NCBI GenBank assembly: GCA_964487615.1
Contig: CAZARM010000002.1
Location: 32,160-74,823 of the forward strand
DNA: 42,664 nucleotides
Source of the DNA: an uncultured Candidatus Saccharibacteria bacterium
GTDB lineage: Bacteria > Patescibacteriota > Saccharimonadia > Saccharimonadales > CAZARM01
Reading direction: 5' to 3'
The notes under the pieces are model-generated. The model did not search any database. It was not told the origin of the DNA and saw only the letters and a list, made by a program, of their open reading frames with translations. A program made the translations under genes and the position numbers. Below are positions 1-42,664 of this stretch, in pieces. Within the stretch, counting starts at the first letter, position 1, and the number at the start of each line of letters is the position of its first letter.

Positions 1-2
1 TG

Positions 3-287
3 CATAAAAAGGAGATGGCGCAGGAGATTGGGATCGGGTTGCTGAAGGCTCGGTTGATCGCTTGCTATAATCTTTCTCCAATTGAATCTGCTTATTGGTG
101 GAAAGGTAAAATTGAGGCTGAAAACGAAATACTTCTGATTATGAAAACTACCGAGGAACGATTTGCGGAAATTGAAGATTACTTTATGAAACATTCCGGC
201 TACGAAGTGCCCGAACTAATTGCTTTGCGGCCGCATCAGGTAAATCAGCCATATGAAGAGTGGGTACATGACGAAGTCGACAAATAA
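3..287 (+). CDS. cutA: CutA-like divalent-cation tolerance protein, probably 5'-truncated by the window edge
   Basis: ORF 15..287. The pattern LIACYNL.PIESAYWWKGKIE.E.E.LL.MKT...YEVPE matches the CutA1 family. The frame stays open back to nt 3 and the GGAG abuts the ATG, so the true start is probably upstream of the window. Confidence 0.65.
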   Translation, partial: HKKEMAQEIGIGLLKARLIACYNLSPIESAYWWKGKIEAENEILLIMKTTEERFAEIEDYFMKHSGYEVPELIALRPHQVNQPYEEWVHDEVDK

Positions 288-495
288 GGCGTGGTTTAGG
301 AAGGTTCGGGGAAGTTATTTGCCGATGAGCTGGCAGGGCTGGGCGTTGTACGTACCATTTGTTGCCTATTTGTTGACGGTATTAGTAGTAGTGCATGTTA
401 ACAGCGATTCTGTTAGTGGAACTTTGTACGGCATCTTTCCGCAGTGGGTAGCTGCCGCAGTCGTCATGACTTGGATCGCCTCCAAAAAATCTTAA
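253..495 (+). CDS. small two-TM membrane protein, unknown function
   Basis: ORF track. Two hydrophobic segments (WALYVPFVAYLLTVLVVV, WVAAAVVMTWIA). Overlaps the cutA end. An alternative ATG lies at 268. Confidence 0.4.
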   Translation: MKSGYMTKSTNKAWFRKVRGSYLPMSWQGWALYVPFVAYLLTVLVVVHVNSDSVSGTLYGIFPQWVAAAVVMTWIASKKS

Positions 496-577
496 ATCAA
501 CCTTCGACAGTTTGTGAATAGGAAATGATCCAGAAGCACTGATTCTGCCCGGAAGAGAACAGAGTGCTTATGTTAAA

Positions 578-1207
578 ATGAGATTAATGAATAAGGCTAA
601 GTGGCTGAAGATAGGAGGATTGACTGGCGCTGTCTTGTTAGTGTTTGCAGTAAGTCTGCCCGTAGTCGCTCAGAGTGATCAAACATCGGACCAGAGTGAT
701 GCTGCAGCCCTACAAGTTCGGTTAACGCAACGAAAAACTCAACTTAAGACTCGACTTACGGCTGCTCAGCAAGCTCGTATAAAAAATCGTTGTAAGGCCA
801 CCCAGGGGCTGTTGGTGAGCTTTGACGCTCGTATCAAAACTGTGGAGAGCAATCGGGTTAACGCTTACGACACCATCCTGGACCACTTGAATTCATTGAC
901 AACTCGCGTCGGGGACAAAGCCGATACCACAGATTTGCAGGCCCAAATTGCGGTGCTTAATTCAAAAGTAGAAGCCTTCAAAACCGACTTTACTGCCTAC
1001 CGACAGGCAGTGGAAGACTTACACACTATGGATTGCGGAGCTGATCCGGCGGCGTTTCAGGCTTCGCTGGAATCTGCCAAAGCTTCGCAGGCTCAATTGA
1101 GGACGGAAGTCATGGATATCCGGGCCCATATCACAGACATGATTAAACCAGCATTAGCGGCGCTTCGCGCGCAGCTTAAACAGAAACAGGGTCAGGGAAT
1201 CAACTAA
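578..1207 (+). CDS. exported coiled-coil protein, unknown function
   Basis: N-terminal signal/anchor (LKIGGLTGAVLLVFAVSLPVVAQS) followed by a heptad-like Q/A/K/L-rich sequence. The stop overlaps the next start (TAATG). Confidence 0.55.
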   Translation: MRLMNKAKWLKIGGLTGAVLLVFAVSLPVVAQSDQTSDQSDAAALQVRLTQRKTQLKTRLTAAQQARIKNRCKATQGLLVSFDARIKTVESNRVNAYDTILDHLNSLTTRVGDKADTTDLQAQIAVLNSKVEAFKTDFTAYRQAVEDLHTMDCGADPAAFQASLESAKASQAQLRTEVMDIRAHITDMIKPALAALRAQLKQKQGQGIN

Positions 1208-1710
1208 TGGATGATATTAAACGTCCTGTTCGGGGCACTGTCCCAACCATGGATATTCGTCCTCGTGGAATTCCACAACCCGTTCAACGTTCGCCAGGGG
1301 GTGTATTGTCAAAGCCATCAGCGCCAGTTGCCCCTGCAGCCGTTCCGGTTTCACCGTTGCCAGCTGTCCCAACGCAGTCACCCGCTAAGCTACCTGCTCA
1401 ACCCTCTACTACACAAACTGCCGATTTAGCTGGGCTAACATTGCCAGCCAAGGCCAAGGCGCCGATTGCCGCAATAATCATCGCGGTGATCGTAGCTTTA
1501 GGCTTGATCGGTCTCACGATCTTTGCATTTTATAAAACCCAGAATAATGCTAAATCCGGGGATACTACTGCTAGCCAACAACCAGAAAAACCGGTCACAA
1601 CCGAAGAAGTTGACGCCACCCAGACAGCTGTAGACAAACAACTGGACACCACCAACGATGCCCAAGACTTCAGCTCGAACGATCTAAGCGACACATCATT
1701 GGGACTATAG
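1207..1710 (+). CDS. Pro-rich single-pass membrane protein, unknown function
   Basis: Pro/Ala-rich N-terminal half, one TM (IAAIIIAVIVALGLIGLTIFAFY) and an acidic T/D/Q-rich tail. Translationally coupled to the upstream ORF. Confidence 0.5.
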   Translation: MDDIKRPVRGTVPTMDIRPRGIPQPVQRSPGGVLSKPSAPVAPAAVPVSPLPAVPTQSPAKLPAQPSTTQTADLAGLTLPAKAKAPIAAIIIAVIVALGLIGLTIFAFYKTQNNAKSGDTTASQQPEKPVTTEEVDATQTAVDKQLDTTNDAQDFSSNDLSDTSLGL

Positions 1711-1716
1711 AACCCG

Positions 1717-2592
1717 CTACTTTATTCCACCTAGCTTGATGCTGTTTTTCTCTAGCGCTCTTACTAATCGAGTATAGAATTCACTGCGTACTTTCCACTG
1801 GGCGGCCGGCGTGGTCTTAGCCAGGATTTTAACCGTCACACCGTTTTCACTAAGACCCTCCACACTTGCCATGTAAGGCGGTTCTACAATGGTGCTCTTC
1901 AGCTCGGCAATGGCCGCAACTTGTTCGCCTGTATGCTTGATAATGTGGGCCAGCTGGTCTAGGTCGGTGCCACTGGCAACCGTCAGATCCTCATTGATTC
2001 GGCTATAGCCTAGAGTTTTGTTAGTAGTCAAAGCAATATTGCCGTTGGGCAGATGGTGGACGTCACCACTCAAATCTCGCAGCACAGTTGTGCGGATAGT
2101 TAACTCTTCCACCGTGCCGTCAACATCGCCAATACCGATTCCAGTCAGCCTGACTTCGTCGCCAATTCTGTACTGGTTTTCGGTAATAATAAAAATGCCG
2201 CTCACAAAATCTCTAATTAAGCTCTGAGCACCAAAACCAAGGGCAACACCCAGGATGCCCGCACTGGCGAACAAAGCCGTGGTGTAGGCCGGGTTAATCT
2301 CACCAATTATCAGGATAGCGGCCATCAAGTAAACACCGACACGCACGCTAGCATTAACTAGGCTGGTTAGGGTGCGCAGGCGTTTTTCTCGGTCGGCTCT
2401 CGTGGGGTATAAGTCAGTCCGAATCGTGGTATGCAATATGCGGCTAATGATCCTGACGCTAAACTCACGTACTATCCAAGCACCAATTAAAATCACGATA
2501 ATATTAACCAGATGCTGGTTTAGCCAACCACCAACGGTGCTACCAATCCACTCCAGGCGAACTGCTAAATTCAGTACAAACAGGTCCCACAT
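1717..2592 (-). CDS. small-conductance mechanosensitive channel (MscS family)
   Basis: Three N-terminal TMs, then GFGAQSLIRDFVSGIFIITENQYRIGDEV, the typical MscS pore-helix/beta-domain signature. Confidence 0.85.
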   Translation of the reverse strand: MWDLFVLNLAVRLEWIGSTVGGWLNQHLVNIIVILIGAWIVREFSVRIISRILHTTIRTDLYPTRADREKRLRTLTSLVNASVRVGVYLMAAILIIGEINPAYTTALFASAGILGVALGFGAQSLIRDFVSGIFIITENQYRIGDEVRLTGIGIGDVDGTVEELTIRTTVLRDLSGDVHHLPNGNIALTTNKTLGYSRINEDLTVASGTDLDQLAHIIKHTGEQVAAIAELKSTIVEPPYMASVEGLSENGVTVKILAKTTPAAQWKVRSEFYTRLVRALEKNSIKLGGIK

Positions 2593-2680
2593 TATTGTCT
2601 AAAGTATATAGAGTAAGCATTAGCTCAGCAACTTGAGCCTGGTTCGGTGCTTGCTACAGTCTTCTGGTATGATTAAGGCT

Positions 2681-3052
2681 ATGAGCAAAAACATACTGAT
2701 TATCGACGACGACAGTTTGATTAGAAAAGCTTTGGGTGAAGCCTTGGCCGCCAAAGGGTTTGGAGTAAGAGAAGCAGAAAACGGCAAAAAAGGCTTAGAG
2801 TCAGCCCTGTCATCCCATCCGGACCTGGTAGTCAGCGATTTGCGTATGCCAGAAATGGACGGCCTAACAATGCTTGAACAATTACGTCAAGACGCCTGGG
2901 GCAAAACTGTACCTGTCATTATGCTTTCGACTGACGAATCCACTAGTTCTATCAACCAAGCCCTGCAAGCTGGCGTAACAGTCTACTTGTCCAAAAGCGG
3001 CACGGCACCTGACGCTGTGGTCCAGCAGATCACGACAGCCCTTGGGGCTTAG
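2681..3052 (+). CDS. stand-alone response-regulator receiver domain (CheY-like)
   Basis: ILIIDDD...DLVVSDLRMPEMDG...STD...KS layout with no output domain. The ATG at 2681 is preferred over the TTG at 2633. Confidence 0.85.
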   Translation: MSKNILIIDDDSLIRKALGEALAAKGFGVREAENGKKGLESALSSHPDLVVSDLRMPEMDGLTMLEQLRQDAWGKTVPVIMLSTDESTSSINQALQAGVTVYLSKSGTAPDAVVQQITTALGA

Positions 3053-4434
3053 ACCTTTGTAAAAGCCCCAGTTTTTGGCAGGGAAACATACACCGTAGTA
3101 CCTACTTTCTCAGTTGATTGCAACCACAGGCGGCCACCATGTTCTTCGATGACTAATCGACTGACCCACAGACCAAGCCCGGTGCCGTGGACTTGCGTCT
3201 GGGCGGCATTTTTTGCGCGGTAATAACCGTCCAGCACCTTAGTCTGTTCGTCTTTAGGGATGCCGATGCCATGATCCTGAACAGAAAAAATATGTTCGTT
3301 ATTCTCGGTTCGGTAGCCGATCTTGATAGTGCTGCCCTCGTAGCAATATTTGATAGAGTTTGACACTAGGTTCATGAAAGCACGCTTGAGGGCGTTGATG
3401 TCACCAAACGTTGTGGCAGCCAGCGGAATTGTCTTGTCCAGCGCAATTGTGACGTTCTTTTCCTGAGCTCCGAGCGTCAAGGTCTTCTGGACCTCGTGAA
3501 TGGCAGTGGTAATATCAACCGTGTCAAAGTCCTTGGTCGTAGATTTACTACGTTCAAACACCGACAGGTCCAGGATCTCGTTAATAGTAGCCGTGGAAGA
3601 TTCGGCACTCTTGAACATGTCGTTTAACAGCAGCTTTTGCTTGTCGGTCATATTACCGTCACCGCTTTTGATCAGTGTCTGGATGGCCCACACCATACCA
3701 TTTAACGGGGATCGCAATTCATGTGAGGCAATGGACACAAACTGGTTTTTGAGCTGGGTAATTTCCCATTCTTTGACTTGAAGCTTTCGGTCCCGCAATA
3801 GGCCAGCTAGCGGAATGGCCGCCAGGCACAACGGTACCATCGCGTAAATCAACACATCAAAGTAATAATTGGCTGCCGGCGTGTCAATGCCTACCAGGGC
3901 AATCGTTTGGTTTGTGGCGGGGTCAATAACTGGCGCCAATGCCGAAATCCATACTCCCCAACGGTCACGGGAGGGACCCTCAATAAATGGCGCGTCTGCA
4001 AAAAAACCACCGCGTAATCGACTAGAAGCCTCGGTGTACTCTTCGCCAGGCGGTGAAAAATTCTCGCTTGCAGGGCTTGCCGCATCAACCAGGAAAACTA
4101 CCTTGTCGTGTTTCATAGCCATCAAGTAGACGTAACTTAGATCACGGTTATCGCCTTGGATACGTTCCAGCTGGGTCTTTAGCTCTTTGTACTCAAACTT
4201 TTGGGTGTCGTTTTCTTGACCCTCCAGGAAGGATATTGATTTGGTAGGCAAGGCATTGGCAATGGTTTGGGCGCGGCCTTTTAGGTAATCGCGGCTGCGC
4301 AAATCAACAGAAATACCAGCAAACATACCGCTCATCACCCCAGTTACGACAATCAGTATCAATACCACGGATGTCAGACGTTTGGGCCGGGGCAGCAAGT
4401 GCAATCGTTTTTTGTTTTTTACCATCTGTTCCAC
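3049..4434 (-). CDS. sensor histidine kinase with extracytoplasmic sensor domain
   Basis: Two TMs flank a ~170-aa loop. H-box FVSIASHELRSPLNG, N-box NLVSNSIKY and G-boxes DHGIGIP / GTGLGLWV. Confidence 0.85.
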   Translation of the reverse strand: MEQMVKNKKRLHLLPRPKRLTSVVLILIVVTGVMSGMFAGISVDLRSRDYLKGRAQTIANALPTKSISFLEGQENDTQKFEYKELKTQLERIQGDNRDLSYVYLMAMKHDKVVFLVDAASPASENFSPPGEEYTEASSRLRGGFFADAPFIEGPSRDRWGVWISALAPVIDPATNQTIALVGIDTPAANYYFDVLIYAMVPLCLAAIPLAGLLRDRKLQVKEWEITQLKNQFVSIASHELRSPLNGMVWAIQTLIKSGDGNMTDKQKLLLNDMFKSAESSTATINEILDLSVFERSKSTTKDFDTVDITTAIHEVQKTLTLGAQEKNVTIALDKTIPLAATTFGDINALKRAFMNLVSNSIKYCYEGSTIKIGYRTENNEHIFSVQDHGIGIPKDEQTKVLDGYYRAKNAAQTQVHGTGLGLWVSRLVIEEHGGRLWLQSTEKVGTTVYVSLPKTGAFTKV

Positions 4435-4480
4435 AGCTAGAACTATAGCATAAACGGCTTCGCCTCATCACCCCAGGTCT

Positions 4481-4532
4481 AGCTTATGCTTAGCTCAGAG
4501 CTCAGGGTTGGACCCTGAGCTAAGCATAAGCT
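4481..4532 (-). terminator. 18-bp perfect-stem hairpin just downstream of murC (no U-tract)
   Basis: AGCTTATGCTTAGCTCAG (4481-4498) pairs with CTGAGCTAAGCATAAGCT (4515-4532). A tandem AGCTCAG duplication allows an alternative 8-bp stem. Confidence 0.4.
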
Positions 4533-4534
4533 GG

Positions 4535-5848
4535 TTATGACTCTATGGGGGAGTGGGGTTGAAAATGGTGGCGGAGCCATTCGTCTAGAGAGTTGCCACC
4601 GCCTCCGGCCATACCAACCACCATGTCACCGACTTTCAGGTGGTCCTTGATAACTTTCTCCAGGGCTTCGTTGCGCTCCATGGGCACCGCAATCGCTGGG
4701 TCGCTGAGGTGCGTAATCAGTTCTGCGGGCGGAATGATACGTTGCTTGGGGTCTTCACGGGCCAAGTAGCTGGGGATCCAGTAGACCAGTCTGGCACCCT
4801 CAAAGCAATCTTTGTAATCATCGATCATGAAGTGCTGGCGGCGGTTAGTTAGCGGTTCGTAGACCACCACTAACTCTTGGCCGTTTTTCTCGGCTATTTC
4901 CAGAGCCACGCTCATTCCGCCACGAATTTTCTCTGGCGTGTGGGCGTAGTCACTGTAAAGATTAGGCGCGATTTGCTCCATGCGCCGTTGCAGGCCAGGG
5001 AAATTATTCACGAGATCAGTTAGCTTCTCAACCGGCTCACGAGTCAATTCATGCATAGCCCGGACAGCCAGCCAAGCATCTAAGCGGTTGTAATGTCCTG
5101 CTAGGGTAATGCGGCTGATCTGGGGATTGCCGGCATCCTCAACCGAGTAATGACTGTCGCTAGAGAGCTTGAGATAGTCAAAATCTTCTTGCCAAAGCAG
5201 CGTCCAGTCAGATTGGCTGATAAACTCGGCGAAAGCCTGCTGGTAATCTTCACGGGTTGGAAAGATCTCATGATGGTCCCATGAAACACCGCTGATCAGA
5301 CTCAAGTAAGGCTCGTAAGCTAGGAAATTTCGATCAAATTCATCGCACTCGTAGACAAAAAACTTGGATGCGGGGTCAAACTGACCCATATCGCCAAAAC
5401 TGATCTTGGCGCCTACTGAATAGCTGACCGGCAGCTTCAGCTGCTTAAACAACCAAACCAGCATGGCCGTGGTAGTAGTTTTGCCGTGTGTGCCAGCGAT
5501 GGCGACAAGACGGAGCTTTTTATCAGTTAGGATTTGGTTGAGCAAGTCATCACGCTTGGACGCCTTGATCCCTTGATCACGGCAAAATTTAAGTTCCGGC
5601 GCGTCAGGATTCTCCATTGTAACGGCTGACGAATGAACGTACCAATCAATGGGATTCTTGGCGTGGACACCGGCGATGGAGTCGTAATCCTGGGAGATAT
5701 GGATGTCTAATATGCCATGTTTGCGCAAATAGCGTATGTATTGAGAATCTTGCTTGTCCGAGCCGGAGACAGTGTAACCAGCTTGCTGGGCAATTAGAGC
5801 CAGCGGCCCAATGGCTGTCCCGCCAATGCCACTGAAGAAAATATGCAT
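4535..5848 (-). CDS. murC: UDP-N-acetylmuramate--L-alanine ligase (Mur ligase; MurC or Mpl type)
   Basis: N-terminal Rossmann motif IFFSGIGGTAIGPLA..GY.VSGSD and P-loop AIAGTHGKTTTTAM. Length is 437 aa. Confidence 0.7.
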   Translation of the reverse strand: MHIFFSGIGGTAIGPLALIAQQAGYTVSGSDKQDSQYIRYLRKHGILDIHISQDYDSIAGVHAKNPIDWYVHSSAVTMENPDAPELKFCRDQGIKASKRDDLLNQILTDKKLRLVAIAGTHGKTTTTAMLVWLFKQLKLPVSYSVGAKISFGDMGQFDPASKFFVYECDEFDRNFLAYEPYLSLISGVSWDHHEIFPTREDYQQAFAEFISQSDWTLLWQEDFDYLKLSSDSHYSVEDAGNPQISRITLAGHYNRLDAWLAVRAMHELTREPVEKLTDLVNNFPGLQRRMEQIAPNLYSDYAHTPEKIRGGMSVALEIAEKNGQELVVVYEPLTNRRQHFMIDDYKDCFEGARLVYWIPSYLAREDPKQRIIPPAELITHLSDPAIAVPMERNEALEKVIKDHLKVGDMVVGMAGGGGNSLDEWLRHHFQPHSPIES

Positions 5849-5897
5849 ACCCTATAGTCTAATTTCTTACGCTTAAGAAGTCCAAAAGAAGTATAAT

Positions 5898-6524
5898 TTG
5901 GGTTACATGTTAAGCAAACGAAAACTCCATCATCTATGGACCAAACTTAGAGTCGTTAGCTACTGGTATTTTCTAGCAGGATTTATTATCTTTGGCGTAA
6001 TTTTTGTCAACGCCTACCGGCAGAACAACATCCACATGGTGCGCTTGCGCCAAGCAGTTTTTACAGCCGATGAACAAAACGGCGATGTAGAAAAGGCCCT
6101 AAGGGAATTGCGTGAGTATGTCTACGCCCATATGCATACCCAACTAGCTGTCGGGTCAACGGCTATCCGCCCGCCGATCCAGTTGAAATACCGCTATGAG
6201 CGCCTACTGTCAGCTGAAAAAGATCGTGTTTCTACGGCTAATGCCAGTATTTATACTGCCGCCCAAGCCGATTGCGAGCAGCGTTTTCCGGCCGGCTTGT
6301 CTGGCCGCGGTCGTGTACCGTGTATTTCTGAATACGTGGCTAGCCACGGTATCAAAGAGCAATCTATACCCAAGGAACTCTATCAGTTCGACTTTGTCTC
6401 CCCCCTATGGTCGCCTGATCTAGCCGGCTGGAGCCTGGTGCTGACGGTTATCTTTGGTGCTCTATTTGGTTTACGGTTTTCTCTGGAGTTATGGTTGCGA
6501 CAGCAGCTTAATGAGCACTCCTAA
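5898..6524 (+). CDS. membrane protein with N- and C-terminal TMs, unknown function
   Basis: ORF track. TMs at VVSYWYFLAGFIIFGVIFV and WSLVLTVIFGALFGL. The likely ATG is at 5907. Confidence 0.5.
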   Translation: MGYMLSKRKLHHLWTKLRVVSYWYFLAGFIIFGVIFVNAYRQNNIHMVRLRQAVFTADEQNGDVEKALRELREYVYAHMHTQLAVGSTAIRPPIQLKYRYERLLSAEKDRVSTANASIYTAAQADCEQRFPAGLSGRGRVPCISEYVASHGIKEQSIPKELYQFDFVSPLWSPDLAGWSLVLTVIFGALFGLRFSLELWLRQQLNEHS

Positions 6525-6531
6525 AGGACAA

Positions 6532-6566
6532 ATAAAAACATCCGCCTAAACAGCGGATGTTTTTAT
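6532..6566. terminator. bidirectional intrinsic terminator between convergent genes
   Basis: ATAAAAACATCCGC / GCGGATGTTTTTAT forms a 14-bp stem with a 7-nt loop and A/T runs on both sides. Confidence 0.65.
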
Positions 6567-6592
6567 TGAGAAAACCTAGGTATCAGCTAACT

Positions 6593-7210
6593 TTAGTTGG
6601 TCTTTTGGGTTGTAGTAGCAGGAGTGGTGGTAGCGGGGGTAGTAGCGGCGGGGGTACTGCTGCTAGTAGCTGCTGCGGCACACTTCTGGCCGTTTGGATT
6701 GGCCTTCTTGAATTCGGCTATGAGCTTGCCCACCTGTCCATCATCTTTTATGTTTTCCCAGAAGATGACTTGCGCCTGTCGGATGACCATGCTGTCTTCA
6801 GGCCCGTGCGGCTCACAGCCTAGCTTAACTAGCTTAACCGATGAAGTTGTTGGCTTGTCGGCTTGATCTGGTTGAACTTGTTGGTTTGCGCGCAAGTAGT
6901 AGATGTCACTGACACGCATGAATTCTTTATTTATGTCATTGATATGTCCGAAATAAAGTTGCCCACCGTTTAGGAATACAGCTTGCATCTTGTCTTTATT
7001 AACATGCTTGCCTTCACTGGTAGGGGCGCCTAAGACTACTGACCATAGTAGTGCTACAACAAGTATTGTCGCAGAAAACAACAGTACGACTGAAGCAACC
7101 TTAAGCCCCATGCTAGCTGTCTTTTTTTTGCGACCACCGCTTGTAGGGGCAGGTGCGGCTGGCGAACTCGAAGATTGAGCAGGTCGGCTACCACGATCCA
7201 TGAATTCCAT
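6593..7210 (-). CDS. membrane-anchored exported protein with Thr/Pro/Ala-rich C-terminus, unknown function
   Basis: Basic N-terminus, one TM (VASVVLLFSATILVVALLWSVV), a globular part with two Cys, and an ATTPATTTPATTT tail. Confidence 0.55.
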   Translation of the reverse strand: MEFMDRGSRPAQSSSSPAAPAPTSGGRKKKTASMGLKVASVVLLFSATILVVALLWSVVLGAPTSEGKHVNKDKMQAVFLNGGQLYFGHINDINKEFMRVSDIYYLRANQQVQPDQADKPTTSSVKLVKLGCEPHGPEDSMVIRQAQVIFWENIKDDGQVGKLIAEFKKANPNGQKCAAAATSSSTPAATTPATTTPATTTQKTN

Positions 7211-7359
7211 TATGAATATCCACCTTTGTTTAGATTTGAGCTACTGGTAACAGTGTAATGCATAAGCATTGTGCCACGCAAGCCATTTTTATGCCTCTCA
7301 CCTCTGTAAGAAACAACAATAACACAACCATCAGGGGTGATACCCTGATAGCCCATCTA

Positions 7360-7389
7360 TTGACAACCTAAAACGTCCAAGAGTATGGT
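7360..7389 (+). promoter_or_regulatory. candidate sigma70-type promoter for the small gene at 7432
   Basis: TTGACA (7360-7365), an 18-nt spacer, then TATGGT (7384-7389). Confidence 0.35.
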
Positions 7390-7431
7390 AGGAAGTACCA
7401 AACTAATGTGAAGAGAGGGAGAGACATAAGC

Positions 7432-7629
7432 ATGGCTTACAAGCACACAAATTCTAAAGGGGTGACTTACTACCTAAACTCAAAGAACGTTACACTTCGC
7501 GGTGGCAAACAGCAAATGATTTACTACTTCAGCAAGGACGAGCGTCCTGAAGCTACTGATCTACCAGCTGGTTACTCTGTAAATGAGAACCCACGTAACG
7601 GTTTCTTGACCATCAAAAAAGGCGCCTAG
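7432..7629 (+). CDS. small basic protein (65 aa), unknown function
   Basis: GAGGGAGAG Shine-Dalgarno region upstream of the ATG at 7432, and a strong terminator downstream. Confidence 0.6.
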   Translation: MAYKHTNSKGVTYYLNSKNVTLRGGKQQMIYYFSKDERPEATDLPAGYSVNENPRNGFLTIKKGA

Positions 7630-7664
7630 ACAGCACCCTTTAGAAATTTCAAAGAAAAATTTGT

Positions 7665-7700
7665 AAGTGGCCGGATCTTAAATGTTTCGGCCACTTTTTT
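7665..7700 (+). terminator. intrinsic terminator
   Basis: AAGTGGCCG / CGGCCACTT stem followed by TTTTTT. Confidence 0.7.
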
Positions 7701-7711
7701 GATACACTGAG

Positions 7712-8473
7712 ATGCGGATGAGTAAAATCCTAAAAGTTGAGAATTTGGTCAAGAAATACGAGAAATTGACGGCCGTTAATGATATTAGCTTTGAAGTCGA
7801 AGCCGGTGAAATTTTTGGCATCCTTGGCCCTAACGGCGCCGGCAAAACGACGACCCTAGAGATGATCGAGGCCCTGCGTCCCATAGATGGTGGCAGTATC
7901 ACTGTGGATGGTCTGGATGTTGCCAGCCAACCGCAAAAGGTCAAGTCTATCATCGGCGTCCAGCCACAGAGCCCCGCCTTTCAAGACAAGACCAAGCTAA
8001 CCGAGCTAATCGACCTGTTTTCGGCAGCGTACGGCGAAAAAGTCCACGCTGGTAAGTTTTTGAAAGAAGTCCAGTTATCGGACAAGGCCAACAGCTACAT
8101 AGAAACCCTGTCAGGCGGCCAAAAGCAGCGCTTTAGTATTGCTGCGGCGCTGGTGCATAACCCCAAACTTTTCTTTCTGGACGAACCGACTACGGGATTG
8201 GACCCCCAGGCTCGTCGTAACCTCTGGCAGCTTATCCAAGAGATTCGCGACAAGGGCGTGACAGTAATCCTAACCACCCACTATATGGATGAGGCCGAGT
8301 TGCTCTGCGACCGGGTGGCTATTATGGACAAGGGCAAAATTATAGCCCTCGATACGCCCAAGAACTTAATCACTGCCTTACTCAAAAAAGGTTTCAAAAA
8401 AGCCCAGCATGTCGAGCAAGCCAACCTAGAAGACGTATTCATTGATTTAACGGGCAAGGATTTGAGGGAATAG
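7712..8473 (+). CDS. ABC transporter ATP-binding protein (ABC-2/DrrA-like)
   Basis: Walker A GPNGAGKTTT, signature LSGGQKQR, Walker B LFFLDEPTTGLD. Confidence 0.9.
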   Translation: MRMSKILKVENLVKKYEKLTAVNDISFEVEAGEIFGILGPNGAGKTTTLEMIEALRPIDGGSITVDGLDVASQPQKVKSIIGVQPQSPAFQDKTKLTELIDLFSAAYGEKVHAGKFLKEVQLSDKANSYIETLSGGQKQRFSIAAALVHNPKLFFLDEPTTGLDPQARRNLWQLIQEIRDKGVTVILTTHYMDEAELLCDRVAIMDKGKIIALDTPKNLITALLKKGFKKAQHVEQANLEDVFIDLTGKDLRE

Positions 8474-8475
8474 CC

Positions 8476-9591
8476 ATGGATAGTTTCAAGAAATCGCTCC
8501 TAACTATTTGGACGTTCGCTCGCATTGATGTGAAACGGACTTTTCGTGACAAAGTAGCCCTGTTCTTTACCTTTGTGTTCCCGTTGATCTTTCTGTTCAT
8601 CTTTGGTGGCTTGTTTGGAAAAGACCAAAATGTATCGTTCAAGGTAGCTTTGATTAACGAATCCAAGTCGGAATTTGCCCAGAACTTTGTAACTCAAGCC
8701 AAAGACTCCAAGGTGTTAAAAGTTGACGCTGATGCCACTAGCCTTGACGCCGCTCGTCAAAAGATGGACCGCGATGAGCTAGACGCTGCCGTTATCCTAC
8801 CTGAAGATTTTGGAGTGGTAACCGACAAAGCCTATCCAACGGGACAGGCCAAGATTGTCTACAATCAGAACAATGAGCAGGCCGCCCAAACTCTGAGTAC
8901 CGTGCTGGATGGCATCTTCAAAGGCATCAACACCCAATTTGTGAAAACTGACACGCCGTTCAGCGTAACAACTGAATCTACAGCCAAAGTTGGCCTGAAC
9001 CGCTTTGACTATACCTTTGCTGGGCTGCTAGGCTTTTCTATTCTAGGACTTGGTATTTTTGGGCCGACACAAGTCTTCCCACAGCTCAAAAAGCAAGGCG
9101 TCCTGCGCCGCTACCACACCACCACTCTACGGGTGTGGCAGTACTTTGTGTCAAATGCCTTGTCCAGCGCCTTCATTGGTATCTTGTCTGTGACGGCCAT
9201 GTTTGCCGTTGGCGTAACCGTCTTCCATCTAAACATGAGGGGTGATTATCTGAGCTTTGCAGCCATTGTGATCCTGGGGGTCATAACCTTGTTTGGTATT
9301 GGGCTGGCTGTCGGTGGTTGGGCTCAGAACGAAAACCAAGCCGCACCGCTAGCTAACCTAATAAGTTTCCCCATGATGTTCCTAAGCGGCACTTTCTTTC
9401 CACGGTTTCTAATGCCGGAGTGGTTACAGAAAATCTCTGGGCTATTGCCGCTCACACCAGTAATTGATGGTGCCCGTCTGATCATAACCGAAGGCAAAAC
9501 TTTCTTTGACATCATGCCACAAGTCGGCTTACTGGTTGCCTGGGCAATTGTTATCTACTCTATTGCTTTTCGGGTGTTCCGCTGGGAGTAA
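8476..9591 (+). CDS. ABC-2 type transporter permease
   Basis: N-terminal TM, a large extracytoplasmic loop, then five C-terminal TMs. Starts 2 nt after the ATPase stop. Confidence 0.85.
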   Translation: MDSFKKSLLTIWTFARIDVKRTFRDKVALFFTFVFPLIFLFIFGGLFGKDQNVSFKVALINESKSEFAQNFVTQAKDSKVLKVDADATSLDAARQKMDRDELDAAVILPEDFGVVTDKAYPTGQAKIVYNQNNEQAAQTLSTVLDGIFKGINTQFVKTDTPFSVTTESTAKVGLNRFDYTFAGLLGFSILGLGIFGPTQVFPQLKKQGVLRRYHTTTLRVWQYFVSNALSSAFIGILSVTAMFAVGVTVFHLNMRGDYLSFAAIVILGVITLFGIGLAVGGWAQNENQAAPLANLISFPMMFLSGTFFPRFLMPEWLQKISGLLPLTPVIDGARLIITEGKTFFDIMPQVGLLVAWAIVIYSIAFRVFRWE

Positions 9592-9816
9592 TGGCGCTGC
9601 GTTCGCTTCGCTCTCTGGCTAATGAGGGAGGGTGACTCCTTTCTTCAACTTAACCCCTAGAGCAAGTTTCATGAGTCCCCGTTATCGCGTAATGAAATCA
9701 AAGATTTCTTTGGCTATCCTATCCTAAGCGAAAACAAAAACCCGACATGAAGATCAGGTTTCTAGTTACTCTGATCTATTATGCCCATGCTTGCGTTAAT
9801 AAGCGAGGTGTTGATA

Positions 9817-10131
9817 ATGATTCGCATGAACGCCTTTGAATATGGAGCTGAGTTAGGGCCAGAAAAGTCTCACGACTCGTGGGAGGATCTTGCGGAGTAC
9901 CTTGGAGCGGATCCTGACATGTTCTTCCCTACAAGAGGTGAAAGTAGTAAGCCTGCAAAAGAAGTCTGCAAGCAGTGTGTGGTTAGGGAAGCTTGCCTAG
10001 ATTATGCACTTGCTATTGGCGAGAAGCATGGAGTGTGGGGCGGTCTGAGTGAACGGGAACGACGAAGAATACGACGCCAACGTCGCATGCCAATAATAGA
10101 GCAACCCACAGATACCACTCCAGAAGAGTAG
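9817..10131 (+). CDS. WhiB-like (Wbl) transcription factor lacking the first conserved Cys
   Basis: DPDMFFP...CKQCVVREACLDYAL...GVWGGLSERERRRIRR matches the Wbl signature. GAGGTG Shine-Dalgarno lies 6 nt before the ATG at 9817. Confidence 0.8.
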   Translation: MIRMNAFEYGAELGPEKSHDSWEDLAEYLGADPDMFFPTRGESSKPAKEVCKQCVVREACLDYALAIGEKHGVWGGLSERERRRIRRQRRMPIIEQPTDTTPEE

Positions 10132-10161
10132 TCACGACAATTCAGGAGAGAGCCGTTTAAA

Positions 10162-11628
10162 TTAGAGCAGTCTATCAGCTACTAGTTGGGCAGAGATTAA
10201 GGTGGAAGGCAGGCCGATGCCGGGGTGGGTGTTGGCGCCGACGAAGTACAAATTCCCTACCTTTTTACTTCTATTACTTGGACGGAAGATAGCCGTCTGT
10301 TTTAAGCTATGAGCTAGCCCCAGGCCAGATCCCCTGAAGCTGTTAAATCTGTTTTCAAAATCTCTTACGCAAAATAATTTTTTGTATTCCAAGCTTTTGC
10401 GAAGGTTTTGCAAAGAGAGCTCCGTCTCCATGTTTCTGAGGATCTTATCGGCAAAAGATTCCAGCTGCTGATTGGTGTAGGACAGCCCGGCCGGGATTGG
10501 CACCAGCACAAACAGATTTTCTTTGCCCTTTGGGGCAACGCTTGGATCAGTTCTACTCGGGGAGCAGACGTAGAATGATGGGTCATTTGGGAATTGTGTT
10601 GAATCAAGCTCGGCAAAATTTCTTCGCCAATTCTCAGCAAAGACCAGGTTGTGGTGCTGGAGCGTGCCATATTTGCGGCTAACACCAAGGTAGATTAGCA
10701 GGGCCGATGGCGCCACAGTTCGGCTCCGCCAGTACTTTTGACTATGATCACGGTGCGGGAGCTCAAGCAGGGAAGTCTCGGTGTGGTAGGTGTCGGCGTT
10801 ACTGATCACTACATCAGCGCGCTGTTCTTGGCCGTTTGCAATTACCCCAACCGCGCGTCTATTCTCAACAATGATTTTCTGGACAACTGAGTTCAAATGG
10901 ATTTGCACATTGTGCTTAGCGCCAATTTTTGTCAATGCTCTGGTCACCTGGACCATGCCGCCCTTTGGATAGAAAACGCCCTGGTTAAACAGTGCATGGT
11001 TGAGCAGGTTATAAAAGGCTGGGGCTGAGTAGGGACTGGCGCCCAGGAAAACGCTTGGGTATTCCATGATCTGCTGCAAACGAGGGTCTTTAAAATACTT
11101 CAGAGTATAGCTGTGTAAATTACTTAACATGTTAAGTTTAGTTGCTTGACGGAGCAGGGGAGGACTCAAAAAGTCTTTGGTCGAGTTGTAATTCTTGTAC
11201 AACAATTGGTCTGTCGCTAAGTTGTATGTGTCTTCCGACTTCTGCAGATATTGCCTTAATCTATCACCGGCGCCGGTCTGCAAAGATTCAAAAGCCTGGC
11301 TGTCCCGGGCCAGGTCACTGTAGATATCTACTGACTGATTCCTCCCCTCAAAGAAAACCCGGTAACTGGGTGATAATTTCTGGAGCTCAAAGTAATCTTG
11401 CACGTTTTCTCCCAAACTCGTAAAGAATCGTTCGAAAACATCTGGCATCAAGTACCACGATGGGCCAGAATCAAACCGGAAGCCCTGAGCCTCAAAACTA
11501 CTCGCCCTGCCCCCAGTTTGCTCGTTTTTTTCGTAAACCGTCACGTCCCAGCCGGCTTGGCCAAGCAAACAAGCGGTTCCCAAACCGCCAAACCCCGCGC
11601 CAATGATTATCGCCGACTTCTTTGCCAC
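10162..11628 (-). CDS. phytoene desaturase (CrtI)-family FAD-dependent oxidoreductase
   Basis: N-terminal IIIGAGFGGLG..L...G..V.V.EKN...GGRA dinucleotide fold. The C-terminal FVGANTHPGIGLPSTLISAQLVA motif is typical of CrtI-type desaturases. Confidence 0.75.
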   Translation of the reverse strand: MAKKSAIIIGAGFGGLGTACLLGQAGWDVTVYEKNEQTGGRASSFEAQGFRFDSGPSWYLMPDVFERFFTSLGENVQDYFELQKLSPSYRVFFEGRNQSVDIYSDLARDSQAFESLQTGAGDRLRQYLQKSEDTYNLATDQLLYKNYNSTKDFLSPPLLRQATKLNMLSNLHSYTLKYFKDPRLQQIMEYPSVFLGASPYSAPAFYNLLNHALFNQGVFYPKGGMVQVTRALTKIGAKHNVQIHLNSVVQKIIVENRRAVGVIANGQEQRADVVISNADTYHTETSLLELPHRDHSQKYWRSRTVAPSALLIYLGVSRKYGTLQHHNLVFAENWRRNFAELDSTQFPNDPSFYVCSPSRTDPSVAPKGKENLFVLVPIPAGLSYTNQQLESFADKILRNMETELSLQNLRKSLEYKKLFCVRDFENRFNSFRGSGLGLAHSLKQTAIFRPSNRSKKVGNLYFVGANTHPGIGLPSTLISAQLVADRLL

Positions 11629-11698
11629 TACGCTATTGTAACGGAACTACAGGCGGGCTGGTATTGACCACTAGGCACCTCTGTTATACAATAAAATT

Positions 11699-12109
11699 AT
11701 GAATGATCAAGCATTACAGCTTTTTGAGGATCCCGACAGACAGCCGCCAGTATCGGCTGAAGAACTTGATGCAAAAGTACGCCATATTAGTGAACAACCA
11801 ACCAAACGTTTGGCATCTGACGATAAACTATCTGAGGCTCACGCCGATTCTACAGCAATCCGTCCGGCCTGGGAGAATGCTTTAGCGGGTGATTTGCCGA
11901 ACGATGAAGATGCAATTGCTACCCCAACGACTCGCCCTCACAGACCCTTTGAAATGCCCCGCAGAGAAAAAAGTAATACAACCCAGAACCTTACCCCTTT
12001 GCAAGCACAGAAAGGGGTGACCGAAGCCAAAATTGATAGTCTTGATGCTGAAACCAAAGCTGAGGTAGCGGCTGCAAGGGCCATACTTCACCGTGAACTA
12101 GGAAAATAG
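11699..12109 (+). CDS. acidic, probably disordered protein, unknown function
   Basis: ORF track only. Co-directional and tightly spaced with the next two genes. Confidence 0.45.
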   Translation: MNDQALQLFEDPDRQPPVSAEELDAKVRHISEQPTKRLASDDKLSEAHADSTAIRPAWENALAGDLPNDEDAIATPTTRPHRPFEMPRREKSNTTQNLTPLQAQKGVTEAKIDSLDAETKAEVAAARAILHRELGK

Positions 12110-12121
12110 TCAGGGGAGTCT

Positions 12122-13000
12122 ATGACAAAGACAAGCCCAGGGATTGGTCAGAAAAGTTTTTTTATACCCGATGCAGTTGTAGCACCGGAATTACCACCAG
12201 ATATTGATCTCGAACAGCGGACCAGTTTTAGTCATTTGATTTGTGTAATAAGCGATCATATGGATTTGCCACCTGACTTCACAGATCAGGTAGACCTAGG
12301 ACGGGTTGATCCGGTTTCAATAGAGGCTGGACTATATTTTGACAAACGCGAAGCATATGAAAAACGTCTGAAAAACGTATATGAAGGCATAGGCTTTACT
12401 GCCACGGACTTCATGGCTGTTACGCTAAGTCCGTCTACGTTGGCGACTAGAACATACGGACGAACTATGAAAGCAAATGAAAAACGACCGTCTGAAGAGC
12501 GGCTAGATCGTGATGAAGCTCATGATACGGCCAGTCGCTCGGCCGGGCATATACTTGAACAAAATACGGCACAACTGGAAGTACTTATAGGAGTATTAGC
12601 ACAACGGCGATTAGCCTTATTGCGTTTACACAGAGCCTTAAAAGCTCCAGGTCGGGCATATTTTGGTCAAACCGTCGCGGTCCTCGATGACTTACGCAAA
12701 GTAGCAAGCGATGCTATTCATCAAAGCATTGAAGTAGCTGCGACAAATTTGACGTGGGATGATAAAACAGCTGATGATCTTCAAGACGCTTTGCACTACA
12801 ACTTATACGGACATGCTAAACACAACAATCGTAGGATTGAATTCTGGAGACGTTACGTGCTGATGACAGGCAAATATACGAAAGAACAAATTGAGGCTGT
12901 CGGCCATTCACTAGAAATAACTGTCGAAGAGCTGGCAAAATATATGCCCTATTTAGAGGCAACTAAATCTAAGGAAGTTTCCTCTGAAGAACCTTCCTAA
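12122..13000 (+). CDS. hypothetical protein (292 aa)
   Basis: Long ORF 12 nt after the previous stop and 10 nt before dus. No motif recognised. Confidence 0.55.
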   Translation: MTKTSPGIGQKSFFIPDAVVAPELPPDIDLEQRTSFSHLICVISDHMDLPPDFTDQVDLGRVDPVSIEAGLYFDKREAYEKRLKNVYEGIGFTATDFMAVTLSPSTLATRTYGRTMKANEKRPSEERLDRDEAHDTASRSAGHILEQNTAQLEVLIGVLAQRRLALLRLHRALKAPGRAYFGQTVAVLDDLRKVASDAIHQSIEVAATNLTWDDKTADDLQDALHYNLYGHAKHNNRRIEFWRRYVLMTGKYTKEQIEAVGHSLEITVEELAKYMPYLEATKSKEVSSEEPS

Positions 13001-13010
13001 ACCGTTTTTT

Positions 13011-13922
13011 GTGTTGGCGCCAATGGACGATGTTACGGACACGGTTTTTCGTCAGGTTATCGCTGACACGGCGCCACCAGACTTGTTTTTCACTGAATTT
13101 GTGAATGTTGATGCGCTGCAGAGCAAGGGCCGGGAAGCCACACTCAAGCGACTTAGGTTTACCAAAAAGGAAAAACCCATCATCGCGCAGCTATGGGGTA
13201 AGCAGCCCGAGAACTTTTATAAATCAGCTCAAGAGTGTGCGCGCTTGGGCTTTGATGGAGTAGACCTAAACTTTGGCTGCCCGGAAAAAAACGTAGTACG
13301 CAACAATACTTGCTCGGCCTTTATCCTGCCAGCCAACAGGGGAGCAGCAGTAGAAATTATCAAGGCCACCCAAGAGGGCAGCGGTTCCCTGCCCGTTTCT
13401 GTCAAAACTCGTACCGGCTTTAGCGAAGTAGACTTTACATGGCACAAGCTGCTTTTGGAGCAAACACTTAACATGTTAACTATACATGGCAGAACTCGTA
13501 AGCAAATGAGCAAAGTCCCCGCTGACTGGGCGGCCATTGAGCACATCCGAAAATTACGTGATGTGCTCTGCCCCACCACTTTAATCGTCGGCAATGGCGA
13601 TGTCTTGACCCGACAACAAGGAGAAGTGCTGGCACTTAAGCACCGGCTGGACGGCATCATGATTGGTCGGGGGATCTTCACCGATCCATTTGTCTTTGCG
13701 GCTAATAGTCCGTGGGCCAGCTTCACCCCTGAGCAGCGAAAACAGCTGTACCGCGATCACGTAATGCTGTTTGCCAAAACCTGGCAGCCTCGTGAACGCA
13801 AACTTCATACACTTAATAAATTCTGCAAAATTTATATCAATGGCTTTGATGGAGCCAAAGAATTACGCGAGCAATTAATGGCCGCGGAATCAATCAAAGA
13901 CCTGGAAGGTTTGTTAGCATAA
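13011..13922 (+). CDS. dus: tRNA-dihydrouridine synthase
   Basis: LAPMDDVTD..FR, DLNFGCP, HGRT...G.ADW and NGD motifs of the Dus TIM-barrel family. Confidence 0.85.
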   Translation: MLAPMDDVTDTVFRQVIADTAPPDLFFTEFVNVDALQSKGREATLKRLRFTKKEKPIIAQLWGKQPENFYKSAQECARLGFDGVDLNFGCPEKNVVRNNTCSAFILPANRGAAVEIIKATQEGSGSLPVSVKTRTGFSEVDFTWHKLLLEQTLNMLTIHGRTRKQMSKVPADWAAIEHIRKLRDVLCPTTLIVGNGDVLTRQQGEVLALKHRLDGIMIGRGIFTDPFVFAANSPWASFTPEQRKQLYRDHVMLFAKTWQPRERKLHTLNKFCKIYINGFDGAKELREQLMAAESIKDLEGLLA

Positions 13923-14099
13923 GGACAATCATTTTATTGGTTTGTCAAAAATACTACAACCATCTCTATAAAAAACTGACCACCACATCTAATCATTGAC
14001 AAATGTTAGAATTCTCACAGTTCCCCCTTAACCGCCTGGTTATTATTCGAGGAGTAAAACTTAAATATATGAAGTTTTTACGCAAAAGGAGGAGTTTGG

Positions 14100-14645
14100 A
14101 TGAGTACCCAGTCACGGCTCGGCAACGAGCTACGATCTACCGCGCGCCGTCTCATCACAGTCCCTGCTCGTATTTTCAGCCAAACTAGTCTTCGTCAGAA
14201 ATTTATCTATGGGTCAGCCGCTATGCTGACTCTTTTTATTGCTCCTGCAGCCACTGCTTCATTTAACCCCGACGAACAACCGGTGATTAACAGTGAAGTT
14301 ACAAGCCAAACTAGCGCTGAGGTGCCCGCTCCCGCAGAGCCCGCCAAAGAACAGGCTACAAATAAGAGTGAAACTAGCCAATCAACTCCAGGTAACAGTA
14401 CTAGTGTTACCAATAACAATGGTGAAGTTAAAGTAATGATCAACGGCCAGGACGTACCTGTGCCTAAGAACGGAACTGTTAAACACCAGACAAGTGATGG
14501 AACCACAACCATTCAAACTGAGACGCAATCCTCTGGCGGCAATAGTTTTAACTCAACCACCACTTTCAGTAATTCAACTTCCACCACTATCAATAACAAT
14601 CAAACTAATTTTCAGAATCAAAATACATACAGCTCAAACCCCTAA
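14100..14645 (+). CDS. exported Ser/Thr/Asn-rich protein, first gene of the surface locus
   Basis: AGGAGG Shine-Dalgarno, a hydrophobic signal (AAMLTLFIAPAATA), and low-complexity S/T/N/Q content. Confidence 0.6.
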   Translation: MSTQSRLGNELRSTARRLITVPARIFSQTSLRQKFIYGSAAMLTLFIAPAATASFNPDEQPVINSEVTSQTSAEVPAPAEPAKEQATNKSETSQSTPGNSTSVTNNNGEVKVMINGQDVPVPKNGTVKHQTSDGTTTIQTETQSSGGNSFNSTTTFSNSTSTTINNNQTNFQNQNTYSSNP

Positions 14646-14750
14646 CGTAGGCAGGTGTCCGTTCGACCCGGTTAGATGAGCTGTCATCTCACCAGGTCGG
14701 GTGAACACCCGAGAAAACCTAATCAACTATTAATTAAGAGAGGAGTAACT

Positions 14751-15338
14751 ATGAAAAAGTTACTACGTGCAATCGCAGTTGCAATCTTGGGTGTTAGCAT
14801 GACAGCTGGCATGGCAAGCGCAAGTACCGGTAATGTAAGCAACACCGGCCCAAGCTCAAACAACAACATTGCTTTTAACGGTACAACTACAACTGCCGTT
14901 ACTAGCACAAACGGTGCAGGTGTCGTCAATCTAAACGGGCAGACTTCTGCCTCAGGTGCAGCTAACACTTCAAGCAACACCAACGCCGGTGGCGCAGCAA
15001 GTGGTTCAGCTAGCAACGCTGCAAGCACTAGCTCCAGCGTAACTCAGGGTAATTCTGGTGCTATGGCTGTAGCCGTAGCTGCTGCCGCCAACAATGGTGG
15101 TAGCAACAGTGCTTCTTTGAACAACACTGGTCCTAGCTCAAGCAACACGGTTTCATTTAACGGCAACACTAACACTACCGTTAACTCAACCAACAACGCT
15201 GCTGTATTGAACTTCAGCAACCAGAACGCAACTTCTGGCAGCGCTAATGTTTCAAGCAACACCAACGCCGGTTCTGCTACTACTGGAAGTGTTTCTAACA
15301 CTAACAACACTAGCTCCAGCGTTTCTCAGAGCAACTAA
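14751..15338 (+). CDS. secreted protein made of two 'NTGPSS...' modules
   Basis: GAGAGGAG Shine-Dalgarno and ATG at 14751. Signal peptide MKKLLRAIAVAILGVSMTAGMASA. Two ~85-aa repeats (SNTGPSSNN.I.FNG.T.T.V.STN...N..Q.A.SG.AN.SSNTNAG.A.SGS.SN...TSSSV.Q.N). Confidence 0.75.
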   Translation: MKKLLRAIAVAILGVSMTAGMASASTGNVSNTGPSSNNNIAFNGTTTTAVTSTNGAGVVNLNGQTSASGAANTSSNTNAGGAASGSASNAASTSSSVTQGNSGAMAVAVAAAANNGGSNSASLNNTGPSSSNTVSFNGNTNTTVNSTNNAAVLNFSNQNATSGSANVSSNTNAGSATTGSVSNTNNTSSSVSQSN

Positions 15339-15409
15339 TACTAAAGCGAAGTAGTTGTTTTACTCGTCGGGTTTGAAAGGTCGCTTACAACCGATTAAAT
15401 CCAAGTGGC

Positions 15410-15438
15410 GGAGAGAACGCTAATCAAGCGTTCTCTCC
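15410..15438 (+). terminator. 12-bp perfect hairpin after the two-module gene (no U-tract)
   Basis: GGAGAGAACGCT, loop aatca, then AGCGTTCTCTCC. Confidence 0.4.
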
Positions 15439-15495
15439 CCAACCGAGTCCAAAGTTCAAATCAACCCAAACCCTAAGCATCAAAGGAGCAAGGCC

Positions 15496-17571
15496 GTGCA
15501 GTCACTACCGCGATATATCAAAAATGCTTTGATCTGCATTACGGTCTTCGTCCAAGTTTTCTTGCCTACTGCGGTACTAGCTCAAGAAGCTAACACTAAC
15601 GTTACTGATCCTGCTGATTCGATGGGGCAGTCTGCAGAATCTGTAACGCCAGAAGAAACTCCGGCAGCAAAAACCGACACCAGCACCAATGATCAAACCG
15701 ATCCTGCAGACCCTTCAGCTGCGGTTGGCCCACAGACAGCCACTGGACCGCAAACGCCTACTGGACCACAAACAACGACTGGTCCGACTAGCCCAACTGG
15801 CGTAAGTGGTTCGACCTATGTCTATAATGACAAAACTGGTCTTTGGGAAAACGATTATTACACTTGGGACCCAGTAACCAAGCAGACCAAACCCAAGCAG
15901 AAACAAGACTATAGTTATAATCCTTTGACTAAAATGTGGGATACCACAGAATGGTACTTCAATCCGACCACGCAAAAATACGAAGAAAACAAAATCTCTG
16001 TAACCAGCAATCCCAACGCAGCCTTACGCTCTGGCAACGCAAGCATTGGCAATACTGGTCCTAACTCTAATAACACAATCAATCTAGGCGGCAATAACAC
16101 CGGTACCTATGACCTGTTCTTTGACTCTAGTATTAGTAACCAAATCGGTCAGCTTTCCCAGAGTGGTGATGCTACTGTTCAAAACAACCTGCAGGGCGGC
16201 GGAGCTACCAGCGGTGACGCTGAAACGCTACTCAACTTGCTTAATATGCTGCAGTCGTCATGGGGGGATTTGGGTAGCGACAATATCTCTACCTTTATGG
16301 CCAACATTGACGGCGATATTTATGGTGATCTAATGATTGACCCCAGCGGTATACCTGTTAGTGGCGGCGACTCTAACATTGACGTCAATGTCTCAATGAA
16401 CGGATCAATAAATAATGATATTGATGTTACTGCCCAGAGTGGTGACGCCAGTGTGCGCAATAATACCAACGGTGGATCGGCTAAGACTGGGGATGCTCGT
16501 GTGCTAATTAACCTAATCAACATGATCAACTCAGCTATCAAGTCCAATAAATCATTTGTTGGAGTGTTAAATATCAACGGTAATCTAGAAGGCGACATTC
16601 TGCTGCCACCAAACTTGCTTAATGCTATCATCGCCAGTAGTGGTCCGAACTCTAGCAACACCATTAATGCTGGTGGTGATCGTAATTTGAACGTCAACAG
16701 TACCACTAATACCACCATCGATAATAATATCGATGCCCAAGCTGCTAGTGGCGACGCCACAGTTGACAGTAATACCATTGCTGGAGGTGCTCTGACAGGC
16801 AATGCCGAAACCAACATTCGCTTACTTAACCTAACTGGCCATCGAGTGGTGGCTAGCAATGCCTTGATAGTGTTTGTCAATGTGTTGGGATCGTGGGTTG
16901 GGCTGATAATGGACGCCCCAGCAGGCACTTACTCGGCGGCTATCACTGGCCCCAACTCGACCAACACCATAAATGCTACCGGTAATCACAATACCGACAT
17001 TGACATCACCGCCAATAGTCAGATAGAAAACAATATAAAGGCGCGGGCAGCTAGTGGTGACGCATCAGTCACTGGCAACACCCATGCTGGTGACGCTACC
17101 AGCGGTGACGCTTCGGCCAATGTCAATGTACTCAACATGGTAGATAGTGACTTCCATCTGTCTGATTGGTTCGGCATATTGTTCATCAATGTCTTTGGCT
17201 CCTGGAAAGGTAGCTTCGGCGTCAATACGCCATTTGGTGACGGAGTGCCTGGCGGTAGGGGTGGCAGCCCATTAACAGCTAGTAGCCCTAATAATTTTGC
17301 GGCGGTTCCAGCCACCACAGCCGGCACATTTGCCTTCATACCTCAAAGCAATACTACTGGCTCAAGTCATACCACTGGCACAGTCAGCGCATCAGCCGCG
17401 ACCACCACAACGCCAGTCGTGGCTGCCAGCCAAATCCAGAAAGATGCTCAACCCATAGCTACTGACTCTGGAGCCGGCAATACTTCTCGAAACTGGTGGC
17501 TAGCTAGCTTTAGCATGATCGCTTTCTTGATACTGGTTGGCGCCGAGCGCTTTAGCAACCCCCGCCCGTAA
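15496..17571 (+). CDS. large multi-module surface protein with C-terminal TM anchor
   Basis: AAAGGAG Shine-Dalgarno plus GTG start and a signal peptide. Then a TGPQT tandem repeat, aromatic [YW]x[YWF][ND]PxT repeats, three TGPNSxNTIN motifs, four SGDA[ST]V..NT.GG.A.[ST]G[DN]A motifs, and a C-terminal TM (WWLASFSMIAFLILVGA). Confidence 0.8.
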   Translation: MQSLPRYIKNALICITVFVQVFLPTAVLAQEANTNVTDPADSMGQSAESVTPEETPAAKTDTSTNDQTDPADPSAAVGPQTATGPQTPTGPQTTTGPTSPTGVSGSTYVYNDKTGLWENDYYTWDPVTKQTKPKQKQDYSYNPLTKMWDTTEWYFNPTTQKYEENKISVTSNPNAALRSGNASIGNTGPNSNNTINLGGNNTGTYDLFFDSSISNQIGQLSQSGDATVQNNLQGGGATSGDAETLLNLLNMLQSSWGDLGSDNISTFMANIDGDIYGDLMIDPSGIPVSGGDSNIDVNVSMNGSINNDIDVTAQSGDASVRNNTNGGSAKTGDARVLINLINMINSAIKSNKSFVGVLNINGNLEGDILLPPNLLNAIIASSGPNSSNTINAGGDRNLNVNSTTNTTIDNNIDAQAASGDATVDSNTIAGGALTGNAETNIRLLNLTGHRVVASNALIVFVNVLGSWVGLIMDAPAGTYSAAITGPNSTNTINATGNHNTDIDITANSQIENNIKARAASGDASVTGNTHAGDATSGDASANVNVLNMVDSDFHLSDWFGILFINVFGSWKGSFGVNTPFGDGVPGGRGGSPLTASSPNNFAAVPATTAGTFAFIPQSNTTGSSHTTGTVSASAATTTTPVVAASQIQKDAQPIATDSGAGNTSRNWWLASFSMIAFLILVGAERFSNPRP

Positions 17572-17577
17572 CAAAGA

Positions 17578-18672
17578 TTAAACGACTTGCTTAATTGGCC
17601 AAGTCAGGGTTTTGAGGAGTATTGTAATTAGCCACACGGCTACCTCGACCAGACTAATGATATAGAGCAAGCTAGCAGCCAGCGGTGCCAGCAGTATAAG
17701 TCGTAATCGGCTAGCCGAGGGAATATAATCGCTGGAGCCAATGATTAAGATGAGCAACAACGAAACAGCTGCCCAGACCACGCCGTACCAAGCAGGCGTC
17801 TTTAAATAAAGAGCTAAATATAGCAAGTAGCTAGTAACGGCGCAGCCGCCTAGCCATACAATGCCCAGTAGCAAACGGCGTTGACGGGTGTGGCGCATTA
17901 TGAGACGTACGTATGATCGGGAAGCCCCACTATAAACACTGAGGTTGTCGGCGTAGTGCATACGCACACTTGATCGCCGGTTCATTTTTAGGAGCGCCCT
18001 TAAGCTGGAACGACGATAAGCCGCAGGCTTGCGCAAAACGCTTTTTGAACGCTTGTATGTCCAGGAGCGTCCTTTGTGTAATCTATGACATACAACATAT
18101 TCAAACCGCTGTAAGAGGTTTAGCAAGCTAGGTTCCGCGATAATCCGGCCACTGAACTCTAGACCTCCTGCGTCGTGCAAGGCAAATTGCTCTAACACGC
18201 CCTTTAGTAGCTGCTTATCGATTGTCTGTTCGGCTTCTAACACTACAATAATTTCCCCACGGGTGAACTGGAGAGCTCGTCCTAGCAACTGCTCTGTGGT
18301 GGAGACTTTTCGGCTGTTACTAAGTTTCAAGCTTACCTTGGGGTGGGCGATTTGCCACTGTTTGACAGACATTGAGGTGTTATCTTTGGATGCGTTGTTG
18401 AGGACCACAATATTGTATTTGCGGTACGATCCACGGTACATACTGTCTAGGCAGCGAGCAACGTCGGCTTCACTATTGTGGGCAATAATAACCACATCTA
18501 TCAGCGGTCGTTTGCGGAACTTGGCGGCATGTGGATGATCACGCAATGGACCAGATTTCTTAAAACTCTGAAGATCATACAAGCTACCACGCAGCAGATT
18601 TACGCCGGCGGTAAGCAAAGCAAGGCTTCCTAGACTAGCTAGTGCAAGGGCAGGTAGTGATTCAAACTGCAT
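17578..18672 (-). CDS. membrane GT2-like glycosyltransferase homologue with substituted acidic motifs
   Basis: N-terminal TM and GT-A layout (VVIIAHNSEADVARCLDSM..., LQRFEY, RQRR). NNAS replaces DDGS/DGS, LEAE replaces LDAD, and three to four TMs lie at the C-terminus. Overlaps the sortase stop by 11 nt. Confidence 0.65.
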   Translation of the reverse strand: MQFESLPALALASLGSLALLTAGVNLLRGSLYDLQSFKKSGPLRDHPHAAKFRKRPLIDVVIIAHNSEADVARCLDSMYRGSYRKYNIVVLNNASKDNTSMSVKQWQIAHPKVSLKLSNSRKVSTTEQLLGRALQFTRGEIIVVLEAEQTIDKQLLKGVLEQFALHDAGGLEFSGRIIAEPSLLNLLQRFEYVVCHRLHKGRSWTYKRSKSVLRKPAAYRRSSLRALLKMNRRSSVRMHYADNLSVYSGASRSYVRLIMRHTRQRRLLLGIVWLGGCAVTSYLLYLALYLKTPAWYGVVWAAVSLLLILIIGSSDYIPSASRLRLILLAPLAASLLYIISLVEVAVWLITILLKTLTWPIKQVV

Positions 18673-19288
18673 GGCCGTCCACTTGAGTCAAAGAAAAATG
18701 GAACAGTTTGCGTAGTTCAAAAAAACTGCCGGTGCAAGTCTGGATAGTTAACCGTGGTGGCCCCACGTAACTAAATACCGAAACATCGTTAGGTTTTAAG
18801 TCCTCCGCCGACGTAAATGTGTAGGTAAAGACGTGGCCATTGTCGGTTTTGATCTCGGCGATTCCGCCAGGCGTGATTTTCTTTAAATAATAAAACACTT
18901 TTGGATTGTAGTGGCCGTAAACAAGCGTGTTGCCATTGGAGTCGTTAGGCAGCGACGAAGGCATGGCAAAGTAGGCTTTGTCGCCTTTGAGCGTCCAGGT
19001 TCGGTTATCGGGGTTGTAGAACCCTTCTTCCAGTAATTTGTCTATCTTGAGCGATGGTATAACCACTTCGACTGGCTTGCCGGAGATGACCGGTTTTGCA
19101 GCTACAACCTTAGCGACGACGGGCGGTGGACTATAGGCCACCACGACAGCTGGTTTAGAGAAATAATTAGGCCGCAGCAAGTACCCGGCAAAAAGCAGCG
19201 TGAGCACGTAGAGTATGCTCACGCTGCCGTAGTACCTGATCTTTCGAAGTGGCATGGACTGCCTCTTGCGCATAGATTTCCTTACCAA
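18662..19288 (-). CDS. sortase (small, single N-terminal TM; class-F-like)
   Basis: Catalytic His context NTLVYGHYN, Cys context LTIQTCTGS and a downstream Arg (ELRK). The likely ATG is at 19273. Confidence 0.85.
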   Translation of the reverse strand: MVRKSMRKRQSMPLRKIRYYGSVSILYVLTLLFAGYLLRPNYFSKPAVVVAYSPPPVVAKVVAAKPVISGKPVEVVIPSLKIDKLLEEGFYNPDNRTWTLKGDKAYFAMPSSLPNDSNGNTLVYGHYNPKVFYYLKKITPGGIAEIKTDNGHVFTYTFTSAEDLKPNDVSVFSYVGPPRLTIQTCTGSFFELRKLFHFSLTQVDGHAV

Positions 19289-19311
19289 GCTTGAAGGGTA
19301 GCTACCCTAGC

Positions 19312-19854
19312 TTATTTCAGTGCGAAACGACGGTAGCCGCTTACTGCTACTTGAGCGCTAACAGCTACCAAGCTGATAGCGGCCACGCCGATTGCTAAGT
19401 CGCGAACAGTCTCGCTTGCGCCAGTCGCAGGCAGAGCTTTTACGCTAGCGGCACCTTGACCACCAGCTGGAGCTGGAGTAGCGGCTGTTGTGGAACCACC
19501 ACCTTGTCCACCTACTGGAGCTGCGGCAGCGGGTGCTGCAGCACAAAATTGTGATAGGTCAGTAGCGACTGCATTAACATTTGCGGTGTCCCCGCTAGTG
19601 GCGCTACCGCTAATGGTGTTGCCAGAAACATTAGCTGTGCCGCTGCTGGTAGTCTGGACGTTGCCATTGGCAACAGTGACGCCGTTAGCGCAAGTAACAG
19701 TCACAGTGTTGTTGGTGTTGTCGACGCAAGTATTTGTTGAGTTTGGCCCTGTATTGCTAAGGCTACAGGTGTTGGCGGCCTGAGCCCCAACTGTTGCTGT
19801 GCTGACACTTAGCAACAAGCTAAGAGCGGCCAGTCCTTTTAATAGTTTTTTCAT
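19312..19854 (-). CDS. LPXTG cell-wall-anchored protein carrying one 'NTGPNS' module
   Basis: AGGAGG Shine-Dalgarno and a signal peptide. Module SNTGPNSTNT...SGTANVSGNTISGSATSGDTANVN. C-terminal LPATG, a hydrophobic stretch, then RRFALK. Confidence 0.85.
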   Translation of the reverse strand: MKKLLKGLAALSLLLSVSTATVGAQAANTCSLSNTGPNSTNTCVDNTNNTVTVTCANGVTVANGNVQTTSSGTANVSGNTISGSATSGDTANVNAVATDLSQFCAAAPAAAAPVGGQGGGSTTAATPAPAGGQGAASVKALPATGASETVRDLAIGVAAISLVAVSAQVAVSGYRRFALK

Positions 19855-20008
19855 ACCTTATCCTCCTTATATTATTCTGGTGTGTTTGAGACCTACCACC
19901 GTCCGACCTCTAGACACTTCGTAATACAATAATTACATATAGATTACGTAAAGTAAATAATATGTTTTAGCATAAGCACCATGCATAGATACTGCTGAAG
20001 GCACTTTA

Positions 20009-20017
20009 TGTTATACT
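20009..20017 (+). promoter_or_regulatory. candidate extended -10 element for the tRNA
   Basis: TGtTATACT lies ~25 nt upstream of the tRNA 5' end. No clear -35 element. Confidence 0.3.
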
Positions 20018-20042
20018 CCCCTCTGTTAACTACCGATATTTG

Positions 20043-20118
20043 GGGGGTGTAGCTCAGTGGTCAGAGCAGCGGGCTCATAACCTGTTGGTCGTAGGTTCAA
20101 TCCCTACCACCCCCACCA
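20043..20118 (+). tRNA. tRNA with CAT anticodon (elongator Met or lysidine-modified Ile2)
   Basis: 76-nt cloverleaf folded by hand: GGGGGTG / CACCCCC acceptor, GCTC/GAGC D-stem, anticodon loop CTCATAA, GTAGG TTCAATC CCTAC T-arm, encoded CCA. G1-C72 is paired, so it is not an initiator. Confidence 0.9.
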
Positions 20119-20188
20119 ACTATCTTGACTTCAGATATTATTTTTCTTTACTGTGCGGCTGTGAAACCGTTACCATGAAGGGACGATA

Positions 20189-22867
20189 ATGAAATGGTAC
20201 CAACAAACTCCTGAGGCGGCACTTCAACAACTTGGCGTAACCGCCTCTGGCTTAAGCTCTAGCGAGGCCAAAAAACGGCTTACTGAGTATGGCTCAAATC
20301 AGCTTCACGCTGGTAAGAAGCTAAATCCCCTTAAGATTCTACTCAGCCAGTTTCAAGACGTCTTGATTATTATCCTGCTGATTGCTGCAGCCGTATCATT
20401 TTGTTTGGGCGTCGTAGAAGAGGGTGCCAGCACAAAAGAGTCCATATTAATCATAACTATTGTGGTGGCGATTGCAGTAGTTGGGTTTTTCAATGAATAC
20501 AAGGCCGAGAAAACGGTAGAAGCGCTCAAGCAGCTAGTAGCCTTCAAGGCCCGTGTTCGCCGTGACGGCAAAGCTGTAGAAGTTGACACCATGGACTTGG
20601 TTCCGGGTGACATCGTGACATTAGAAGCCGGTCAAAAAATACCAGCCGATATTCGAATCCTTGACTCAAGTCAACTAGAGGTAAACGAAGCCTCGCTAAC
20701 CGGAGAATCGCTGCCGGTGTCTAAGACGAACCAGGCTTTGACTCAAGAACTAAGCTTGGGCGATCAAAAAAACATGCTGTTTGCCGGAACTTTTATTTCC
20801 GGTGGTAGCTGCACGGGCTTGGTCGTGGAGTCCGGACAAAAAACAGAATTAGGCAAAATTGCTGAACTAGTTGAGGGCGTCGAAAAGGAAGCTACGCCAA
20901 TGCAGATCAAACTGGATGACCTGGGCCGGCGCTTGGGGTATTTCATCACCATCATCTGCGTTGTGGTCTTTGGCATTGTCTTTGTCTTTGTGCATCAGGA
21001 TGGTGATCAGAGTCTGATCCATCGCCTGGTTTTTGCATTTACGGTAGCGGTAGCACTGGCAGTCGCTGCTATTCCAGAAGGTCTGGCCTTTGTAGTGCGG
21101 ATTTCTCTGGCCCTAGGCGCCCGGCGCATGGCCGGCAAGAACGCCCTAGTGCGCAAGTTGTCCGCCGTAGAAGCGTTGGGATCAACCGATATTATTTGTA
21201 CTGATAAAACGGGCACACTGACAAAGGGCGAAATGACGGTCCGCAGCCTATACGTCAACGGCCAAACCGGTGCAGCTAGCGGCAGTGGTTATGAGCTCCA
21301 CGGCACGCTGGAATTTACCACACCGCCACCCAGCCTTAACCACCTACTCGAGCTTGGCGTGCTCTGCAATAATGCTAGTCTACATAAAGATGGGATATTG
21401 GGGGATCCGACGGAGGGTGCCTTTCACGTTTCGGCTGGCAAGGCTGGCCTGAGCAAAGCTGAGCTCGCGAAACGATACCCCCGGGCACGGGAAGTTCCTT
21501 TTAGCTCAGAACGCAAGCTTATGAGCACAGTTCATAAGTCTAGCCAGGGCTACCTGGTAGCAACCAAAGGCGCCGTGGAAATGACGCTGGAGCGCTGCAG
21601 CAACTTCCTGGACGCCAGTGGACAAATCCGGCCTATAACCCACGCGTTTAAAAAAGAGGTTTTACTAAAGAACCAAGAATTCGCTAAACAAACACTGCGG
21701 GTAATTGCCTTTGCCTCCAAGCTGGTTAAAGCCGAGCCAAAAGTTGGGTCAGAAATTGAAGCCGATCTAACGTTTGTAGGTCTGCAGGCCATGATGGACC
21801 CCCCACGGCCAGAGGTGGTCGAAGTAATCCACCGCGTCACCACCGAAGCTGGCATGAGGGTAATCATGATCACCGGTGATTATATTGAGACCGCCAAAGC
21901 CATAGCCAAAGAAATTGGGCTGAAAGGGGCAGCTATTTCCGGCGTGGAGTTAGATAAAATGACTCAACCAGAATTTGAGAAGTGCGTGGAGGACATCAGC
22001 GTCTACGCTCGAGTTAACCCGGAGCATAAGATCCGTATTGTCCAGGCGCTTAAAAAACGCGGCCACCAGGTGGCCATGACCGGCGATGGTGTCAACGACG
22101 CGCCAGCAATCAAAGCCGCCGACATTGGCATTGCCATGGGCATTACTGGTACCGACGTTGCCAAAGAAGCAGCCGATATGATTTTGCTGGACGACAAGTT
22201 CCTGACCATCATTAACGCCATCGAAGAAGGCCGGGGCATCTTTGATAACGTCCGCAAATTTGTAAACTTCCTAATCAGCTGCAACATCGCGGAAGTTATC
22301 ACTGTCGTCTTGGGTATCGTGCTGTTCAAAGATCTCATGCTGACCGCTGCCCAACTGTTGTTTATCAACATCGTAACTGATGGTCTACCAGCAATAGCAT
22401 TAGGCTCTGATCCGGCTCAGTCTGATGTTTTGCAGTCTAAACCAAAACGGTTCCAGGGCGCCATTGTGTCTAAGCGTATTTGGGCAGAGATATTTATATT
22501 TGGCTCGCTGATGAGCGTTGCGCTGGTCAGTCAGTTCTGGTTTGATCATACCCACGAGAGTCGCTTTGCGGCTGTGTCAGCCGTATTCACGGCCATGGTA
22601 GTCTACGAGATTGTTCGACTTATTGATATCCGTACCGATTACAAAATTCGCTGGTTCTCCAATCCTTGGTTAAGTGTGGCGATTGCTTCTTCGCTGATTC
22701 TTCAGGTAGCCGTACTATATGTGGACAGTCTGGCCCACTATTTTGACGTTGGTCCACTGAAGGCCCATGACCTAGTGATTATGGCCGTTGGCTCGGCTTC
22801 CCTAATCGTAATTATGAAGTTGCTTAATCCAGTCCTGGACCGCAAGCTGGGGCCGGAGCTTTCATGA
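20189..22867 (+). CDS. P-type ATPase, Ca2+-transporting (type IIA/SERCA-PMCA-like)
   Basis: TGES, ICTDKTGTLT, MITGD and MTGDGVNDAPAIKAADIGIAMG motifs. Ten-TM layout, 892 aa. Confidence 0.9.
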   Translation: MKWYQQTPEAALQQLGVTASGLSSSEAKKRLTEYGSNQLHAGKKLNPLKILLSQFQDVLIIILLIAAAVSFCLGVVEEGASTKESILIITIVVAIAVVGFFNEYKAEKTVEALKQLVAFKARVRRDGKAVEVDTMDLVPGDIVTLEAGQKIPADIRILDSSQLEVNEASLTGESLPVSKTNQALTQELSLGDQKNMLFAGTFISGGSCTGLVVESGQKTELGKIAELVEGVEKEATPMQIKLDDLGRRLGYFITIICVVVFGIVFVFVHQDGDQSLIHRLVFAFTVAVALAVAAIPEGLAFVVRISLALGARRMAGKNALVRKLSAVEALGSTDIICTDKTGTLTKGEMTVRSLYVNGQTGAASGSGYELHGTLEFTTPPPSLNHLLELGVLCNNASLHKDGILGDPTEGAFHVSAGKAGLSKAELAKRYPRAREVPFSSERKLMSTVHKSSQGYLVATKGAVEMTLERCSNFLDASGQIRPITHAFKKEVLLKNQEFAKQTLRVIAFASKLVKAEPKVGSEIEADLTFVGLQAMMDPPRPEVVEVIHRVTTEAGMRVIMITGDYIETAKAIAKEIGLKGAAISGVELDKMTQPEFEKCVEDISVYARVNPEHKIRIVQALKKRGHQVAMTGDGVNDAPAIKAADIGIAMGITGTDVAKEAADMILLDDKFLTIINAIEEGRGIFDNVRKFVNFLISCNIAEVITVVLGIVLFKDLMLTAAQLLFINIVTDGLPAIALGSDPAQSDVLQSKPKRFQGAIVSKRIWAEIFIFGSLMSVALVSQFWFDHTHESRFAAVSAVFTAMVVYEIVRLIDIRTDYKIRWFSNPWLSVAIASSLILQVAVLYVDSLAHYFDVGPLKAHDLVIMAVGSASLIVIMKLLNPVLDRKLGPELS

Positions 22868-22902
22868 CCACTCTCAACTAGCGTATAATTTGAAGCGCAA
22901 TT

Positions 22903-23355
22903 ATGCTCGGAAAAATAAAGAAGCCGGATTACCAAAAACACGTTGCTCAACTGCGAGATGTGCGCATGATTGGCTTGTTGGCGTTTGGCGTAGTCGTAAT
23001 TCTAGTAACCTGGAGTGCTATTACAGTTGTACAGACTAACTACGTTCTTCAGAAGCAAATCTCCAAACTAGAACAAGAAGTTGATTTGCACGCCCTAGAA
23101 AACAGCAATCTGAAACTTAAGAACCAATATTTTGATACCGACCAATATCTAGAACTTCAGGCCCGTCGTCAATTCGGCAAGGCAATGGACGGAGAGAAGA
23201 TGCTGATTGTACCCAAGAGTGTTGCTTTGGCTCACACGGTTGATTTAAAAGACCAGGTTGCCGATGCCGCGCATCCACCAGAAATCAAGAAGCCATTTTA
23301 TCAAGCCAACTTTGAAGCCTGGATGGACTTTCTATTCCGGCGCAAAGTCACCTGA
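22903..23355 (+). CDS. septum formation initiator family protein (FtsB/DivIC-like)
   Basis: Single TM followed by a leucine-zipper-like coiled coil (LQKQISKLEQEVDLHALENSNLKLKNQ) and the ...YLELQARRQFG motif. Confidence 0.6.
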   Translation: MLGKIKKPDYQKHVAQLRDVRMIGLLAFGVVVILVTWSAITVVQTNYVLQKQISKLEQEVDLHALENSNLKLKNQYFDTDQYLELQARRQFGKAMDGEKMLIVPKSVALAHTVDLKDQVADAAHPPEIKKPFYQANFEAWMDFLFRRKVT

Positions 23356-23360
23356 AATTT

Positions 23361-23876
23361 CTACAGCAGAGCTTCGGCAACCAAGAAAAATATCAACACA
23401 CTGAACAAATTCTGAACCACTGTGGCAATTGGGCCGCTGGCCTCGGCCGGATCGTCATGCAGGCGCCAGAAGAGGTATGGTATGAGCGCCCCGGTAAGTG
23501 GTGACGACAAGATACCACAAAACAGCGAGACCCCGATCACCATTCCTATATCTTGGGAACCGGTGATTAGAGTGGTTGCTATCGCGGCTACCGTTCCGAT
23601 CACCAAGCCCACACTTAGTACAATGACCAGTTGTCGCTTCAGGAACCCCCGGAAGCTAAAATTAACCTTTTTACTTAACTGACGAATGATAATAGCTTCC
23701 ATTTGGGTGCCAACGGCGTCACTCATGTAAACCACCAATGGAATGAAGCTGGCCAGGATCAGATTTTTCTCCAGGGTGCTTTCAAAGCTCCGGATAACTT
23801 GGGCTATACCCAAGCTTAAGCACAAGCCCAGTAATAGCCATGTTAATCTAGTTTTAATTTCTTTAGCGTATGGCAT
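23361..23876 (-). CDS. MgtE-family divalent-cation channel, transmembrane domain only
   Basis: ASFIPLVVYMSDAVGTQMEAIIIRQL and DDPAEASGPIATVVQNLFSVLIFF match the MgtE TM domain. No N-terminal or CBS domains (171 aa). Confidence 0.7.
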   Translation of the reverse strand: MPYAKEIKTRLTWLLLGLCLSLGIAQVIRSFESTLEKNLILASFIPLVVYMSDAVGTQMEAIIIRQLSKKVNFSFRGFLKRQLVIVLSVGLVIGTVAAIATTLITGSQDIGMVIGVSLFCGILSSPLTGALIPYLFWRLHDDPAEASGPIATVVQNLFSVLIFFLVAEALL

Positions 23877-23910
23877 TGATAGCTATGATTATACTCGAGC
23901 GGGGCTGTTT

Positions 23911-24348
23911 TTAGGGTAGACAAACCCCGAGCAGGCAGATAATTGGTTGCGCTGTTGCCGGCGGAGTAGACGCCGGACTGGATGCAGCTTGGCTGGCGGT
24001 TTGGGCTGTGTCCGTGGGCGTTTGCGGCGGTGCAGCCGGGGAAGTGTTTGGCTGGCTGGAAGTTTTAGGTTCAGTTTTGGGTGAAGCTAGGGCCGAAGCT
24101 GGGGTAGAAGCGGTTGGTGGCGTTGACGACCTGGTTACGGTAGCGCCGGCGGTTACGCCAGCCTCAGTAGGAGTGCTGACTACACTTTCTGTTGCCAAAT
24201 TGATACTGTCGTACTGGGTGACCATCAAGCTTTGGTAATACCTAGCGCCGACGTACCCTAGGGCAACTAGTAATATTGCAATAATCAATAGCGGCACAGA
24301 ATCAACAATTTGTTTTTGTGTAATAGTACTCTCGTCGCTTACGGCCAT
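23911..24348 (-). CDS. membrane-anchored Ser/Thr/Pro-rich protein, unknown function
   Basis: The ATG at 24348 avoids overlap with mgtA. One TM (VPLLIIAILLVALGYVGA) then low-complexity T/S/P/A sequence. Confidence 0.45.
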   Translation of the reverse strand: MAVSDESTITQKQIVDSVPLLIIAILLVALGYVGARYYQSLMVTQYDSINLATESVVSTPTEAGVTAGATVTRSSTPPTASTPASALASPKTEPKTSSQPNTSPAAPPQTPTDTAQTASQAASSPASTPPATAQPIICLLGVCLP

Positions 24349-24382
24349 CGATACCCATTGTACCTGAATTTTGTTTTGGCTT

Positions 24383-26797
24383 CTAACTGGCATACAGCTT
24401 TTTCTTGATCGCCTGGGCGCAAAGTAGGTAGGCAATCAGTACGCCCGCCAAGGCAGCCATCTGAGCCGGTATAAGTAGGCCAAAATGAAACACATTGCGG
24501 ATAGGCGTTAGCACAACTACTAGTGCAATCAGTGCCACCGTCAGTGTGCTGACCACAAGCAGGACTGCTGGCTTGCTCTCTTTGAACGGCACGAGACGAG
24601 TACGGATGACATAGACTACGAAAATCTGGGTAAAGATCGACTCCAGGAACCAGCCCGACTGGAACACTGACTCATGAGCATGGAAGATAAGCAGCAAAAT
24701 ACCAAATGTCGTAAAGTCAAAAACCGAGCTAAGCAGCCCGTAAGACCACATGAAACGCTTGATATGCGCTATGCTCAGCTTATGAGGCTGAAGTATTTCT
24801 GAGAGGTCGACATTATCCAGCGGTATGGCTAGCTGGGAGCCATCATAGAGCAGGTTATTCAGCAGAATCTGGGTAGCTAACATCGGCAAAAACGGCAGGA
24901 ACAGCGAAGCGCCGGCCATAGATAGCATATTACCAAAGTTAGAACTCAAGCTCATACGCAAATATTTCATGGTGTTAGCAAAGGTCTTGCGGCCCTCTAC
25001 AATCCCATTGGTCAGTTCATGCAGACTTTTGCGCAGCAAGATAAAGTCAGCCGCGTCCTTAGCCACATCGACGGCGTTATTAACCGATATACCCACGTCA
25101 GCCGCTCGGAGGCTAGGGGCGTCATTTATGCCATCTCCCATGTACCCCACGACATGTCCGTTTTGCTGCAAGGCTTCGATAATCTGCATCTTTTGTTCCG
25201 GGTTGACGCGAGCAAAGACGGTGGTGTGTTCCACGACTTTCAGAAGCTCGGTCTGGGAAAGTTTGGTCAGTTCGTCCCCGGTCAATGTATGTTCGATCTG
25301 TAGCCCAATGTCCGCCGCTATCTTTTGAGTCACGTAGGCGTTATCACCAGTAATGATCTTGATACCAATACCCATGCTATCCATCAGCTTAAGGGTATCG
25401 GAGACCGACGCCTTGGCGGGGTCTAGGAATGCCAAGAAACCGTGAAACGACAGACCTTTCTCGTCGCTCAATTGGTAGTGGGCCTCTGGGCCAATTTCCT
25501 TGCTAGCAATGGCTAACACACGGAACCCGTTGCGACTAAGCTCGTCGTAGGTTTTCTGAATTGAAGTGCGTTTCAAAGGAGTTAGGTGGGTCTTGGATGA
25601 GTTATAGCTGTCCGAAATTTTAAGCACTTCCTCCGGCGCACCCTTAACAATTAGAAACCTTTGCTTTTGGTGAGTGTGCACTACCACTGCTTCGCGCTTG
25701 CGCTCAAAATCAAAGGGGATCTCGTCCACCTTCAGGTAAGCCGATATATCAACGCCCTTGTGGGCTTCAACTGCGGTATCCAGTGGATTCTGGAAAGACG
25801 TAGAAAATGTGCTGGCCAAATACCCCAGCAGTAGCACTTGGTCGGAGCTGTTGTTTTCTCCGTCGACGTACTTTACCAACACAATCTTGTCCTCTGTCAG
25901 GGTGCCAGTTTTGTCAGTGCATAGTACGTCCATGCTGCCAAAATTTTGGACAGCCGATAACTGCTTGACGATGACGCCTTCTTTTGCCATTTTGAGTGAA
26001 CCTTTAGTCAGATTCAGCGTAATAATTAGTGGCAGTAGTTCTGGCGTCAGCCCCACTGCTAGCGCCAAACTAAAAAGTAATGACTGCAGAATGTCGCGGT
26101 GGAAGAAGATATTAATCCCAAACACCAACACCACCAGTACAAAGGTGATCTTGACTATCAACAGACTGAACTCCTTGATTTCACGCTCAAACTCTGTAGC
26201 TCGCTTGGTAGATTGCAGGGCTGCAGCAATGTGGCTGAACTTGGTATTTTTCCCAGTTTCGGTCACCCGCATCAGCCCCTCGCCGCTAACAACGCCGCCG
26301 CCCATGAATACTTGGGCATTGATCGGTTTGGCTTGAGGGAATGATTCGCCCGTCAGGGCTGCCTCGTTAGTGAATAAATCAGTACCTTCTACCATTACGC
26401 CATCAGCTGGTACAATCTTGCCCGCCGACAGCATGACAATATCGCCCGGCACTAGCTCACTTACTGGGACCAAGTGAGTTTCAGATTCCCGGACAACGTG
26501 GGCCTTGACCCGGACCCTGTCTTTCAGGGCATCAGCCGCTTGCTGGGACCGGAAAGTATTGAGGAAGTCCAAACCAACGCTCAGTAGGACTATGGTAACG
26601 ATAATGAAGAAGCTGACTTTGTCACCAAAGAACAGCGACAAACAAGCCGCCAGCAACAGAATGATCACTAGCGGACTTTTAAAGCGCGCCAAAAAAGCCA
26701 ACAGCGCTTTGTTGTGGCCAGTTTCTTCTTGGACGACGTTTGGTCCATAGGTTTGCTGCAAGTGTTTGATTTCAGAAAACGAGAGGCCGCTTAGCAT
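24383..26797 (-). CDS. mgtA: P-type ATPase, Mg2+-importing MgtA-like (type IIIB)
   Basis: LTGES, LCTDKTGTLTEDKI, ITGDN and MGDGINDAPSLRAADVGISV are typical of MgtA/MgtB. Confidence 0.8.
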   Translation of the reverse strand: MLSGLSFSEIKHLQQTYGPNVVQEETGHNKALLAFLARFKSPLVIILLLAACLSLFFGDKVSFFIIVTIVLLSVGLDFLNTFRSQQAADALKDRVRVKAHVVRESETHLVPVSELVPGDIVMLSAGKIVPADGVMVEGTDLFTNEAALTGESFPQAKPINAQVFMGGGVVSGEGLMRVTETGKNTKFSHIAAALQSTKRATEFEREIKEFSLLIVKITFVLVVLVFGINIFFHRDILQSLLFSLALAVGLTPELLPLIITLNLTKGSLKMAKEGVIVKQLSAVQNFGSMDVLCTDKTGTLTEDKIVLVKYVDGENNSSDQVLLLGYLASTFSTSFQNPLDTAVEAHKGVDISAYLKVDEIPFDFERKREAVVVHTHQKQRFLIVKGAPEEVLKISDSYNSSKTHLTPLKRTSIQKTYDELSRNGFRVLAIASKEIGPEAHYQLSDEKGLSFHGFLAFLDPAKASVSDTLKLMDSMGIGIKIITGDNAYVTQKIAADIGLQIEHTLTGDELTKLSQTELLKVVEHTTVFARVNPEQKMQIIEALQQNGHVVGYMGDGINDAPSLRAADVGISVNNAVDVAKDAADFILLRKSLHELTNGIVEGRKTFANTMKYLRMSLSSNFGNMLSMAGASLFLPFLPMLATQILLNNLLYDGSQLAIPLDNVDLSEILQPHKLSIAHIKRFMWSYGLLSSVFDFTTFGILLLIFHAHESVFQSGWFLESIFTQIFVVYVIRTRLVPFKESKPAVLLVVSTLTVALIALVVVLTPIRNVFHFGLLIPAQMAALAGVLIAYLLCAQAIKKKLYAS

Positions 26798-26881
26798 AAG
26801 GGTATTTTAGCGTAAATCACCACTACTGTCTCATCAAGGAAGAAGTGGCATCAGAATGTTGCTCATCAAGAGAGGTACCTT

Positions 26882-27217
26882 TTAGCTAAAAGAAATCCTT
26901 AGTAAAAAAATCAAAAAAAGTGCGAAACCGCCCAGCGTAAAAACAACACTGAGTGCGGCCTTCTTAGCTAAAGCATCTCGTTGCTCATCTGTAAATAATT
27001 GTTCATACTCCTTGGTATAGCTGGCATGCAACATACTGGCAAGTTGCCCATAGCTGCCTATACCAAATAACATTGCCTGGGATGGCTTTGTAGGTCCAGC
27101 ATACCTGTCTATATTCTTTTGGAGCATTTCTGCGGTCCATTTGACACGGGACTTCTTCCCGCTTGAGGCCAGCTTCTTGGCGTTATTTAGTATATGTTCG
27201 GCAAGTTTATTTAACAT
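26882..27217 (-). CDS. tail-anchored small protein, unknown function
   Basis: ORF track. The internal ATG at 27217 is preferred. C-terminal TM (LSVVFTLGGFALFLIFLL). Confidence 0.4.
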   Translation of the reverse strand: MLNKLAEHILNNAKKLASSGKKSRVKWTAEMLQKNIDRYAGPTKPSQAMLFGIGSYGQLASMLHASYTKEYEQLFTDEQRDALAKKAALSVVFTLGGFALFLIFLLRISFS

Positions 27218-27421
27218 AAAAACAGCATAGCACCACATTTCAACGAATCGCAAGCACATCTAATTAAACTTACAGTCGGAGAAGATAAAGGTAATGCTAA
27301 TAGCTTGCTTGTACGAAAAGCCTTAACTCTTTGCCAGAAAATTACTCGAATCTTATCGAGCTGATGAGATTATCATATAGTGTTCTGTAAGGCTCGCTTA
27401 GCGAATAGGGAAACCAGATTC

Positions 27422-27496
27422 CTAAAGTAGTCCGCGGCGACGGCGACGGCGCCTGGCGCCTGCAATTGAAACCGGGGTAAGTGGTCGGCCGATCAT
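27422..27496 (-). CDS. candidate 24-aa micro-ORF with a run of seven Arg (MIGRPLTPVSIAGARRRRRRRGLL)
   Basis: Hand translation of the minus strand. AGGAGG lies 8 nt upstream of the ATG, which is 25 nt after the stop of the preceding gene. Too short for the ORF track. Confidence 0.3.
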   Translation of the reverse strand: MIGRPLTPVSIAGARRRRRRRGLL

Positions 27497-27521
27497 AATA
27501 TTGCCCTCCTTTTTACTTAAC

Positions 27522-27950
27522 TTACTTAGTCTCGGCTATTTCCTTGACTGATTCTTCAACTTTGTCTGGGTGTATGCGACCCTCGTCTAGTAGCATTGCG
27601 CCCTTATCCAGCAGTGCTTTCTTGAGTCCCTTAGCCCAAAGGTGTTCGATTACCAATACTCCAGCTGATGTATCATTGTCCATCTTGGCGCCTATTTTGT
27701 TGACATCTTCCTCCGTTAGTAGTGGTAAATCGTCTTTATGACCGAGCAGTTTGGCCACTTCCTTTAACTCTTCGTGTTGGTCCTGAACTTCTGCCATTCC
27801 TACATCACCATTGGCATCCTTGATGATGAACAGCAGATCAACAACCCGTATGGTGCCGCTATCTACAGCCTTGGCAAGCTCGTTTAATATACTTCCATCA
27901 ACGTTGTTGCCGACAAAGCCCACAACTATATAATCAATTGGTCCTAACAT
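27522..27950 (-). CDS. small cytoplasmic protein resembling the actinobacterial DUF6325-type family
   Basis: N-terminus MLGPIDYIVVGF.GN...G.IL.EL...V..G.IRV.DL.FI.KD..G.V, recalled from memory of that family. Not verified by search. Confidence 0.5.
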   Translation of the reverse strand: MLGPIDYIVVGFVGNNVDGSILNELAKAVDSGTIRVVDLLFIIKDANGDVGMAEVQDQHEELKEVAKLLGHKDDLPLLTEEDVNKIGAKMDNDTSAGVLVIEHLWAKGLKKALLDKGAMLLDEGRIHPDKVEESVKEIAETK

Positions 27951-28053
27951 AACTTTCTCCTATTTAACTATTCTCAGTGTGTTCCCCTTAGGTTCAAATA
28001 GCAATTAAATTCAAATACATAACGTCTAGTAAGGTATGAATCCGGTCAGTTGA

Positions 28054-28701
28054 CTATAGCTCTAGCAGAACTTTTCTGAGATCCTTGATTACGTAATCAG
28101 CTTTTACCATTCCTGAATTATTGATGTGAGGGTGGCTGTAAAAATAGGTTGTACCGCCAGCAACTCGACGTAACTCCATGTCACTTTCTGAATCGCCAAT
28201 AATCACTAGCTTTTCAAACTGTTTATTAGACAGATAGTCTTTAAGTGCGTCTTCTTTGACTCCATGTTTCTGATGAGCATTGACACCAATTATTTTCTCT
28301 TCCGGGAAAAACTTTGTGATCCCTACAGTGTTAACAAACCACAATAAATCGTGTGGTCGTGTGTTGGAGAGGATTATTTGATCGTGACCAGCCTCATGAA
28401 TGGCGGTCAGTACTGCTAGCGAATGGTCGCTTGGTTTTATATGTTTGGCCAGTATGTCCAGATTCTTTTCCGCAAACTCAAAGCATGCTGCCTGCAACGC
28501 CATGTGCTGCTTGTTTGTTAACTCTGGCAGCAATCGCTCAAAATATTGAAACCACTTTAGCCCATAGAACTTTCTGTTATCTTCCTCGCTGAAACGTTCG
28601 GCGTAGCCGGCATCCTGTAACACTTGGTTTGAGATATCTAAAACCGCCAGGTCATTGTCCTTTTCCAAAACACCGTGAAAATCCCAAACAAACAATTTCA
28701 T
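28054..28701 (-). CDS. HAD-superfamily hydrolase
   Basis: Motif I as FVWDFHGVL (D-x-H instead of D-x-D), motif II LSNT, motif IV IIGDSESDMEL. Confidence 0.7.
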   Translation of the reverse strand: MKLFVWDFHGVLEKDNDLAVLDISNQVLQDAGYAERFSEEDNRKFYGLKWFQYFERLLPELTNKQHMALQAACFEFAEKNLDILAKHIKPSDHSLAVLTAIHEAGHDQIILSNTRPHDLLWFVNTVGITKFFPEEKIIGVNAHQKHGVKEDALKDYLSNKQFEKLVIIGDSESDMELRRVAGGTTYFYSHPHINNSGMVKADYVIKDLRKVLLEL

Positions 28702-28795
28702 TGGCTAATCATAGCACTCTGGCTTTGATGAGAGCCGCAGAAATTAAGACTTGAATCTGATTGGGAACACACTAGCCACGTCCGTCCTGCGTTTG

Positions 28796-29662
28796 TTATA
28801 ACAAATTGTTCTTGTGGTATACCCGGGCATACGGAGAAATATTTAACAAGCTTTCAGGTTCAACTTGTGAGCTTTTGGAGTTGGCTAAGAGCCTAACACC
28901 TAACCGGGGGCTGTAGCCAATCTTTGACTCTTCCGCCCAATCAGTATTACTCAAAATGTATAGCAAATCCTTGCTACTGACTGTGCCATATGTAGATTTC
29001 ACATACGGTTCATCACCCCCCTTATATGTTGTCACGTCTTCAAATTTTGGCTTCATAATTAGCCCGTAGTTTTCGGCAATATTTCTCATATGCGACTCCG
29101 GGTCTCGCTTGAGAGTTTCTAGGTTTACGTAAACTACATTCTGAAACCTATGTCTAAAACTATCAAAAATGATAATTTTTGATCGACGCATTGCATACAA
29201 GGAGTCGTACTCCTCTATCAATGTACGTTCTTTGACTTGGCTGGTGCGAACACGCTTACTCGGAGAGAACTCGCTACCTGGAGGGTCGCAATGGAATGCT
29301 CTAAAACGATTCCGTATGAAGCTACTAAAGTTCAAACCGTAAGATTCAGGCGACAAATGAGGAGCAAAATGTAGCGATTGAAGCCAATTCATAGGATTTC
29401 TATGGATCACAAATAGTACAGTGTCTTTGGACTCTGCCCAATCAAGCGGCATGATTTTGACATCATGCAAACCGCCTTTGTAATGTAGATATGTTTTGGC
29501 ACCAACATCTCCATGTTTCCAGCCAAAACTTCTCCTGACCATAGGAGTTGCCGCCCCAACAAATAACTTTGGAAAGTTTCTGGTTATCAAAGCATCCAAG
29601 TAATTGGTTCCGGAACAACGCATGCCGTATACTTGGCCACGCTTAATAGCCTGTTTCATCAA
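28796..29662 (-). CDS. sulfotransferase-like protein
   Basis: GMRCSGTNYL resembles the 5'-PSB loop and VIHRNPMNWLQS resembles the 3'-PB motif (R.P.....S). Assignment is tentative. Confidence 0.5.
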   Translation of the reverse strand: MMKQAIKRGQVYGMRCSGTNYLDALITRNFPKLFVGAATPMVRRSFGWKHGDVGAKTYLHYKGGLHDVKIMPLDWAESKDTVLFVIHRNPMNWLQSLHFAPHLSPESYGLNFSSFIRNRFRAFHCDPPGSEFSPSKRVRTSQVKERTLIEEYDSLYAMRRSKIIIFDSFRHRFQNVVYVNLETLKRDPESHMRNIAENYGLIMKPKFEDVTTYKGGDEPYVKSTYGTVSSKDLLYILSNTDWAEESKIGYSPRLGVRLLANSKSSQVEPESLLNISPYARVYHKNNLL

Positions 29663-29796
29663 TGAAAATAGTAACAGTAAAAATAAAAGCTCTCAATGCA
29701 TCGTTCACCTTTAGCACCTGAAGGCGTTGATGAGACGCGAACCTTAGTAAATGCTGTGATCCAACCAAATTTCTTGTTAAACTTTTGCGGCAAAAT

Positions 29797-30636
29797 CTAT
29801 CGGGCGAGTATGCTTTCTATTTCGTCTGCTGCGGCATTGAGAATTTCGGATGGGGCTTGTTCAAAAGCTTTGGTAGAGATTCGAGCTGGCTCATCTGGAT
29901 CAGGTGTCACCCGCATGTGGTCTATATCAAGGCTGACCTGGTCACCCACGATTTTGAACCTTTTCGCGAAGTAGCGGCTACTATCTTCAGGATCAGTATC
30001 AGATATGTGTACTTCCTGGTGGTCAAGCGAGTCGCTGTATCCAGAAGCTTCGTCAACAAAAATTCTGTTGAGCACATTTGCAACATCTTCAAATTTGGTT
30101 TTATCAGGTTCCCAGCCGGGTATCCGAGGCAAGAGAGCACACCTTATGTTGCCAGAACAGATCTTTGATTTTAGCCCTGTTCCCCGTGCATCTAGAATTT
30201 CGTGGAAAAGAGTTATAAAACGACGATTTGCCAGGGCCTCTGGGGTTTGTTGCCCGTCTGCCTCTAGAGATTTCAAACCGTAAGCGATGCAGGTATAGGC
30301 TAGATAGCCAGTTGCTGTTGTGCCAGTGGCATCCATCTCGAACCTAGTGCTCTGAGGAATAATCGTGGTTGGATTATCAGCGTCAAGTACGGTTGGTTCT
30401 TGGGGCAAGGGCTGATCCTCAGTATCCAAGAAAGTAAGTTTCAAATTCTGACCCGGCTGCGGTTCAAAAAGCTCTACAATCTCGTCGTCTCCAGCGGAGT
30501 TAACTACTTCCCGAAAACTAGTAGGGTCTACAATGACCTCAAACAAATTTAAATAGCCAAATCGCTGGCCCTCCCAGCTAGCTACTTGGCCATCAAACCA
30601 AGTATGATCAGGCAATCTCTCTTCAGGATCAACCAT
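29797..30636 (-). CDS. acidic hypothetical protein (279 aa)
   Basis: Long ORF co-directional with the ABC exporter upstream. No motif recognised. Confidence 0.55.
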   Translation of the reverse strand: MVDPEERLPDHTWFDGQVASWEGQRFGYLNLFEVIVDPTSFREVVNSAGDDEIVELFEPQPGQNLKLTFLDTEDQPLPQEPTVLDADNPTTIIPQSTRFEMDATGTTATGYLAYTCIAYGLKSLEADGQQTPEALANRRFITLFHEILDARGTGLKSKICSGNIRCALLPRIPGWEPDKTKFEDVANVLNRIFVDEASGYSDSLDHQEVHISDTDPEDSSRYFAKRFKIVGDQVSLDIDHMRVTPDPDEPARISTKAFEQAPSEILNAAADEIESILAR

Positions 30637-30680
30637 AATGAGTATATTATACTATATAGATAAATAAACGTCAATAATGC

Positions 30681-31484
30681 CTATATGCTAACGTCTCTGG
30701 TGTTGAAGCGCCAGGCAGCAAGGATGCTACCAAGAATAATTATGCTACCGAATACAATCCATGAGCTCGACATGATGTGGCCGGTAGATAGCGTTTCGGC
30801 CGTATTGAAGTAAAAGAATAATGAGAAGTGCTTTAGCCATGACAAGTCGTTGCTGATAAGCGCCAGGAGGTAGGCAACATAGCTAACAATTATGGCGCTG
30901 GTAGTAATTGCGTAAACTTTGCCTTTTTCACTGACCCAACTGGATACAACCAGCCCAACAACGTAGATAGTCAGCATAAACAGACTGGTCAGAACCCAGG
31001 CATTAAACAGTACTGTGAAGTGAGAAGGGATGTTATAGGCTGCGGCCCAAGGAATCACCCCGAAGACCGAGACACCCGTGAACAGCAATATAGTTACCAG
31101 CCCTGCCACATACTTGGCGGTGAAGATCTGAATCCTTTTTTGAGGCAATGAAAGCAACAGACCCATGGTGCCGTTTTGAATTTCGCCAGCAAATTGGCCA
31201 GCCGCTCTACCCAAGGCGATGATTATGGCAAGCAAGGGCCACAGCAGACTGAAATGCTTAGCGTTTAAGTACTCCTCAATAGTATCCAGAGACAGATTGT
31301 TTAAACCTAGCGCGTCCAGCAGACCTTTAGGGTACGTCTTTACTAGCTCCTGAAGTTGTTGAGTACTGTTTTGTGACGATCTGAATGTGGCAACATATAG
31401 CCAAATCATTAGCAATGAACCCAGGCAGTAGGCGAGTAATGACCACTTTTTATCTTTGAGTTCTCTTGCTACGATTTGCCACAT
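30681..31484 (-). CDS. ABC-2 family permease
   Basis: Six predicted TMs. Starts 1 nt after the ATPase gene stop. Confidence 0.7.
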   Translation of the reverse strand: MWQIVARELKDKKWSLLAYCLGSLLMIWLYVATFRSSQNSTQQLQELVKTYPKGLLDALGLNNLSLDTIEEYLNAKHFSLLWPLLAIIIALGRAAGQFAGEIQNGTMGLLLSLPQKRIQIFTAKYVAGLVTILLFTGVSVFGVIPWAAAYNIPSHFTVLFNAWVLTSLFMLTIYVVGLVVSSWVSEKGKVYAITTSAIIVSYVAYLLALISNDLSWLKHFSLFFYFNTAETLSTGHIMSSSWIVFGSIIILGSILAAWRFNTRDVSI

Positions 31485-31485
31485 C

Positions 31486-32352
31486 TTAGTAATACTCCAT
31501 AAACACGTCTTCTAGACTGACGTGGGAAATCTCTAGATCTACAAGCTGGTATTTGGACAAGGTTTTAGCTATAAAATCCAAGCAACCGCGCGTCTTGAGG
31601 CGAATATTGTTGCCGCTTCCACCTAGGATTTCTACACCTTCCCTCTGAAATTCTTTCTGGTCAATTGTCTGTTTAGTTACTGCCTGCACAATGTGGACGG
31701 TCATTTGTAGTATGTCTTTCATGGCCTCGCTAGCAACCAGCTTGCCTTCTTTAATAACTGCCACGCTGTCGCACAGCTGCTGCACTTCAGATAAGTTATG
31801 TGAGGACAGAAAGACACTGCCGCCTGCCGCACTAAATTCTTTCAGAAGTTTATATAGCTCGTTTTGAAGTAATGGGTCCAGACCTCGGGTGGGCTCGTCC
31901 ATAATAAGTAGCTTGGGATCCCCCAGAAACGCAAGGATGATAGCCAACTTCTGTTTGTTGCCAGATGACAGGCGACCGATCCTGACATTTGTGTCTAGAT
32001 TAAATCTTTTGACCAATTCGTCAGCCCAGCCCCTGCCTTTTATACTGCCGATAAAGTCTATATGTGTCGATGCTGTCCATTTGTCATGCAGTTGCATATC
32101 AGATGAAAGGTACCCAACCATGTTCTTTAAATCGGCACTGTCATCATGGGCGTCGTGTCCTAGAATGTGTATTTCGCCGGAAGTAGTCCTGATGTAATCC
32201 ATCAAGCAACGAATCATAGTGGTCTTGCCAGCACCATTTGGCCCTAGGAACCCAAAGATATGGCCCTTTTGGATAGTTAGAGAAACTTTGTCCAAGGCTC
32301 GTTTTGAACCAAAGGTTTTAGTTACGTTTTTGATTGATATTGCAGTTGCCAT
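31486..32352 (-). CDS. ABC transporter ATP-binding protein
   Basis: Walker A GPNGAGKTT, signature LSSGNKQK, Walker B LLIMDEPTRGLD, H-loop SSHNL. Confidence 0.9.
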   Translation of the reverse strand: MATAISIKNVTKTFGSKRALDKVSLTIQKGHIFGFLGPNGAGKTTMIRCLMDYIRTTSGEIHILGHDAHDDSADLKNMVGYLSSDMQLHDKWTASTHIDFIGSIKGRGWADELVKRFNLDTNVRIGRLSSGNKQKLAIILAFLGDPKLLIMDEPTRGLDPLLQNELYKLLKEFSAAGGSVFLSSHNLSEVQQLCDSVAVIKEGKLVASEAMKDILQMTVHIVQAVTKQTIDQKEFQREGVEILGGSGNNIRLKTRGCLDFIAKTLSKYQLVDLEISHVSLEDVFMEYY

Positions 32353-32526
32353 GCTAATACGATAGCAGAGTTGGCCGGCTATTTCTGACTTAGTCGATAT
32401 TCATGGCCATGAAAGCTTTATCCGAGGTGATCATAGTCACACTCAAAAAGTGAGCATCATTACTGCTGGCCGGTCCGGCCAGGCCTATTATTTAAGTGTA
32501 ATTAATAGCAGACGGAGGATAGCGCT

Positions 32527-32955
32527 ATGGCAACAGTACAACGTCAACAAGTTACAGGGTGGACTGGCTGGGTCGGGCTGGCCGGGATATTAATGGTAAC
32601 GGCAGGTATCGTGCATATGCTTTTTGGCCTAGGAGGAATATTTAGCCAGGACTGGTACATTACAACCTCAAATGGAGCATGGCTTTTTGACGCTTCTGCT
32701 TGGGGGTGGTCAATGATTGCCGGAGGACTATTATTGGTCCTATCAGCATCCTTGCTTATGACGGGGCACATGCTTGGAAGGGTAATTGGCGCGATCTTAG
32801 CAGCAGCTAGCTTGCTTGTGAATGTCGCTCTTTTTTCCGCCGCTCCAGTATGGTCATCTCTTGTCATATTTATGGATGTGGCAATGCTCTACGCCATCAT
32901 TGCTCATGGAGGCGAAATGAAACAGCTGGAAGACAACGATCCCACAGTTTCATAA
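32527..32955 (+). CDS. four-TM integral membrane protein, unknown function
   Basis: Four hydrophobic helices rich in Gly, Ala and Trp. Followed by a terminator. Confidence 0.6.
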   Translation: MATVQRQQVTGWTGWVGLAGILMVTAGIVHMLFGLGGIFSQDWYITTSNGAWLFDASAWGWSMIAGGLLLVLSASLLMTGHMLGRVIGAILAAASLLVNVALFSAAPVWSSLVIFMDVAMLYAIIAHGGEMKQLEDNDPTVS

Positions 32956-32960
32956 GCAAT

Positions 32961-32990
32961 AAAGGCTTTGAGGTCACTCGAAGCCTTTTT
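32961..32990 (+). terminator. intrinsic terminator
   Basis: AAAGGCTT / AAGCCTTT stem followed by a TTTT run. Confidence 0.6.
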
Positions 32991-33075
32991 GTATGTGCCG
33001 ATAAATGATCAATAGATCTGCCCCTGACCTTACATGTCTCAAACAGGGCACATAAGCCTATGCTATGCTTAGGTT

Positions 33076-33537
33076 ATGAAGGCTGGTCAAAAGCACGCAT
33101 ATGATTTTCTTAAGCTCAACCACATGGGCATTTTGTCCACATCAACAGATGATTGTAAGCCCTGGGGATCGGCAGTTTACTTTGTTGTCGACGAAGATTT
33201 TAACATATTCTTTGTAACCCGCATGAAAACGTTTAAGTACCAGAATCTAGACAAAAATCCCTACGCGGCGCTGACAGTAGTGGATGAAGAAACTCAGACT
33301 ACAGTGCAGCTCATGGGTAAAATATCAAAAGTACCGATCGCAGATTACAAGGACATAGTTTTTACCAAACTCGTCGCTATTCGACCTAAAGGTGATCCAA
33401 ATTGGGCGCCTCCTATAGAGAAGGTACACAAAGGTGACTATATTGCCCTGCGGATTACACCTAGCAAACTACAGTACGCTAACTTCAAGCTACAAAGCAA
33501 AGATTTCGACCATAACTACGTAGAAAAGATTATCTAA
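33076..33537 (+). CDS. pyridoxamine 5'-phosphate oxidase-like (FMN-binding split-barrel) protein
   Basis: The pattern FL....MGILST......PWGSAVYFVVDEDFNIFFVT...T.K..NL..NP.AALTV is typical of PNPOx-like proteins. Confidence 0.65.
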   Translation: MKAGQKHAYDFLKLNHMGILSTSTDDCKPWGSAVYFVVDEDFNIFFVTRMKTFKYQNLDKNPYAALTVVDEETQTTVQLMGKISKVPIADYKDIVFTKLVAIRPKGDPNWAPPIEKVHKGDYIALRITPSKLQYANFKLQSKDFDHNYVEKII

Positions 33538-34325
33538 GAAAGTAGTGCGCCACCATCTACTACTATCTGTTCACCAACCATGTAGCTGGCCATGTCAGAA
33601 GCTAGAAATAAGGCAACGGTACCGATCTCATCAGGTTCACCCATCCGGTGCATAGGGATGTTGGCCATGAACGCTTTGGTGCTGGCCGCCATTTGTTCAG
33701 CAGATGCGCCTTGACTCATTGCGGCCACGCCAGGTGTAGCAACTCCACCAGGTGCAATAGCATTGACCCAAATCTTATGTTCGGCTAACTCTAGAGCTGA
33801 GTTTTTGGTGAAGCCCCAGACACCGTGCTTAGAAGCATCATAGTGGGCTAGGCCAACCATCGAAGGGTGCAGGGCATCGATAGATGTAATGTTGATAATC
33901 TTGCCACCGCCTTGGGGCTTCATTACCTCAGCCGCATGTTTTGTGGTCAGGAACACGCTCCTTAGATTTACATGGATGACTCTTTCAAATTCTTCCTCGG
34001 ACATTTGAGCAACAGGCTTAGGTGGGTAAATACCGGCGTTATTGACTAGTATATCTACCGATCCAAACTTCTCTTTGCAAGCTGCAATCATAGCTTGGAC
34101 TTGCGCTTCGTCTGATACATCAACTTTGAATATTTCGGCTTTCCAGCCCTTGTCCACCAATTCCTTTGCGGTCGCCTGTGCTGTTTGCTCATCAAGGTCA
34201 GCAACAAGTACTTTTGCACCAGCTTCGGCCAGACGGTAACTTATGCCGTATCCAATACCTTTTGCACCTCCAGTCACAACAGCAACTTTACCGGTTAAAT
34301 TAAGCAGGTCTTTATTTGGTTTCAT
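33534..34325 (-). CDS. short-chain dehydrogenase/reductase (FabG-like)
   Basis: TGGAKGIGYG, NNAG and catalytic S...YDASKHG. Confidence 0.9.
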   Translation of the reverse strand: MKPNKDLLNLTGKVAVVTGGAKGIGYGISYRLAEAGAKVLVADLDEQTAQATAKELVDKGWKAEIFKVDVSDEAQVQAMIAACKEKFGSVDILVNNAGIYPPKPVAQMSEEEFERVIHVNLRSVFLTTKHAAEVMKPQGGGKIINITSIDALHPSMVGLAHYDASKHGVWGFTKNSALELAEHKIWVNAIAPGGVATPGVAAMSQGASAEQMAASTKAFMANIPMHRMGEPDEIGTVALFLASDMASYMVGEQIVVDGGALLS

Positions 34326-34732
34326 GAGTGAACCTTTTCTTTAGTTAATATATCGTCAACTTCAATAATCAAAGATTTATTAGATAGGGAAGTTTCTGCC
34401 AAAGACAGGCAGAGGCTGACAATCATTGCAATGACGGACAGACCAAAAGAGTAATTACCAAGATTCTGCAATTCGGCAAAAATCAAAAACATTGAAGCAC
34501 AAGCTAAGGCCAGAGCAATAGCTCCAATTGTCAGCATGTAACGGGATAGTTCTATTCTTTTTTTGAGAATCCTGATTTGGAGTGCCACCTGGACTCGTTT
34601 GTATCCTTGATCATACTCAGCTTTAAAAGTTCTTATGACAGCCGCGGTACTTTGATAACGATTTACATAACCAAGCATCAATATAGCAATTGCTGGAAAT
34701 AATAAAGCGGGTGTTGTTATAGGAATGTCCAT
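34322..34732 (-). CDS. three-TM membrane protein (DUF2721-like)
   Basis: Hydrophobicity pattern plus 4-nt start/stop overlap with the SDR gene. The family name is from memory only. Confidence 0.5.
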   Translation of the reverse strand: MDIPITTPALLFPAIAILMLGYVNRYQSTAAVIRTFKAEYDQGYKRVQVALQIRILKKRIELSRYMLTIGAIALALACASMFLIFAELQNLGNYSFGLSVIAMIVSLCLSLAETSLSNKSLIIEVDDILTKEKVHS

Positions 34733-34760
34733 AAACTAGATACTAACATAACCTTTATAG

Positions 34761-35027
34761 TTAACTAGTTTTCTTGCTATCAGCTTCGGCTTCCATTTTA
34801 GCTAGTCGTGTGTAGTAGTCCGGAATTTCTTTCAGATGAGCCCATGCTATGCGTCCCGTAAAGAGTGGGTCGTCTTTGGTCACGTTGGTGTCGTCTCCAA
34901 AGTGCGAGCCGTGTTCTAGCTCAACTGCTAAACCCATGCGGAATTGCTCTAAATCAAACTTTGTAAAATCAATACCGATTTCTTCGCCAATCTTTTTGGC
35001 CTCTTCGAGTGTAAATTCTTTCTTCAT
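34761..35027 (-). CDS. small acidic cytoplasmic protein (DUF5661-like)
   Basis: ORF track. The G..VE.EH....T.VT.DD......IA.AHL.E.PDYY..L motif is recalled from memory. Confidence 0.5.
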   Translation of the reverse strand: MKKEFTLEEAKKIGEEIGIDFTKFDLEQFRMGLAVELEHGSHFGDDTNVTKDDPLFTGRIAWAHLKEIPDYYTRLAKMEAEADSKKTS

Positions 35028-35116
35028 AAGTCCTCCAGCCCCTAGTCTACTCTAAACGTAAGCCAAACAAGACTTAAAACAAACATGAAGCTTTATATCT
35101 TCTAGAGACTCACTAT

Positions 35117-35435
35117 TTAGCCGTGAACTCTTCTCATAAGCTGTTGCTTTAGGTGATATCTACTTTGCACACAAAGCCTGAACACGGTTCCGAAATCTCG
35201 CTTACCTACCGATACTGGTTCGTCAGGATGTGGCATGTATTTAAAAAAATCTTCCATGATGGTCCTTCTAGCCCTATCGGGCGTAGCGTAGCTTAAATTT
35301 AGGTACTTTATGTAGTCGGTATAGATTTTTGTTATACGGTTCAAAGGAAGTGGTGTAATAACCTGGCAACACAGTTAGGTCGCGCACATCGATTACTCCC
35401 TCGATCTCTTTACTGTTAAATTTTCTCTTAGTCAT
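35117..35435 (-). pseudogene. two overlapping short ORFs in adjacent frames, possibly one frameshifted gene
   Basis: A 53-aa ORF (35274..35435; AGGGGGA Shine-Dalgarno plus ATG) overlaps the 75-aa TTG-started ORF (35117..35344) in an adjacent frame. The overlap contains an A5 run (AACAAAAATC). Confidence 0.3.
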
Positions 35436-35573
35436 AAATCCCCCTACTACTTACAACTAATATTTTGAGACATGTGATTGATGCGCTAAATGACACTGCT
35501 CAACATTACTATGTGATATCAATCAATTGCAGTTTGACTTAGCGAAGACTATAGTGCCTACAGAGGTTAACGC

Positions 35574-36221
35574 ATGACTGAAGATGTCGCCACCAAAATT
35601 GAAGAATTTTTTGCTAAGTACAGGTTGCGAAGCTATTCAAAGGGCCAGATTCTAATACTTAGCGGAGATCAAGCCGACTACGTATATCACCTCATTAAGG
35701 GCAAGGTTAAACAGTACGACGTAACCTACAGAGGTGATGAGATCATTCTGAATGTATTTAAACCTCCTGGCTTTTTCCCTATGTCACTGGCAATTAATAA
35801 AGTACCTAATCCCTATATTTACGAAGCTGAAAGTGACGTTGAGATCCGCCAAGCACCTGCTAATGAAGTGATCGCTTTCATAAAGGCCAATCCTGATGTC
35901 TTGTATGACTTACTGAGCAGGGTTTACAAAGGGGTAGATGCTTTACTTGGCCGCATGACGTACTTAATGGCCGGCAGTGCCCATAGTCGTTTGATATACG
36001 AACTCTTAATTGAAGCACGAAGGTTTGGCACTCAGCAGGGGGATGGCTGCGTACTGGATATTAACGAAAAAGCTTTGGGAGCTAGAGCCGGCTTAAGCCG
36101 GGAGACAGTTAGCCGTGAGATCCATAAACTTAAAGAAGAAAAGATGATAGAAACTGGTAGCACAGGCATTCTAATTAATAATGTTGCAGCACTTGAACAG
36201 AAACTTGGTCCAGAAGTTTAA
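35574..36221 (+). CDS. Crp/Fnr-family transcriptional regulator
   Basis: N-terminal cNMP-binding beta-barrel and C-terminal HTH (ALGARAGLSRETVSREIHKLKEEKMI). No N-terminal Cys cluster, so Crp-like rather than Fnr-like. Confidence 0.85.
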   Translation: MTEDVATKIEEFFAKYRLRSYSKGQILILSGDQADYVYHLIKGKVKQYDVTYRGDEIILNVFKPPGFFPMSLAINKVPNPYIYEAESDVEIRQAPANEVIAFIKANPDVLYDLLSRVYKGVDALLGRMTYLMAGSAHSRLIYELLIEARRFGTQQGDGCVLDINEKALGARAGLSRETVSREIHKLKEEKMIETGSTGILINNVAALEQKLGPEV

Positions 36222-36724
36222 GTCTTAAAATCTAGCGTTTCGTAGATATCGGCCCCACTGGGATCGGGACGTCTGAATATAGCCATTCGTATTTGAACTG
36301 GCTTTAGTTTGTAAGCCACATAGCCGCCGGCTTGAAGTTTTGATATAGGCGGGTTACCGGATTCACTCGTATCTCTAGATGCCTTCAATGTATCTATAAA
36401 GATCTGCTTAGCTTGCACCTTGTTATCCACAATTTCAGTAACTCCTGTGACTTGAGCTGTTGTTTGACTTGTCGGTTCATAAGTCACCAGCATAGCGTGA
36501 TTGTTGTGCACAAGATTGTCGTGTTTCTTGGTTCTTTCTTTTGTCGTAAACAAAATGTTAAATTCCTCGTCAACTGAAAAGTAAATCGTTGCAGCGTGCG
36601 GATTACCGTTTGGGTCAACGGACGCCAATACGCCGATACGATTATTCTTGAGAAAATCGTAAATTCTTTGACTACTCTCGGATGATCCTGGAAGTGGCTT
36701 CTTAGGGGCTTTTAAAACATTCAT
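36218..36724 (-). CDS. pyridoxamine 5'-phosphate oxidase-like (FMN-binding split-barrel) protein
   Basis: IYDFLKNNRIGVLASVDPNGNPHAATIYFSVDEEFNILFTTKERTKKHDNL is paralogous in pattern to 33076..33537. Confidence 0.65.
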   Translation of the reverse strand: MNVLKAPKKPLPGSSESSQRIYDFLKNNRIGVLASVDPNGNPHAATIYFSVDEEFNILFTTKERTKKHDNLVHNNHAMLVTYEPTSQTTAQVTGVTEIVDNKVQAKQIFIDTLKASRDTSESGNPPISKLQAGGYVAYKLKPVQIRMAIFRRPDPSGADIYETLDFKT

Positions 36725-36855
36725 GGTGACTCTCCATTACAAACTTATTTTCTAGCAATCACCATGCATACACAGTGAGCTTAATCACTCTTAGTTGATG
36801 ATTCGCATCAAGGCAAAAAGTTATTACGACTGCTTCAATATAAATGGGGGATGAA

Positions 36856-37374
36856 ATGATGTACACAGTACCTAAATCAAATAATGAGCTGCTTGTAAAA
36901 GATCAAGGCAAAGTTGATGACAAGGCAGCCGATGGTGTAAGCCACAAGGAACGAATTAAGCGTGAATTGCGAGCACTTGGTGTTACAAAACATGCGCTCC
37001 GACGGGGAGGAGGGCGTTATCTGCCTAGTATGATCCACCCGGATGAACATATCGGTGGGGTGGTATATGGGAGGCGTGATTCTAGTTTTGTGGTATTGGT
37101 CGCAACTGATAGGCGTATTATTTTTCTCGACAAGCAGCCATTATTTATCAACGAAGACGAGATTACGTACTTCGTCGTCAGTGGCGTGAGCTATAGCCAT
37201 GCCGGAATTGGCTCAACGATCACGTTGCACACCAGAATAAAGGATTATCCCATACGTACCCTAAACCAAAAGTGTGCAACAGGCTTCATGAGATATGTAG
37301 AACAACGATGTCTGGAACATAAGAGTCAAAAGGAGGAAAGCCATGATAACCCTGAACAAAGCTGGGCTGTATAA
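36856..37374 (+). CDS. bacterial PH-domain-like protein
   Basis: GVVYGRRDSSFVVLVATDRRIIFLDK....NEDEITY..VSGV resembles bPH/YokE-like domains. GGGGGA Shine-Dalgarno precedes the ATG at 36856. Confidence 0.5.
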   Translation: MMYTVPKSNNELLVKDQGKVDDKAADGVSHKERIKRELRALGVTKHALRRGGGRYLPSMIHPDEHIGGVVYGRRDSSFVVLVATDRRIIFLDKQPLFINEDEITYFVVSGVSYSHAGIGSTITLHTRIKDYPIRTLNQKCATGFMRYVEQRCLEHKSQKEESHDNPEQSWAV

Positions 37375-37747
37375 GCTCATCGAGACCAAACATAACACCA
37401 GAGTGCTCTACCTGGATAATGACACCTATGCTTGGGTGGAACCAAGGAACATTGGTGAGATCCTTGTAGCGTCGCGCAAAGTTCACAAAACCGACTGTGT
37501 ACTAAGTCTTGGCCACTACCGACTATATGATGTTAAAGACGAACCAGCTTTATCTGATCAAATGCATCTAGAATTGGAAGTAGGAAGAAATCACTGGCAA
37601 GGTTATTTACTACTCAGCGGGCTACCAGATTTCCATAAACTGCGAGGGCGAATAATCCCCACCCAAGAAGTGATCACCGGCAACCCCAACTTTGCGCATA
37701 GAAAGGTATATGAAAACCTGGCAGCTGAAACCACCGTGCATTGGTAA
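37343..37747 (+). CDS. hypothetical protein (134 aa)
   Basis: Strong AAGGAGG Shine-Dalgarno. Overlaps the previous gene by 32 nt. Confidence 0.55.
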   Translation: MITLNKAGLYKLIETKHNTRVLYLDNDTYAWVEPRNIGEILVASRKVHKTDCVLSLGHYRLYDVKDEPALSDQMHLELEVGRNHWQGYLLLSGLPDFHKLRGRIIPTQEVITGNPNFAHRKVYENLAAETTVHW

Positions 37748-37769
37748 CCTTAAGTAGGAGGACAAAATT

Positions 37770-37982
37770 ATGGGCTACAACATATCAACTAATTGGACCG
37801 TCGTACTGATATTAGTAGCTCTATGGGAATTTGTTTGGAAAGGTCTTGCTCTGTGGAAAGCAAGCCGCAATAACCAAACTGGTTGGTTTGTAACACTACT
37901 ACTTATAAACAGTGCCGGTGTCTTGCCAATTATTTATCTGCTAACACATCGCAATATAACTAACGAGGTAGTAAAGGAGTAA
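37770..37982 (+). CDS. small two-TM membrane protein (DUF5652-like)
   Basis: AGGAGG Shine-Dalgarno and the motif W.F.WKG.ALWKA.R.....WF......N..G.L.I.YL. Confidence 0.6.
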
Positions 37983-37986
37983 TATC

Positions 37987-38175
37987 ATGAAACAGTTATA
38001 TTTATCGAAAGATAAAAAATTATTGGGCGTATGTGGAGGAGTTAGTGAATACTTTGATATCGACCCTAGCCTGGTGCGTCTCGGCTGGATAGTAATGACA
38101 GCGCTGACTGGTGTGTTCCCCGGCATCATCGCATACCTTATTGCGGCGATAGTTATCCCTAAAAATCCAGCGTAA
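37987..38175 (+). CDS. PspC-domain membrane protein
   Basis: [33 protein letters not shown] is the canonical PspC domain. Confidence 0.8.
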
Positions 38176-38230
38176 CCAATTTGCTACTCTGACATGTAAC
38201 ACGAGGAGCCTAACTGCTACAATCTAAGCC

Positions 38231-38641
38231 ATGGGATATTTGTTTATTTTAGGCTATATATTACTGGTTGGTGTCGCCACGTTCTTAATGAAAGTTAGCC
38301 TAAAGAGCCTAAGCCCTTATCAACTGAATTTCCTCATGGGTATCGGCATGTTAATCACCGGCATACCGGCGATATTAATTGCTCATCGTTCGTTTAAAAT
38401 GCCAGCCAAGGAAGTGCCTGTGGGCTTATTGATTGGGACAATGATGGCCGTTGGTTCAATTCTATTTGTGCTTGCACTTAATAAACTGCCCGTTAGTGTT
38501 GCATCAGTTTTAGCTGCCACCTATGTTGCCGTGGCCATACTTCTATCCTGGCTTTTCCTTAAAGAAAGCTTTGACACTATAAAGATAATAGGCATAACTC
38601 TGACCTTTGTCGGAGTGTTACTACTTACATACAAATCCTGA
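38231..38641 (+). CDS. EamA-like (DMT superfamily) four-TM half-transporter
   Basis: Four TMs and the ...VSVASVLAATYVAVAILLSWLFLKE.....KIIGI.L...GV pattern. Confidence 0.65.
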   Translation: MGYLFILGYILLVGVATFLMKVSLKSLSPYQLNFLMGIGMLITGIPAILIAHRSFKMPAKEVPVGLLIGTMMAVGSILFVLALNKLPVSVASVLAATYVAVAILLSWLFLKESFDTIKIIGITLTFVGVLLLTYKS

Positions 38642-38698
38642 ATAATCACCAAGCCGGACTCTAATCTAGGCAGATAACCTCTGATTTTTATGGCTACA

Positions 38699-39346
38699 TC
38701 ATTTCCTTTTACCAATAACATCCATCTCACCGCCAAAACTATCCATGGCTTTTTGGAACAATTCATGACTGACTTTTCGATTTTCCAAAGCAGGCAATCC
38801 AGGATCGTGAAACCAAATGTTTTCGTCGTCAAAACCAGTAACAACCACCGAGTGACCAACGTAACCTTTCTTACTATTGAGGGTACTTTGATTTACGCAT
38901 ACTTTCGCCAAATACCCATTGCTGTAAGCGTCTTTGATATCTTGGATAGTCGGTTGCTCAGGGATGACCTCTATCCTTGCCAGGTACTCAGGTGTGAGCC
39001 GCATAGCTTCTTCGAAGTCTGAATTTTCTTCTTGCCACGAAGCAATCTCGTCTCCAAAAGCTTCTCGAATATACTCAACTCCTTTATTTTGGAAAGCAGT
39101 ATAATCAAAATTGCTGTAATGCTTAACCTCATAACCATGGTTTACAAACCAGAGAGACCACTGCATCTCCCAGGTGCCTTTTTCCGGCTGCTTATCTGTA
39201 ATTTGTTCCATATCTGTGAGTGAATATCTTTTGTTTGGCTCAAAGAATCCTAGTATCATTTGTAGGCTATTCTCAACACAATGTATTCCTTCAGGATGTT
39301 CTGGAGTGGGACTACTGGAGTAAAAAGGAATCTTCAAATTCATCAC
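38699..39346 (-). CDS. papain-fold (C39-like) cysteine peptidase domain protein
   Basis: Candidate nucleophile context GIHCVENSLQMILGF and His context GHSVVVTGFDDENIWFHDPG. Inference from motif spacing. Confidence 0.5.
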   Translation of the reverse strand: MMNLKIPFYSSSPTPEHPEGIHCVENSLQMILGFFEPNKRYSLTDMEQITDKQPEKGTWEMQWSLWFVNHGYEVKHYSNFDYTAFQNKGVEYIREAFGDEIASWQEENSDFEEAMRLTPEYLARIEVIPEQPTIQDIKDAYSNGYLAKVCVNQSTLNSKKGYVGHSVVVTGFDDENIWFHDPGLPALENRKVSHELFQKAMDSFGGEMDVIGKRK

Positions 39347-39399
39347 CTAACTATAACAAAAATGGTAATGTCGAACCTGGAACAGCTTAAAAGTAAAAG

Positions 39400-39834
39400 C
39401 TATATATCGACCGGTTTGTCTGGTAGCCATGTGCCGTCGACTCGCATGTCAAATTGTATCCCCTCGGGAGCATTTGTGAATCCTGGGTTTCTGCAATAAC
39501 GAACACCAGGAAGTATCCAGACAAGTGCGTTTGCTATTCTGCTTTCAAATTTACGGCCATGTTTAGTACCTGGGCAATCCGGGCTAACATAAACTAGAAC
39601 TTCATCAAGATTTTCGGCAAACAACTCTGAAAACTCGGCATGAAATTCACTTGCCGCCAAGGACCCATCGGCTGGTGAAGCTTTAGGATACCGCTGAATA
39701 AAATCAAGGTGGTTAAAGCCTTGCTGTATAGATTTCTGCTCTTCCTTCTTGCTTTTCTCCAGAGCATTAAGCTGCCTTAGTATGACGGGACACTTTCTGC
39801 AACGTTCTGGGGTAGACTCTAAGTACTCACTCAT
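39400..39834 (-). CDS. hypothetical protein with CxxC and further Cys residues
   Basis: ORF track (CRKC near the N-terminus). No family recognised. Confidence 0.45.
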   Translation of the reverse strand: MSEYLESTPERCRKCPVILRQLNALEKSKKEEQKSIQQGFNHLDFIQRYPKASPADGSLAASEFHAEFSELFAENLDEVLVYVSPDCPGTKHGRKFESRIANALVWILPGVRYCRNPGFTNAPEGIQFDMRVDGTWLPDKPVDI

Positions 39835-39896
39835 ACATAACAGATTATTGACCTAGGAATTGTCCTTTGCAAGCATGAACAAGATGTTAATCAGCA

Positions 39897-40166
39897 CTAG
39901 GCTGTCAATTTTCTTAACTCGTTATCAATAGTTTGTATTTCTCTGCTCTCAGCTCTTTCACCTCGCGCTAAGACTACTAGCCCGCCCAGACCAACTAAGC
40001 CCAAAGCTGGATCATGTTCGACAATTGCATCTACTAACAAAACAGCATCCAGAACTAATCCAATTCGCGCACCAAGTCTAATGTTCCAATGAAGTCGTCT
40101 ATCTCTAAATGCTTGCATTGCTTCTGCGTAATGCCTAGGCGGTTCAAGCGCGCTGTCTATTCCCAT
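39897..40166 (-). CDS. small hypothetical protein
   Basis: ORF track only. One hydrophobic Gly/Leu/Val-rich segment. Confidence 0.35.
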   Translation of the reverse strand: MGIDSALEPPRHYAEAMQAFRDRRLHWNIRLGARIGLVLDAVLLVDAIVEHDPALGLVGLGGLVVLARGERAESREIQTIDNELRKLTA

Positions 40167-40234
40167 AGTTAAATTGTCTCACAATAGTCAAAATCAATCA
40201 GTAGAGGTTAGCGCTTTGGCTAAAGCTCAGTGGC

Positions 40235-40852
40235 TCAATTGTTAAGTGTTGTTATTGAACCATTTGGGTTTTTAGTCCATGACTCGGTATTCGGGTCAGT
40301 GGAACACTCCATCGCAAACTCCTCGTAGATAAGACCACCATTCTTGCTTTTGCACACAGGTCCATTAAGTGTTTCTTCGTCCCATGTTCCTTTTGGTGTC
40401 AAAACCCAGATTATTGGTGCTCCCCCAGCATGCCCCTCACCATTCTTATCAACTGGAGCCTGACCACCAGCAATATTTACCTGACTTATTTTGCTAATGT
40501 TGTATTGAGCAATGGTATCCACATCATCAATGTCATTATGAGAAAACTTGTTCTTGCTAAGGACATCAAGCATATATGCCTTGAAACTTGCGGGTGTATA
40601 GTCCGGCAACTTACTGATATCAGCTTCTGTCTGCATTGTTATATCAACTTCATGAATCGTTGTGTCTATTTTCGTATTTCCTGCTGGCGTCGATGATTCT
40701 GTGGAAGCTGGACTGTTGCTCTCAGTCGAGCCTCCATTCCGATTGTTGTACACATAGTAGCCAACGCCTCCAATGATGCCAATAGCTACCAGAATCACCA
40801 ATATCCCAACTACACCAAACCCTTTGTTACCAAGCTTTTTCATACTATCCAT
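40235..40852 (-). CDS. membrane-anchored exported protein, unknown function
   Basis: Internal ATG at 40852 or 40843. MKKLGNKGFGVVGILVILVAIGIIGG anchor, S/T-rich linker, and a globular domain with two Cys. Confidence 0.55.
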   Translation of the reverse strand: MDSMKKLGNKGFGVVGILVILVAIGIIGGVGYYVYNNRNGGSTESNSPASTESSTPAGNTKIDTTIHEVDITMQTEADISKLPDYTPASFKAYMLDVLSKNKFSHNDIDDVDTIAQYNISKISQVNIAGGQAPVDKNGEGHAGGAPIIWVLTPKGTWDEETLNGPVCKSKNGGLIYEEFAMECSTDPNTESWTKNPNGSITTLNN

Positions 40853-40895
40853 ATATTTGGTTGGCCTAATCATAATACTTAGCTTATAAGTGTAC

Positions 40896-40942
40896 AATAA
40901 AAAGACCTCCATTTCTGGAAGGCATAATGCTTATGCTTGGTA
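40896..40942 (-). repeat. distal copy of the tRNA-trailer direct repeat (includes a terminator-like hairpin)
   Basis: 40923-40942 (CATAATGCTTATGCTTGGTA) is identical to 42268-42287. The flank 40896-40922 is an imperfect match with a hairpin plus A-run (U-run on the minus strand). Confidence 0.8.
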
Positions 40943-40997
40943 ACCCAAGTACGTTCAAATTGGAACGACCTGAGGGCAGAATTAGGTAGATGGAAAC

Positions 40998-41717
40998 CTA
41001 TGTGTGAGTGGGTCCGGGCCTTACTTCAACAAAGTTTCCCAGCATGAAATCCATGATTAAGTCATGGGCTCGATAGGCTATCGGTAACTGCAATTTTGTA
41101 TACCATTCGGCTTTATCCTCACCGTTTGGAGTTTCAAATTGTACAGTTTGTAAAATATCGGCATCATTTTCTTCGTAAGCTTGGCGAAGGGTTGGCACAT
41201 CGTAATACTGTACGCAAGTTAAATTTGGATTGGCACTTAGGAGCAATGTTTCGGGTATGTATATATGCTCAGTTCCCTCTAGCGCCGGCAGGCATCGTCT
41301 GTAGCAAGGCAACAAAGTTGGTGCCTTCAGTTGTGTAGTGTCATCTGGTTGGACATCGGCAACAACCGCTATGGCGCTAAGGGGTTCACGTGCCAAACTA
41401 ACTGTTGCTTGTAAAACCATTTCTTCGGCATGAATATCAATTGGCCCATTTTGTGCAGGTTTGATATTAACGCCATGTAAAAGACTTACCGCATTATCAT
41501 CATCCAAAAACGTGACCCCACAAGCTGCTACTCGAAAATCCCGCCAAGATTCAGCAAACTGGAGAGAGCGTTGAGCCCTAATAAGCGCTACAACTGCATC
41601 CCCTGTCTGTCTAAGAATAGGATGGGATTGTTCTGCTCCACGAAAAACATGCATCTGCACAACAGGCTCATCAACAACACCACTTACATCGAATAAATTT
41701 TCAGCGTTTGCAATCAA
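40998..41717 (-). CDS. divergent cytidine/deoxycytidylate-deaminase-fold protein
   Basis: FRVAACG...HGVNIKP....IDIHAEEMVL...AIAVVAD...LLPCYRRC aligns with the CDA layout (F.VGAA, G.N.E, [CH]AE, PCxxC). A ~90-aa C-terminal extension follows. Confidence 0.6.
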   Translation of the reverse strand: MIANAENLFDVSGVVDEPVVQMHVFRGAEQSHPILRQTGDAVVALIRAQRSLQFAESWRDFRVAACGVTFLDDDNAVSLLHGVNIKPAQNGPIDIHAEEMVLQATVSLAREPLSAIAVVADVQPDDTTQLKAPTLLPCYRRCLPALEGTEHIYIPETLLLSANPNLTCVQYYDVPTLRQAYEENDADILQTVQFETPNGEDKAEWYTKLQLPIAYRAHDLIMDFMLGNFVEVRPGPTHT

Positions 41718-41737
41718 ACTACTATCCTTGATAAATC

Positions 41738-42184
41738 TTACGCAGCGTCTCTGGCTATTTCTTGACGAGCTTTTTCAACGCCGCCTGCTATTCCCAAAAG
41801 TTGCTGCATACCGGGATGATGAGTATCAATCCAATCTGTCGCTTCATCTTCATTGCTAAACTCTAAAAGACTCGTAAGTAGTCGCTCAGCACGTTCGTCG
41901 GCTATTGTCTCAGCTACACCTAGTAAGACAACGGCTTCCTCTGCCTTATCACTTACATGAAGGTCATGGACATGCGCACCAGCTTCGAAGTAAGATATTG
42001 ACCTTGCCTGGTCAAATCGAGTTGTAGGGCTGCCATCGATAAGACCACTACCGATAAAGGGAGCAGCTTCTACTCGAGCCTGTATTTGGCCGATAAGTAA
42101 TTCGGCTTCCATTTCTCTATGTGCTCGCTCAAAAGTAATTTCCTCAATGGGAGTGTCTCGTGTAATAAGTTCGTATATGTACAT
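41738..42184 (-). CDS. acidic hypothetical protein (148 aa), first gene of the cassette
   Basis: ORF track. AAAGGAAA Shine-Dalgarno-like sequence. Lies 20 nt upstream of the deaminase-like gene. Confidence 0.5.
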   Translation of the reverse strand: MYIYELITRDTPIEEITFERAHREMEAELLIGQIQARVEAAPFIGSGLIDGSPTTRFDQARSISYFEAGAHVHDLHVSDKAEEAVVLLGVAETIADERAERLLTSLLEFSNEDEATDWIDTHHPGMQQLLGIAGGVEKARQEIARDAA

Positions 42185-42239
42185 AATAATTTCCTTTATT
42201 ATTCAAGCCTATACTTCACGCTAATGCAAGCACGAGCAA

Positions 42240-42287
42240 AATAAAAATGACTCCAGTATCCTGAAGTCATAATGCTTATGCTTGGTA
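42240..42287 (-). repeat. proximal copy of the direct repeat, comprising the tRNA 3' end, trailer and intrinsic terminator
   Basis: ATGACTCCAG tatc CTGAAGTCAT hairpin (one mismatch) with AAAAATAAAA on the plus strand (U-run on the minus strand). Overlaps the tRNA by 5 nt (TGGTA). Confidence 0.8.
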
Positions 42288-42357
42288 GCGGGGGCCGGAC
42301 TCGAACCGGCGACCTTGTGGTTATGAGCCACACGAGCTGCCACTGCTCTACCCCGCG
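42283..42357 (-). tRNA. initiator-type tRNA-fMet (CAT)
   Basis: The reverse complement CGCGGGGTAGAGCAGTGGCAGCTCGTGTGGCTCATAACCACAAGGTCGCCGGTTCGAGTCCGGCCCCCGCTACCA closely resembles E. coli tRNA-fMet. It has an unpaired 1:72 position (C1/U72), A11:U24 and an encoded CCA. Confidence 0.9.
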
Positions 42358-42446
42358 TCGTCGAAGCAAGGCTTTAGCCTTGCGGAGACGACCAACAAAA
42401 CAAGTTTCCTGGTCTTCCCCGCAAATTTTCGGCTTGCTTCTCCTCC

Positions 42447-42499
42447 TAAATTTCTAAACAGTCGATTCGGCCAAGCCGACTTCTTGGTTTAGAAATTTA
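42447..42499. repeat. 53-nt inverted repeat / long hairpin
   Basis: TAAATTTCTAAAC (42447-42459) pairs with GTTTAGAAATTTA (42487-42499). An inner AGTC..GGCcaaGCC GACT stem lies between the arms. Confidence 0.5.
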
Positions 42500-42585
42500 A
42501 AAGACGAAAATCAAAAGAGCTCAGTAATCTTAACAAACAGAGGTGGATGTGTCAATTGAGAATATAAAACTAGCTACTTGCTGAA

Positions 42586-42615
42586 TTGACAAATTAATTC
42601 ATGATGGTGTAGCAT
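42586..42615 (+). promoter_or_regulatory. candidate promoter for a gene starting at the window edge
   Basis: TTGACA, an 18-nt spacer, then TAGCAT. AAGGAGG (42646-42652) is followed by TTG at 42660, which may be a CDS start cut by the window end. Confidence 0.3.
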
Positions 42616-42664
42616 ATTTGTATCACCCACACCGGGCGATACAACAAGGAGGTGGTCTTTTGAC

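Follow-up and report, generated by a model that had tools for sequence, protein, structure and literature searches.

An Asn-rich beta module of about 75 residues displayed in secreted, membrane-anchored and sortase-anchored forms by two linked gene sets in a Saccharimonadia genome

Four exported proteins rich in Asn, Ser, Thr and Gly, here called A to D, are encoded at one locus of a Saccharimonadia (candidate phyla radiation) genome, next to a sortase and a GT2-like membrane protein. What do these proteins share, and do they belong to one surface system? In the window (the whole stretch of 42,664 nucleotides that was analysed), two linked gene sets display one unnamed Asn-rich beta module of about 75 residues, in secreted, membrane-anchored and sortase-anchored forms. 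The coordinates that the initial annotation had given for the four open reading frames were all correct (Table 1), and so was the composition it had described, as Asn, Ser, Thr and Gly together make up 45% of A, 63% of B, 42% of C and 42% of D. It had also treated the locus as one system. A conserved functional set was indeed found in relatives, but not a single obligate system: the locus consists of two separable units, A-B-C and an accessory trio of D, the sortase and the GT2-like protein. We favour, with a probability of roughly 0.4, a chaplin-like reading: B, once secreted, would co-assemble with two anchored module proteins, C in the membrane and D in the wall, as a surface coat or fibre.

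Table 1. Features of the locus, with positions in the window
Feature	Position	Strand	Description
Protein A (181 aa)	14100..14645	+	single-pass membrane protein
A-B intergenic RNA hairpin	14654..14709	+	long, imperfect; predicted fold, MFE -31.8 kcal/mol, z -2.35
Protein B (195 aa)	14751..15338	+	signal peptide (…MASA/ST), then two modules
B-C spacer stem-loop	15410..15438	+	perfect 12-bp stem, no T-run; z -4.85, 0/200 shuffles fold equally well
Protein C (691 aa)	15496..17571	+	AlphaFold2 model and homologue alignment
C, Trp-rich beta-hairpin domain (aa 105-170)	15808..16005	+	pLDDT 79-94, all beta
C, module 1	16033..16260	+	
C, module 2	16342..16536	+	NTGP motif absent
C, module 3	16621..16839	+	
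C, module 4	16927..17148	+	
C, C-terminal TM anchor	17482..17553	+	model helix 668-686; conserved in alignment
GT2-like membrane protein (364 aa)	17578..18672	-	N-terminal TM, half GT-A fold, C-terminal TM helices
Sortase	18662..19288	-	N-terminal TM anchor; PF04203 (Pfam) at 9e-15
Protein D (180 aa)	19312..19854	-	signal peptide, one module, A/P/G-rich linker, LPATG sorting signal
D, LPATG	19420-19434	-	followed by hydrophobic stretch and YRRFALK
D, module	19543-19773	-	four conserved Cys

The module and the proteins that carry it

Seven module copies, two from B, four from C and one from D, were aligned without gaps. The consensus is xSIxNTGPxSxNxI…VxNxNxVxVxN…QxAxSGDAxVxxNTxGGxAxSGDAxNxN…VxVxN. 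A module common to B, C and D had been proposed initially, and the similarity proved real and well above that given by composition alone: composition-adjusted BLASTP gave E values of 2e-12 (B-D), 4e-10 (B-C) and 3e-7 (D-C), and 9 of 10 module pairs compared by Smith-Waterman scored above all 1000 composition-preserving shuffles (z 5.9 to 13.5). Of the three to four copies suggested for C, four is the exact number. Copy numbers are constant between species, with two modules in B, one in D and four in C (119 of the 120 C-family proteins retrieved by searches). As the initial annotation had supposed, the module belongs to no characterised family that could be found with profile searches of Pfam, NCBIfam and PDB sequences or with Foldseek; amyloid, beta-solenoid and pilin folds were not matched by Foldseek, and FapC and CsgA appeared only at a probability of at most 0.01. 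Though without a match in Pfam, NCBIfam or PDB, the module defines about 1,465 protein clusters, and it occurs with five anchoring modes: none, a C-terminal TM, LPXTG, a 'VPVGAVAAG' signal with a TM, and an N-terminal TM.

Protein B is made of a signal peptide and two modules (aa 27-101 and aa 119-195) with nothing more, and is therefore a secreted, anchor-free protein. Secreted single-module proteins of 99 aa occur elsewhere; since these and B are module only, the module itself must carry the function. In the window, mature B has zero charged residues, and its aromatics are limited to 3 Phe; acidic residues in B range from 0 to 26% depending on the species. The earlier view that three of the four proteins are built from the module was upheld, and A is not among them, as BLASTP found no similarity between A and C. 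Judging from its sequence, A is a member of a separate conserved family of proteins that cross the membrane once, with a basic N-terminal tail, a single TM or signal-anchor, an S/T/Q-rich linker, a small motif conserved in the family alignment ('VxVNGQxVPVPxNG') and an S/T/N-rich tail. The sole hint from Pfam was weak (TcaA_3rd_4th, E 0.014-0.026).

Protein C has more than 800 full-length homologues (42-57% identity), all of them unnamed Saccharimonadia proteins. A signal peptide and a P/T-rich linker are followed by a Trp-rich domain, four extended modules (aa 180-580), an S/T/A-rich stalk, a C-terminal TM and a basic tail; the C-terminal 'NxW…LLGG-ER' TM is conserved and has no LPXTG. According to the AlphaFold2 model, the module cores are long beta-hairpin units (pLDDT >90) leaning on extra hydrophobic strands, which come after each module of C and are absent from B and D. 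Foldseek matched nothing in the PDB to this model. In the Trp-rich domain, which gave no match in Pfam, N111, W124, T128, N142 and W148 are invariant in the alignment, and the model suggests that this domain would sit distal to the membrane anchor. As a whole, C resembles a Gram-positive adhesin in layout, with an anchor, a stalk and repeats, and with the Trp-rich beta-hairpin domain at the distal end; domains of this kind are often found in glycan binding. It is possible, if doubtful, that the module is a 'choice-of-anchor' domain that binds a ligand by itself, such as a glycan of the host cell wall or some other external ligand. In that case B, C and D would act separately, as adhesins or soluble lectin-like factors, without ever co-polymerising, and a module common to them would mean a common ligand, not self-assembly. 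The many anchor types fit such a role, as do secreted module proteins that stand alone in other lineages, with one to four copies and no C-type partner close by, the separability of A-B-C from the sortase trio, and the two conserved disulfides that brace the D module as they would an autonomous domain. However, known lectin or carbohydrate-binding families were not matched, the uncharged window B with its three Phe would offer an odd surface for a specific ligand, and the strict A-B-C order and constant copy numbers suggest a stoichiometric assembly.

Conservation of the two gene units

A-B-C is near-universal among related Saccharimonadia. A two-module B orthologue lies immediately 5' of C in 73 of 75 species loci, and jackhmmer found A-like ORFs in 61 loci, immediately 5' of B in 57. 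The genes grouped by the initial annotation are syntenic in relatives. Such near-universality in the class hints at a housekeeping envelope role, and the modules might attach to the peptidoglycan of the cell itself or to a secondary wall polymer, as an envelope filler or hydration layer: a hydrophilic, uncharged matrix within or on the wall, with no defined fibre, which could keep the envelope intact, help against desiccation or shield the cell from phages. We consider this unlikely. Anchors at both membrane depth and wall depth and an extremely polar, Asn/Ser/Thr-rich composition with no charge in this lineage would suit it, and wall-biogenesis genes typically have neighbours such as a sortase and a GT2-like membrane protein; but the GT2-like protein is degenerate (see below), SLH, LysM, CW_binding and SH3b were all without a match, with no known wall-binding domain found in Pfam or NCBIfam, and the wide range of acidic content in B between species is a poor fit to one conserved wall ligand.

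Both spacers within A-B-C contain predicted RNA hairpins, and a GAGGAG ribosome-binding site lies 6 nt 5' of B. When the 74 foldable B-C spacers were analysed, z was below -2 in 74% and a stem of at least 8 bp was present in 81%. The B-C stem-loop is a candidate for an attenuator between the two cistrons or for a 3' stabiliser, either of which would yield more B than C; its stability in about three quarters of the species fits such an excess.

The sortase trio adjoins C in 21 of 48 informative loci (about 44%) and is missing from the 7 kb beside C in 27 (56%). Therefore, it is not essential to A-B-C. Within the trio, D adjoins the sortase in 19 of 21 sortase-bearing loci, and the order D, sortase, GT2-like was found in the window and in the loci L001, L002 and L086. 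In L086 the trio occurs without A-B-C, between Mu Gam and GmrSD genes; in the window it adjoins a tRNA-Met gene; and its orientation relative to C is variable. Together with the loci that lack it, this is what would be seen if the two units were unrelated apart from a common domain, the trio being a mobile sortase-substrate cassette whose position beside A-B-C is meaningless. We regard this as very unlikely, because the trio is by far the commonest non-core neighbour of C. Across 82 loci, the sortase (21 loci) and the GT2-like protein (17 loci) were the only recurrent neighbours beyond A, B and C; the rest were housekeeping genes, no family of which was found next to C in more than 12 loci. 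The trio also recurs across C orthologues of just 38-53% identity, and its substrate D bears the same module that defines B and C.

The sortase, its substrate and the GT2-like protein

The sorting signal first described for D, an LPATG with a hydrophobic stretch and a basic tail, is present, and the LPxTG, the TM, the YRR tail and the four Cys are conserved across D relatives. The small sortase adjoining D had also been recognised correctly. It contains TLVYGH and LTIQTCTG, and the His (YGH), Cys (QTC) and Arg (E[WL]R) of its triad are conserved in the alignment of complete relatives. Translation could start at TTG 19288, but ATG 19273, with an AAGGA ribosome-binding site, is the likelier start codon. 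The sorting signal and the triad indicate that D is a genuine substrate for a sortase and lies beside one that is catalytically intact. None of the NCBIfam sortase class models reached its cutoff, the best being class F with 28.5 bits against a cutoff of 166, and the nearest solved structure, SrtE1 (5cuw), was a weak match (E 0.009). A dedicated sortase gene adjoining an LPXTG substrate is also found in sortase-assembled Gram-positive pili. Unlike in those pili, D has no E-box, its single Lys is not conserved as a pilin-motif Lys would be, and no class C sortase signature was found, in agreement with the absence of a pilin motif reported initially. D thus looks like an anchoring substrate only.

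The reported overlap between the sortase and GT2-like genes was also seen: with the sortase stop codon at 18662-18664 and the GT2-like start codon at 18670-18672, the two ORFs overlap by 11 nt. In the GT2-like protein, PF00535 covers residues 60-169 only (2.6e-11), and the closest PDB entry, 6yv7, corresponds to the N-terminal half only. Weak matches to PgaC_IcaA (3.4e-11) and to exosortase-associated GT2 (8.6e-9) scored an order of magnitude under the family cutoffs. An N-terminal GT-A half and a multi-TM layout are held in common with membrane GT2 synthases (PgaC/IcaA/BcsA-like; XrtG-associated TIGR03111). Unlike these, the window copy is without D, DxD and Q(R/Q)xRW: NNAS and LEAE occur where the D and DxD motifs are expected, and about 45 aa are missing, the QxxRW region among them. 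These motifs vary widely across 17 relatives, and the median identity of the orthologues is 27%. Since the usual catalytic motifs are lost, the glycosylation once suggested for the surface proteins is doubtful, and, judging from its sequence, the GT2-like protein more likely partners the sortase in the membrane than works as an active glycosyltransferase.

Possible co-assembly and comparison with known systems

In the proposed co-assembly, B, secreted and made of modules only, would probably be the most abundant component. C would be held in the membrane by its C-terminal TM helix, with a disordered stalk spanning the wall, four modules supported by hydrophobic strands and the distal Trp-rich domain, and A would be a small single-pass membrane accessory protein. 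The adjacent dedicated sortase would cut the LPATG of D and join this single-module protein covalently to the cell wall. Free B subunits could then bind the modules of the anchored proteins through module-module beta-sheet contacts, and the result would be a coat or fibre tethered at two depths, in the membrane via C and in the peptidoglycan via D. The co-assembly, its stoichiometry, coat or fibre formation and any host-contact role are steps that we infer. We favour co-assembly because of the module homology, the constant architectures and the adjacency of B to C and of A to B, together with the recurrent D-sortase-GT2-like order, the conserved triad, and the conserved sorting signal and four Cys of D. 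Precedents are found in the chaplins (PMC5618241) and in the membrane-tethered Pam pili of the same class (bioRxiv 10.64898/2026.03.03.709456). When D was modelled alone with AlphaFold2, confidence was low, from a shallow alignment of 30 sequences, which alone may explain the low pLDDT. The confident module cores of C with their extra strands, the lack of such strands in B and D, and the failure of D to fold confidently by itself would fit a need for partner strands.

In Streptomyces, short secreted chaplins co-assemble with long sortase-anchored forms, which tether the surface layer (PMC5618241). Chaplins (ChpA-H; PF03777) with their class E sortases likewise present one small domain in anchor-less secreted and LPXTG-anchored forms, and SrtE1 is the nearest solved sortase to that of the window, though only weakly similar. 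However, chaplins are unrelated in sequence (PF03777 was not matched), and their domain is hydrophobic and about 40 aa long, whereas the module here is about 75 aa, highly polar and Asn-rich. Module number also runs opposite to the chaplin pattern, with one copy in the anchored protein D and two in the free B, and the four-module membrane-anchored C, the accessory A and the GT2-like partner are absent in chaplins. The functional amyloids curli (CsgA/CsgB) and Fap likewise have secreted, imperfect Asn/Gln/Gly/Ser/Ala-rich repeats of strand-turn-strand units, a surface-attached paralogue that could nucleate a polymer, and major and minor subunits separated within an operon. They differ in repeat length (about 20 against about 75 aa) and in secretion, as no CsgG/E/F-type components are present here and the host is single-membraned; the PDB profile search gave 0 matches, and the Foldseek probabilities were those given above.

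Pam pili of Saccharimonadia and Microgenomatia, which were unannotated before their structures were solved, are built of Ig-like pilins by donor-strand exchange, with PapD/FimC-like chaperones encoded beside ATP synthase genes; their subunits are Sec-exported and thought to assemble without a trans-envelope machine, the tether being a protein with a C-terminal TM helix (bioRxiv 10.64898/2026.03.03.709456). They occur in the same bacterial class, and this tether resembles C; the Ig-like fold, donor-strand exchange, chaperones and ATP synthase neighbours were not seen in the present system. Across species, the charged-residue content of B correlated with that of D (rho 0.47-0.62, n=21, phylogeny ignored), which would fit co-assembly; it did not co-vary with that of C, which speaks against it.

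The Asn-rich module and its family

Six genes make up the locus (see the table). Pfam matches among them were confined to the sortase (PF04203 at 9.2e-15) and the N-terminal half of the GT2-like protein (PF00535 at 2.6e-11 and PF13641 at 7e-8), and the four exported proteins, A, B, C and D, gave no match in Pfam, NCBIfam or PDB sequence searches. An Rfam scan found two tRNAs and nothing else, and promoter and terminator scans stayed at background level.

Features of the module locus, with positions in the window
Feature	Position	Strand	Remarks
A	14100-14645	+	181 aa
B	14751-15338	+	195 aa
C	15496-17571	+	691 aa
GT2-like gene	17578-18672	-	364 aa
Sortase	18662-19288	-	likelier start is the ATG at 19273, with an AAGGA ribosome-binding site
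D	19312-19854	-	180 aa
tRNA-Met gene	20043-20118		beyond D

The initial annotation had described a module repeated in three of the exported proteins, and this observation was confirmed. Regular-expression matching and an ungapped MAFFT alignment gave seven copies of about 75 aa: two in B and one in D, as had been reported, and four in C, where the count had been left at three to four. The sequences were related in composition-adjusted BLASTP (B-D, 2e-12; B-C, 4e-10; D-C, 3e-7). In local alignments, 9 of the 10 module pairs outscored all 1000 composition-preserving shuffles (z of 5.9 to 13.5), which rules out that the module is a mere low-complexity composition or a compositional artifact. Protein A resembles the other three in composition only and lacks the module. 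It is a single-pass membrane protein, and its sole conserved motif is VxVNGQxVPVPxNG.

When the profile of the seven copies was searched exhaustively against 1.84 billion representative proteins, it matched 1,465 proteins at an E value of ≤1e-3 and 730 at ≤1e-10. Four modules in about 600 to 750 aa was the form of most of the best 150 matches. Further module proteins were secreted and had either one module in about 100 aa or three or four modules in about 280 to 390 aa, the latter often being very acidic. None of the profile matches had a Pfam domain or a name, and cluster look-ups returned "hypothetical protein" or nothing. A diverse module profile, used in a word-indexed search, matched 12 short, unnamed proteins and nothing more. 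Whether the query was a whole protein, an isolated module, the conserved part of A or the Trp-rich domain of C, Pfam and NCBIfam matches stayed at noise level, and PDB sequence searches with single sequences and profiles gave no matches. The earlier view that the module belongs to no known family thus agrees with all three databases, and no account of the family was found in the literature on the cell surface and sortases of Saccharibacteria and Patescibacteria.

Protein B consists of a signal peptide and two modules, with no other part. The minimal 99-aa proteins found elsewhere are, like B, made of nothing but the module, in which the function must therefore reside. The mature form of B (positions 14823-15338, 171 aa) lacks D, E, K, R, H, W, Y and C altogether; it contains 38 S, 36 N, 26 A, 25 T, 19 G and 13 V, with few Q, F, L, P, I and M. 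It has no ionizable side chains, and its only aromatic residues are three Phe. The B orthologues of two related loci, L004 and L005, are likewise uncharged, and in other species up to 26% of the residues in the same modules are acidic. The charged-residue content of B covaried with that of D across species (rho of 0.47 to 0.62, n = 21, with phylogeny not corrected for), which is weak evidence, and no such covariation was seen between B and C.

Gene order in related loci

We analyzed 80 species-representative GTDB loci, the best 80 of a genome-collection scan and all from metagenome-assembled genomes, together with metagenome loci. Protein C had more than 800 full-length homologues with 42 to 57% identity, and all of the named ones were from Saccharimonadia or Saccharibacteria. 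A two-module B gene lay directly upstream of C in 73 of the 75 loci with enough flank, and an A-like gene lay directly upstream of B in 57 loci. The second half of the locus was less constant. For 48 loci, 3 kb or more of sequence was available downstream of C; a sortase was present in 21 of them, and the other 27 had no sortase, GT2-like gene or D. Fifteen of the sortase loci had both the GT2-like gene and D, and four had D only. The order of D, sortase and GT2-like gene did not vary in the loci examined in detail. In the window, this trio lies between C and the tRNA-Met gene (17578-20118 stretch). In L086, a related locus, the trio (7001-9334) occurs with no A-B-C genes nearby and adjoins Mu Gam and GmrSD-like genes, and mobility of the cassette is possible. 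On the basis of these counts and of the trio found on its own, the locus comprises two conserved units, whose linkage is frequent but not constant. The functional grouping of the genes proposed initially is retained, but in place of a single system we describe a core, A-B-C, that is near-universal, and an accessory cassette of D, sortase and GT2-like gene. It could be argued that the two units simply adjoin and that their adjacency has no functional meaning, as the loci without the cassette might suggest. We consider this very unlikely, as clustering of the neighboring ORFs gave the sortase and the GT2-like gene as the sole recurrent noncore neighbors, the next commonest being gyrA, gyrB and a Crp-type regulator.

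The spacer between B and C contains a perfect 12-bp stem-loop (15410-15438; z of -4.85), and none of 200 shuffled sequences folded as well. A stable hairpin was found in about three quarters of the 74 foldable B-C spacers of loci L001 to L083, with its position conserved and its sequence not. The stem-loop has no T-run and may be an attenuator or an mRNA (3') stabilizer. Either role, if real, would imply that B is made in excess of C.

Several features were noted around the locus. Upstream, at 11699-13000, two adjoining ORFs (136 and 292 aa) without a Pfam match precede a gene for a Dus-family tRNA-dihydrouridine synthase (13011-13922). Just downstream are two P-type cation ATPases and a short ORF with only an MgtE domain (20189-22867, +; 23361-23876, -; 24383-26797, -), none of which showed a link to the module genes in other species. 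The GC content drops from about 0.49 to 0.41-0.46 in the final third of the window (about 26000-42664), where the gene content is ordinary (ABC transporters, a short-chain dehydrogenase, a Crp-type regulator, PNPOx-like proteins and a C39-like peptidase).

The anchored proteins, the sortase and the GT2-like protein

Protein D has, in order, a signal peptide (MKKLL…), one module with four conserved Cys, an A/P/G-rich linker, an LPxTG motif, a transmembrane (TM) segment and a YRR tail, the C terminus being LPATG-ASETVRD-LAIGVAAISLVAVSAQVAVSG-YRRFALK. Motif residues L141, P142 and T144 were at least 90% conserved among 30 homologues, and the tail was mostly of the YRR type. D thus has the motif, hydrophobic segment, basic tail and N-terminal signal peptide of LPXTG wall-anchored proteins. 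The sortase has an N-terminal TM anchor, and its YGH (His), QTC (Cys) and E[WL]R (Arg) motifs were conserved in the complete relatives aligned. With the sorting signal conserved and the sortase His, Cys and Arg kept, the initial prediction holds that D is a sortase substrate, which would be linked covalently to peptidoglycan. The sortase itself is, as judged from its sequence, divergent and unclassified. It reached no cutoff among NCBIfam classes A to F (class F came closest, with 28.5 bits where 166 are required; classes D and E scored below it), and the nearest solved structure, Streptomyces SrtE1, matched at an E value of only 0.009. D was rejected as a sortase-assembled pilin: its sole Lys (K139) is not conserved, it has no E-box, and no class C sortase match was obtained, in agreement with the initial remark that pilin motifs and E-boxes were missing.

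The GT2-like protein combines a GT-A (GT2) domain with multiple TM helices, and its C-terminal hydrophobic segments are conserved. The signature of processive membrane GT2 enzymes of the PgaC/BcsA type, D…DxD…(T)ED…Q(R/Q)xRW, was not found in the window copy. LNNAS and LEAE stand where relatives show [IV]D[ND]AS and LDA[DG], and a deletion of about 45 aa takes out the Q(R/Q)xRW region. Because of these replacements and this loss, the protein is probably noncatalytic in this genome, and the glycosylation that had been thought possible is unlikely here. The catalytic motifs varied widely among 17 relatives, only two of which (L001 and L048) had the full canonical set. Together with A, the GT2-like protein is the fastest evolving of the locus proteins (median identity to orthologues: A, 26%; GT2-like, 27%; D, 39%; B, 41%; sortase, 42%; C, 45%). 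Despite the motif loss, it retains its TM regions and the overlap with the sortase gene, 11 nt between its start and the sortase stop. The two genes appear to be translationally coupled, and the GT2-like protein may have been retained as a membrane partner of the sortase, i.e., as a pseudo-enzyme.

Protein C is anchored differently. It starts with a signal peptide, a disordered P/T-rich linker, a Trp-rich beta-hairpin domain and four extended repeats, and continues with a disordered S/T/A-rich stalk of about 80 aa, a conserved C-terminal TM helix and a basic tail; no LPXTG motif is present at this end. An AlphaFold2 model based on 51 homologues had a mean pLDDT of 63, with values above 90 in the module cores. 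All of the extended repeats were alike in the model: an opening strand of 18 to 21 residues, an SGDA turn, a short meander, a TGDA turn and an 11-residue return strand. Each repeat closes with one or two hydrophobic strands (F-x-N-[VI]-x-G-x-W), which satisfy the long polar hairpins and are absent from B and D, where the module was not confidently folded (pLDDT of 40 to 58 over the module of D, modeled from 30 homologues). NTGPxSxN, the best-conserved module motif, sits in a low-confidence part of each modeled C repeat. Neither PDB nor BFVD yielded a credible Foldseek match to the C model; the best viral match had a TM score of 0.06 to 0.12 and an rmsd of 39 Å. The Trp-rich domain (aa 105-170; 15808-16005 in the window; pLDDT of 79 to 94) has invariant Trp (W124 and W148) and Asn residues and matches nothing in Pfam. 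It would form the tip furthest from the membrane in the proposed topology and is therefore a candidate glycan-binding or ligand-binding domain.

A possible module-based surface assembly

Surface systems with one domain in both free and anchored proteins are already known; here, the domain itself is uncharacterized. By analogy, the closest known logic is that of the chaplins of Streptomyces, in which short secreted chaplins coassemble with long chaplins fixed to the wall by sortase (PMC5618241). Similarly, B is free with two modules and D is LPATG anchored with one. This is an analogy and not membership, as A to D and the isolated modules had no Pfam match to the chaplin domain (PF03777) at E values up to 10. 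The Pam pilus, recently reported from this bacterial class, offers another parallel, as a protein with a C-terminal TM helix tethers its secreted subunits (bioRxiv 10.64898/2026.03.03.709456). Pam pili have Ig-like donor-strand pilins, PapD/FimC-like membrane chaperones and ATP synthase genes nearby (same source); identity with them was rejected, since the locus has no Ig-like or chaperone-like Pfam match and the window has no ATP synthase genes. Curli and Fap amyloids were rejected too: no Pfam or PDB sequence-profile match to a curlin or Fap repeat or a cross-beta solenoid was obtained, and Foldseek comparisons to FapC (9nqd) and CsgA (8c50) gave E values of at least 2 with probabilities of at most 0.01. 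Tested against chaplins, curli/Fap, Pam pili and sortase-assembled pili, the locus belonged to none.

Since the module carries the function and the same region coencodes membrane- and wall-anchored modules, the simplest mechanism would be homotypic module-module association, tying a layer or fiber of free B to C and D. This model is plausible, and the AlphaFold2 picture fits it but does not prove it. In its strongest form, to which we give a probability of roughly one in four, the locus would encode a new class of surface polymer. Secreted module-only subunits, stacked through beta-sheet augmentation, would make up an asparagine-ladder sheet or fiber, uncharged in this lineage, that forms a tethered coat. 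The paralogues C, in the membrane, and D, on the wall, would nucleate and tether this polymer, with D anchored through a dedicated sortase paired with a pseudo-glycosyltransferase. Alternatively, the module might bind a ligand and be displayed independently by each of its carriers. The module does occur with several anchors and in module-only secreted proteins, and we regard this as possible, if tentatively so; homotypic association would account more simply for the free and anchored modules encoded side by side. The module might also be a filler bound to the cell's own wall. The predicted anchors of C in the membrane and of D on the wall would suit such a role, but we think this unlikely.

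Saccharimonadia and other candidate phyla radiation bacteria are attached to host bacteria, a lifestyle enacted at the surface. To our knowledge, type IV pili and, very recently, Pam pili are the only surface structures with a molecular identity so far. What is new here is a lineage-wide, unannotated A-B-C operon with a linked sortase cassette, both based on a domain that is absent from Pfam, NCBIfam and PDB and spans about 1,465 representative clusters in public data. These proteins are concrete candidates for a cell coat or for close-range host contact; if the polymer proposed here exists, it would serve Saccharimonadia epibionts as their main outer coat or host-contact layer. Of lesser interest are the possible pairing of a sortase with a degenerate glycosyltransferase and a secreted protein, mature B, whose 171 residues include no ionizable side chain.

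Other forms of the module proteins were also observed. Single-module proteins of other species end in LPxTG with a 30-aa spacer, have a VPVGAVAAG motif and a TM segment, or are held by an N-terminal TM segment. In three loci (L031, 9607-10122, -; L032, 9763-10284, -; L058, 9750-10301, -), VPVG(A/G)V(A/H)AG followed by a TM segment and a basic tail replaces LPXTG, and this conserved end could be a different C-terminal sorting signal. Several secreted proteins from the homologue search (P0183, P0189, P0215, P0233, P0275 and P0288; locus L084) consist of one to four modules only, outside the C-type architecture, and P0183, on L084, has no C-type neighbor. Many of the module-only secreted proteins are very acidic (NTGPDSEN…VDNDTDIDVDNDTDQ…), and all terminate exactly at the last module strand, [VI]x[VI]xN.

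Follow-up and report, generated by a model that had tools for sequence, protein, structure and literature searches.

Results

Two genes lie between repeats at the 3' end of an initiator tRNA gene

The window, by which we mean the whole 42,664-nt stretch of Saccharibacteria DNA analysed here, carries close to its right-hand end a tRNA-Met(CAT) gene of initiator type on the minus strand (42283..42357), called by ARAGORN and scoring 62.6 bits with the Rfam tRNA model. Read from the sequence, this gene has a C1xU72 mismatch, A11:U24 and G30G31:C39C40, which together fit an initiator, and an E. coli-like acceptor stem. Its 3' flank is repeated: exact copies of the 20-mer CATAATGCTTATGCTTGGTA lie at 40923-40942 and 42268-42287, no other copy with up to 3 mismatches occurs in the window, and none of 100 shuffles gave two copies (mean 0.02). 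A repeat search ranked the pair first among direct repeats between 26 and 42.6 kb (44 nt, 80% identity, spacing 1345), and in pairwise alignment the similarity of the two copies runs on imperfectly on the trailer side; both the exact 20-mer and its imperfect extension had been reported in an initial annotation of this locus and are borne out. Since ARAGORN and Rfam place the tRNA at 42283-42357, the proximal copy overlaps its final 5 nt, T72-A73-C74-C75-A76, as that annotation had also stated.

These five nucleotides form the proximal core TACCA (tRNA positions 72-76; 42283..42287, minus strand), placed as the junction between tRNA and putative cassette by the switch points of 13 site pairs described below. 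The cassette left end follows on the minus strand at 42237..42282 and consists of the trailer AGCATAAGCATTATG (42268-42282), a hairpin (42247-42270) and a T-run (42237-42246). A terminator scan found a hairpin and T-run after both repeat copies on that strand (42270-42247 and 40923-40905), the proximal hairpin folding strongly (-16.6 kcal/mol, z -4.5) and its distal counterpart less so (-11 kcal/mol, z -1.9); the hairpin and U-run previously noted at each copy are thus real features of both. Next comes a promoter-like region with the predicted cassette 5' UTR (42185..42236, minus strand), whose box TTGCTCGTGCTTGC at 42226-42239 overlaps the last part of the T-run and is found again after left ends in two loci of relatives (L015 and L008). 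A sigma-70 promoter scan of 42185..42236 gave no strong match, and so we only infer a promoter role for the box region.

Exactly two ORFs lie between the repeat copies, both on the minus strand, the same two genes recognized earlier. Gene A (41738..42184) encodes an acidic, predicted all-helical protein of 148 aa whose sole match among 5.8 billion proteins is itself; it has no Pfam, PADLOC or NCBIfam match, and its single-sequence AF2 model is unusable (pLDDT 44). Gene B (40998..41717) encodes a 239-aa predicted zinc enzyme of cytidine-deaminase fold (HAE...PCxxC) with a weak PF00383 match. It has 106 remote homologues (107 matches with the query; best 51% identity). Remote homologues elsewhere are ordinary chromosomal genes, with no element of the kind described below nearby. 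In 40 sequences of this family H96, E98, P137, C138 and C142 are invariant, 28 of the 40 match PF00383, and the family profile matches homotetrameric cytidine deaminases in the PDB (E 1e-6); the single-sequence AF2 model of gene B is poor (pLDDT 32). The conserved residues and profile matches point to a divergent member of the cytidine deaminase superfamily, its fold being predicted. A defence or toxin role found no PADLOC or NCBIfam match for either gene, and the pair is in keeping with the accessory enzymes for small molecules and nucleotides that other cassettes carry.

No close homologues were found for either gene, and their GC3 values are the lowest in the window (A 0.315 and B 0.338, or 0.32 and 0.34 when rounded, vs 0.46 +/- 0.07). 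On these grounds, and because remote gene B homologues elsewhere have no element beside them, the cassette looks foreign, which lends support to the earlier proposal of a unit inserted at the tRNA 3' end. The stretch from 26.8 to 42.3 kb as a whole has a GC content below that of the remainder of the window.

A conserved non-tRNA element precedes the distal repeat

Directly upstream of the distal 20-mer copy lies a conserved non-tRNA site that the initial annotation had overlooked. This right-end element (40938..41051, minus strand) ends in ...GTTCCAATTTGAACGTACTTGGGTTACCA, and its 5' part extends into the final ~50 nt of gene B. nhmmer with the element profile recovers it at E 1.9e-13 over model positions 19-133, and with a 95-nt profile at E 1.7e-17; by profile search it is present in a single copy in the 42.6 kb. 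It closes with the distal core TACCA (40938..40942, minus strand), which site comparisons mark as the junction of the cassette with the next sequence.

Beyond this junction lies a second, terminator-like left-end module (40895..40937, minus strand), composed of a trailer (40923-40937), a hairpin (40905-40923) and a T-run. It is 88-89% identical to left ends in loci L011/L012, above its identity to the proximal window copy, and could belong either to the next unit or to an older flank. A promoter-like site, TGTACA-16-TATGAT (40869..40896, minus strand), was found by promoter scan for the downstream gene, and by eye a third, degenerate instance of the trailer motif sits inside it at about 40868-40890. 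That gene is an ORF for a predicted membrane-anchored protein (40235..40912, minus strand) without a family match in Pfam, PADLOC or NCBIfam, and its true start is probably MKKLG at about 40843-40845. No further element or 20-mer occurs in 1-40.9 kb of the window.

Several readings of the element were considered. ARAGORN does not call it a tRNA, nor does the Rfam tRNA model (at E<=10 for the window and at E<=1 for seven loci), and no Rfam family matches it. RNAalifold on 16 elements found no conserved fold (-1.35 kcal/mol) and 0 covarying pairs, and we discarded a structured or known RNA for lack of both a family and a consensus fold. In several cassettes the cargo is antisense to the element. 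With no fold, no Rfam match and antisense cargo, the element appears to be a DNA site rather than an RNA. A decayed copy of tRNA-fMet was set aside as well: homology is absent past TACCA, and the element instead matches a cross-species family. Nor did a MITE- or REP-like repeat hold up, there being no terminal inverted repeat or target-site duplication, one copy in 42.6 kb, and halves that assort independently. Three smaller candidates were dropped: a reverse-strand ORF starting from the 20-mer (MLMLG...), which stops interrupt in several copies; a dif/Xer-like site, which the trailer resembles by eye as CATAA-GCA-TTATG with a spacer of 3 nt rather than 6; and the dyad CTTGG-GCTA-CCAAG around the core as a general feature, found in one element subfamily only.

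Same-strand arrays stand behind TACCA-ending tRNA genes in relatives

The 20-mer was found on 11 contigs from 10 Saccharibacteria/Patescibacteria MAGs and on about 14 metagenome contigs, the few remaining matches being what chance would give. It adjoins tRNA-fMet (the window, L010 and L012), tRNA-Arg GCG (L007 and L014) and tRNA-Arg TCG (L022); more often, it is preceded by the conserved non-tRNA element of 115-130 nt, ending in GGGCTACCA. Searches with the element profile revealed same-strand arrays at L026 and L008 (6 sites each), L015 (tRNA-fMet plus 5), L011/L012, L006, L013 and L030, with sites spaced 0.2-4.3 kb apart and typically about 1 kb. A second left-end family, with the hairpin GAACCGTTACNCGGTTC, follows tRNA-fMet in L013 and tRNA-Arg TCT in L024.

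Arrays in relatives begin at tRNA genes with the 3' end TACCA. In this sample of fetched loci every tRNA bearing cassettes ends in TACCA (fMet, Arg GCG/TCG/TCT and Leu TAG), and tRNAs ending CACCA, GCCA or CCCA in the same loci bear none. The window tRNA-Met is 90-97% identical to the array-heading tRNA-fMet genes of L010, L012, L013, L015 and L032, and from this likeness it would be the cassette anchor, comparable to an attB or attI. The cargo of other cassettes includes NUDIX, HAD, methyltransferases, P-loop kinases, SDR, IMPase, GH10, MFS, EamA and APH, families that suggest accessory metabolism. The relatives' sequences are MAG or metagenome contigs, taken as snippets of <=8 kb picked for carrying the 20-mer, a choice that brings ascertainment bias; chimeric assembly at repeats is also conceivable in such contigs.

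Whether the 20-mer might be a common regulatory or terminator motif scattered through genomes had been raised at the outset. It is indeed a common motif throughout Saccharibacteria, but its copies are grouped in arrays behind tRNA genes rather than dispersed. IMG/VR, INPHARED and PLSDB contain neither the element nor the 20-mer, which leaves the cassettes with no known vehicle. Compared with an integron, the arrays have same-orientation, recombinase-less cassettes, each with a conserved end site, but no intI was found beside them within the snippets of <=8 kb, and the end site is not of attC type.

Flanking sequences assort independently at TACCA

The proximal left end of the window is 96% identical over 51 nt to that of L010, which also follows tRNA-fMet, and 92% over 65 nt to one in L015, which follows a non-tRNA element; to the distal copy of the window itself it is 83% identical over 48 nt. 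Because it is closer to left ends of other species than to its own distal copy, the 15 nt constitute the conserved left end of a subfamily, which explains why the same 'trailer' follows tRNA-fMet, tRNA-Arg(GCG) and tRNA-Arg(TCG) across genomes. This contradicts the initial idea that an insertion had duplicated the local tRNA trailer.

At 27 site pairs the sequences are at least 85% identical on one side of TACCA and at most 50% on the other, and in 13 aligned site pairs the switch from conserved to unrelated sequence falls inside (G)TACCA, from both directions. Sequences up- and downstream of TACCA thus assort independently, and it follows that the mobile unit is left end plus cargo plus right-end element. 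The comparison at high resolution is one pair of near-identical strains, L026 and L030. These share a cassette, identical for ~130 nt from GGGCTACCA onward and 98.3% identical over 1,194 nt, whereas upstream of the junction the element body and gene are only ~60% identical or unrelated. A presence/absence polymorphism with a precise junction is therefore seen at the level of the family, in L026 vs L030 only. For the window cassette, where only short same-strain Logan unitigs were retrieved, no empty-site allele, circular form or second copy was found, and no homologues of the flanking proteins turned up among the fetched loci.

Recombinase genes near the arrays

The window cassette encodes genes A and B and no integrase of its own, and no integrase or other recombinase occurs among the ORFs of the 42.6-kb window, in line with the absence noted at first. 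Across about 110 array-locus ORFs (snippets of <=8 kb), the only recombinases are two large serine recombinases, and neither these ORFs nor those of the window give a Phage_integrase-type (intI) match. Among the families listed (25 of 41) for 82 small array ORFs, there is no Y1 HUH transposase. The two large serine recombinases, which have weak similarity to Ccr/XisF, adjoin a different tRNA 0.6-2 kb from two array heads; counted by tRNA-fMet loci with upstream sequence in view, the window included, such a gene is near 2 of 5. These enzymes are no more than candidates for acting on the tRNA arrays, and the sole lead on the enzyme type. In every array seen, cassettes as a rule lack a recombinase, and 'decayed element', a description offered earlier for the window locus, is for that reason a poor one. 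A core of 5 nt is short for a classical tyrosine integrase, a point that counts against the cassette reading.

Discussion

Here we describe a locus at which 40938-42282 is, in our judgement, rather likely to be a single mobile gene cassette of 1,345 nt seated at the TACCA 3' end of the initiator tRNA gene. The family layout runs from the core TACCA through the 15-nt trailer, then the hairpin and T-run of a putative terminator, then a promoter-like box, to a cargo of one or few genes and a right-end element of 115-130 nt, which itself ends in (GGGC)TACCA. Since each cassette thereby re-forms a TACCA-ending distal site, cassettes can stack in same-orientation arrays behind the tRNA. Movement would be by site-specific recombination, the most likely mechanism, with the enzyme supplied in trans from another part of the genome. 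Each left end carries a terminator-like hairpin and T-run followed by the conserved box, an arrangement that argues for autonomous transcription units: the hairpin would end the tRNA transcript, shielding the cargo, which would then be transcribed from the cassette's own promoter. As far as we have found, the family is widespread in Saccharibacteria, recombinase-less, stacked behind TACCA-ending tRNAs and apparently undescribed, the literature on Saccharibacteria and Patescibacteria having yielded no description of such arrays. More tentatively, with somewhat less than even confidence, we propose that Saccharibacteria, and perhaps other Patescibacteria, possess an independently evolved integron-like capture platform, in which the tRNA CCA end would serve as the equivalent of attI, the ~1-kb cassettes would be self-expressed, a site of ~200 nt would be split between both ends, and a trans-acting recombinase would add, remove and shuffle units.

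Four other accounts deserve weighing against a cassette mobilised in trans. Repeated classical integration of integrase-bearing islands or satellites (tycheposon-like elements, prophages) at the tRNA 3' end, later stripped to remnants bounded by att sites, would agree with the standing of tRNA 3' ends as classic integration hot spots and with the accreting islands bounded by partial tRNAs documented in Prochlorococcus (10.1101/2020.12.28.424599). More conventional events do strike these sites, as shown by 18-20-nt duplicates of the tRNA 3' end that follow tRNA-fMet and tRNA-Leu at a distance of ~190-200 nt (L032 and L017/L018/L023) and by a 25-nt tRNA-fMet 3' fragment ahead of the 20-mer in L021. 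Random decay, however, would not produce dozens of units with the same two ends and one intact cargo operon each; integrase fragments were seen in none of the arrays, the right-end element is not a partial copy of the local tRNA, and 5 nt of tRNA are shared, vs the 18-50 nt typical of tRNA-targeting tyrosine integrases. We consider this account unlikely. Distinctly unlikely, too, is an origin without any dedicated recombinase, whereby element, trailer and terminator would form a repeated intergenic module (MITE-like, or homologous terminators) and homologous recombination or gene conversion, for instance after natural transformation, would shuffle genes between copies. At least some Saccharibacteria are naturally competent, neighbouring array sites often share 45-70 nt of identical sequence, and no recombinase turned up. 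Yet movement of the module as a unit predicts concordant flanks at TACCA, where we find the 27 discordant pairs, and breakpoints, which homologous exchange would spread over the conserved ~200 nt, are instead observed within 5-6 nt amid ~60%-identical flanks; terminal inverted repeats and target-site duplications are missing, and the single copy in the 42.6 kb of the window sits beside a TACCA-ending tRNA.

Very unlikely in our estimation is 'peel and paste' single-strand transposition of the IS200/IS605 type (HUH Y1 TnpA), with TACCA as target and right-end cleavage site and the cassettes as non-autonomous cargo derivatives. Insertion directly 3' of a fixed pentanucleotide, strict orientation, no target duplication and a target re-formed by every right end all suit it, and the subterminal left-end hairpin 15 nt inside and a small GTTC...GAAT hairpin ~10 nt before the right TACCA give the ends a layout similar to that of IS608. 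The left and right hairpins are, however, unrelated in sequence, though one TnpA binds both ends in that family; the left hairpin with its T-run looks like an ordinary terminator, the conserved right end of 115-130 nt is longer than needed, and the families listed for the 82 small array ORFs lack a Y1 transposase. Least expected of all, and scarcely credible to us, is that the element is a functional RNA, a tRNA-like, CCA-ending 3' UTR or processing signal with tRNA-like maturation, and that the repeats reflect selection for 3' processing of mRNA or tRNA rather than mobility. The element does end in ACCA ahead of a terminator, as tRNA genes here do, and contains two T-loop-like motifs, GGTTCTAGTCC and GGTTCCAATTC, but neither ARAGORN nor the Rfam tRNA model recognises it, conserved fold and covariation are missing, cargo is antisense to it in some cassettes, and independent assortment at TACCA would be left unexplained.

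With genomes of about 1 Mb and an epibiotic way of life, Saccharibacteria are believed to contain few classical mobile elements, and how they gain or exchange accessory genes is poorly understood. If cassettes do move in trans as proposed, they would provide a concrete, testable route of gene flux in the Candidate Phyla Radiation and a shared pool of accessory metabolic genes for ultra-small, host-dependent bacteria. They would also mark where strain-specific genes sit, an aid to binning, pangenomics and annotation, and the tRNA 3' end with its defined cassette ends could serve as a natural landing pad for genetic tools in those few strains that can be cultured.

Known systems share parts of this design. 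With IS200/IS605 elements the cassettes have in common oriented insertion 3' of a fixed motif of 4-5 nt without target duplication and subterminal hairpins, and they differ in the dissimilarity of the end hairpins, the long conserved right end and the failure to find TnpA. In staphylococci, composite arrays of SCC and pseudo-SCC form tandem units at rlmH (orfX) that large serine recombinases mobilise in trans. There, as here, many units without recombinase genes occupy one chromosomal site with short direct repeats between them, and in our loci two array heads have large serine recombinases weakly similar to Ccr/XisF nearby; the staphylococcal target, in contrast, is the 3' end of a protein gene, and the units there measure 3-60 kb. 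Prochlorococcus islands grow by repeated insertion at the 3' ends of particular tRNAs, including tRNA-Met and tRNA-Arg, through tycheposons that carry their own tyrosine or serine recombinase and replication genes and are flanked by partial tRNAs of ~40 nt (10.1101/2020.12.28.424599). Tycheposons resemble the arrays in their position at a tRNA-gene 3' end, with the tRNA left intact, in newer units pushing older ones distally, in att repeats between units and in streamlined host genomes, whereas the units described here are ~1 kb, have no recombinase, share 5 nt with the tRNA and end in a conserved non-tRNA right-end element.

Integrons are similar in that same-orientation units of ~0.5-1.5 kb hold one or few accessory genes and do not encode a recombinase themselves, each unit closes with a conserved recombination site whose core is very short (GTT there, TACCA here), and a fixed anchor takes up new units whose cargo is accessory enzymes and transporters. 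The attC site of integrons is an imperfect palindrome folding into a hairpin, with inverse cores RYYYAAC/GTTRRRY and a crossover at G|TT; the right-end element, by contrast, has neither an attC-type hairpin nor R''/R' GTTRRRY cores. The anchor here is the CCA end of a tRNA rather than attI beside intI, the cassettes carry a terminator and a promoter-like box where integron cassettes depend on Pc, and the host belongs to a CPR phylum. If the proposed platform exists, it would represent a second, independently evolved way of stockpiling small gene cassettes, the problem that integrons solve.

Results

The 20-mer CATAATGCTTATGCTTGGTA is present in two exact copies in the window, a distal one at 40923-40942 and a proximal one at 42268-42287, with no further copy in the window even at 3-4 mismatches; two copies were obtained in 0/100 shuffles, and the pair ranks first among direct repeats there (44 nt, 80% identity, 1,345 nt apart). 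Both ARAGORN and Rfam identify 42283-42357 (-) as a tRNA-Met(CAT), and the repeat spans its positions 72-76 (TACCA) together with a 15-nt 'trailer'. The C1xU72 mismatch, A11:U24 and an E. coli-like acceptor stem suggest that this tRNA is the initiator. On the minus strand, a terminator scan finds a hairpin and T-run after each copy, strong at the proximal (z -4.5) and weaker at the distal one (z -1.9), and exactly two ORFs lie between the copies, both minus-strand: gene A (41738-42184, 148 aa) and gene B (40998-41717, 239 aa). The initial annotation had described the 20-mer, the tRNA overlap, the hairpin and T-run units and the two enclosed genes, all of which we recover; its statement that no integrase is present also holds for the window ORFs.

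Several features surround this locus. U72 lies opposite C1 in the window tRNA-fMet and in that of L012 (like all L-numbered loci here, a genome or metagenome contig snippet retrieved through the 20-mer), the T at position 72 giving the TACCA end, and both carry U29:A41 in the anticodon stem where the canonical form has a third G:C pair. Upstream of the tRNA are an inverted repeat (42438-42508, 22-nt arms, 82% complementary) and a GC hairpin (42361-42390), close to a well-matching sigma-70-like site (TTGACA-17-TAAGAT, 42555-42527); the promoter of the tRNA gene probably lies here. A degenerate third copy of the trailer motif (TCATAATaCTTAGCTTataa, plus strand, 40868-40890) falls within a promoter-like site after the distal terminator, and L006 has an inverted copy at the equivalent place.

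We scanned one genome per species (185,579 species) and the JGI metagenomes for the exact 20-mer, finding 13 and 17 loci, respectively. The relatives all come as snippets of MAG or metagenome contigs, chosen for carrying the 20-mer. Eleven of the 13 genome matches come from 10 Saccharibacteria, Saccharimonadales or Patescibacteria MAGs, while the other two, and a few metagenome matches, have unrelated flanks and are compatible with the ~1 chance match expected. Because the window tRNA-fMet is 90-97% identical to those of the 20-mer-bearing MAGs and a neighbouring FtsB-like gene is syntenic between the window and relatives, we assign the window to a Saccharibacteria chromosome. That gene (22903-23355, flanked by P-type cation ATPases at 20189-22867 and 24383-26797) adjoins tRNA-fMet in relatives, whereas in the window the tRNA is 19 kb off and inverted, which suggests rearrangement at this hot spot.

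The 20-mer directly follows the 3' end of tRNA-fMet (L010, L012), tRNA-Arg GCG (L007, L014) and tRNA-Arg TCG (L022); most copies are instead preceded by a conserved non-tRNA element, ...TCCAnCnAnnTAACTC...GGTTCCAATTCGAATGnACTTGGGC|TACCA. Among these is the window distal copy, whose profile match (40938-41051, E 1.9e-13) is the sole one in 42.6 kb. Neither element nor 20-mer was found in IMG/VR, INPHARED phages or PLSDB plasmids. The element profile revealed many more copies with diverged trailers. The initial annotation had considered that the 20-mer might be a motif scattered through the genome; it does recur in other Saccharibacteria/Patescibacteria genomes, but grouped in same-strand arrays behind tRNA genes. 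L026 has six sites within 8.4 kb, and L008 also has six; tRNA-fMet is followed by five sites in L015, by two in L013 and, on the contig shared by L012 and L011, by a single element in L012 and a further three in L011. One or two sites stand behind the tRNA in L010 (fMet), L022 (Arg TCG), L024 (Arg TCT) and L017 (Leu TAG). Spacing is 0.2-4.3 kb, typically ~1 kb (one or two genes), and cargo usually runs in the direction of the element, with several genes antisense. All tRNAs followed by a site in the loci sampled have a TACCA end, and no site was found behind tRNAs ending CACCA, GCCA or CCCA in the same loci.

Other repeats occur at these loci. Immediately ahead of the 20-mer, and 190-200 nt downstream from the intact tRNA, are 18-25-nt duplicates of the 3' end of tRNA-fMet or tRNA-Leu(TAG) (L032 2383-2660; L017 11533-11838, also L018 and L023; L021 947-989); they mark insertions of another, more conventional kind at these positions. 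Some left ends are followed immediately by a second repeat family (~140 nt, no Rfam match), GGTCACG...GGGACGCAACAGCTTTAGCTGATGCAAGTCCC...GGGCGCCTGGATTAATGTGCGCTTGCCCTGGCCCCGCTACCA (L026 minus strand ~1500-1365, 5627-5453 and 7040-6900; L030 178-351), one copy ending in tRNA-fMet-like CCCCGCTACCA.

The unit boundaries are resolved at base level within a lineage by one strain pair, the near-identical L030 and L026, which have one cassette in common. From GGGCTACCA on, this cassette is identical over ~130 aligned nt covering trailer, terminator, leader and the start of a gene (98.3% over the full 1,194 nt); upstream, identity drops to ~60% between the element bodies, and the genes before them are unrelated. 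Conversely, at the first L030 junction the element body is 95% identical to that of one L026 site, while the trailer matches that of another exactly. Across all sites compared, 27 pairs reach 85% identity or more on one flank of TACCA but no more than 50% on the opposite flank, and 13 aligned pairs, element-versus-tRNA pairs included, switch at (G)TACCA from both directions. We therefore infer that the exchanged unit is [left end - cargo - right-end element], with crossover confined to the 5-6 nt that double as tRNA positions 72-76. That one 'trailer' stands after several tRNAs is explained by its being part of the cassette and not of the tRNA; a second left-end family (hairpin GAACCGTTACNCGGTTC) is likewise found after tRNA-fMet in L013 and tRNA-Arg TCT in L024. 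The two window copies are closer to left ends of other species (96% and 92%) than to each other (83%) and are thus not products of one duplication, contrary to the earlier proposal that a single insertion duplicated the trailer. Exact-protein look-ups returned only short same-strain unitigs, with no empty site or circle for the window cassette.

The two ends differ in nature. The left end (~45-65 nt) comprises AGCATAAGCATTATG, a hairpin whose stem varies through compensatory changes, and a T-run, with a box TTGCTnnnGCTTGC in one subfamily. The right-end element (115-130 nt) is conserved in sequence and contains two T-loop-like motifs; it shows no consensus fold, covariation or Rfam match, and tRNA models do not recognise it. 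Its start often coincides with the cargo stop codon, and in the window the final ~50 nt of gene B are shared with its 5' half. That sequence but no structure is conserved, and that some cassettes carry antisense cargo, speaks for a DNA site bound by protein and against an RNA.

Gene B belongs to a family of ~230-aa proteins with invariant H-A-E and P-C-x-x-C; the family profile hits cytidine deaminases of the homotetrameric type, and PF00383 is found in most members. Its homologues elsewhere occupy ordinary chromosomal settings, e.g., between ruvA and ruvC, with no element nearby. Gene A has no detectable relatives or family, and a functional link between the two would be speculation. In the composition check proposed in the initial annotation, genes A and B have the lowest GC3 in the window. 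Other cassettes carry accessory metabolism and transport genes (NUDIX, HAD, methyltransferases, P-loop kinases, SDR, histidine phosphatase, IMPase, aldo-keto reductase, GH10, trehalose-P synthase, MFS, EamA and APH-type proteins), a profile that a putative nucleoside or nucleotide deaminase fits. Separately, window GC falls from ~0.49 (1-26800) to ~0.44 (26800-42300, up to tRNA-fMet), with gene means of 0.487 versus 0.437 (GC3 0.495 versus 0.429); this 15-kb stretch on the 'downstream' side of the tRNA may represent a flexible island of greater age, in which no additional cassette ends were detectable.

No recombinase was found in the window, nor among 30 larger ORFs of the array loci and the families listed for 82 smaller ones (25 of 41), except for a pair of large serine recombinases (Resolvase and Recombinase domains) in L013 (2776-4431, +) and L015 (6158-7549, -). 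These are convergent with a neighbouring tRNA(CAT), lie 0.6-2 kb from the array-heading tRNA-fMet and score under the Ccr and XisF cut-offs; we regard them as a lead, not an association. The last ~126 nt of the L013 gene recur inverted at 2495-2614, bracketing it with inverted repeats. In L015, a group I intron (5750-5941, +; Rfam 69 bits, E 1.6e-15) occupies the place of the uninterrupted tRNA(CAT) of L012 and L013 with a weak tRNA-like/tmRNA match (5908-6003) where ARAGORN calls no tRNA; this is probably an intron-split tRNA.

Discussion

We consider it reasonably probable that these loci represent a family of cassettes that lack a recombinase of their own, are mobilised by site-specific recombination at TACCA and use tRNA genes ending in TACCA as anchors; the window would then hold an array of one cassette, anchored at tRNA-fMet. 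Successive classical islands, since decayed, are an unlikely source: conventional events do strike these tRNAs, as the tRNA-end duplicates in L032, L017 and L021 indicate, but the units are too uniform for such decay and integrase fragments are absent from the arrays. Slightly less likely again is homologous recombination between repeated modules, or a MITE, which the discordant flanks and sharp breakpoints contradict.

The layout is also suggestive of IS200/IS605-like single-strand transposition, yet no Y1 enzyme was seen among the families listed for the smaller array ORFs and the two ends do not resemble each other, making this improbable. We give least weight to a tRNA-like RNA signal, a very unlikely reading given the absent fold and the antisense orientation of some cargo.

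We found no description in the literature of such arrays in Saccharibacteria or Patescibacteria, and the cassettes of the favored TACCA-recombination reading may, at somewhat less than even odds, form a genuinely independent integron-like platform. Integrons are the closest system in function, sharing arrays of small recombinase-less cassettes, a conserved site ending each and a very short core; the integron-defining intI and attC were looked for in the window and array loci and not found, and the TACCA cassettes appear to be self-expressed. By position, tRNA-anchored islands and tycheposons of Prochlorococcus (10.1101/2020.12.28.424599) come nearest; unlike the TACCA cassettes, they bring recombinases of their own and have long partial tRNAs at their flanks. 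SCC and pseudo-SCC arrays provide a third analogue.

Follow-up and report, generated by a model that had tools for sequence, protein, structure and literature searches.

The window analyzed here, a 42,664-nt stretch of a contig from an uncultured Candidatus Saccharibacteria bacterium, harbors two adjacent ORFs next to a tRNA-Met gene (Table 1). The upstream ORF encodes a 148 amino acid acidic protein (hereafter, the partner) and is followed, after a gap of 20 nt, by an ORF encoding a 239 amino acid protein with the motifs of a zinc-dependent deaminase. Sizes and spacing are as given in the initial annotation, which had been made from the sequence alone and had proposed that the pair could be a toxin/immunity or defense module. 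An AAGGA ribosome-binding site can be read in the sequence 7–8 nt ahead of each ORF, a terminator scan placed no terminator between them and flanking terminators common to both, and the two genes are probably carried on one transcript. In both cases the annotated frame is the top-scoring of the six coding frames (0.168 for the partner and 0.076 for the deaminase, with the 24 other genes of the window at 0.07–0.26), and the partner ORF probably codes for a protein. The GC3 of the two ORFs (0.32–0.34) is lower than the window mean of 0.50. The acidity of the partner, which had been singled out, is real (pI 4.53) but not distinctive, as the deaminase has a pI of 4.61 and the neighboring ORFs range from 4.9 to 5.9.

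Table 1. Features of the deaminase locus and of the corresponding syntenic site within the window.
Feature	Position	Strand	Evidence or remark
tRNA-Met gene (CAT anticodon)	42283..42357	minus	ARAGORN
tRNA 3' end (TACCA), trailer AAGCATAAGCATTATG and terminator hairpin (42270..42247)	42244..42287	minus	Proximal copy of the 44-nt repeat
148-aa acidic orphan ORF (partner, P0002)	41738..42184	minus	ATG start; best of six coding frames
239-aa deaminase ORF (P0001)	40998..41717	minus	TTG start; C-x3-C subgroup
Cassette-end repeat (...CGTTCCAATTTGAACGTACTTGGGTTACCA)	40901..40993	minus	nhmmer match; alignment to other copies
Distal trailer copy (40899-40942) and terminator (40923..40905)	After the cassette-end repeat	minus	Direct repeat; terminator scan
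Syntenic slot for the family member of locus L005 (P0007)	7211..7711	plus	Window has a conserved 65-aa ORF (7433-7629) and no deaminase

The two genes are flanked by a 44-nt direct repeat whose final 20 nt are identical in both copies and contain the 3' end of the tRNA-Met gene; this exact 20-nt sequence occurs twice, with 0.02 occurrences expected. The tRNA-Met 3' end directly precedes the insert, and the tRNA copies of related contigs are 86–95% identical. In related contigs, the cargo cassettes at the same tRNA-Met site are closed by the element of which the distal repeat copy forms part, and an nhmmer model built from six repeat copies of locus L020 alone matches the site in the window (E = 7.9e-8). 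The two-gene insert is a 1.3-kb cassette bounded by the tRNA-Met gene with its trailer and by the cassette-end repeat, which gives substance to the insertion-like context noted at the outset. At this tRNA-Met site the relatives carry accessory enzymes (an alpha/beta hydrolase, a kinase of the APH family, a P-loop kinase and an SDR protein) and surface proteins (GLUG and Fib_succ_major). The repeat had no match in Rfam and no viral copy was found, its copies yielded neither a consensus fold nor covariation with RNAalifold, and, in a comparison with integron attC sites, a hand-drawn minihelix of the repeat is weakly supported. No recombinase was found in L020 or in those window ORFs that were scanned.

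The partner was compared with several sequence collections. A word-seeded search of 5.8 billion proteins returned only the partner itself, and no match was obtained in Pfam, NCBIfam or PHROG (including no immunity family) or in phages and viral contigs, while PADLOC gave a chance-level match of 0.043 at most. A likeness to the beta subunit of ribonucleotide reductase (6qo5; residues 80–133 against 81–133) was rejected as not significant (E = 0.58), with unconserved metal ligands and no Pfam support. None of the about 19 distinct contexts of other members of the deaminase family has an adjoining protein related to the partner, and the pairing is known only from the window and from one 99.9% identical contig of 1 kb. 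Most simply, this lineage-specific orphan is a gene that hitch-hikes on the cassette rather than the antitoxin or immunity protein of the deaminase.

Every deaminase motif listed in the initial annotation is present in the 239 amino acid translation (FRVAACG, residues 61–67; HGVNIKP, 81–87; H96-A97-E98; P137-C138; C142), including the C-x3-C spacing and the 38-residue spacer from E98 to P137. AlphaFold required an alignment of the family to give a usable model (pLDDT 90.1 and pTM 0.87, against a pLDDT of 32.5 from the single sequence). Residue conservation, profile comparison, this model and Foldseek agree on a zinc-deaminase fold that retains the H96, C138 and C142 ligands together with the catalytic Glu, as had been proposed. 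In the model, strands 158–162 and 168–172 form an antiparallel hairpin with a 5-residue turn and no helix 4 between them (regional pLDDT >95), and both core strands are contained within the 97 residues that follow C142. The approximately 90 extra residues previously counted after the core are thus an overestimate, since about 30 of the 97 are still core; the C-terminal extension proper is of about 65 amino acids and consists of a helix and a strand followed by a long helix. The model also has a second extension, not mentioned in the initial annotation, of about 30 amino acids ahead of helix 1 (residues 33–54), so that about 100 residues in total are additional to the catalytic core. Relative to tetrameric cytidine deaminases, profile and model agree on an insertion of about 8 residues ahead of the PC motif. 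The protein stands alone at 239 amino acids, with no fused trafficking domain.

Word-seeded homologue searches with the deaminase, the partner or the family alignment recovered essentially the queries only, and a full HMMER scan of 1.84 billion cluster representatives was needed to identify 107 relatives of the deaminase at E ≤ 1e-3. Conservation was assessed in an alignment of 89 relatives, 74 from a main clade and 15 from a C-x3-C subgroup, and the relatives range in length from 180 to 300 amino acids. C138 and C142 are invariant across the 89 sequences, and H96, A97, E98, N84, K86, S57 and R59 are each kept in at least 90% of them; judging from this alignment, the catalytic residues of the family are under purifying selection. 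Profile alignment places F61, N84 and K86 at nucleoside-binding positions, with K86 aligned to the ribose-binding Glu of cytidine deaminases; Lys occupies this position in 86 of the 89 members. The Tyr that a neighboring subunit contributes to the active site of tetrameric cytidine deaminases is not conserved in the family. The C-x3-C spacing, initially considered unusual, is indeed present; most relatives have the ordinary C-x2-C, and C-x3-C is a conserved trait of the subgroup (15/89), where all 15 members have it, followed by x-Pro. The main clade keeps PCGxCR, with Arg at position 143 in 62 of 74 members (PC-x2-C-R), a Glu at the end of strand 5 (62/74) and, in half of its members (37/74), a Gln after the catalytic Glu (HAEQ). 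The subgroup, whose diverged members are 37–51% identical, has neither the Arg after the second Cys nor the strand-5 Glu, which is Gln in 7 of the 15.

The Pfam profile PF00383 (dCMP_cyt_deam_1) matches the window deaminase below its 25-bit gathering cut-off (18.2 bits, E = 0.0024), and matches 70 of the 89 aligned relatives at E ≤ 0.01 (best E = 2.6e-10); apart from weak matches to PF14421, it is the only Pfam family matched across the 89 relatives. The single sequence had no match in the PDB. With the family profile, the tetrameric cytidine deaminases 3dmo (E = 5.5e-9) and human 1mq0 (E = 2.4e-8) were retrieved, and the F61, N84, HAE and PC..C of the window protein aligned with F36, N54, CAE and PCGAC of the human enzyme. 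Tetrameric cytidine deaminases and blasticidin-S deaminase account for all of the best 50 Foldseek matches to the model (probability 1.0 to cytidine deaminase; target TM-scores up to 0.80), with no toxin deaminase among them. The sequence synapomorphies of the CDD/CDA clade are a C[H]AE motif in helix 2, PCxxCR in helix 3 and a Glu that closes strand 5, and a strand-4/5 hairpin without an intervening helix defines the C-terminal hairpin division (Iyer et al., 2011; PMC3239186). The window protein has the helix-2 motif (H96-A97-E98) and, in the model, the hairpin, and its best structural matches all belong to this clade. It lacks the other two of the three sequence synapomorphies, as its zinc motif reads PCYRRCLP, with Leu replacing Arg after the second Cys, and strand 5 ends in Q170 and not in Glu. 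Of the pocket residues represented in the human enzyme by F36, N54 and E56, F61 and N84 are present and Lys86 takes the place of the Glu.

Searching genome contigs with the single deaminase sequence found no related locus, whereas with the main-clade alignment as query 10 of the 11 named genomic loci were in Candidatus Saccharibacteria MAGs. No relatives were found in the phages, plasmids and viral contigs searched, and a BFVD search gave generic dCMP-type deaminases only. In the about 19 other family loci examined, the deaminase is a stand-alone gene among housekeeping neighbors, such as RarA, SPFH, BipA, trehalase, TGT, Tmk, malic enzyme, TruB/S15/PNPase, and MurC with an ABC transporter. 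Syntenic deaminase orthologues are just 41–51% identical, compared with 76–86% for the adjacent RarA and 66–83% for SPFH. Taken together, the sequence comparisons indicate a fast-evolving deaminase family, nearly restricted to Saccharibacteria, that split from the tetrameric CDD/CDA clade. One member is named "cytidine deaminase" in one source and "hypothetical protein" in another, and our literature search found no described cytidine deaminase family of Saccharibacteria or Patescibacteria. The window also contains the syntenic slot that holds the deaminase gene in L005 (Table 1), flanked by proteins 43–77% identical to their L005 counterparts; a tblastn search of this slot with the 89 family members found no deaminase remnant and nothing at E < 0.4. 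The gene is absent from this slot and is carried instead in the tRNA-Met cassette.

We propose, with a probability of roughly 0.6, that the protein is a zinc-dependent, hydrolytic cytosine-ring deaminase of the CDD/CDA branch, acting on a free pyrimidine substrate and borne on a cassette beside an orphan ORF. The cassette-carried gene probably encodes a nucleoside or nucleotide deaminase. The zinc ion is predicted to be held by H96, C138 and C142, with E98 activating the zinc-bound water, and F61 and N84 are predicted to stack against the base and to contact the sugar, respectively, as in cytidine deaminases. Its most likely role would be pyrimidine salvage through deamination of a free nucleoside or nucleotide. 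K86, the N- and C-terminal additions and the second-shell changes of the C-x3-C subgroup may shift its preference away from plain cytidine, possibly toward a phosphorylated or otherwise anionic substrate. The plain salvage role that the initial annotation had kept as a fallback is now the better-supported reading, with an active site that departs from that of canonical cytidine deaminases.

The toxin/immunity or defense pair suggested in that annotation is not supported. Such a module, whether toxin-antitoxin, toxin-immunity or anti-phage, would pair a deaminase attacking nucleic acids or the nucleotide pool with an acidic partner that neutralizes it, and several features of the locus agree with this: the small acidic ORF comes first, with a 20-nt gap and no intervening terminator, as in type II toxin-antitoxin systems; the tight two-gene layout and shared flanking terminators are compatible with a functional pair; and the pair lies within a mobile-looking cassette at a tRNA gene. 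The rapid evolution of the family can also be counted in its favor, because 41–51% identity between orthologues reflects an unusually rapid divergence for a salvage enzyme and would fit a conflict-related role too. Immunity proteins, moreover, are frequently orphans. However, the about 19 other family contexts without such a partner imply that the homologues are tolerated alone, and an unconserved pairing with a partner in which no domain was found also speaks against a type II system. Neither protein matched PADLOC (no match at E ≤ 1 for the deaminase), a Pfam toxin-deaminase or an immunity family, and the structures closest to the deaminase come from salvage cytidine deaminases and blasticidin-S deaminase rather than from toxins of the DddA or SsdA type. 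The deaminase has no trafficking domain, the cassette cargo of relatives is metabolic or surface-related and not defensive, the relatives' neighbors are housekeeping genes, and the window neighbors of the pair (HAD, ABC-2, SDR, Crp, PNPOx, EamA and C39-like peptidase) are not defense genes. We therefore regard a toxin or defense module as quite unlikely. Equally doubtful is the more specific proposal that a cognate neutralizer and a deaminase of nucleic acids or the nucleotide pool move as one unit in an undescribed tRNA-Met cassette system of Saccharibacteria. If it were true, every cargo unit would end in a conserved repeat of about 65–136 nt that mimics the tRNA 3' end (...GGGYTACCA) and trailer, the Glu-to-Lys change and fast evolution would mark a switch from free nucleosides to polynucleotides or nucleotides, and the deaminase would be used in conflicts against phages or the host bacterium.

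A housekeeping role in polynucleotide editing, such as C-to-U conversion in tRNA or rRNA, would use the extensions together with K86 and R59 to grip the RNA backbone. The Lys in place of the ribose-binding Glu, the R59 conserved in at least 90% of the family and the roughly 100 extra residues around the catalytic core would suit this function, and an editing function has been proposed for derived branches of the CDD/CDA clade (PMC3239186). Some family loci also lie near RNA-modification genes, namely TGT (L015), TruB (L006), and Dus and Sua5 (L005), but no single gene of this kind is consistently linked to the family, and the small genomes of CPR bacteria are rich in RNA-modification genes in any case. 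Since the Pfam search of the family gave no recognizable RNA-binding domain, the pI of 4.6 is unusually acidic for an RNA-binding enzyme and a relocatable cassette copy suits an accessory enzyme over an essential one, we consider editing unlikely. It is improbable, too, that the protein would deaminate a modified or antibiotic cytosine nucleoside, in the manner of blasticidin-S deaminase, and be carried as an accessory or resistance gene. The structural matches include blasticidin-S deaminases (E from 3e-4), the sugar-pocket Lys could pair with a carboxylate-bearing substrate, and neighboring cassettes of relatives carry an APH-family kinase and hydrolases; yet cytidine deaminases are the better match in both sequence and structure, and the wide occurrence of the family in Saccharibacteria at conserved chromosomal positions speaks for a core function and against one in resistance. 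Finally, the cassette copy could be a decaying, non-functional duplicate, having lost both the Arg next to the second Cys and the strand-5 Glu, with a coding-frame score at the low end of the window genes (0.076) and a C-terminal tail that is longer than in its closest relatives and abuts the repeat. This is very improbable: the zinc ligands and catalytic Glu are all intact, the reading frame is complete and preceded by a ribosome-binding site, confidence in the model is high across the whole core, and the identical substitutions in 15 diverged subgroup members (37–51% identity) argue for a selected state.

Saccharibacteria live as ultra-small epibionts and rely on nucleotides obtained by salvage. 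An enzyme that resembles cytidine deaminase and occurs across the lineage, with a Lys-for-Glu pocket, a His ligand and additional structural elements, may reveal how scavenged pyrimidines are processed, and its compact, confidently modeled scaffold may be of interest for the mining of base-editing deaminases. The locus also illustrates that a small acidic ORF beside a deaminase near a tRNA gene is insufficient for a toxin/immunity call. The cassette, a by-product of the analysis, is possibly a more original lead than the deaminase itself, as varied cargo at one tRNA-Met site and terminal repeats resembling the tRNA 3' end hint at an uncharacterized route by which bacteria of the Candidate Phyla Radiation exchange genes.

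Among characterized systems, the homotetrameric cytidine deaminases (Bacillus subtilis Cdd, 1jtk/1ux1; human CDA, 1mq0; Burkholderia pseudomallei, 3dmo) are the best match by both profile and structure, sharing with the window protein the order of core elements, the strand-4/5 hairpin, the pocket Phe and Asn, the xAE motif and PC...C. They differ from it in size (about 135 amino acids against 239) and in the first zinc ligand, which is Cys in these enzymes and His in the window protein. The dimeric cytidine deaminase of the Escherichia coli type (1af2/1ctt) has in common with the window protein an HAE motif with a His ligand and an above-minimal domain size. The Gln of the HAEQ motif, common in the family, presumably matches its zinc environment of His and Gln, which is mimicked by the C53H/R56Q mutant of B. 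subtilis (1ux1). However, the profile match is marginal (E = 0.75) and the window protein lacks the second, pseudo-catalytic domain.

Toxin deaminases (DddA-DddI and SsdA-SsdI; SCP1.201, BURPS668_1122, YwqJ and MafB19 clades) likewise have a small neighboring protein, although each is the C-terminal domain of a large secreted protein and has a conserved immunity gene downstream, whereas the window protein stands alone and its small ORF is upstream and unconserved; no toxin deaminase was among the top hits of the Pfam and profile searches. The LmjF36.5940-like branch (PF14421) is, like the family described here, a derived CDD/CDA branch, and is weakly matched by 5 of the 89 family members (best E = 0.0027) and not by the window protein. 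This branch is typified by fused Rossmann or CCCH domains, which the window protein lacks, and has a different phyletic range (PMC3239186). Blasticidin-S deaminase (2z3g, 1wn6) has the same CDD/CDA-derived fold (structural E from 3e-4, target TM about 0.65), but is a weaker structural match than the cytidine deaminases, has no profile match, and differs in size and phyletic range; it nonetheless provides an example of a CDD/CDA clade enzyme recruited to non-canonical cytosine nucleosides.

The initial annotation described a deaminase preceded at 20 nt by a small acidic protein (the partner), and an ORF with a pI of 4.53 is indeed encoded at that position, upstream of the deaminase ORF (see table). 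The translation of the deaminase contains all of the reported motifs (FRVAACG, residues 61–67; HGVNIKP, 81–87; H96-A-E98; P137-C138; and C142), including the C-x3-C spacing of the predicted zinc-binding cysteines and the 38-residue spacer between E98 and P137. Each ORF is preceded by an AAGGA ribosome-binding site, as read from the sequence. For both ORFs, the annotated frame was the best of six under a codon model that used 24 other genes of the window for training (partner, 0.168; deaminase, 0.076; training range, 0.07–0.26), and their GC3 (0.32–0.34) is at or below the floor of the range of these 24 reference genes (0.34–0.60; mean, 0.50). In addition, a 1004-bp contig from a separate sequencing run, which contains the partner ORF and codons 1–140 of the deaminase, is 99.9% identical to window positions 42300–41297.

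As a single sequence, the deaminase gave a sub-threshold match to Pfam PF00383 (18.2 bits, E = 0.0024), had no match in a sequence search of the PDB, and returned only itself in a word-seeded homologue search. When 1.84 billion cluster representatives were scanned in full with HMMER, 107 relatives were recovered at E ≤ 1e-3, mostly of 180–300 aa. In an alignment of 89 sequences of this family, C138 and C142 are invariant, S57, R59, V63, G82, N84, K86, H96, A97, E98, T134, L135, and P137 are at least 90% conserved, and 70 of the 89 members match PF00383 (best E = 2.6e-10). The family profile matched tetrameric cytidine deaminases (3dmo, 5.5e-9; human 1mq0, 2.4e-8; mouse 1zab, 1.4e-7) in an alignment spanning helix 1 to the PCxxC helix. 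[quoted passage not shown] The 50 best Foldseek matches of this model in the PDB comprised only blasticidin-S deaminases and tetrameric cytidine deaminases (target TM-scores ≤ 0.80). They included no TadA/APOBEC-type enzyme and no DddA/SsdA-type toxin; the lack of such toxins argues against the earlier idea of a toxin-type deaminase.

Candidatus Saccharibacteria MAGs account for 10 of the 11 family loci from named genomes. The closest relative of the deaminase (51% identity) is a "hypothetical protein" of a Patescibacteria MAG, and IMG names one family member "cytidine deaminase". The only family match outside Saccharibacteria (29% identity over residues 62–185) is encoded at 3821–4471 of OZ246405.1, labelled as a Gammaproteobacteria MAG. 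This gene could have been transferred horizontally or placed there by mis-binning, or it could belong to a more distant branch. The family gene neighborhoods consist of housekeeping genes: in five loci the family gene adjoins RarA, and SPFH, BipA, and trehalase are close by; malic enzyme is at most one gene away in five loci of the subgroup with C-x3-C spacing; and other neighbors are TruB, S15, and PNPase, MurC with an ABC transporter, TGT, and thymidylate kinase. Searches of phages, plasmids, and viral contigs yielded neither family members nor close relatives, and a BFVD search returned only generic dCMP-type deaminases. Among the RarA-adjacent syntenic orthologues (L009, L011, L012, L014, and L017), the deaminase is 41–51% identical, compared with 76–86% for RarA and 66–83% for SPFH, indicating that the family evolves fast outside its catalytic core, where the catalytic residues are near-invariant despite this low identity. 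Such fast evolution could reflect relaxed constraint or positive selection.

In a set of 5.8 billion proteins, the only match of the partner was itself, and it had no match in Pfam, NCBIfam, PHROG, viral contigs, or phages; its match in PADLOC was at chance level (E = 0.043). Its sole PDB similarity, which is non-significant, is a co-linear alignment of residues 80–133 with residues 81–133 of the class I ribonucleotide reductase beta subunit 6qo5 (E = 0.58), in which the metal-ligand positions are not conserved and which is probably due to chance. Within the 30 loci fetched for comparison, including ~19 distinct family neighborhoods, a partner-related ORF was present only in a near-identical copy of this stretch (L001), and no small gene recurs upstream of family members across these neighborhoods. 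Since the other family loci examined have no relative of the partner, its link to the deaminase lies only in the local arrangement, i.e., a shared strand, the 20-nt gap, and terminators found only outside the pair.

The insertion-like context noted initially is real and more structured than could be seen at that stage, comprising a 44-nt direct repeat, a tRNA-Met gene, and a cassette-end repeat. Between the tRNA-Met gene and the partner ORF lie the trailer AAGCATAAGCATTATG and a terminator, and the cassette-end repeat was detected with an nhmmer model of six long copies from contig L020 only. In the syntenic contig L005, a family member occupies a slot that in the window contains neither a deaminase nor a remnant of one; the proteins flanking this slot are 43–77% identical between the two. 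We conclude that the partner and the deaminase constitute a cassette of 1.3 kb at a tRNA-Met-linked hot spot.

Features of the tRNA-Met-linked cassette and of related contigs
Feature	Sequence	Coordinates	Strand	Remarks
tRNA-Met, directly upstream of pair	Window	42357..42283	-	tRNA scan
Second tRNA-Met	Window	20043-20118	+	
tRNA-Met equivalents	L021	487-562, 1787-1861		
Partner, 148-aa ORF	Window	42184..41738	-	ORF listing
Deaminase, 239-aa ORF	Window	41717..40998	-	ORF listing; TTG start
44-nt direct repeat bracketing pair	Window	42244-42287, 40899-40942		Last 20 nt identical, including tRNA TACCA
Cassette-end repeat, right after deaminase stop codon	Window	40993..40901	-	nhmmer E = 7.9e-8
AAGCATAAGCATTATG sites	Window	7258-7273, 19968-19983, 40923-40938, 42268-42283		
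Repeat copies (within 1-8300)	L020	14-156, 971-1129, 1724-1881, 2419-2483, 3004-3159, 3931-4084, 5859-6010, 7107-7162, 8129-8208		
Same repeat	L026	536-563, 1565-1625, 6367-6433		
Same repeat	L025	3168-3232		
Same repeat	L021	2875-2937		
Cargo	Window			Partner + deaminase
Cargo	L025			Alpha/beta hydrolase
Cargo	L026			228-aa protein, then APH-family kinase
Cargo	L020			SDR, P-loop kinase, surface and membrane proteins

A metagenome scan for the tRNA end plus trailer identified seven related contigs. In L025 (4057–4317), L026 (2387–2660), and likewise L022/L023, an intact tRNA-Met is followed by an insert of ~150–175 bp; these inserts are unrelated and contig-specific, and each ends in a hairpin beside the tRNA. 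After the insert comes a ~25-nt copy of the tRNA 3' end joined to the AAGCATAAGCATT trailer, and in L025 and L026 a terminator and then different genes lie beyond it. The insert arrangement resembles an att-type duplication of the target at the 3' end of the tRNA. In L020, a ~136-nt repeat lies behind almost every gene (six long copies and partial ones), and the nhmmer model also matches just downstream of cargo genes in L025, L026, and L021. The conserved repeat spans ~65–136 nt with the core GTTCCAATTCGAATGTACnnGGGCTACCA, and a terminator hairpin usually comes after it. The shared layout starts with tRNA-Met, its trailer, and a terminator, continues with the cargo gene(s), and closes with a repeat whose end is ...GGGYTACCA, followed by a terminator. 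Repeat and cargo thus constitute a cassette-array-like organization with different cargo in each genome. The repeat matched no Rfam family, had no viral copy, and showed no supported RNA fold, and the ORFs scanned in the window and in L020 included no recombinase.

Two of the four AAGCATAAGCATTATG matches in the window (0.6 expected) are near-copies with 2–3 mismatches: one lies in the intergenic slot where L005 has its deaminase, and the other is ~60 nt upstream of the second tRNA-Met gene. A 65-aa ORF (MAYKHTNSKGVTYYLNSK...) is conserved in the window (7433–7629, +) and L005 (4715–4912), directly upstream of the L005 deaminase position. The two tRNA-Met genes of the window are 22 kb apart in opposite orientation, and their L021 equivalents share one orientation and are separated by 1.3 kb that contains only the DivIC-like gene (window 22903–23355), which points to an inversion or large insertions in the window lineage. 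The GC content of the window drops past ~27 kb, from ~0.48–0.50 to 0.41–0.45. The listed start of ORF 40235–40912 (-) overlaps the terminator and repeat at 40905–40923; its real start is probably an internal Met at ~40843 (MKKLGNKGFGVVGILVILVAIG...), from which the product would be membrane-anchored and have a Ser/Thr-rich linker. Small ORFs without family and a C39-like peptidase (38699–39346) lie downstream of it.

Our preferred reading, with a probability of about 0.6, is that the deaminase is an active zinc enzyme descended from the cytidine deaminase (CDD/CDA) clade, with a free pyrimidine nucleoside or nucleotide as its substrate. Lys86 and the extensions would probably shift its substrate preference; the gene would be carried as cassette cargo in the window genome, and the orphan partner ORF would be a passenger of the cassette. 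A housekeeping polynucleotide-editing enzyme appears unlikely. It is rather doubtful that the substrate is a modified or antibiotic nucleoside, a role for which the blasticidin-S deaminases among the Foldseek matches offer a parallel. A decaying copy is very improbable.

Gene order and mobility, and nothing beyond these, favor the toxin-antitoxin, immunity, or defence pair proposed in the initial annotation, which must explain the absence of the partner beside all other family members. The orphan partner, its lack of recurrence at ~19 neighborhoods, the housekeeping neighbors, and a PADLOC search in which the deaminase had no match argue against such a module, and we regard it as quite unlikely.

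Compared with canonical cytidine deaminases, the window deaminase has a ~30-aa extension before helix 1 (residues 33–54), a ~8-residue insertion ahead of the PC motif, and a C-terminal extension of ~65 aa (helix-strand-long helix). Its first zinc ligand is His instead of Cys, and Lys86, a Lys in 86 of 89 family members, aligns with the ribose-binding Glu of cytidine deaminases (human E56). Most of the family has the motif TLHPCGxCR, and therefore the C-x3-C spacing initially highlighted as unusual, although present in the window deaminase, is not a family-wide trait; it characterizes 15 of the 89 sequences, which form a subgroup. This subgroup shows correlated changes: the spacing of the cysteines is one residue longer, position 144 is Pro, and four positions are substituted (H136 to L/V/M, R143 to L/T/I, E170 to Q, and H181 to Y). 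Iyer et al. (PMC3239186) list three synapomorphies for CDD/CDA, and two of them, Arg143 and Glu170, are lost jointly in the subgroup. We infer that these two residues interact with each other and that the second shell of the subgroup was rebuilt while the catalytic residues were kept. For APOBEC enzymes, the usual notation of the zinc motif is PC-x(2-4)-C, and the C-x3-C spacing therefore has precedent in the superfamily. The fold and chemistry of the deaminase are already known. The family is a variant that is restricted in lineage, poorly annotated, and altered in its sugar pocket, and its C-x3-C subgroup diverges further from the parent CDD/CDA clade than the rest of the family.
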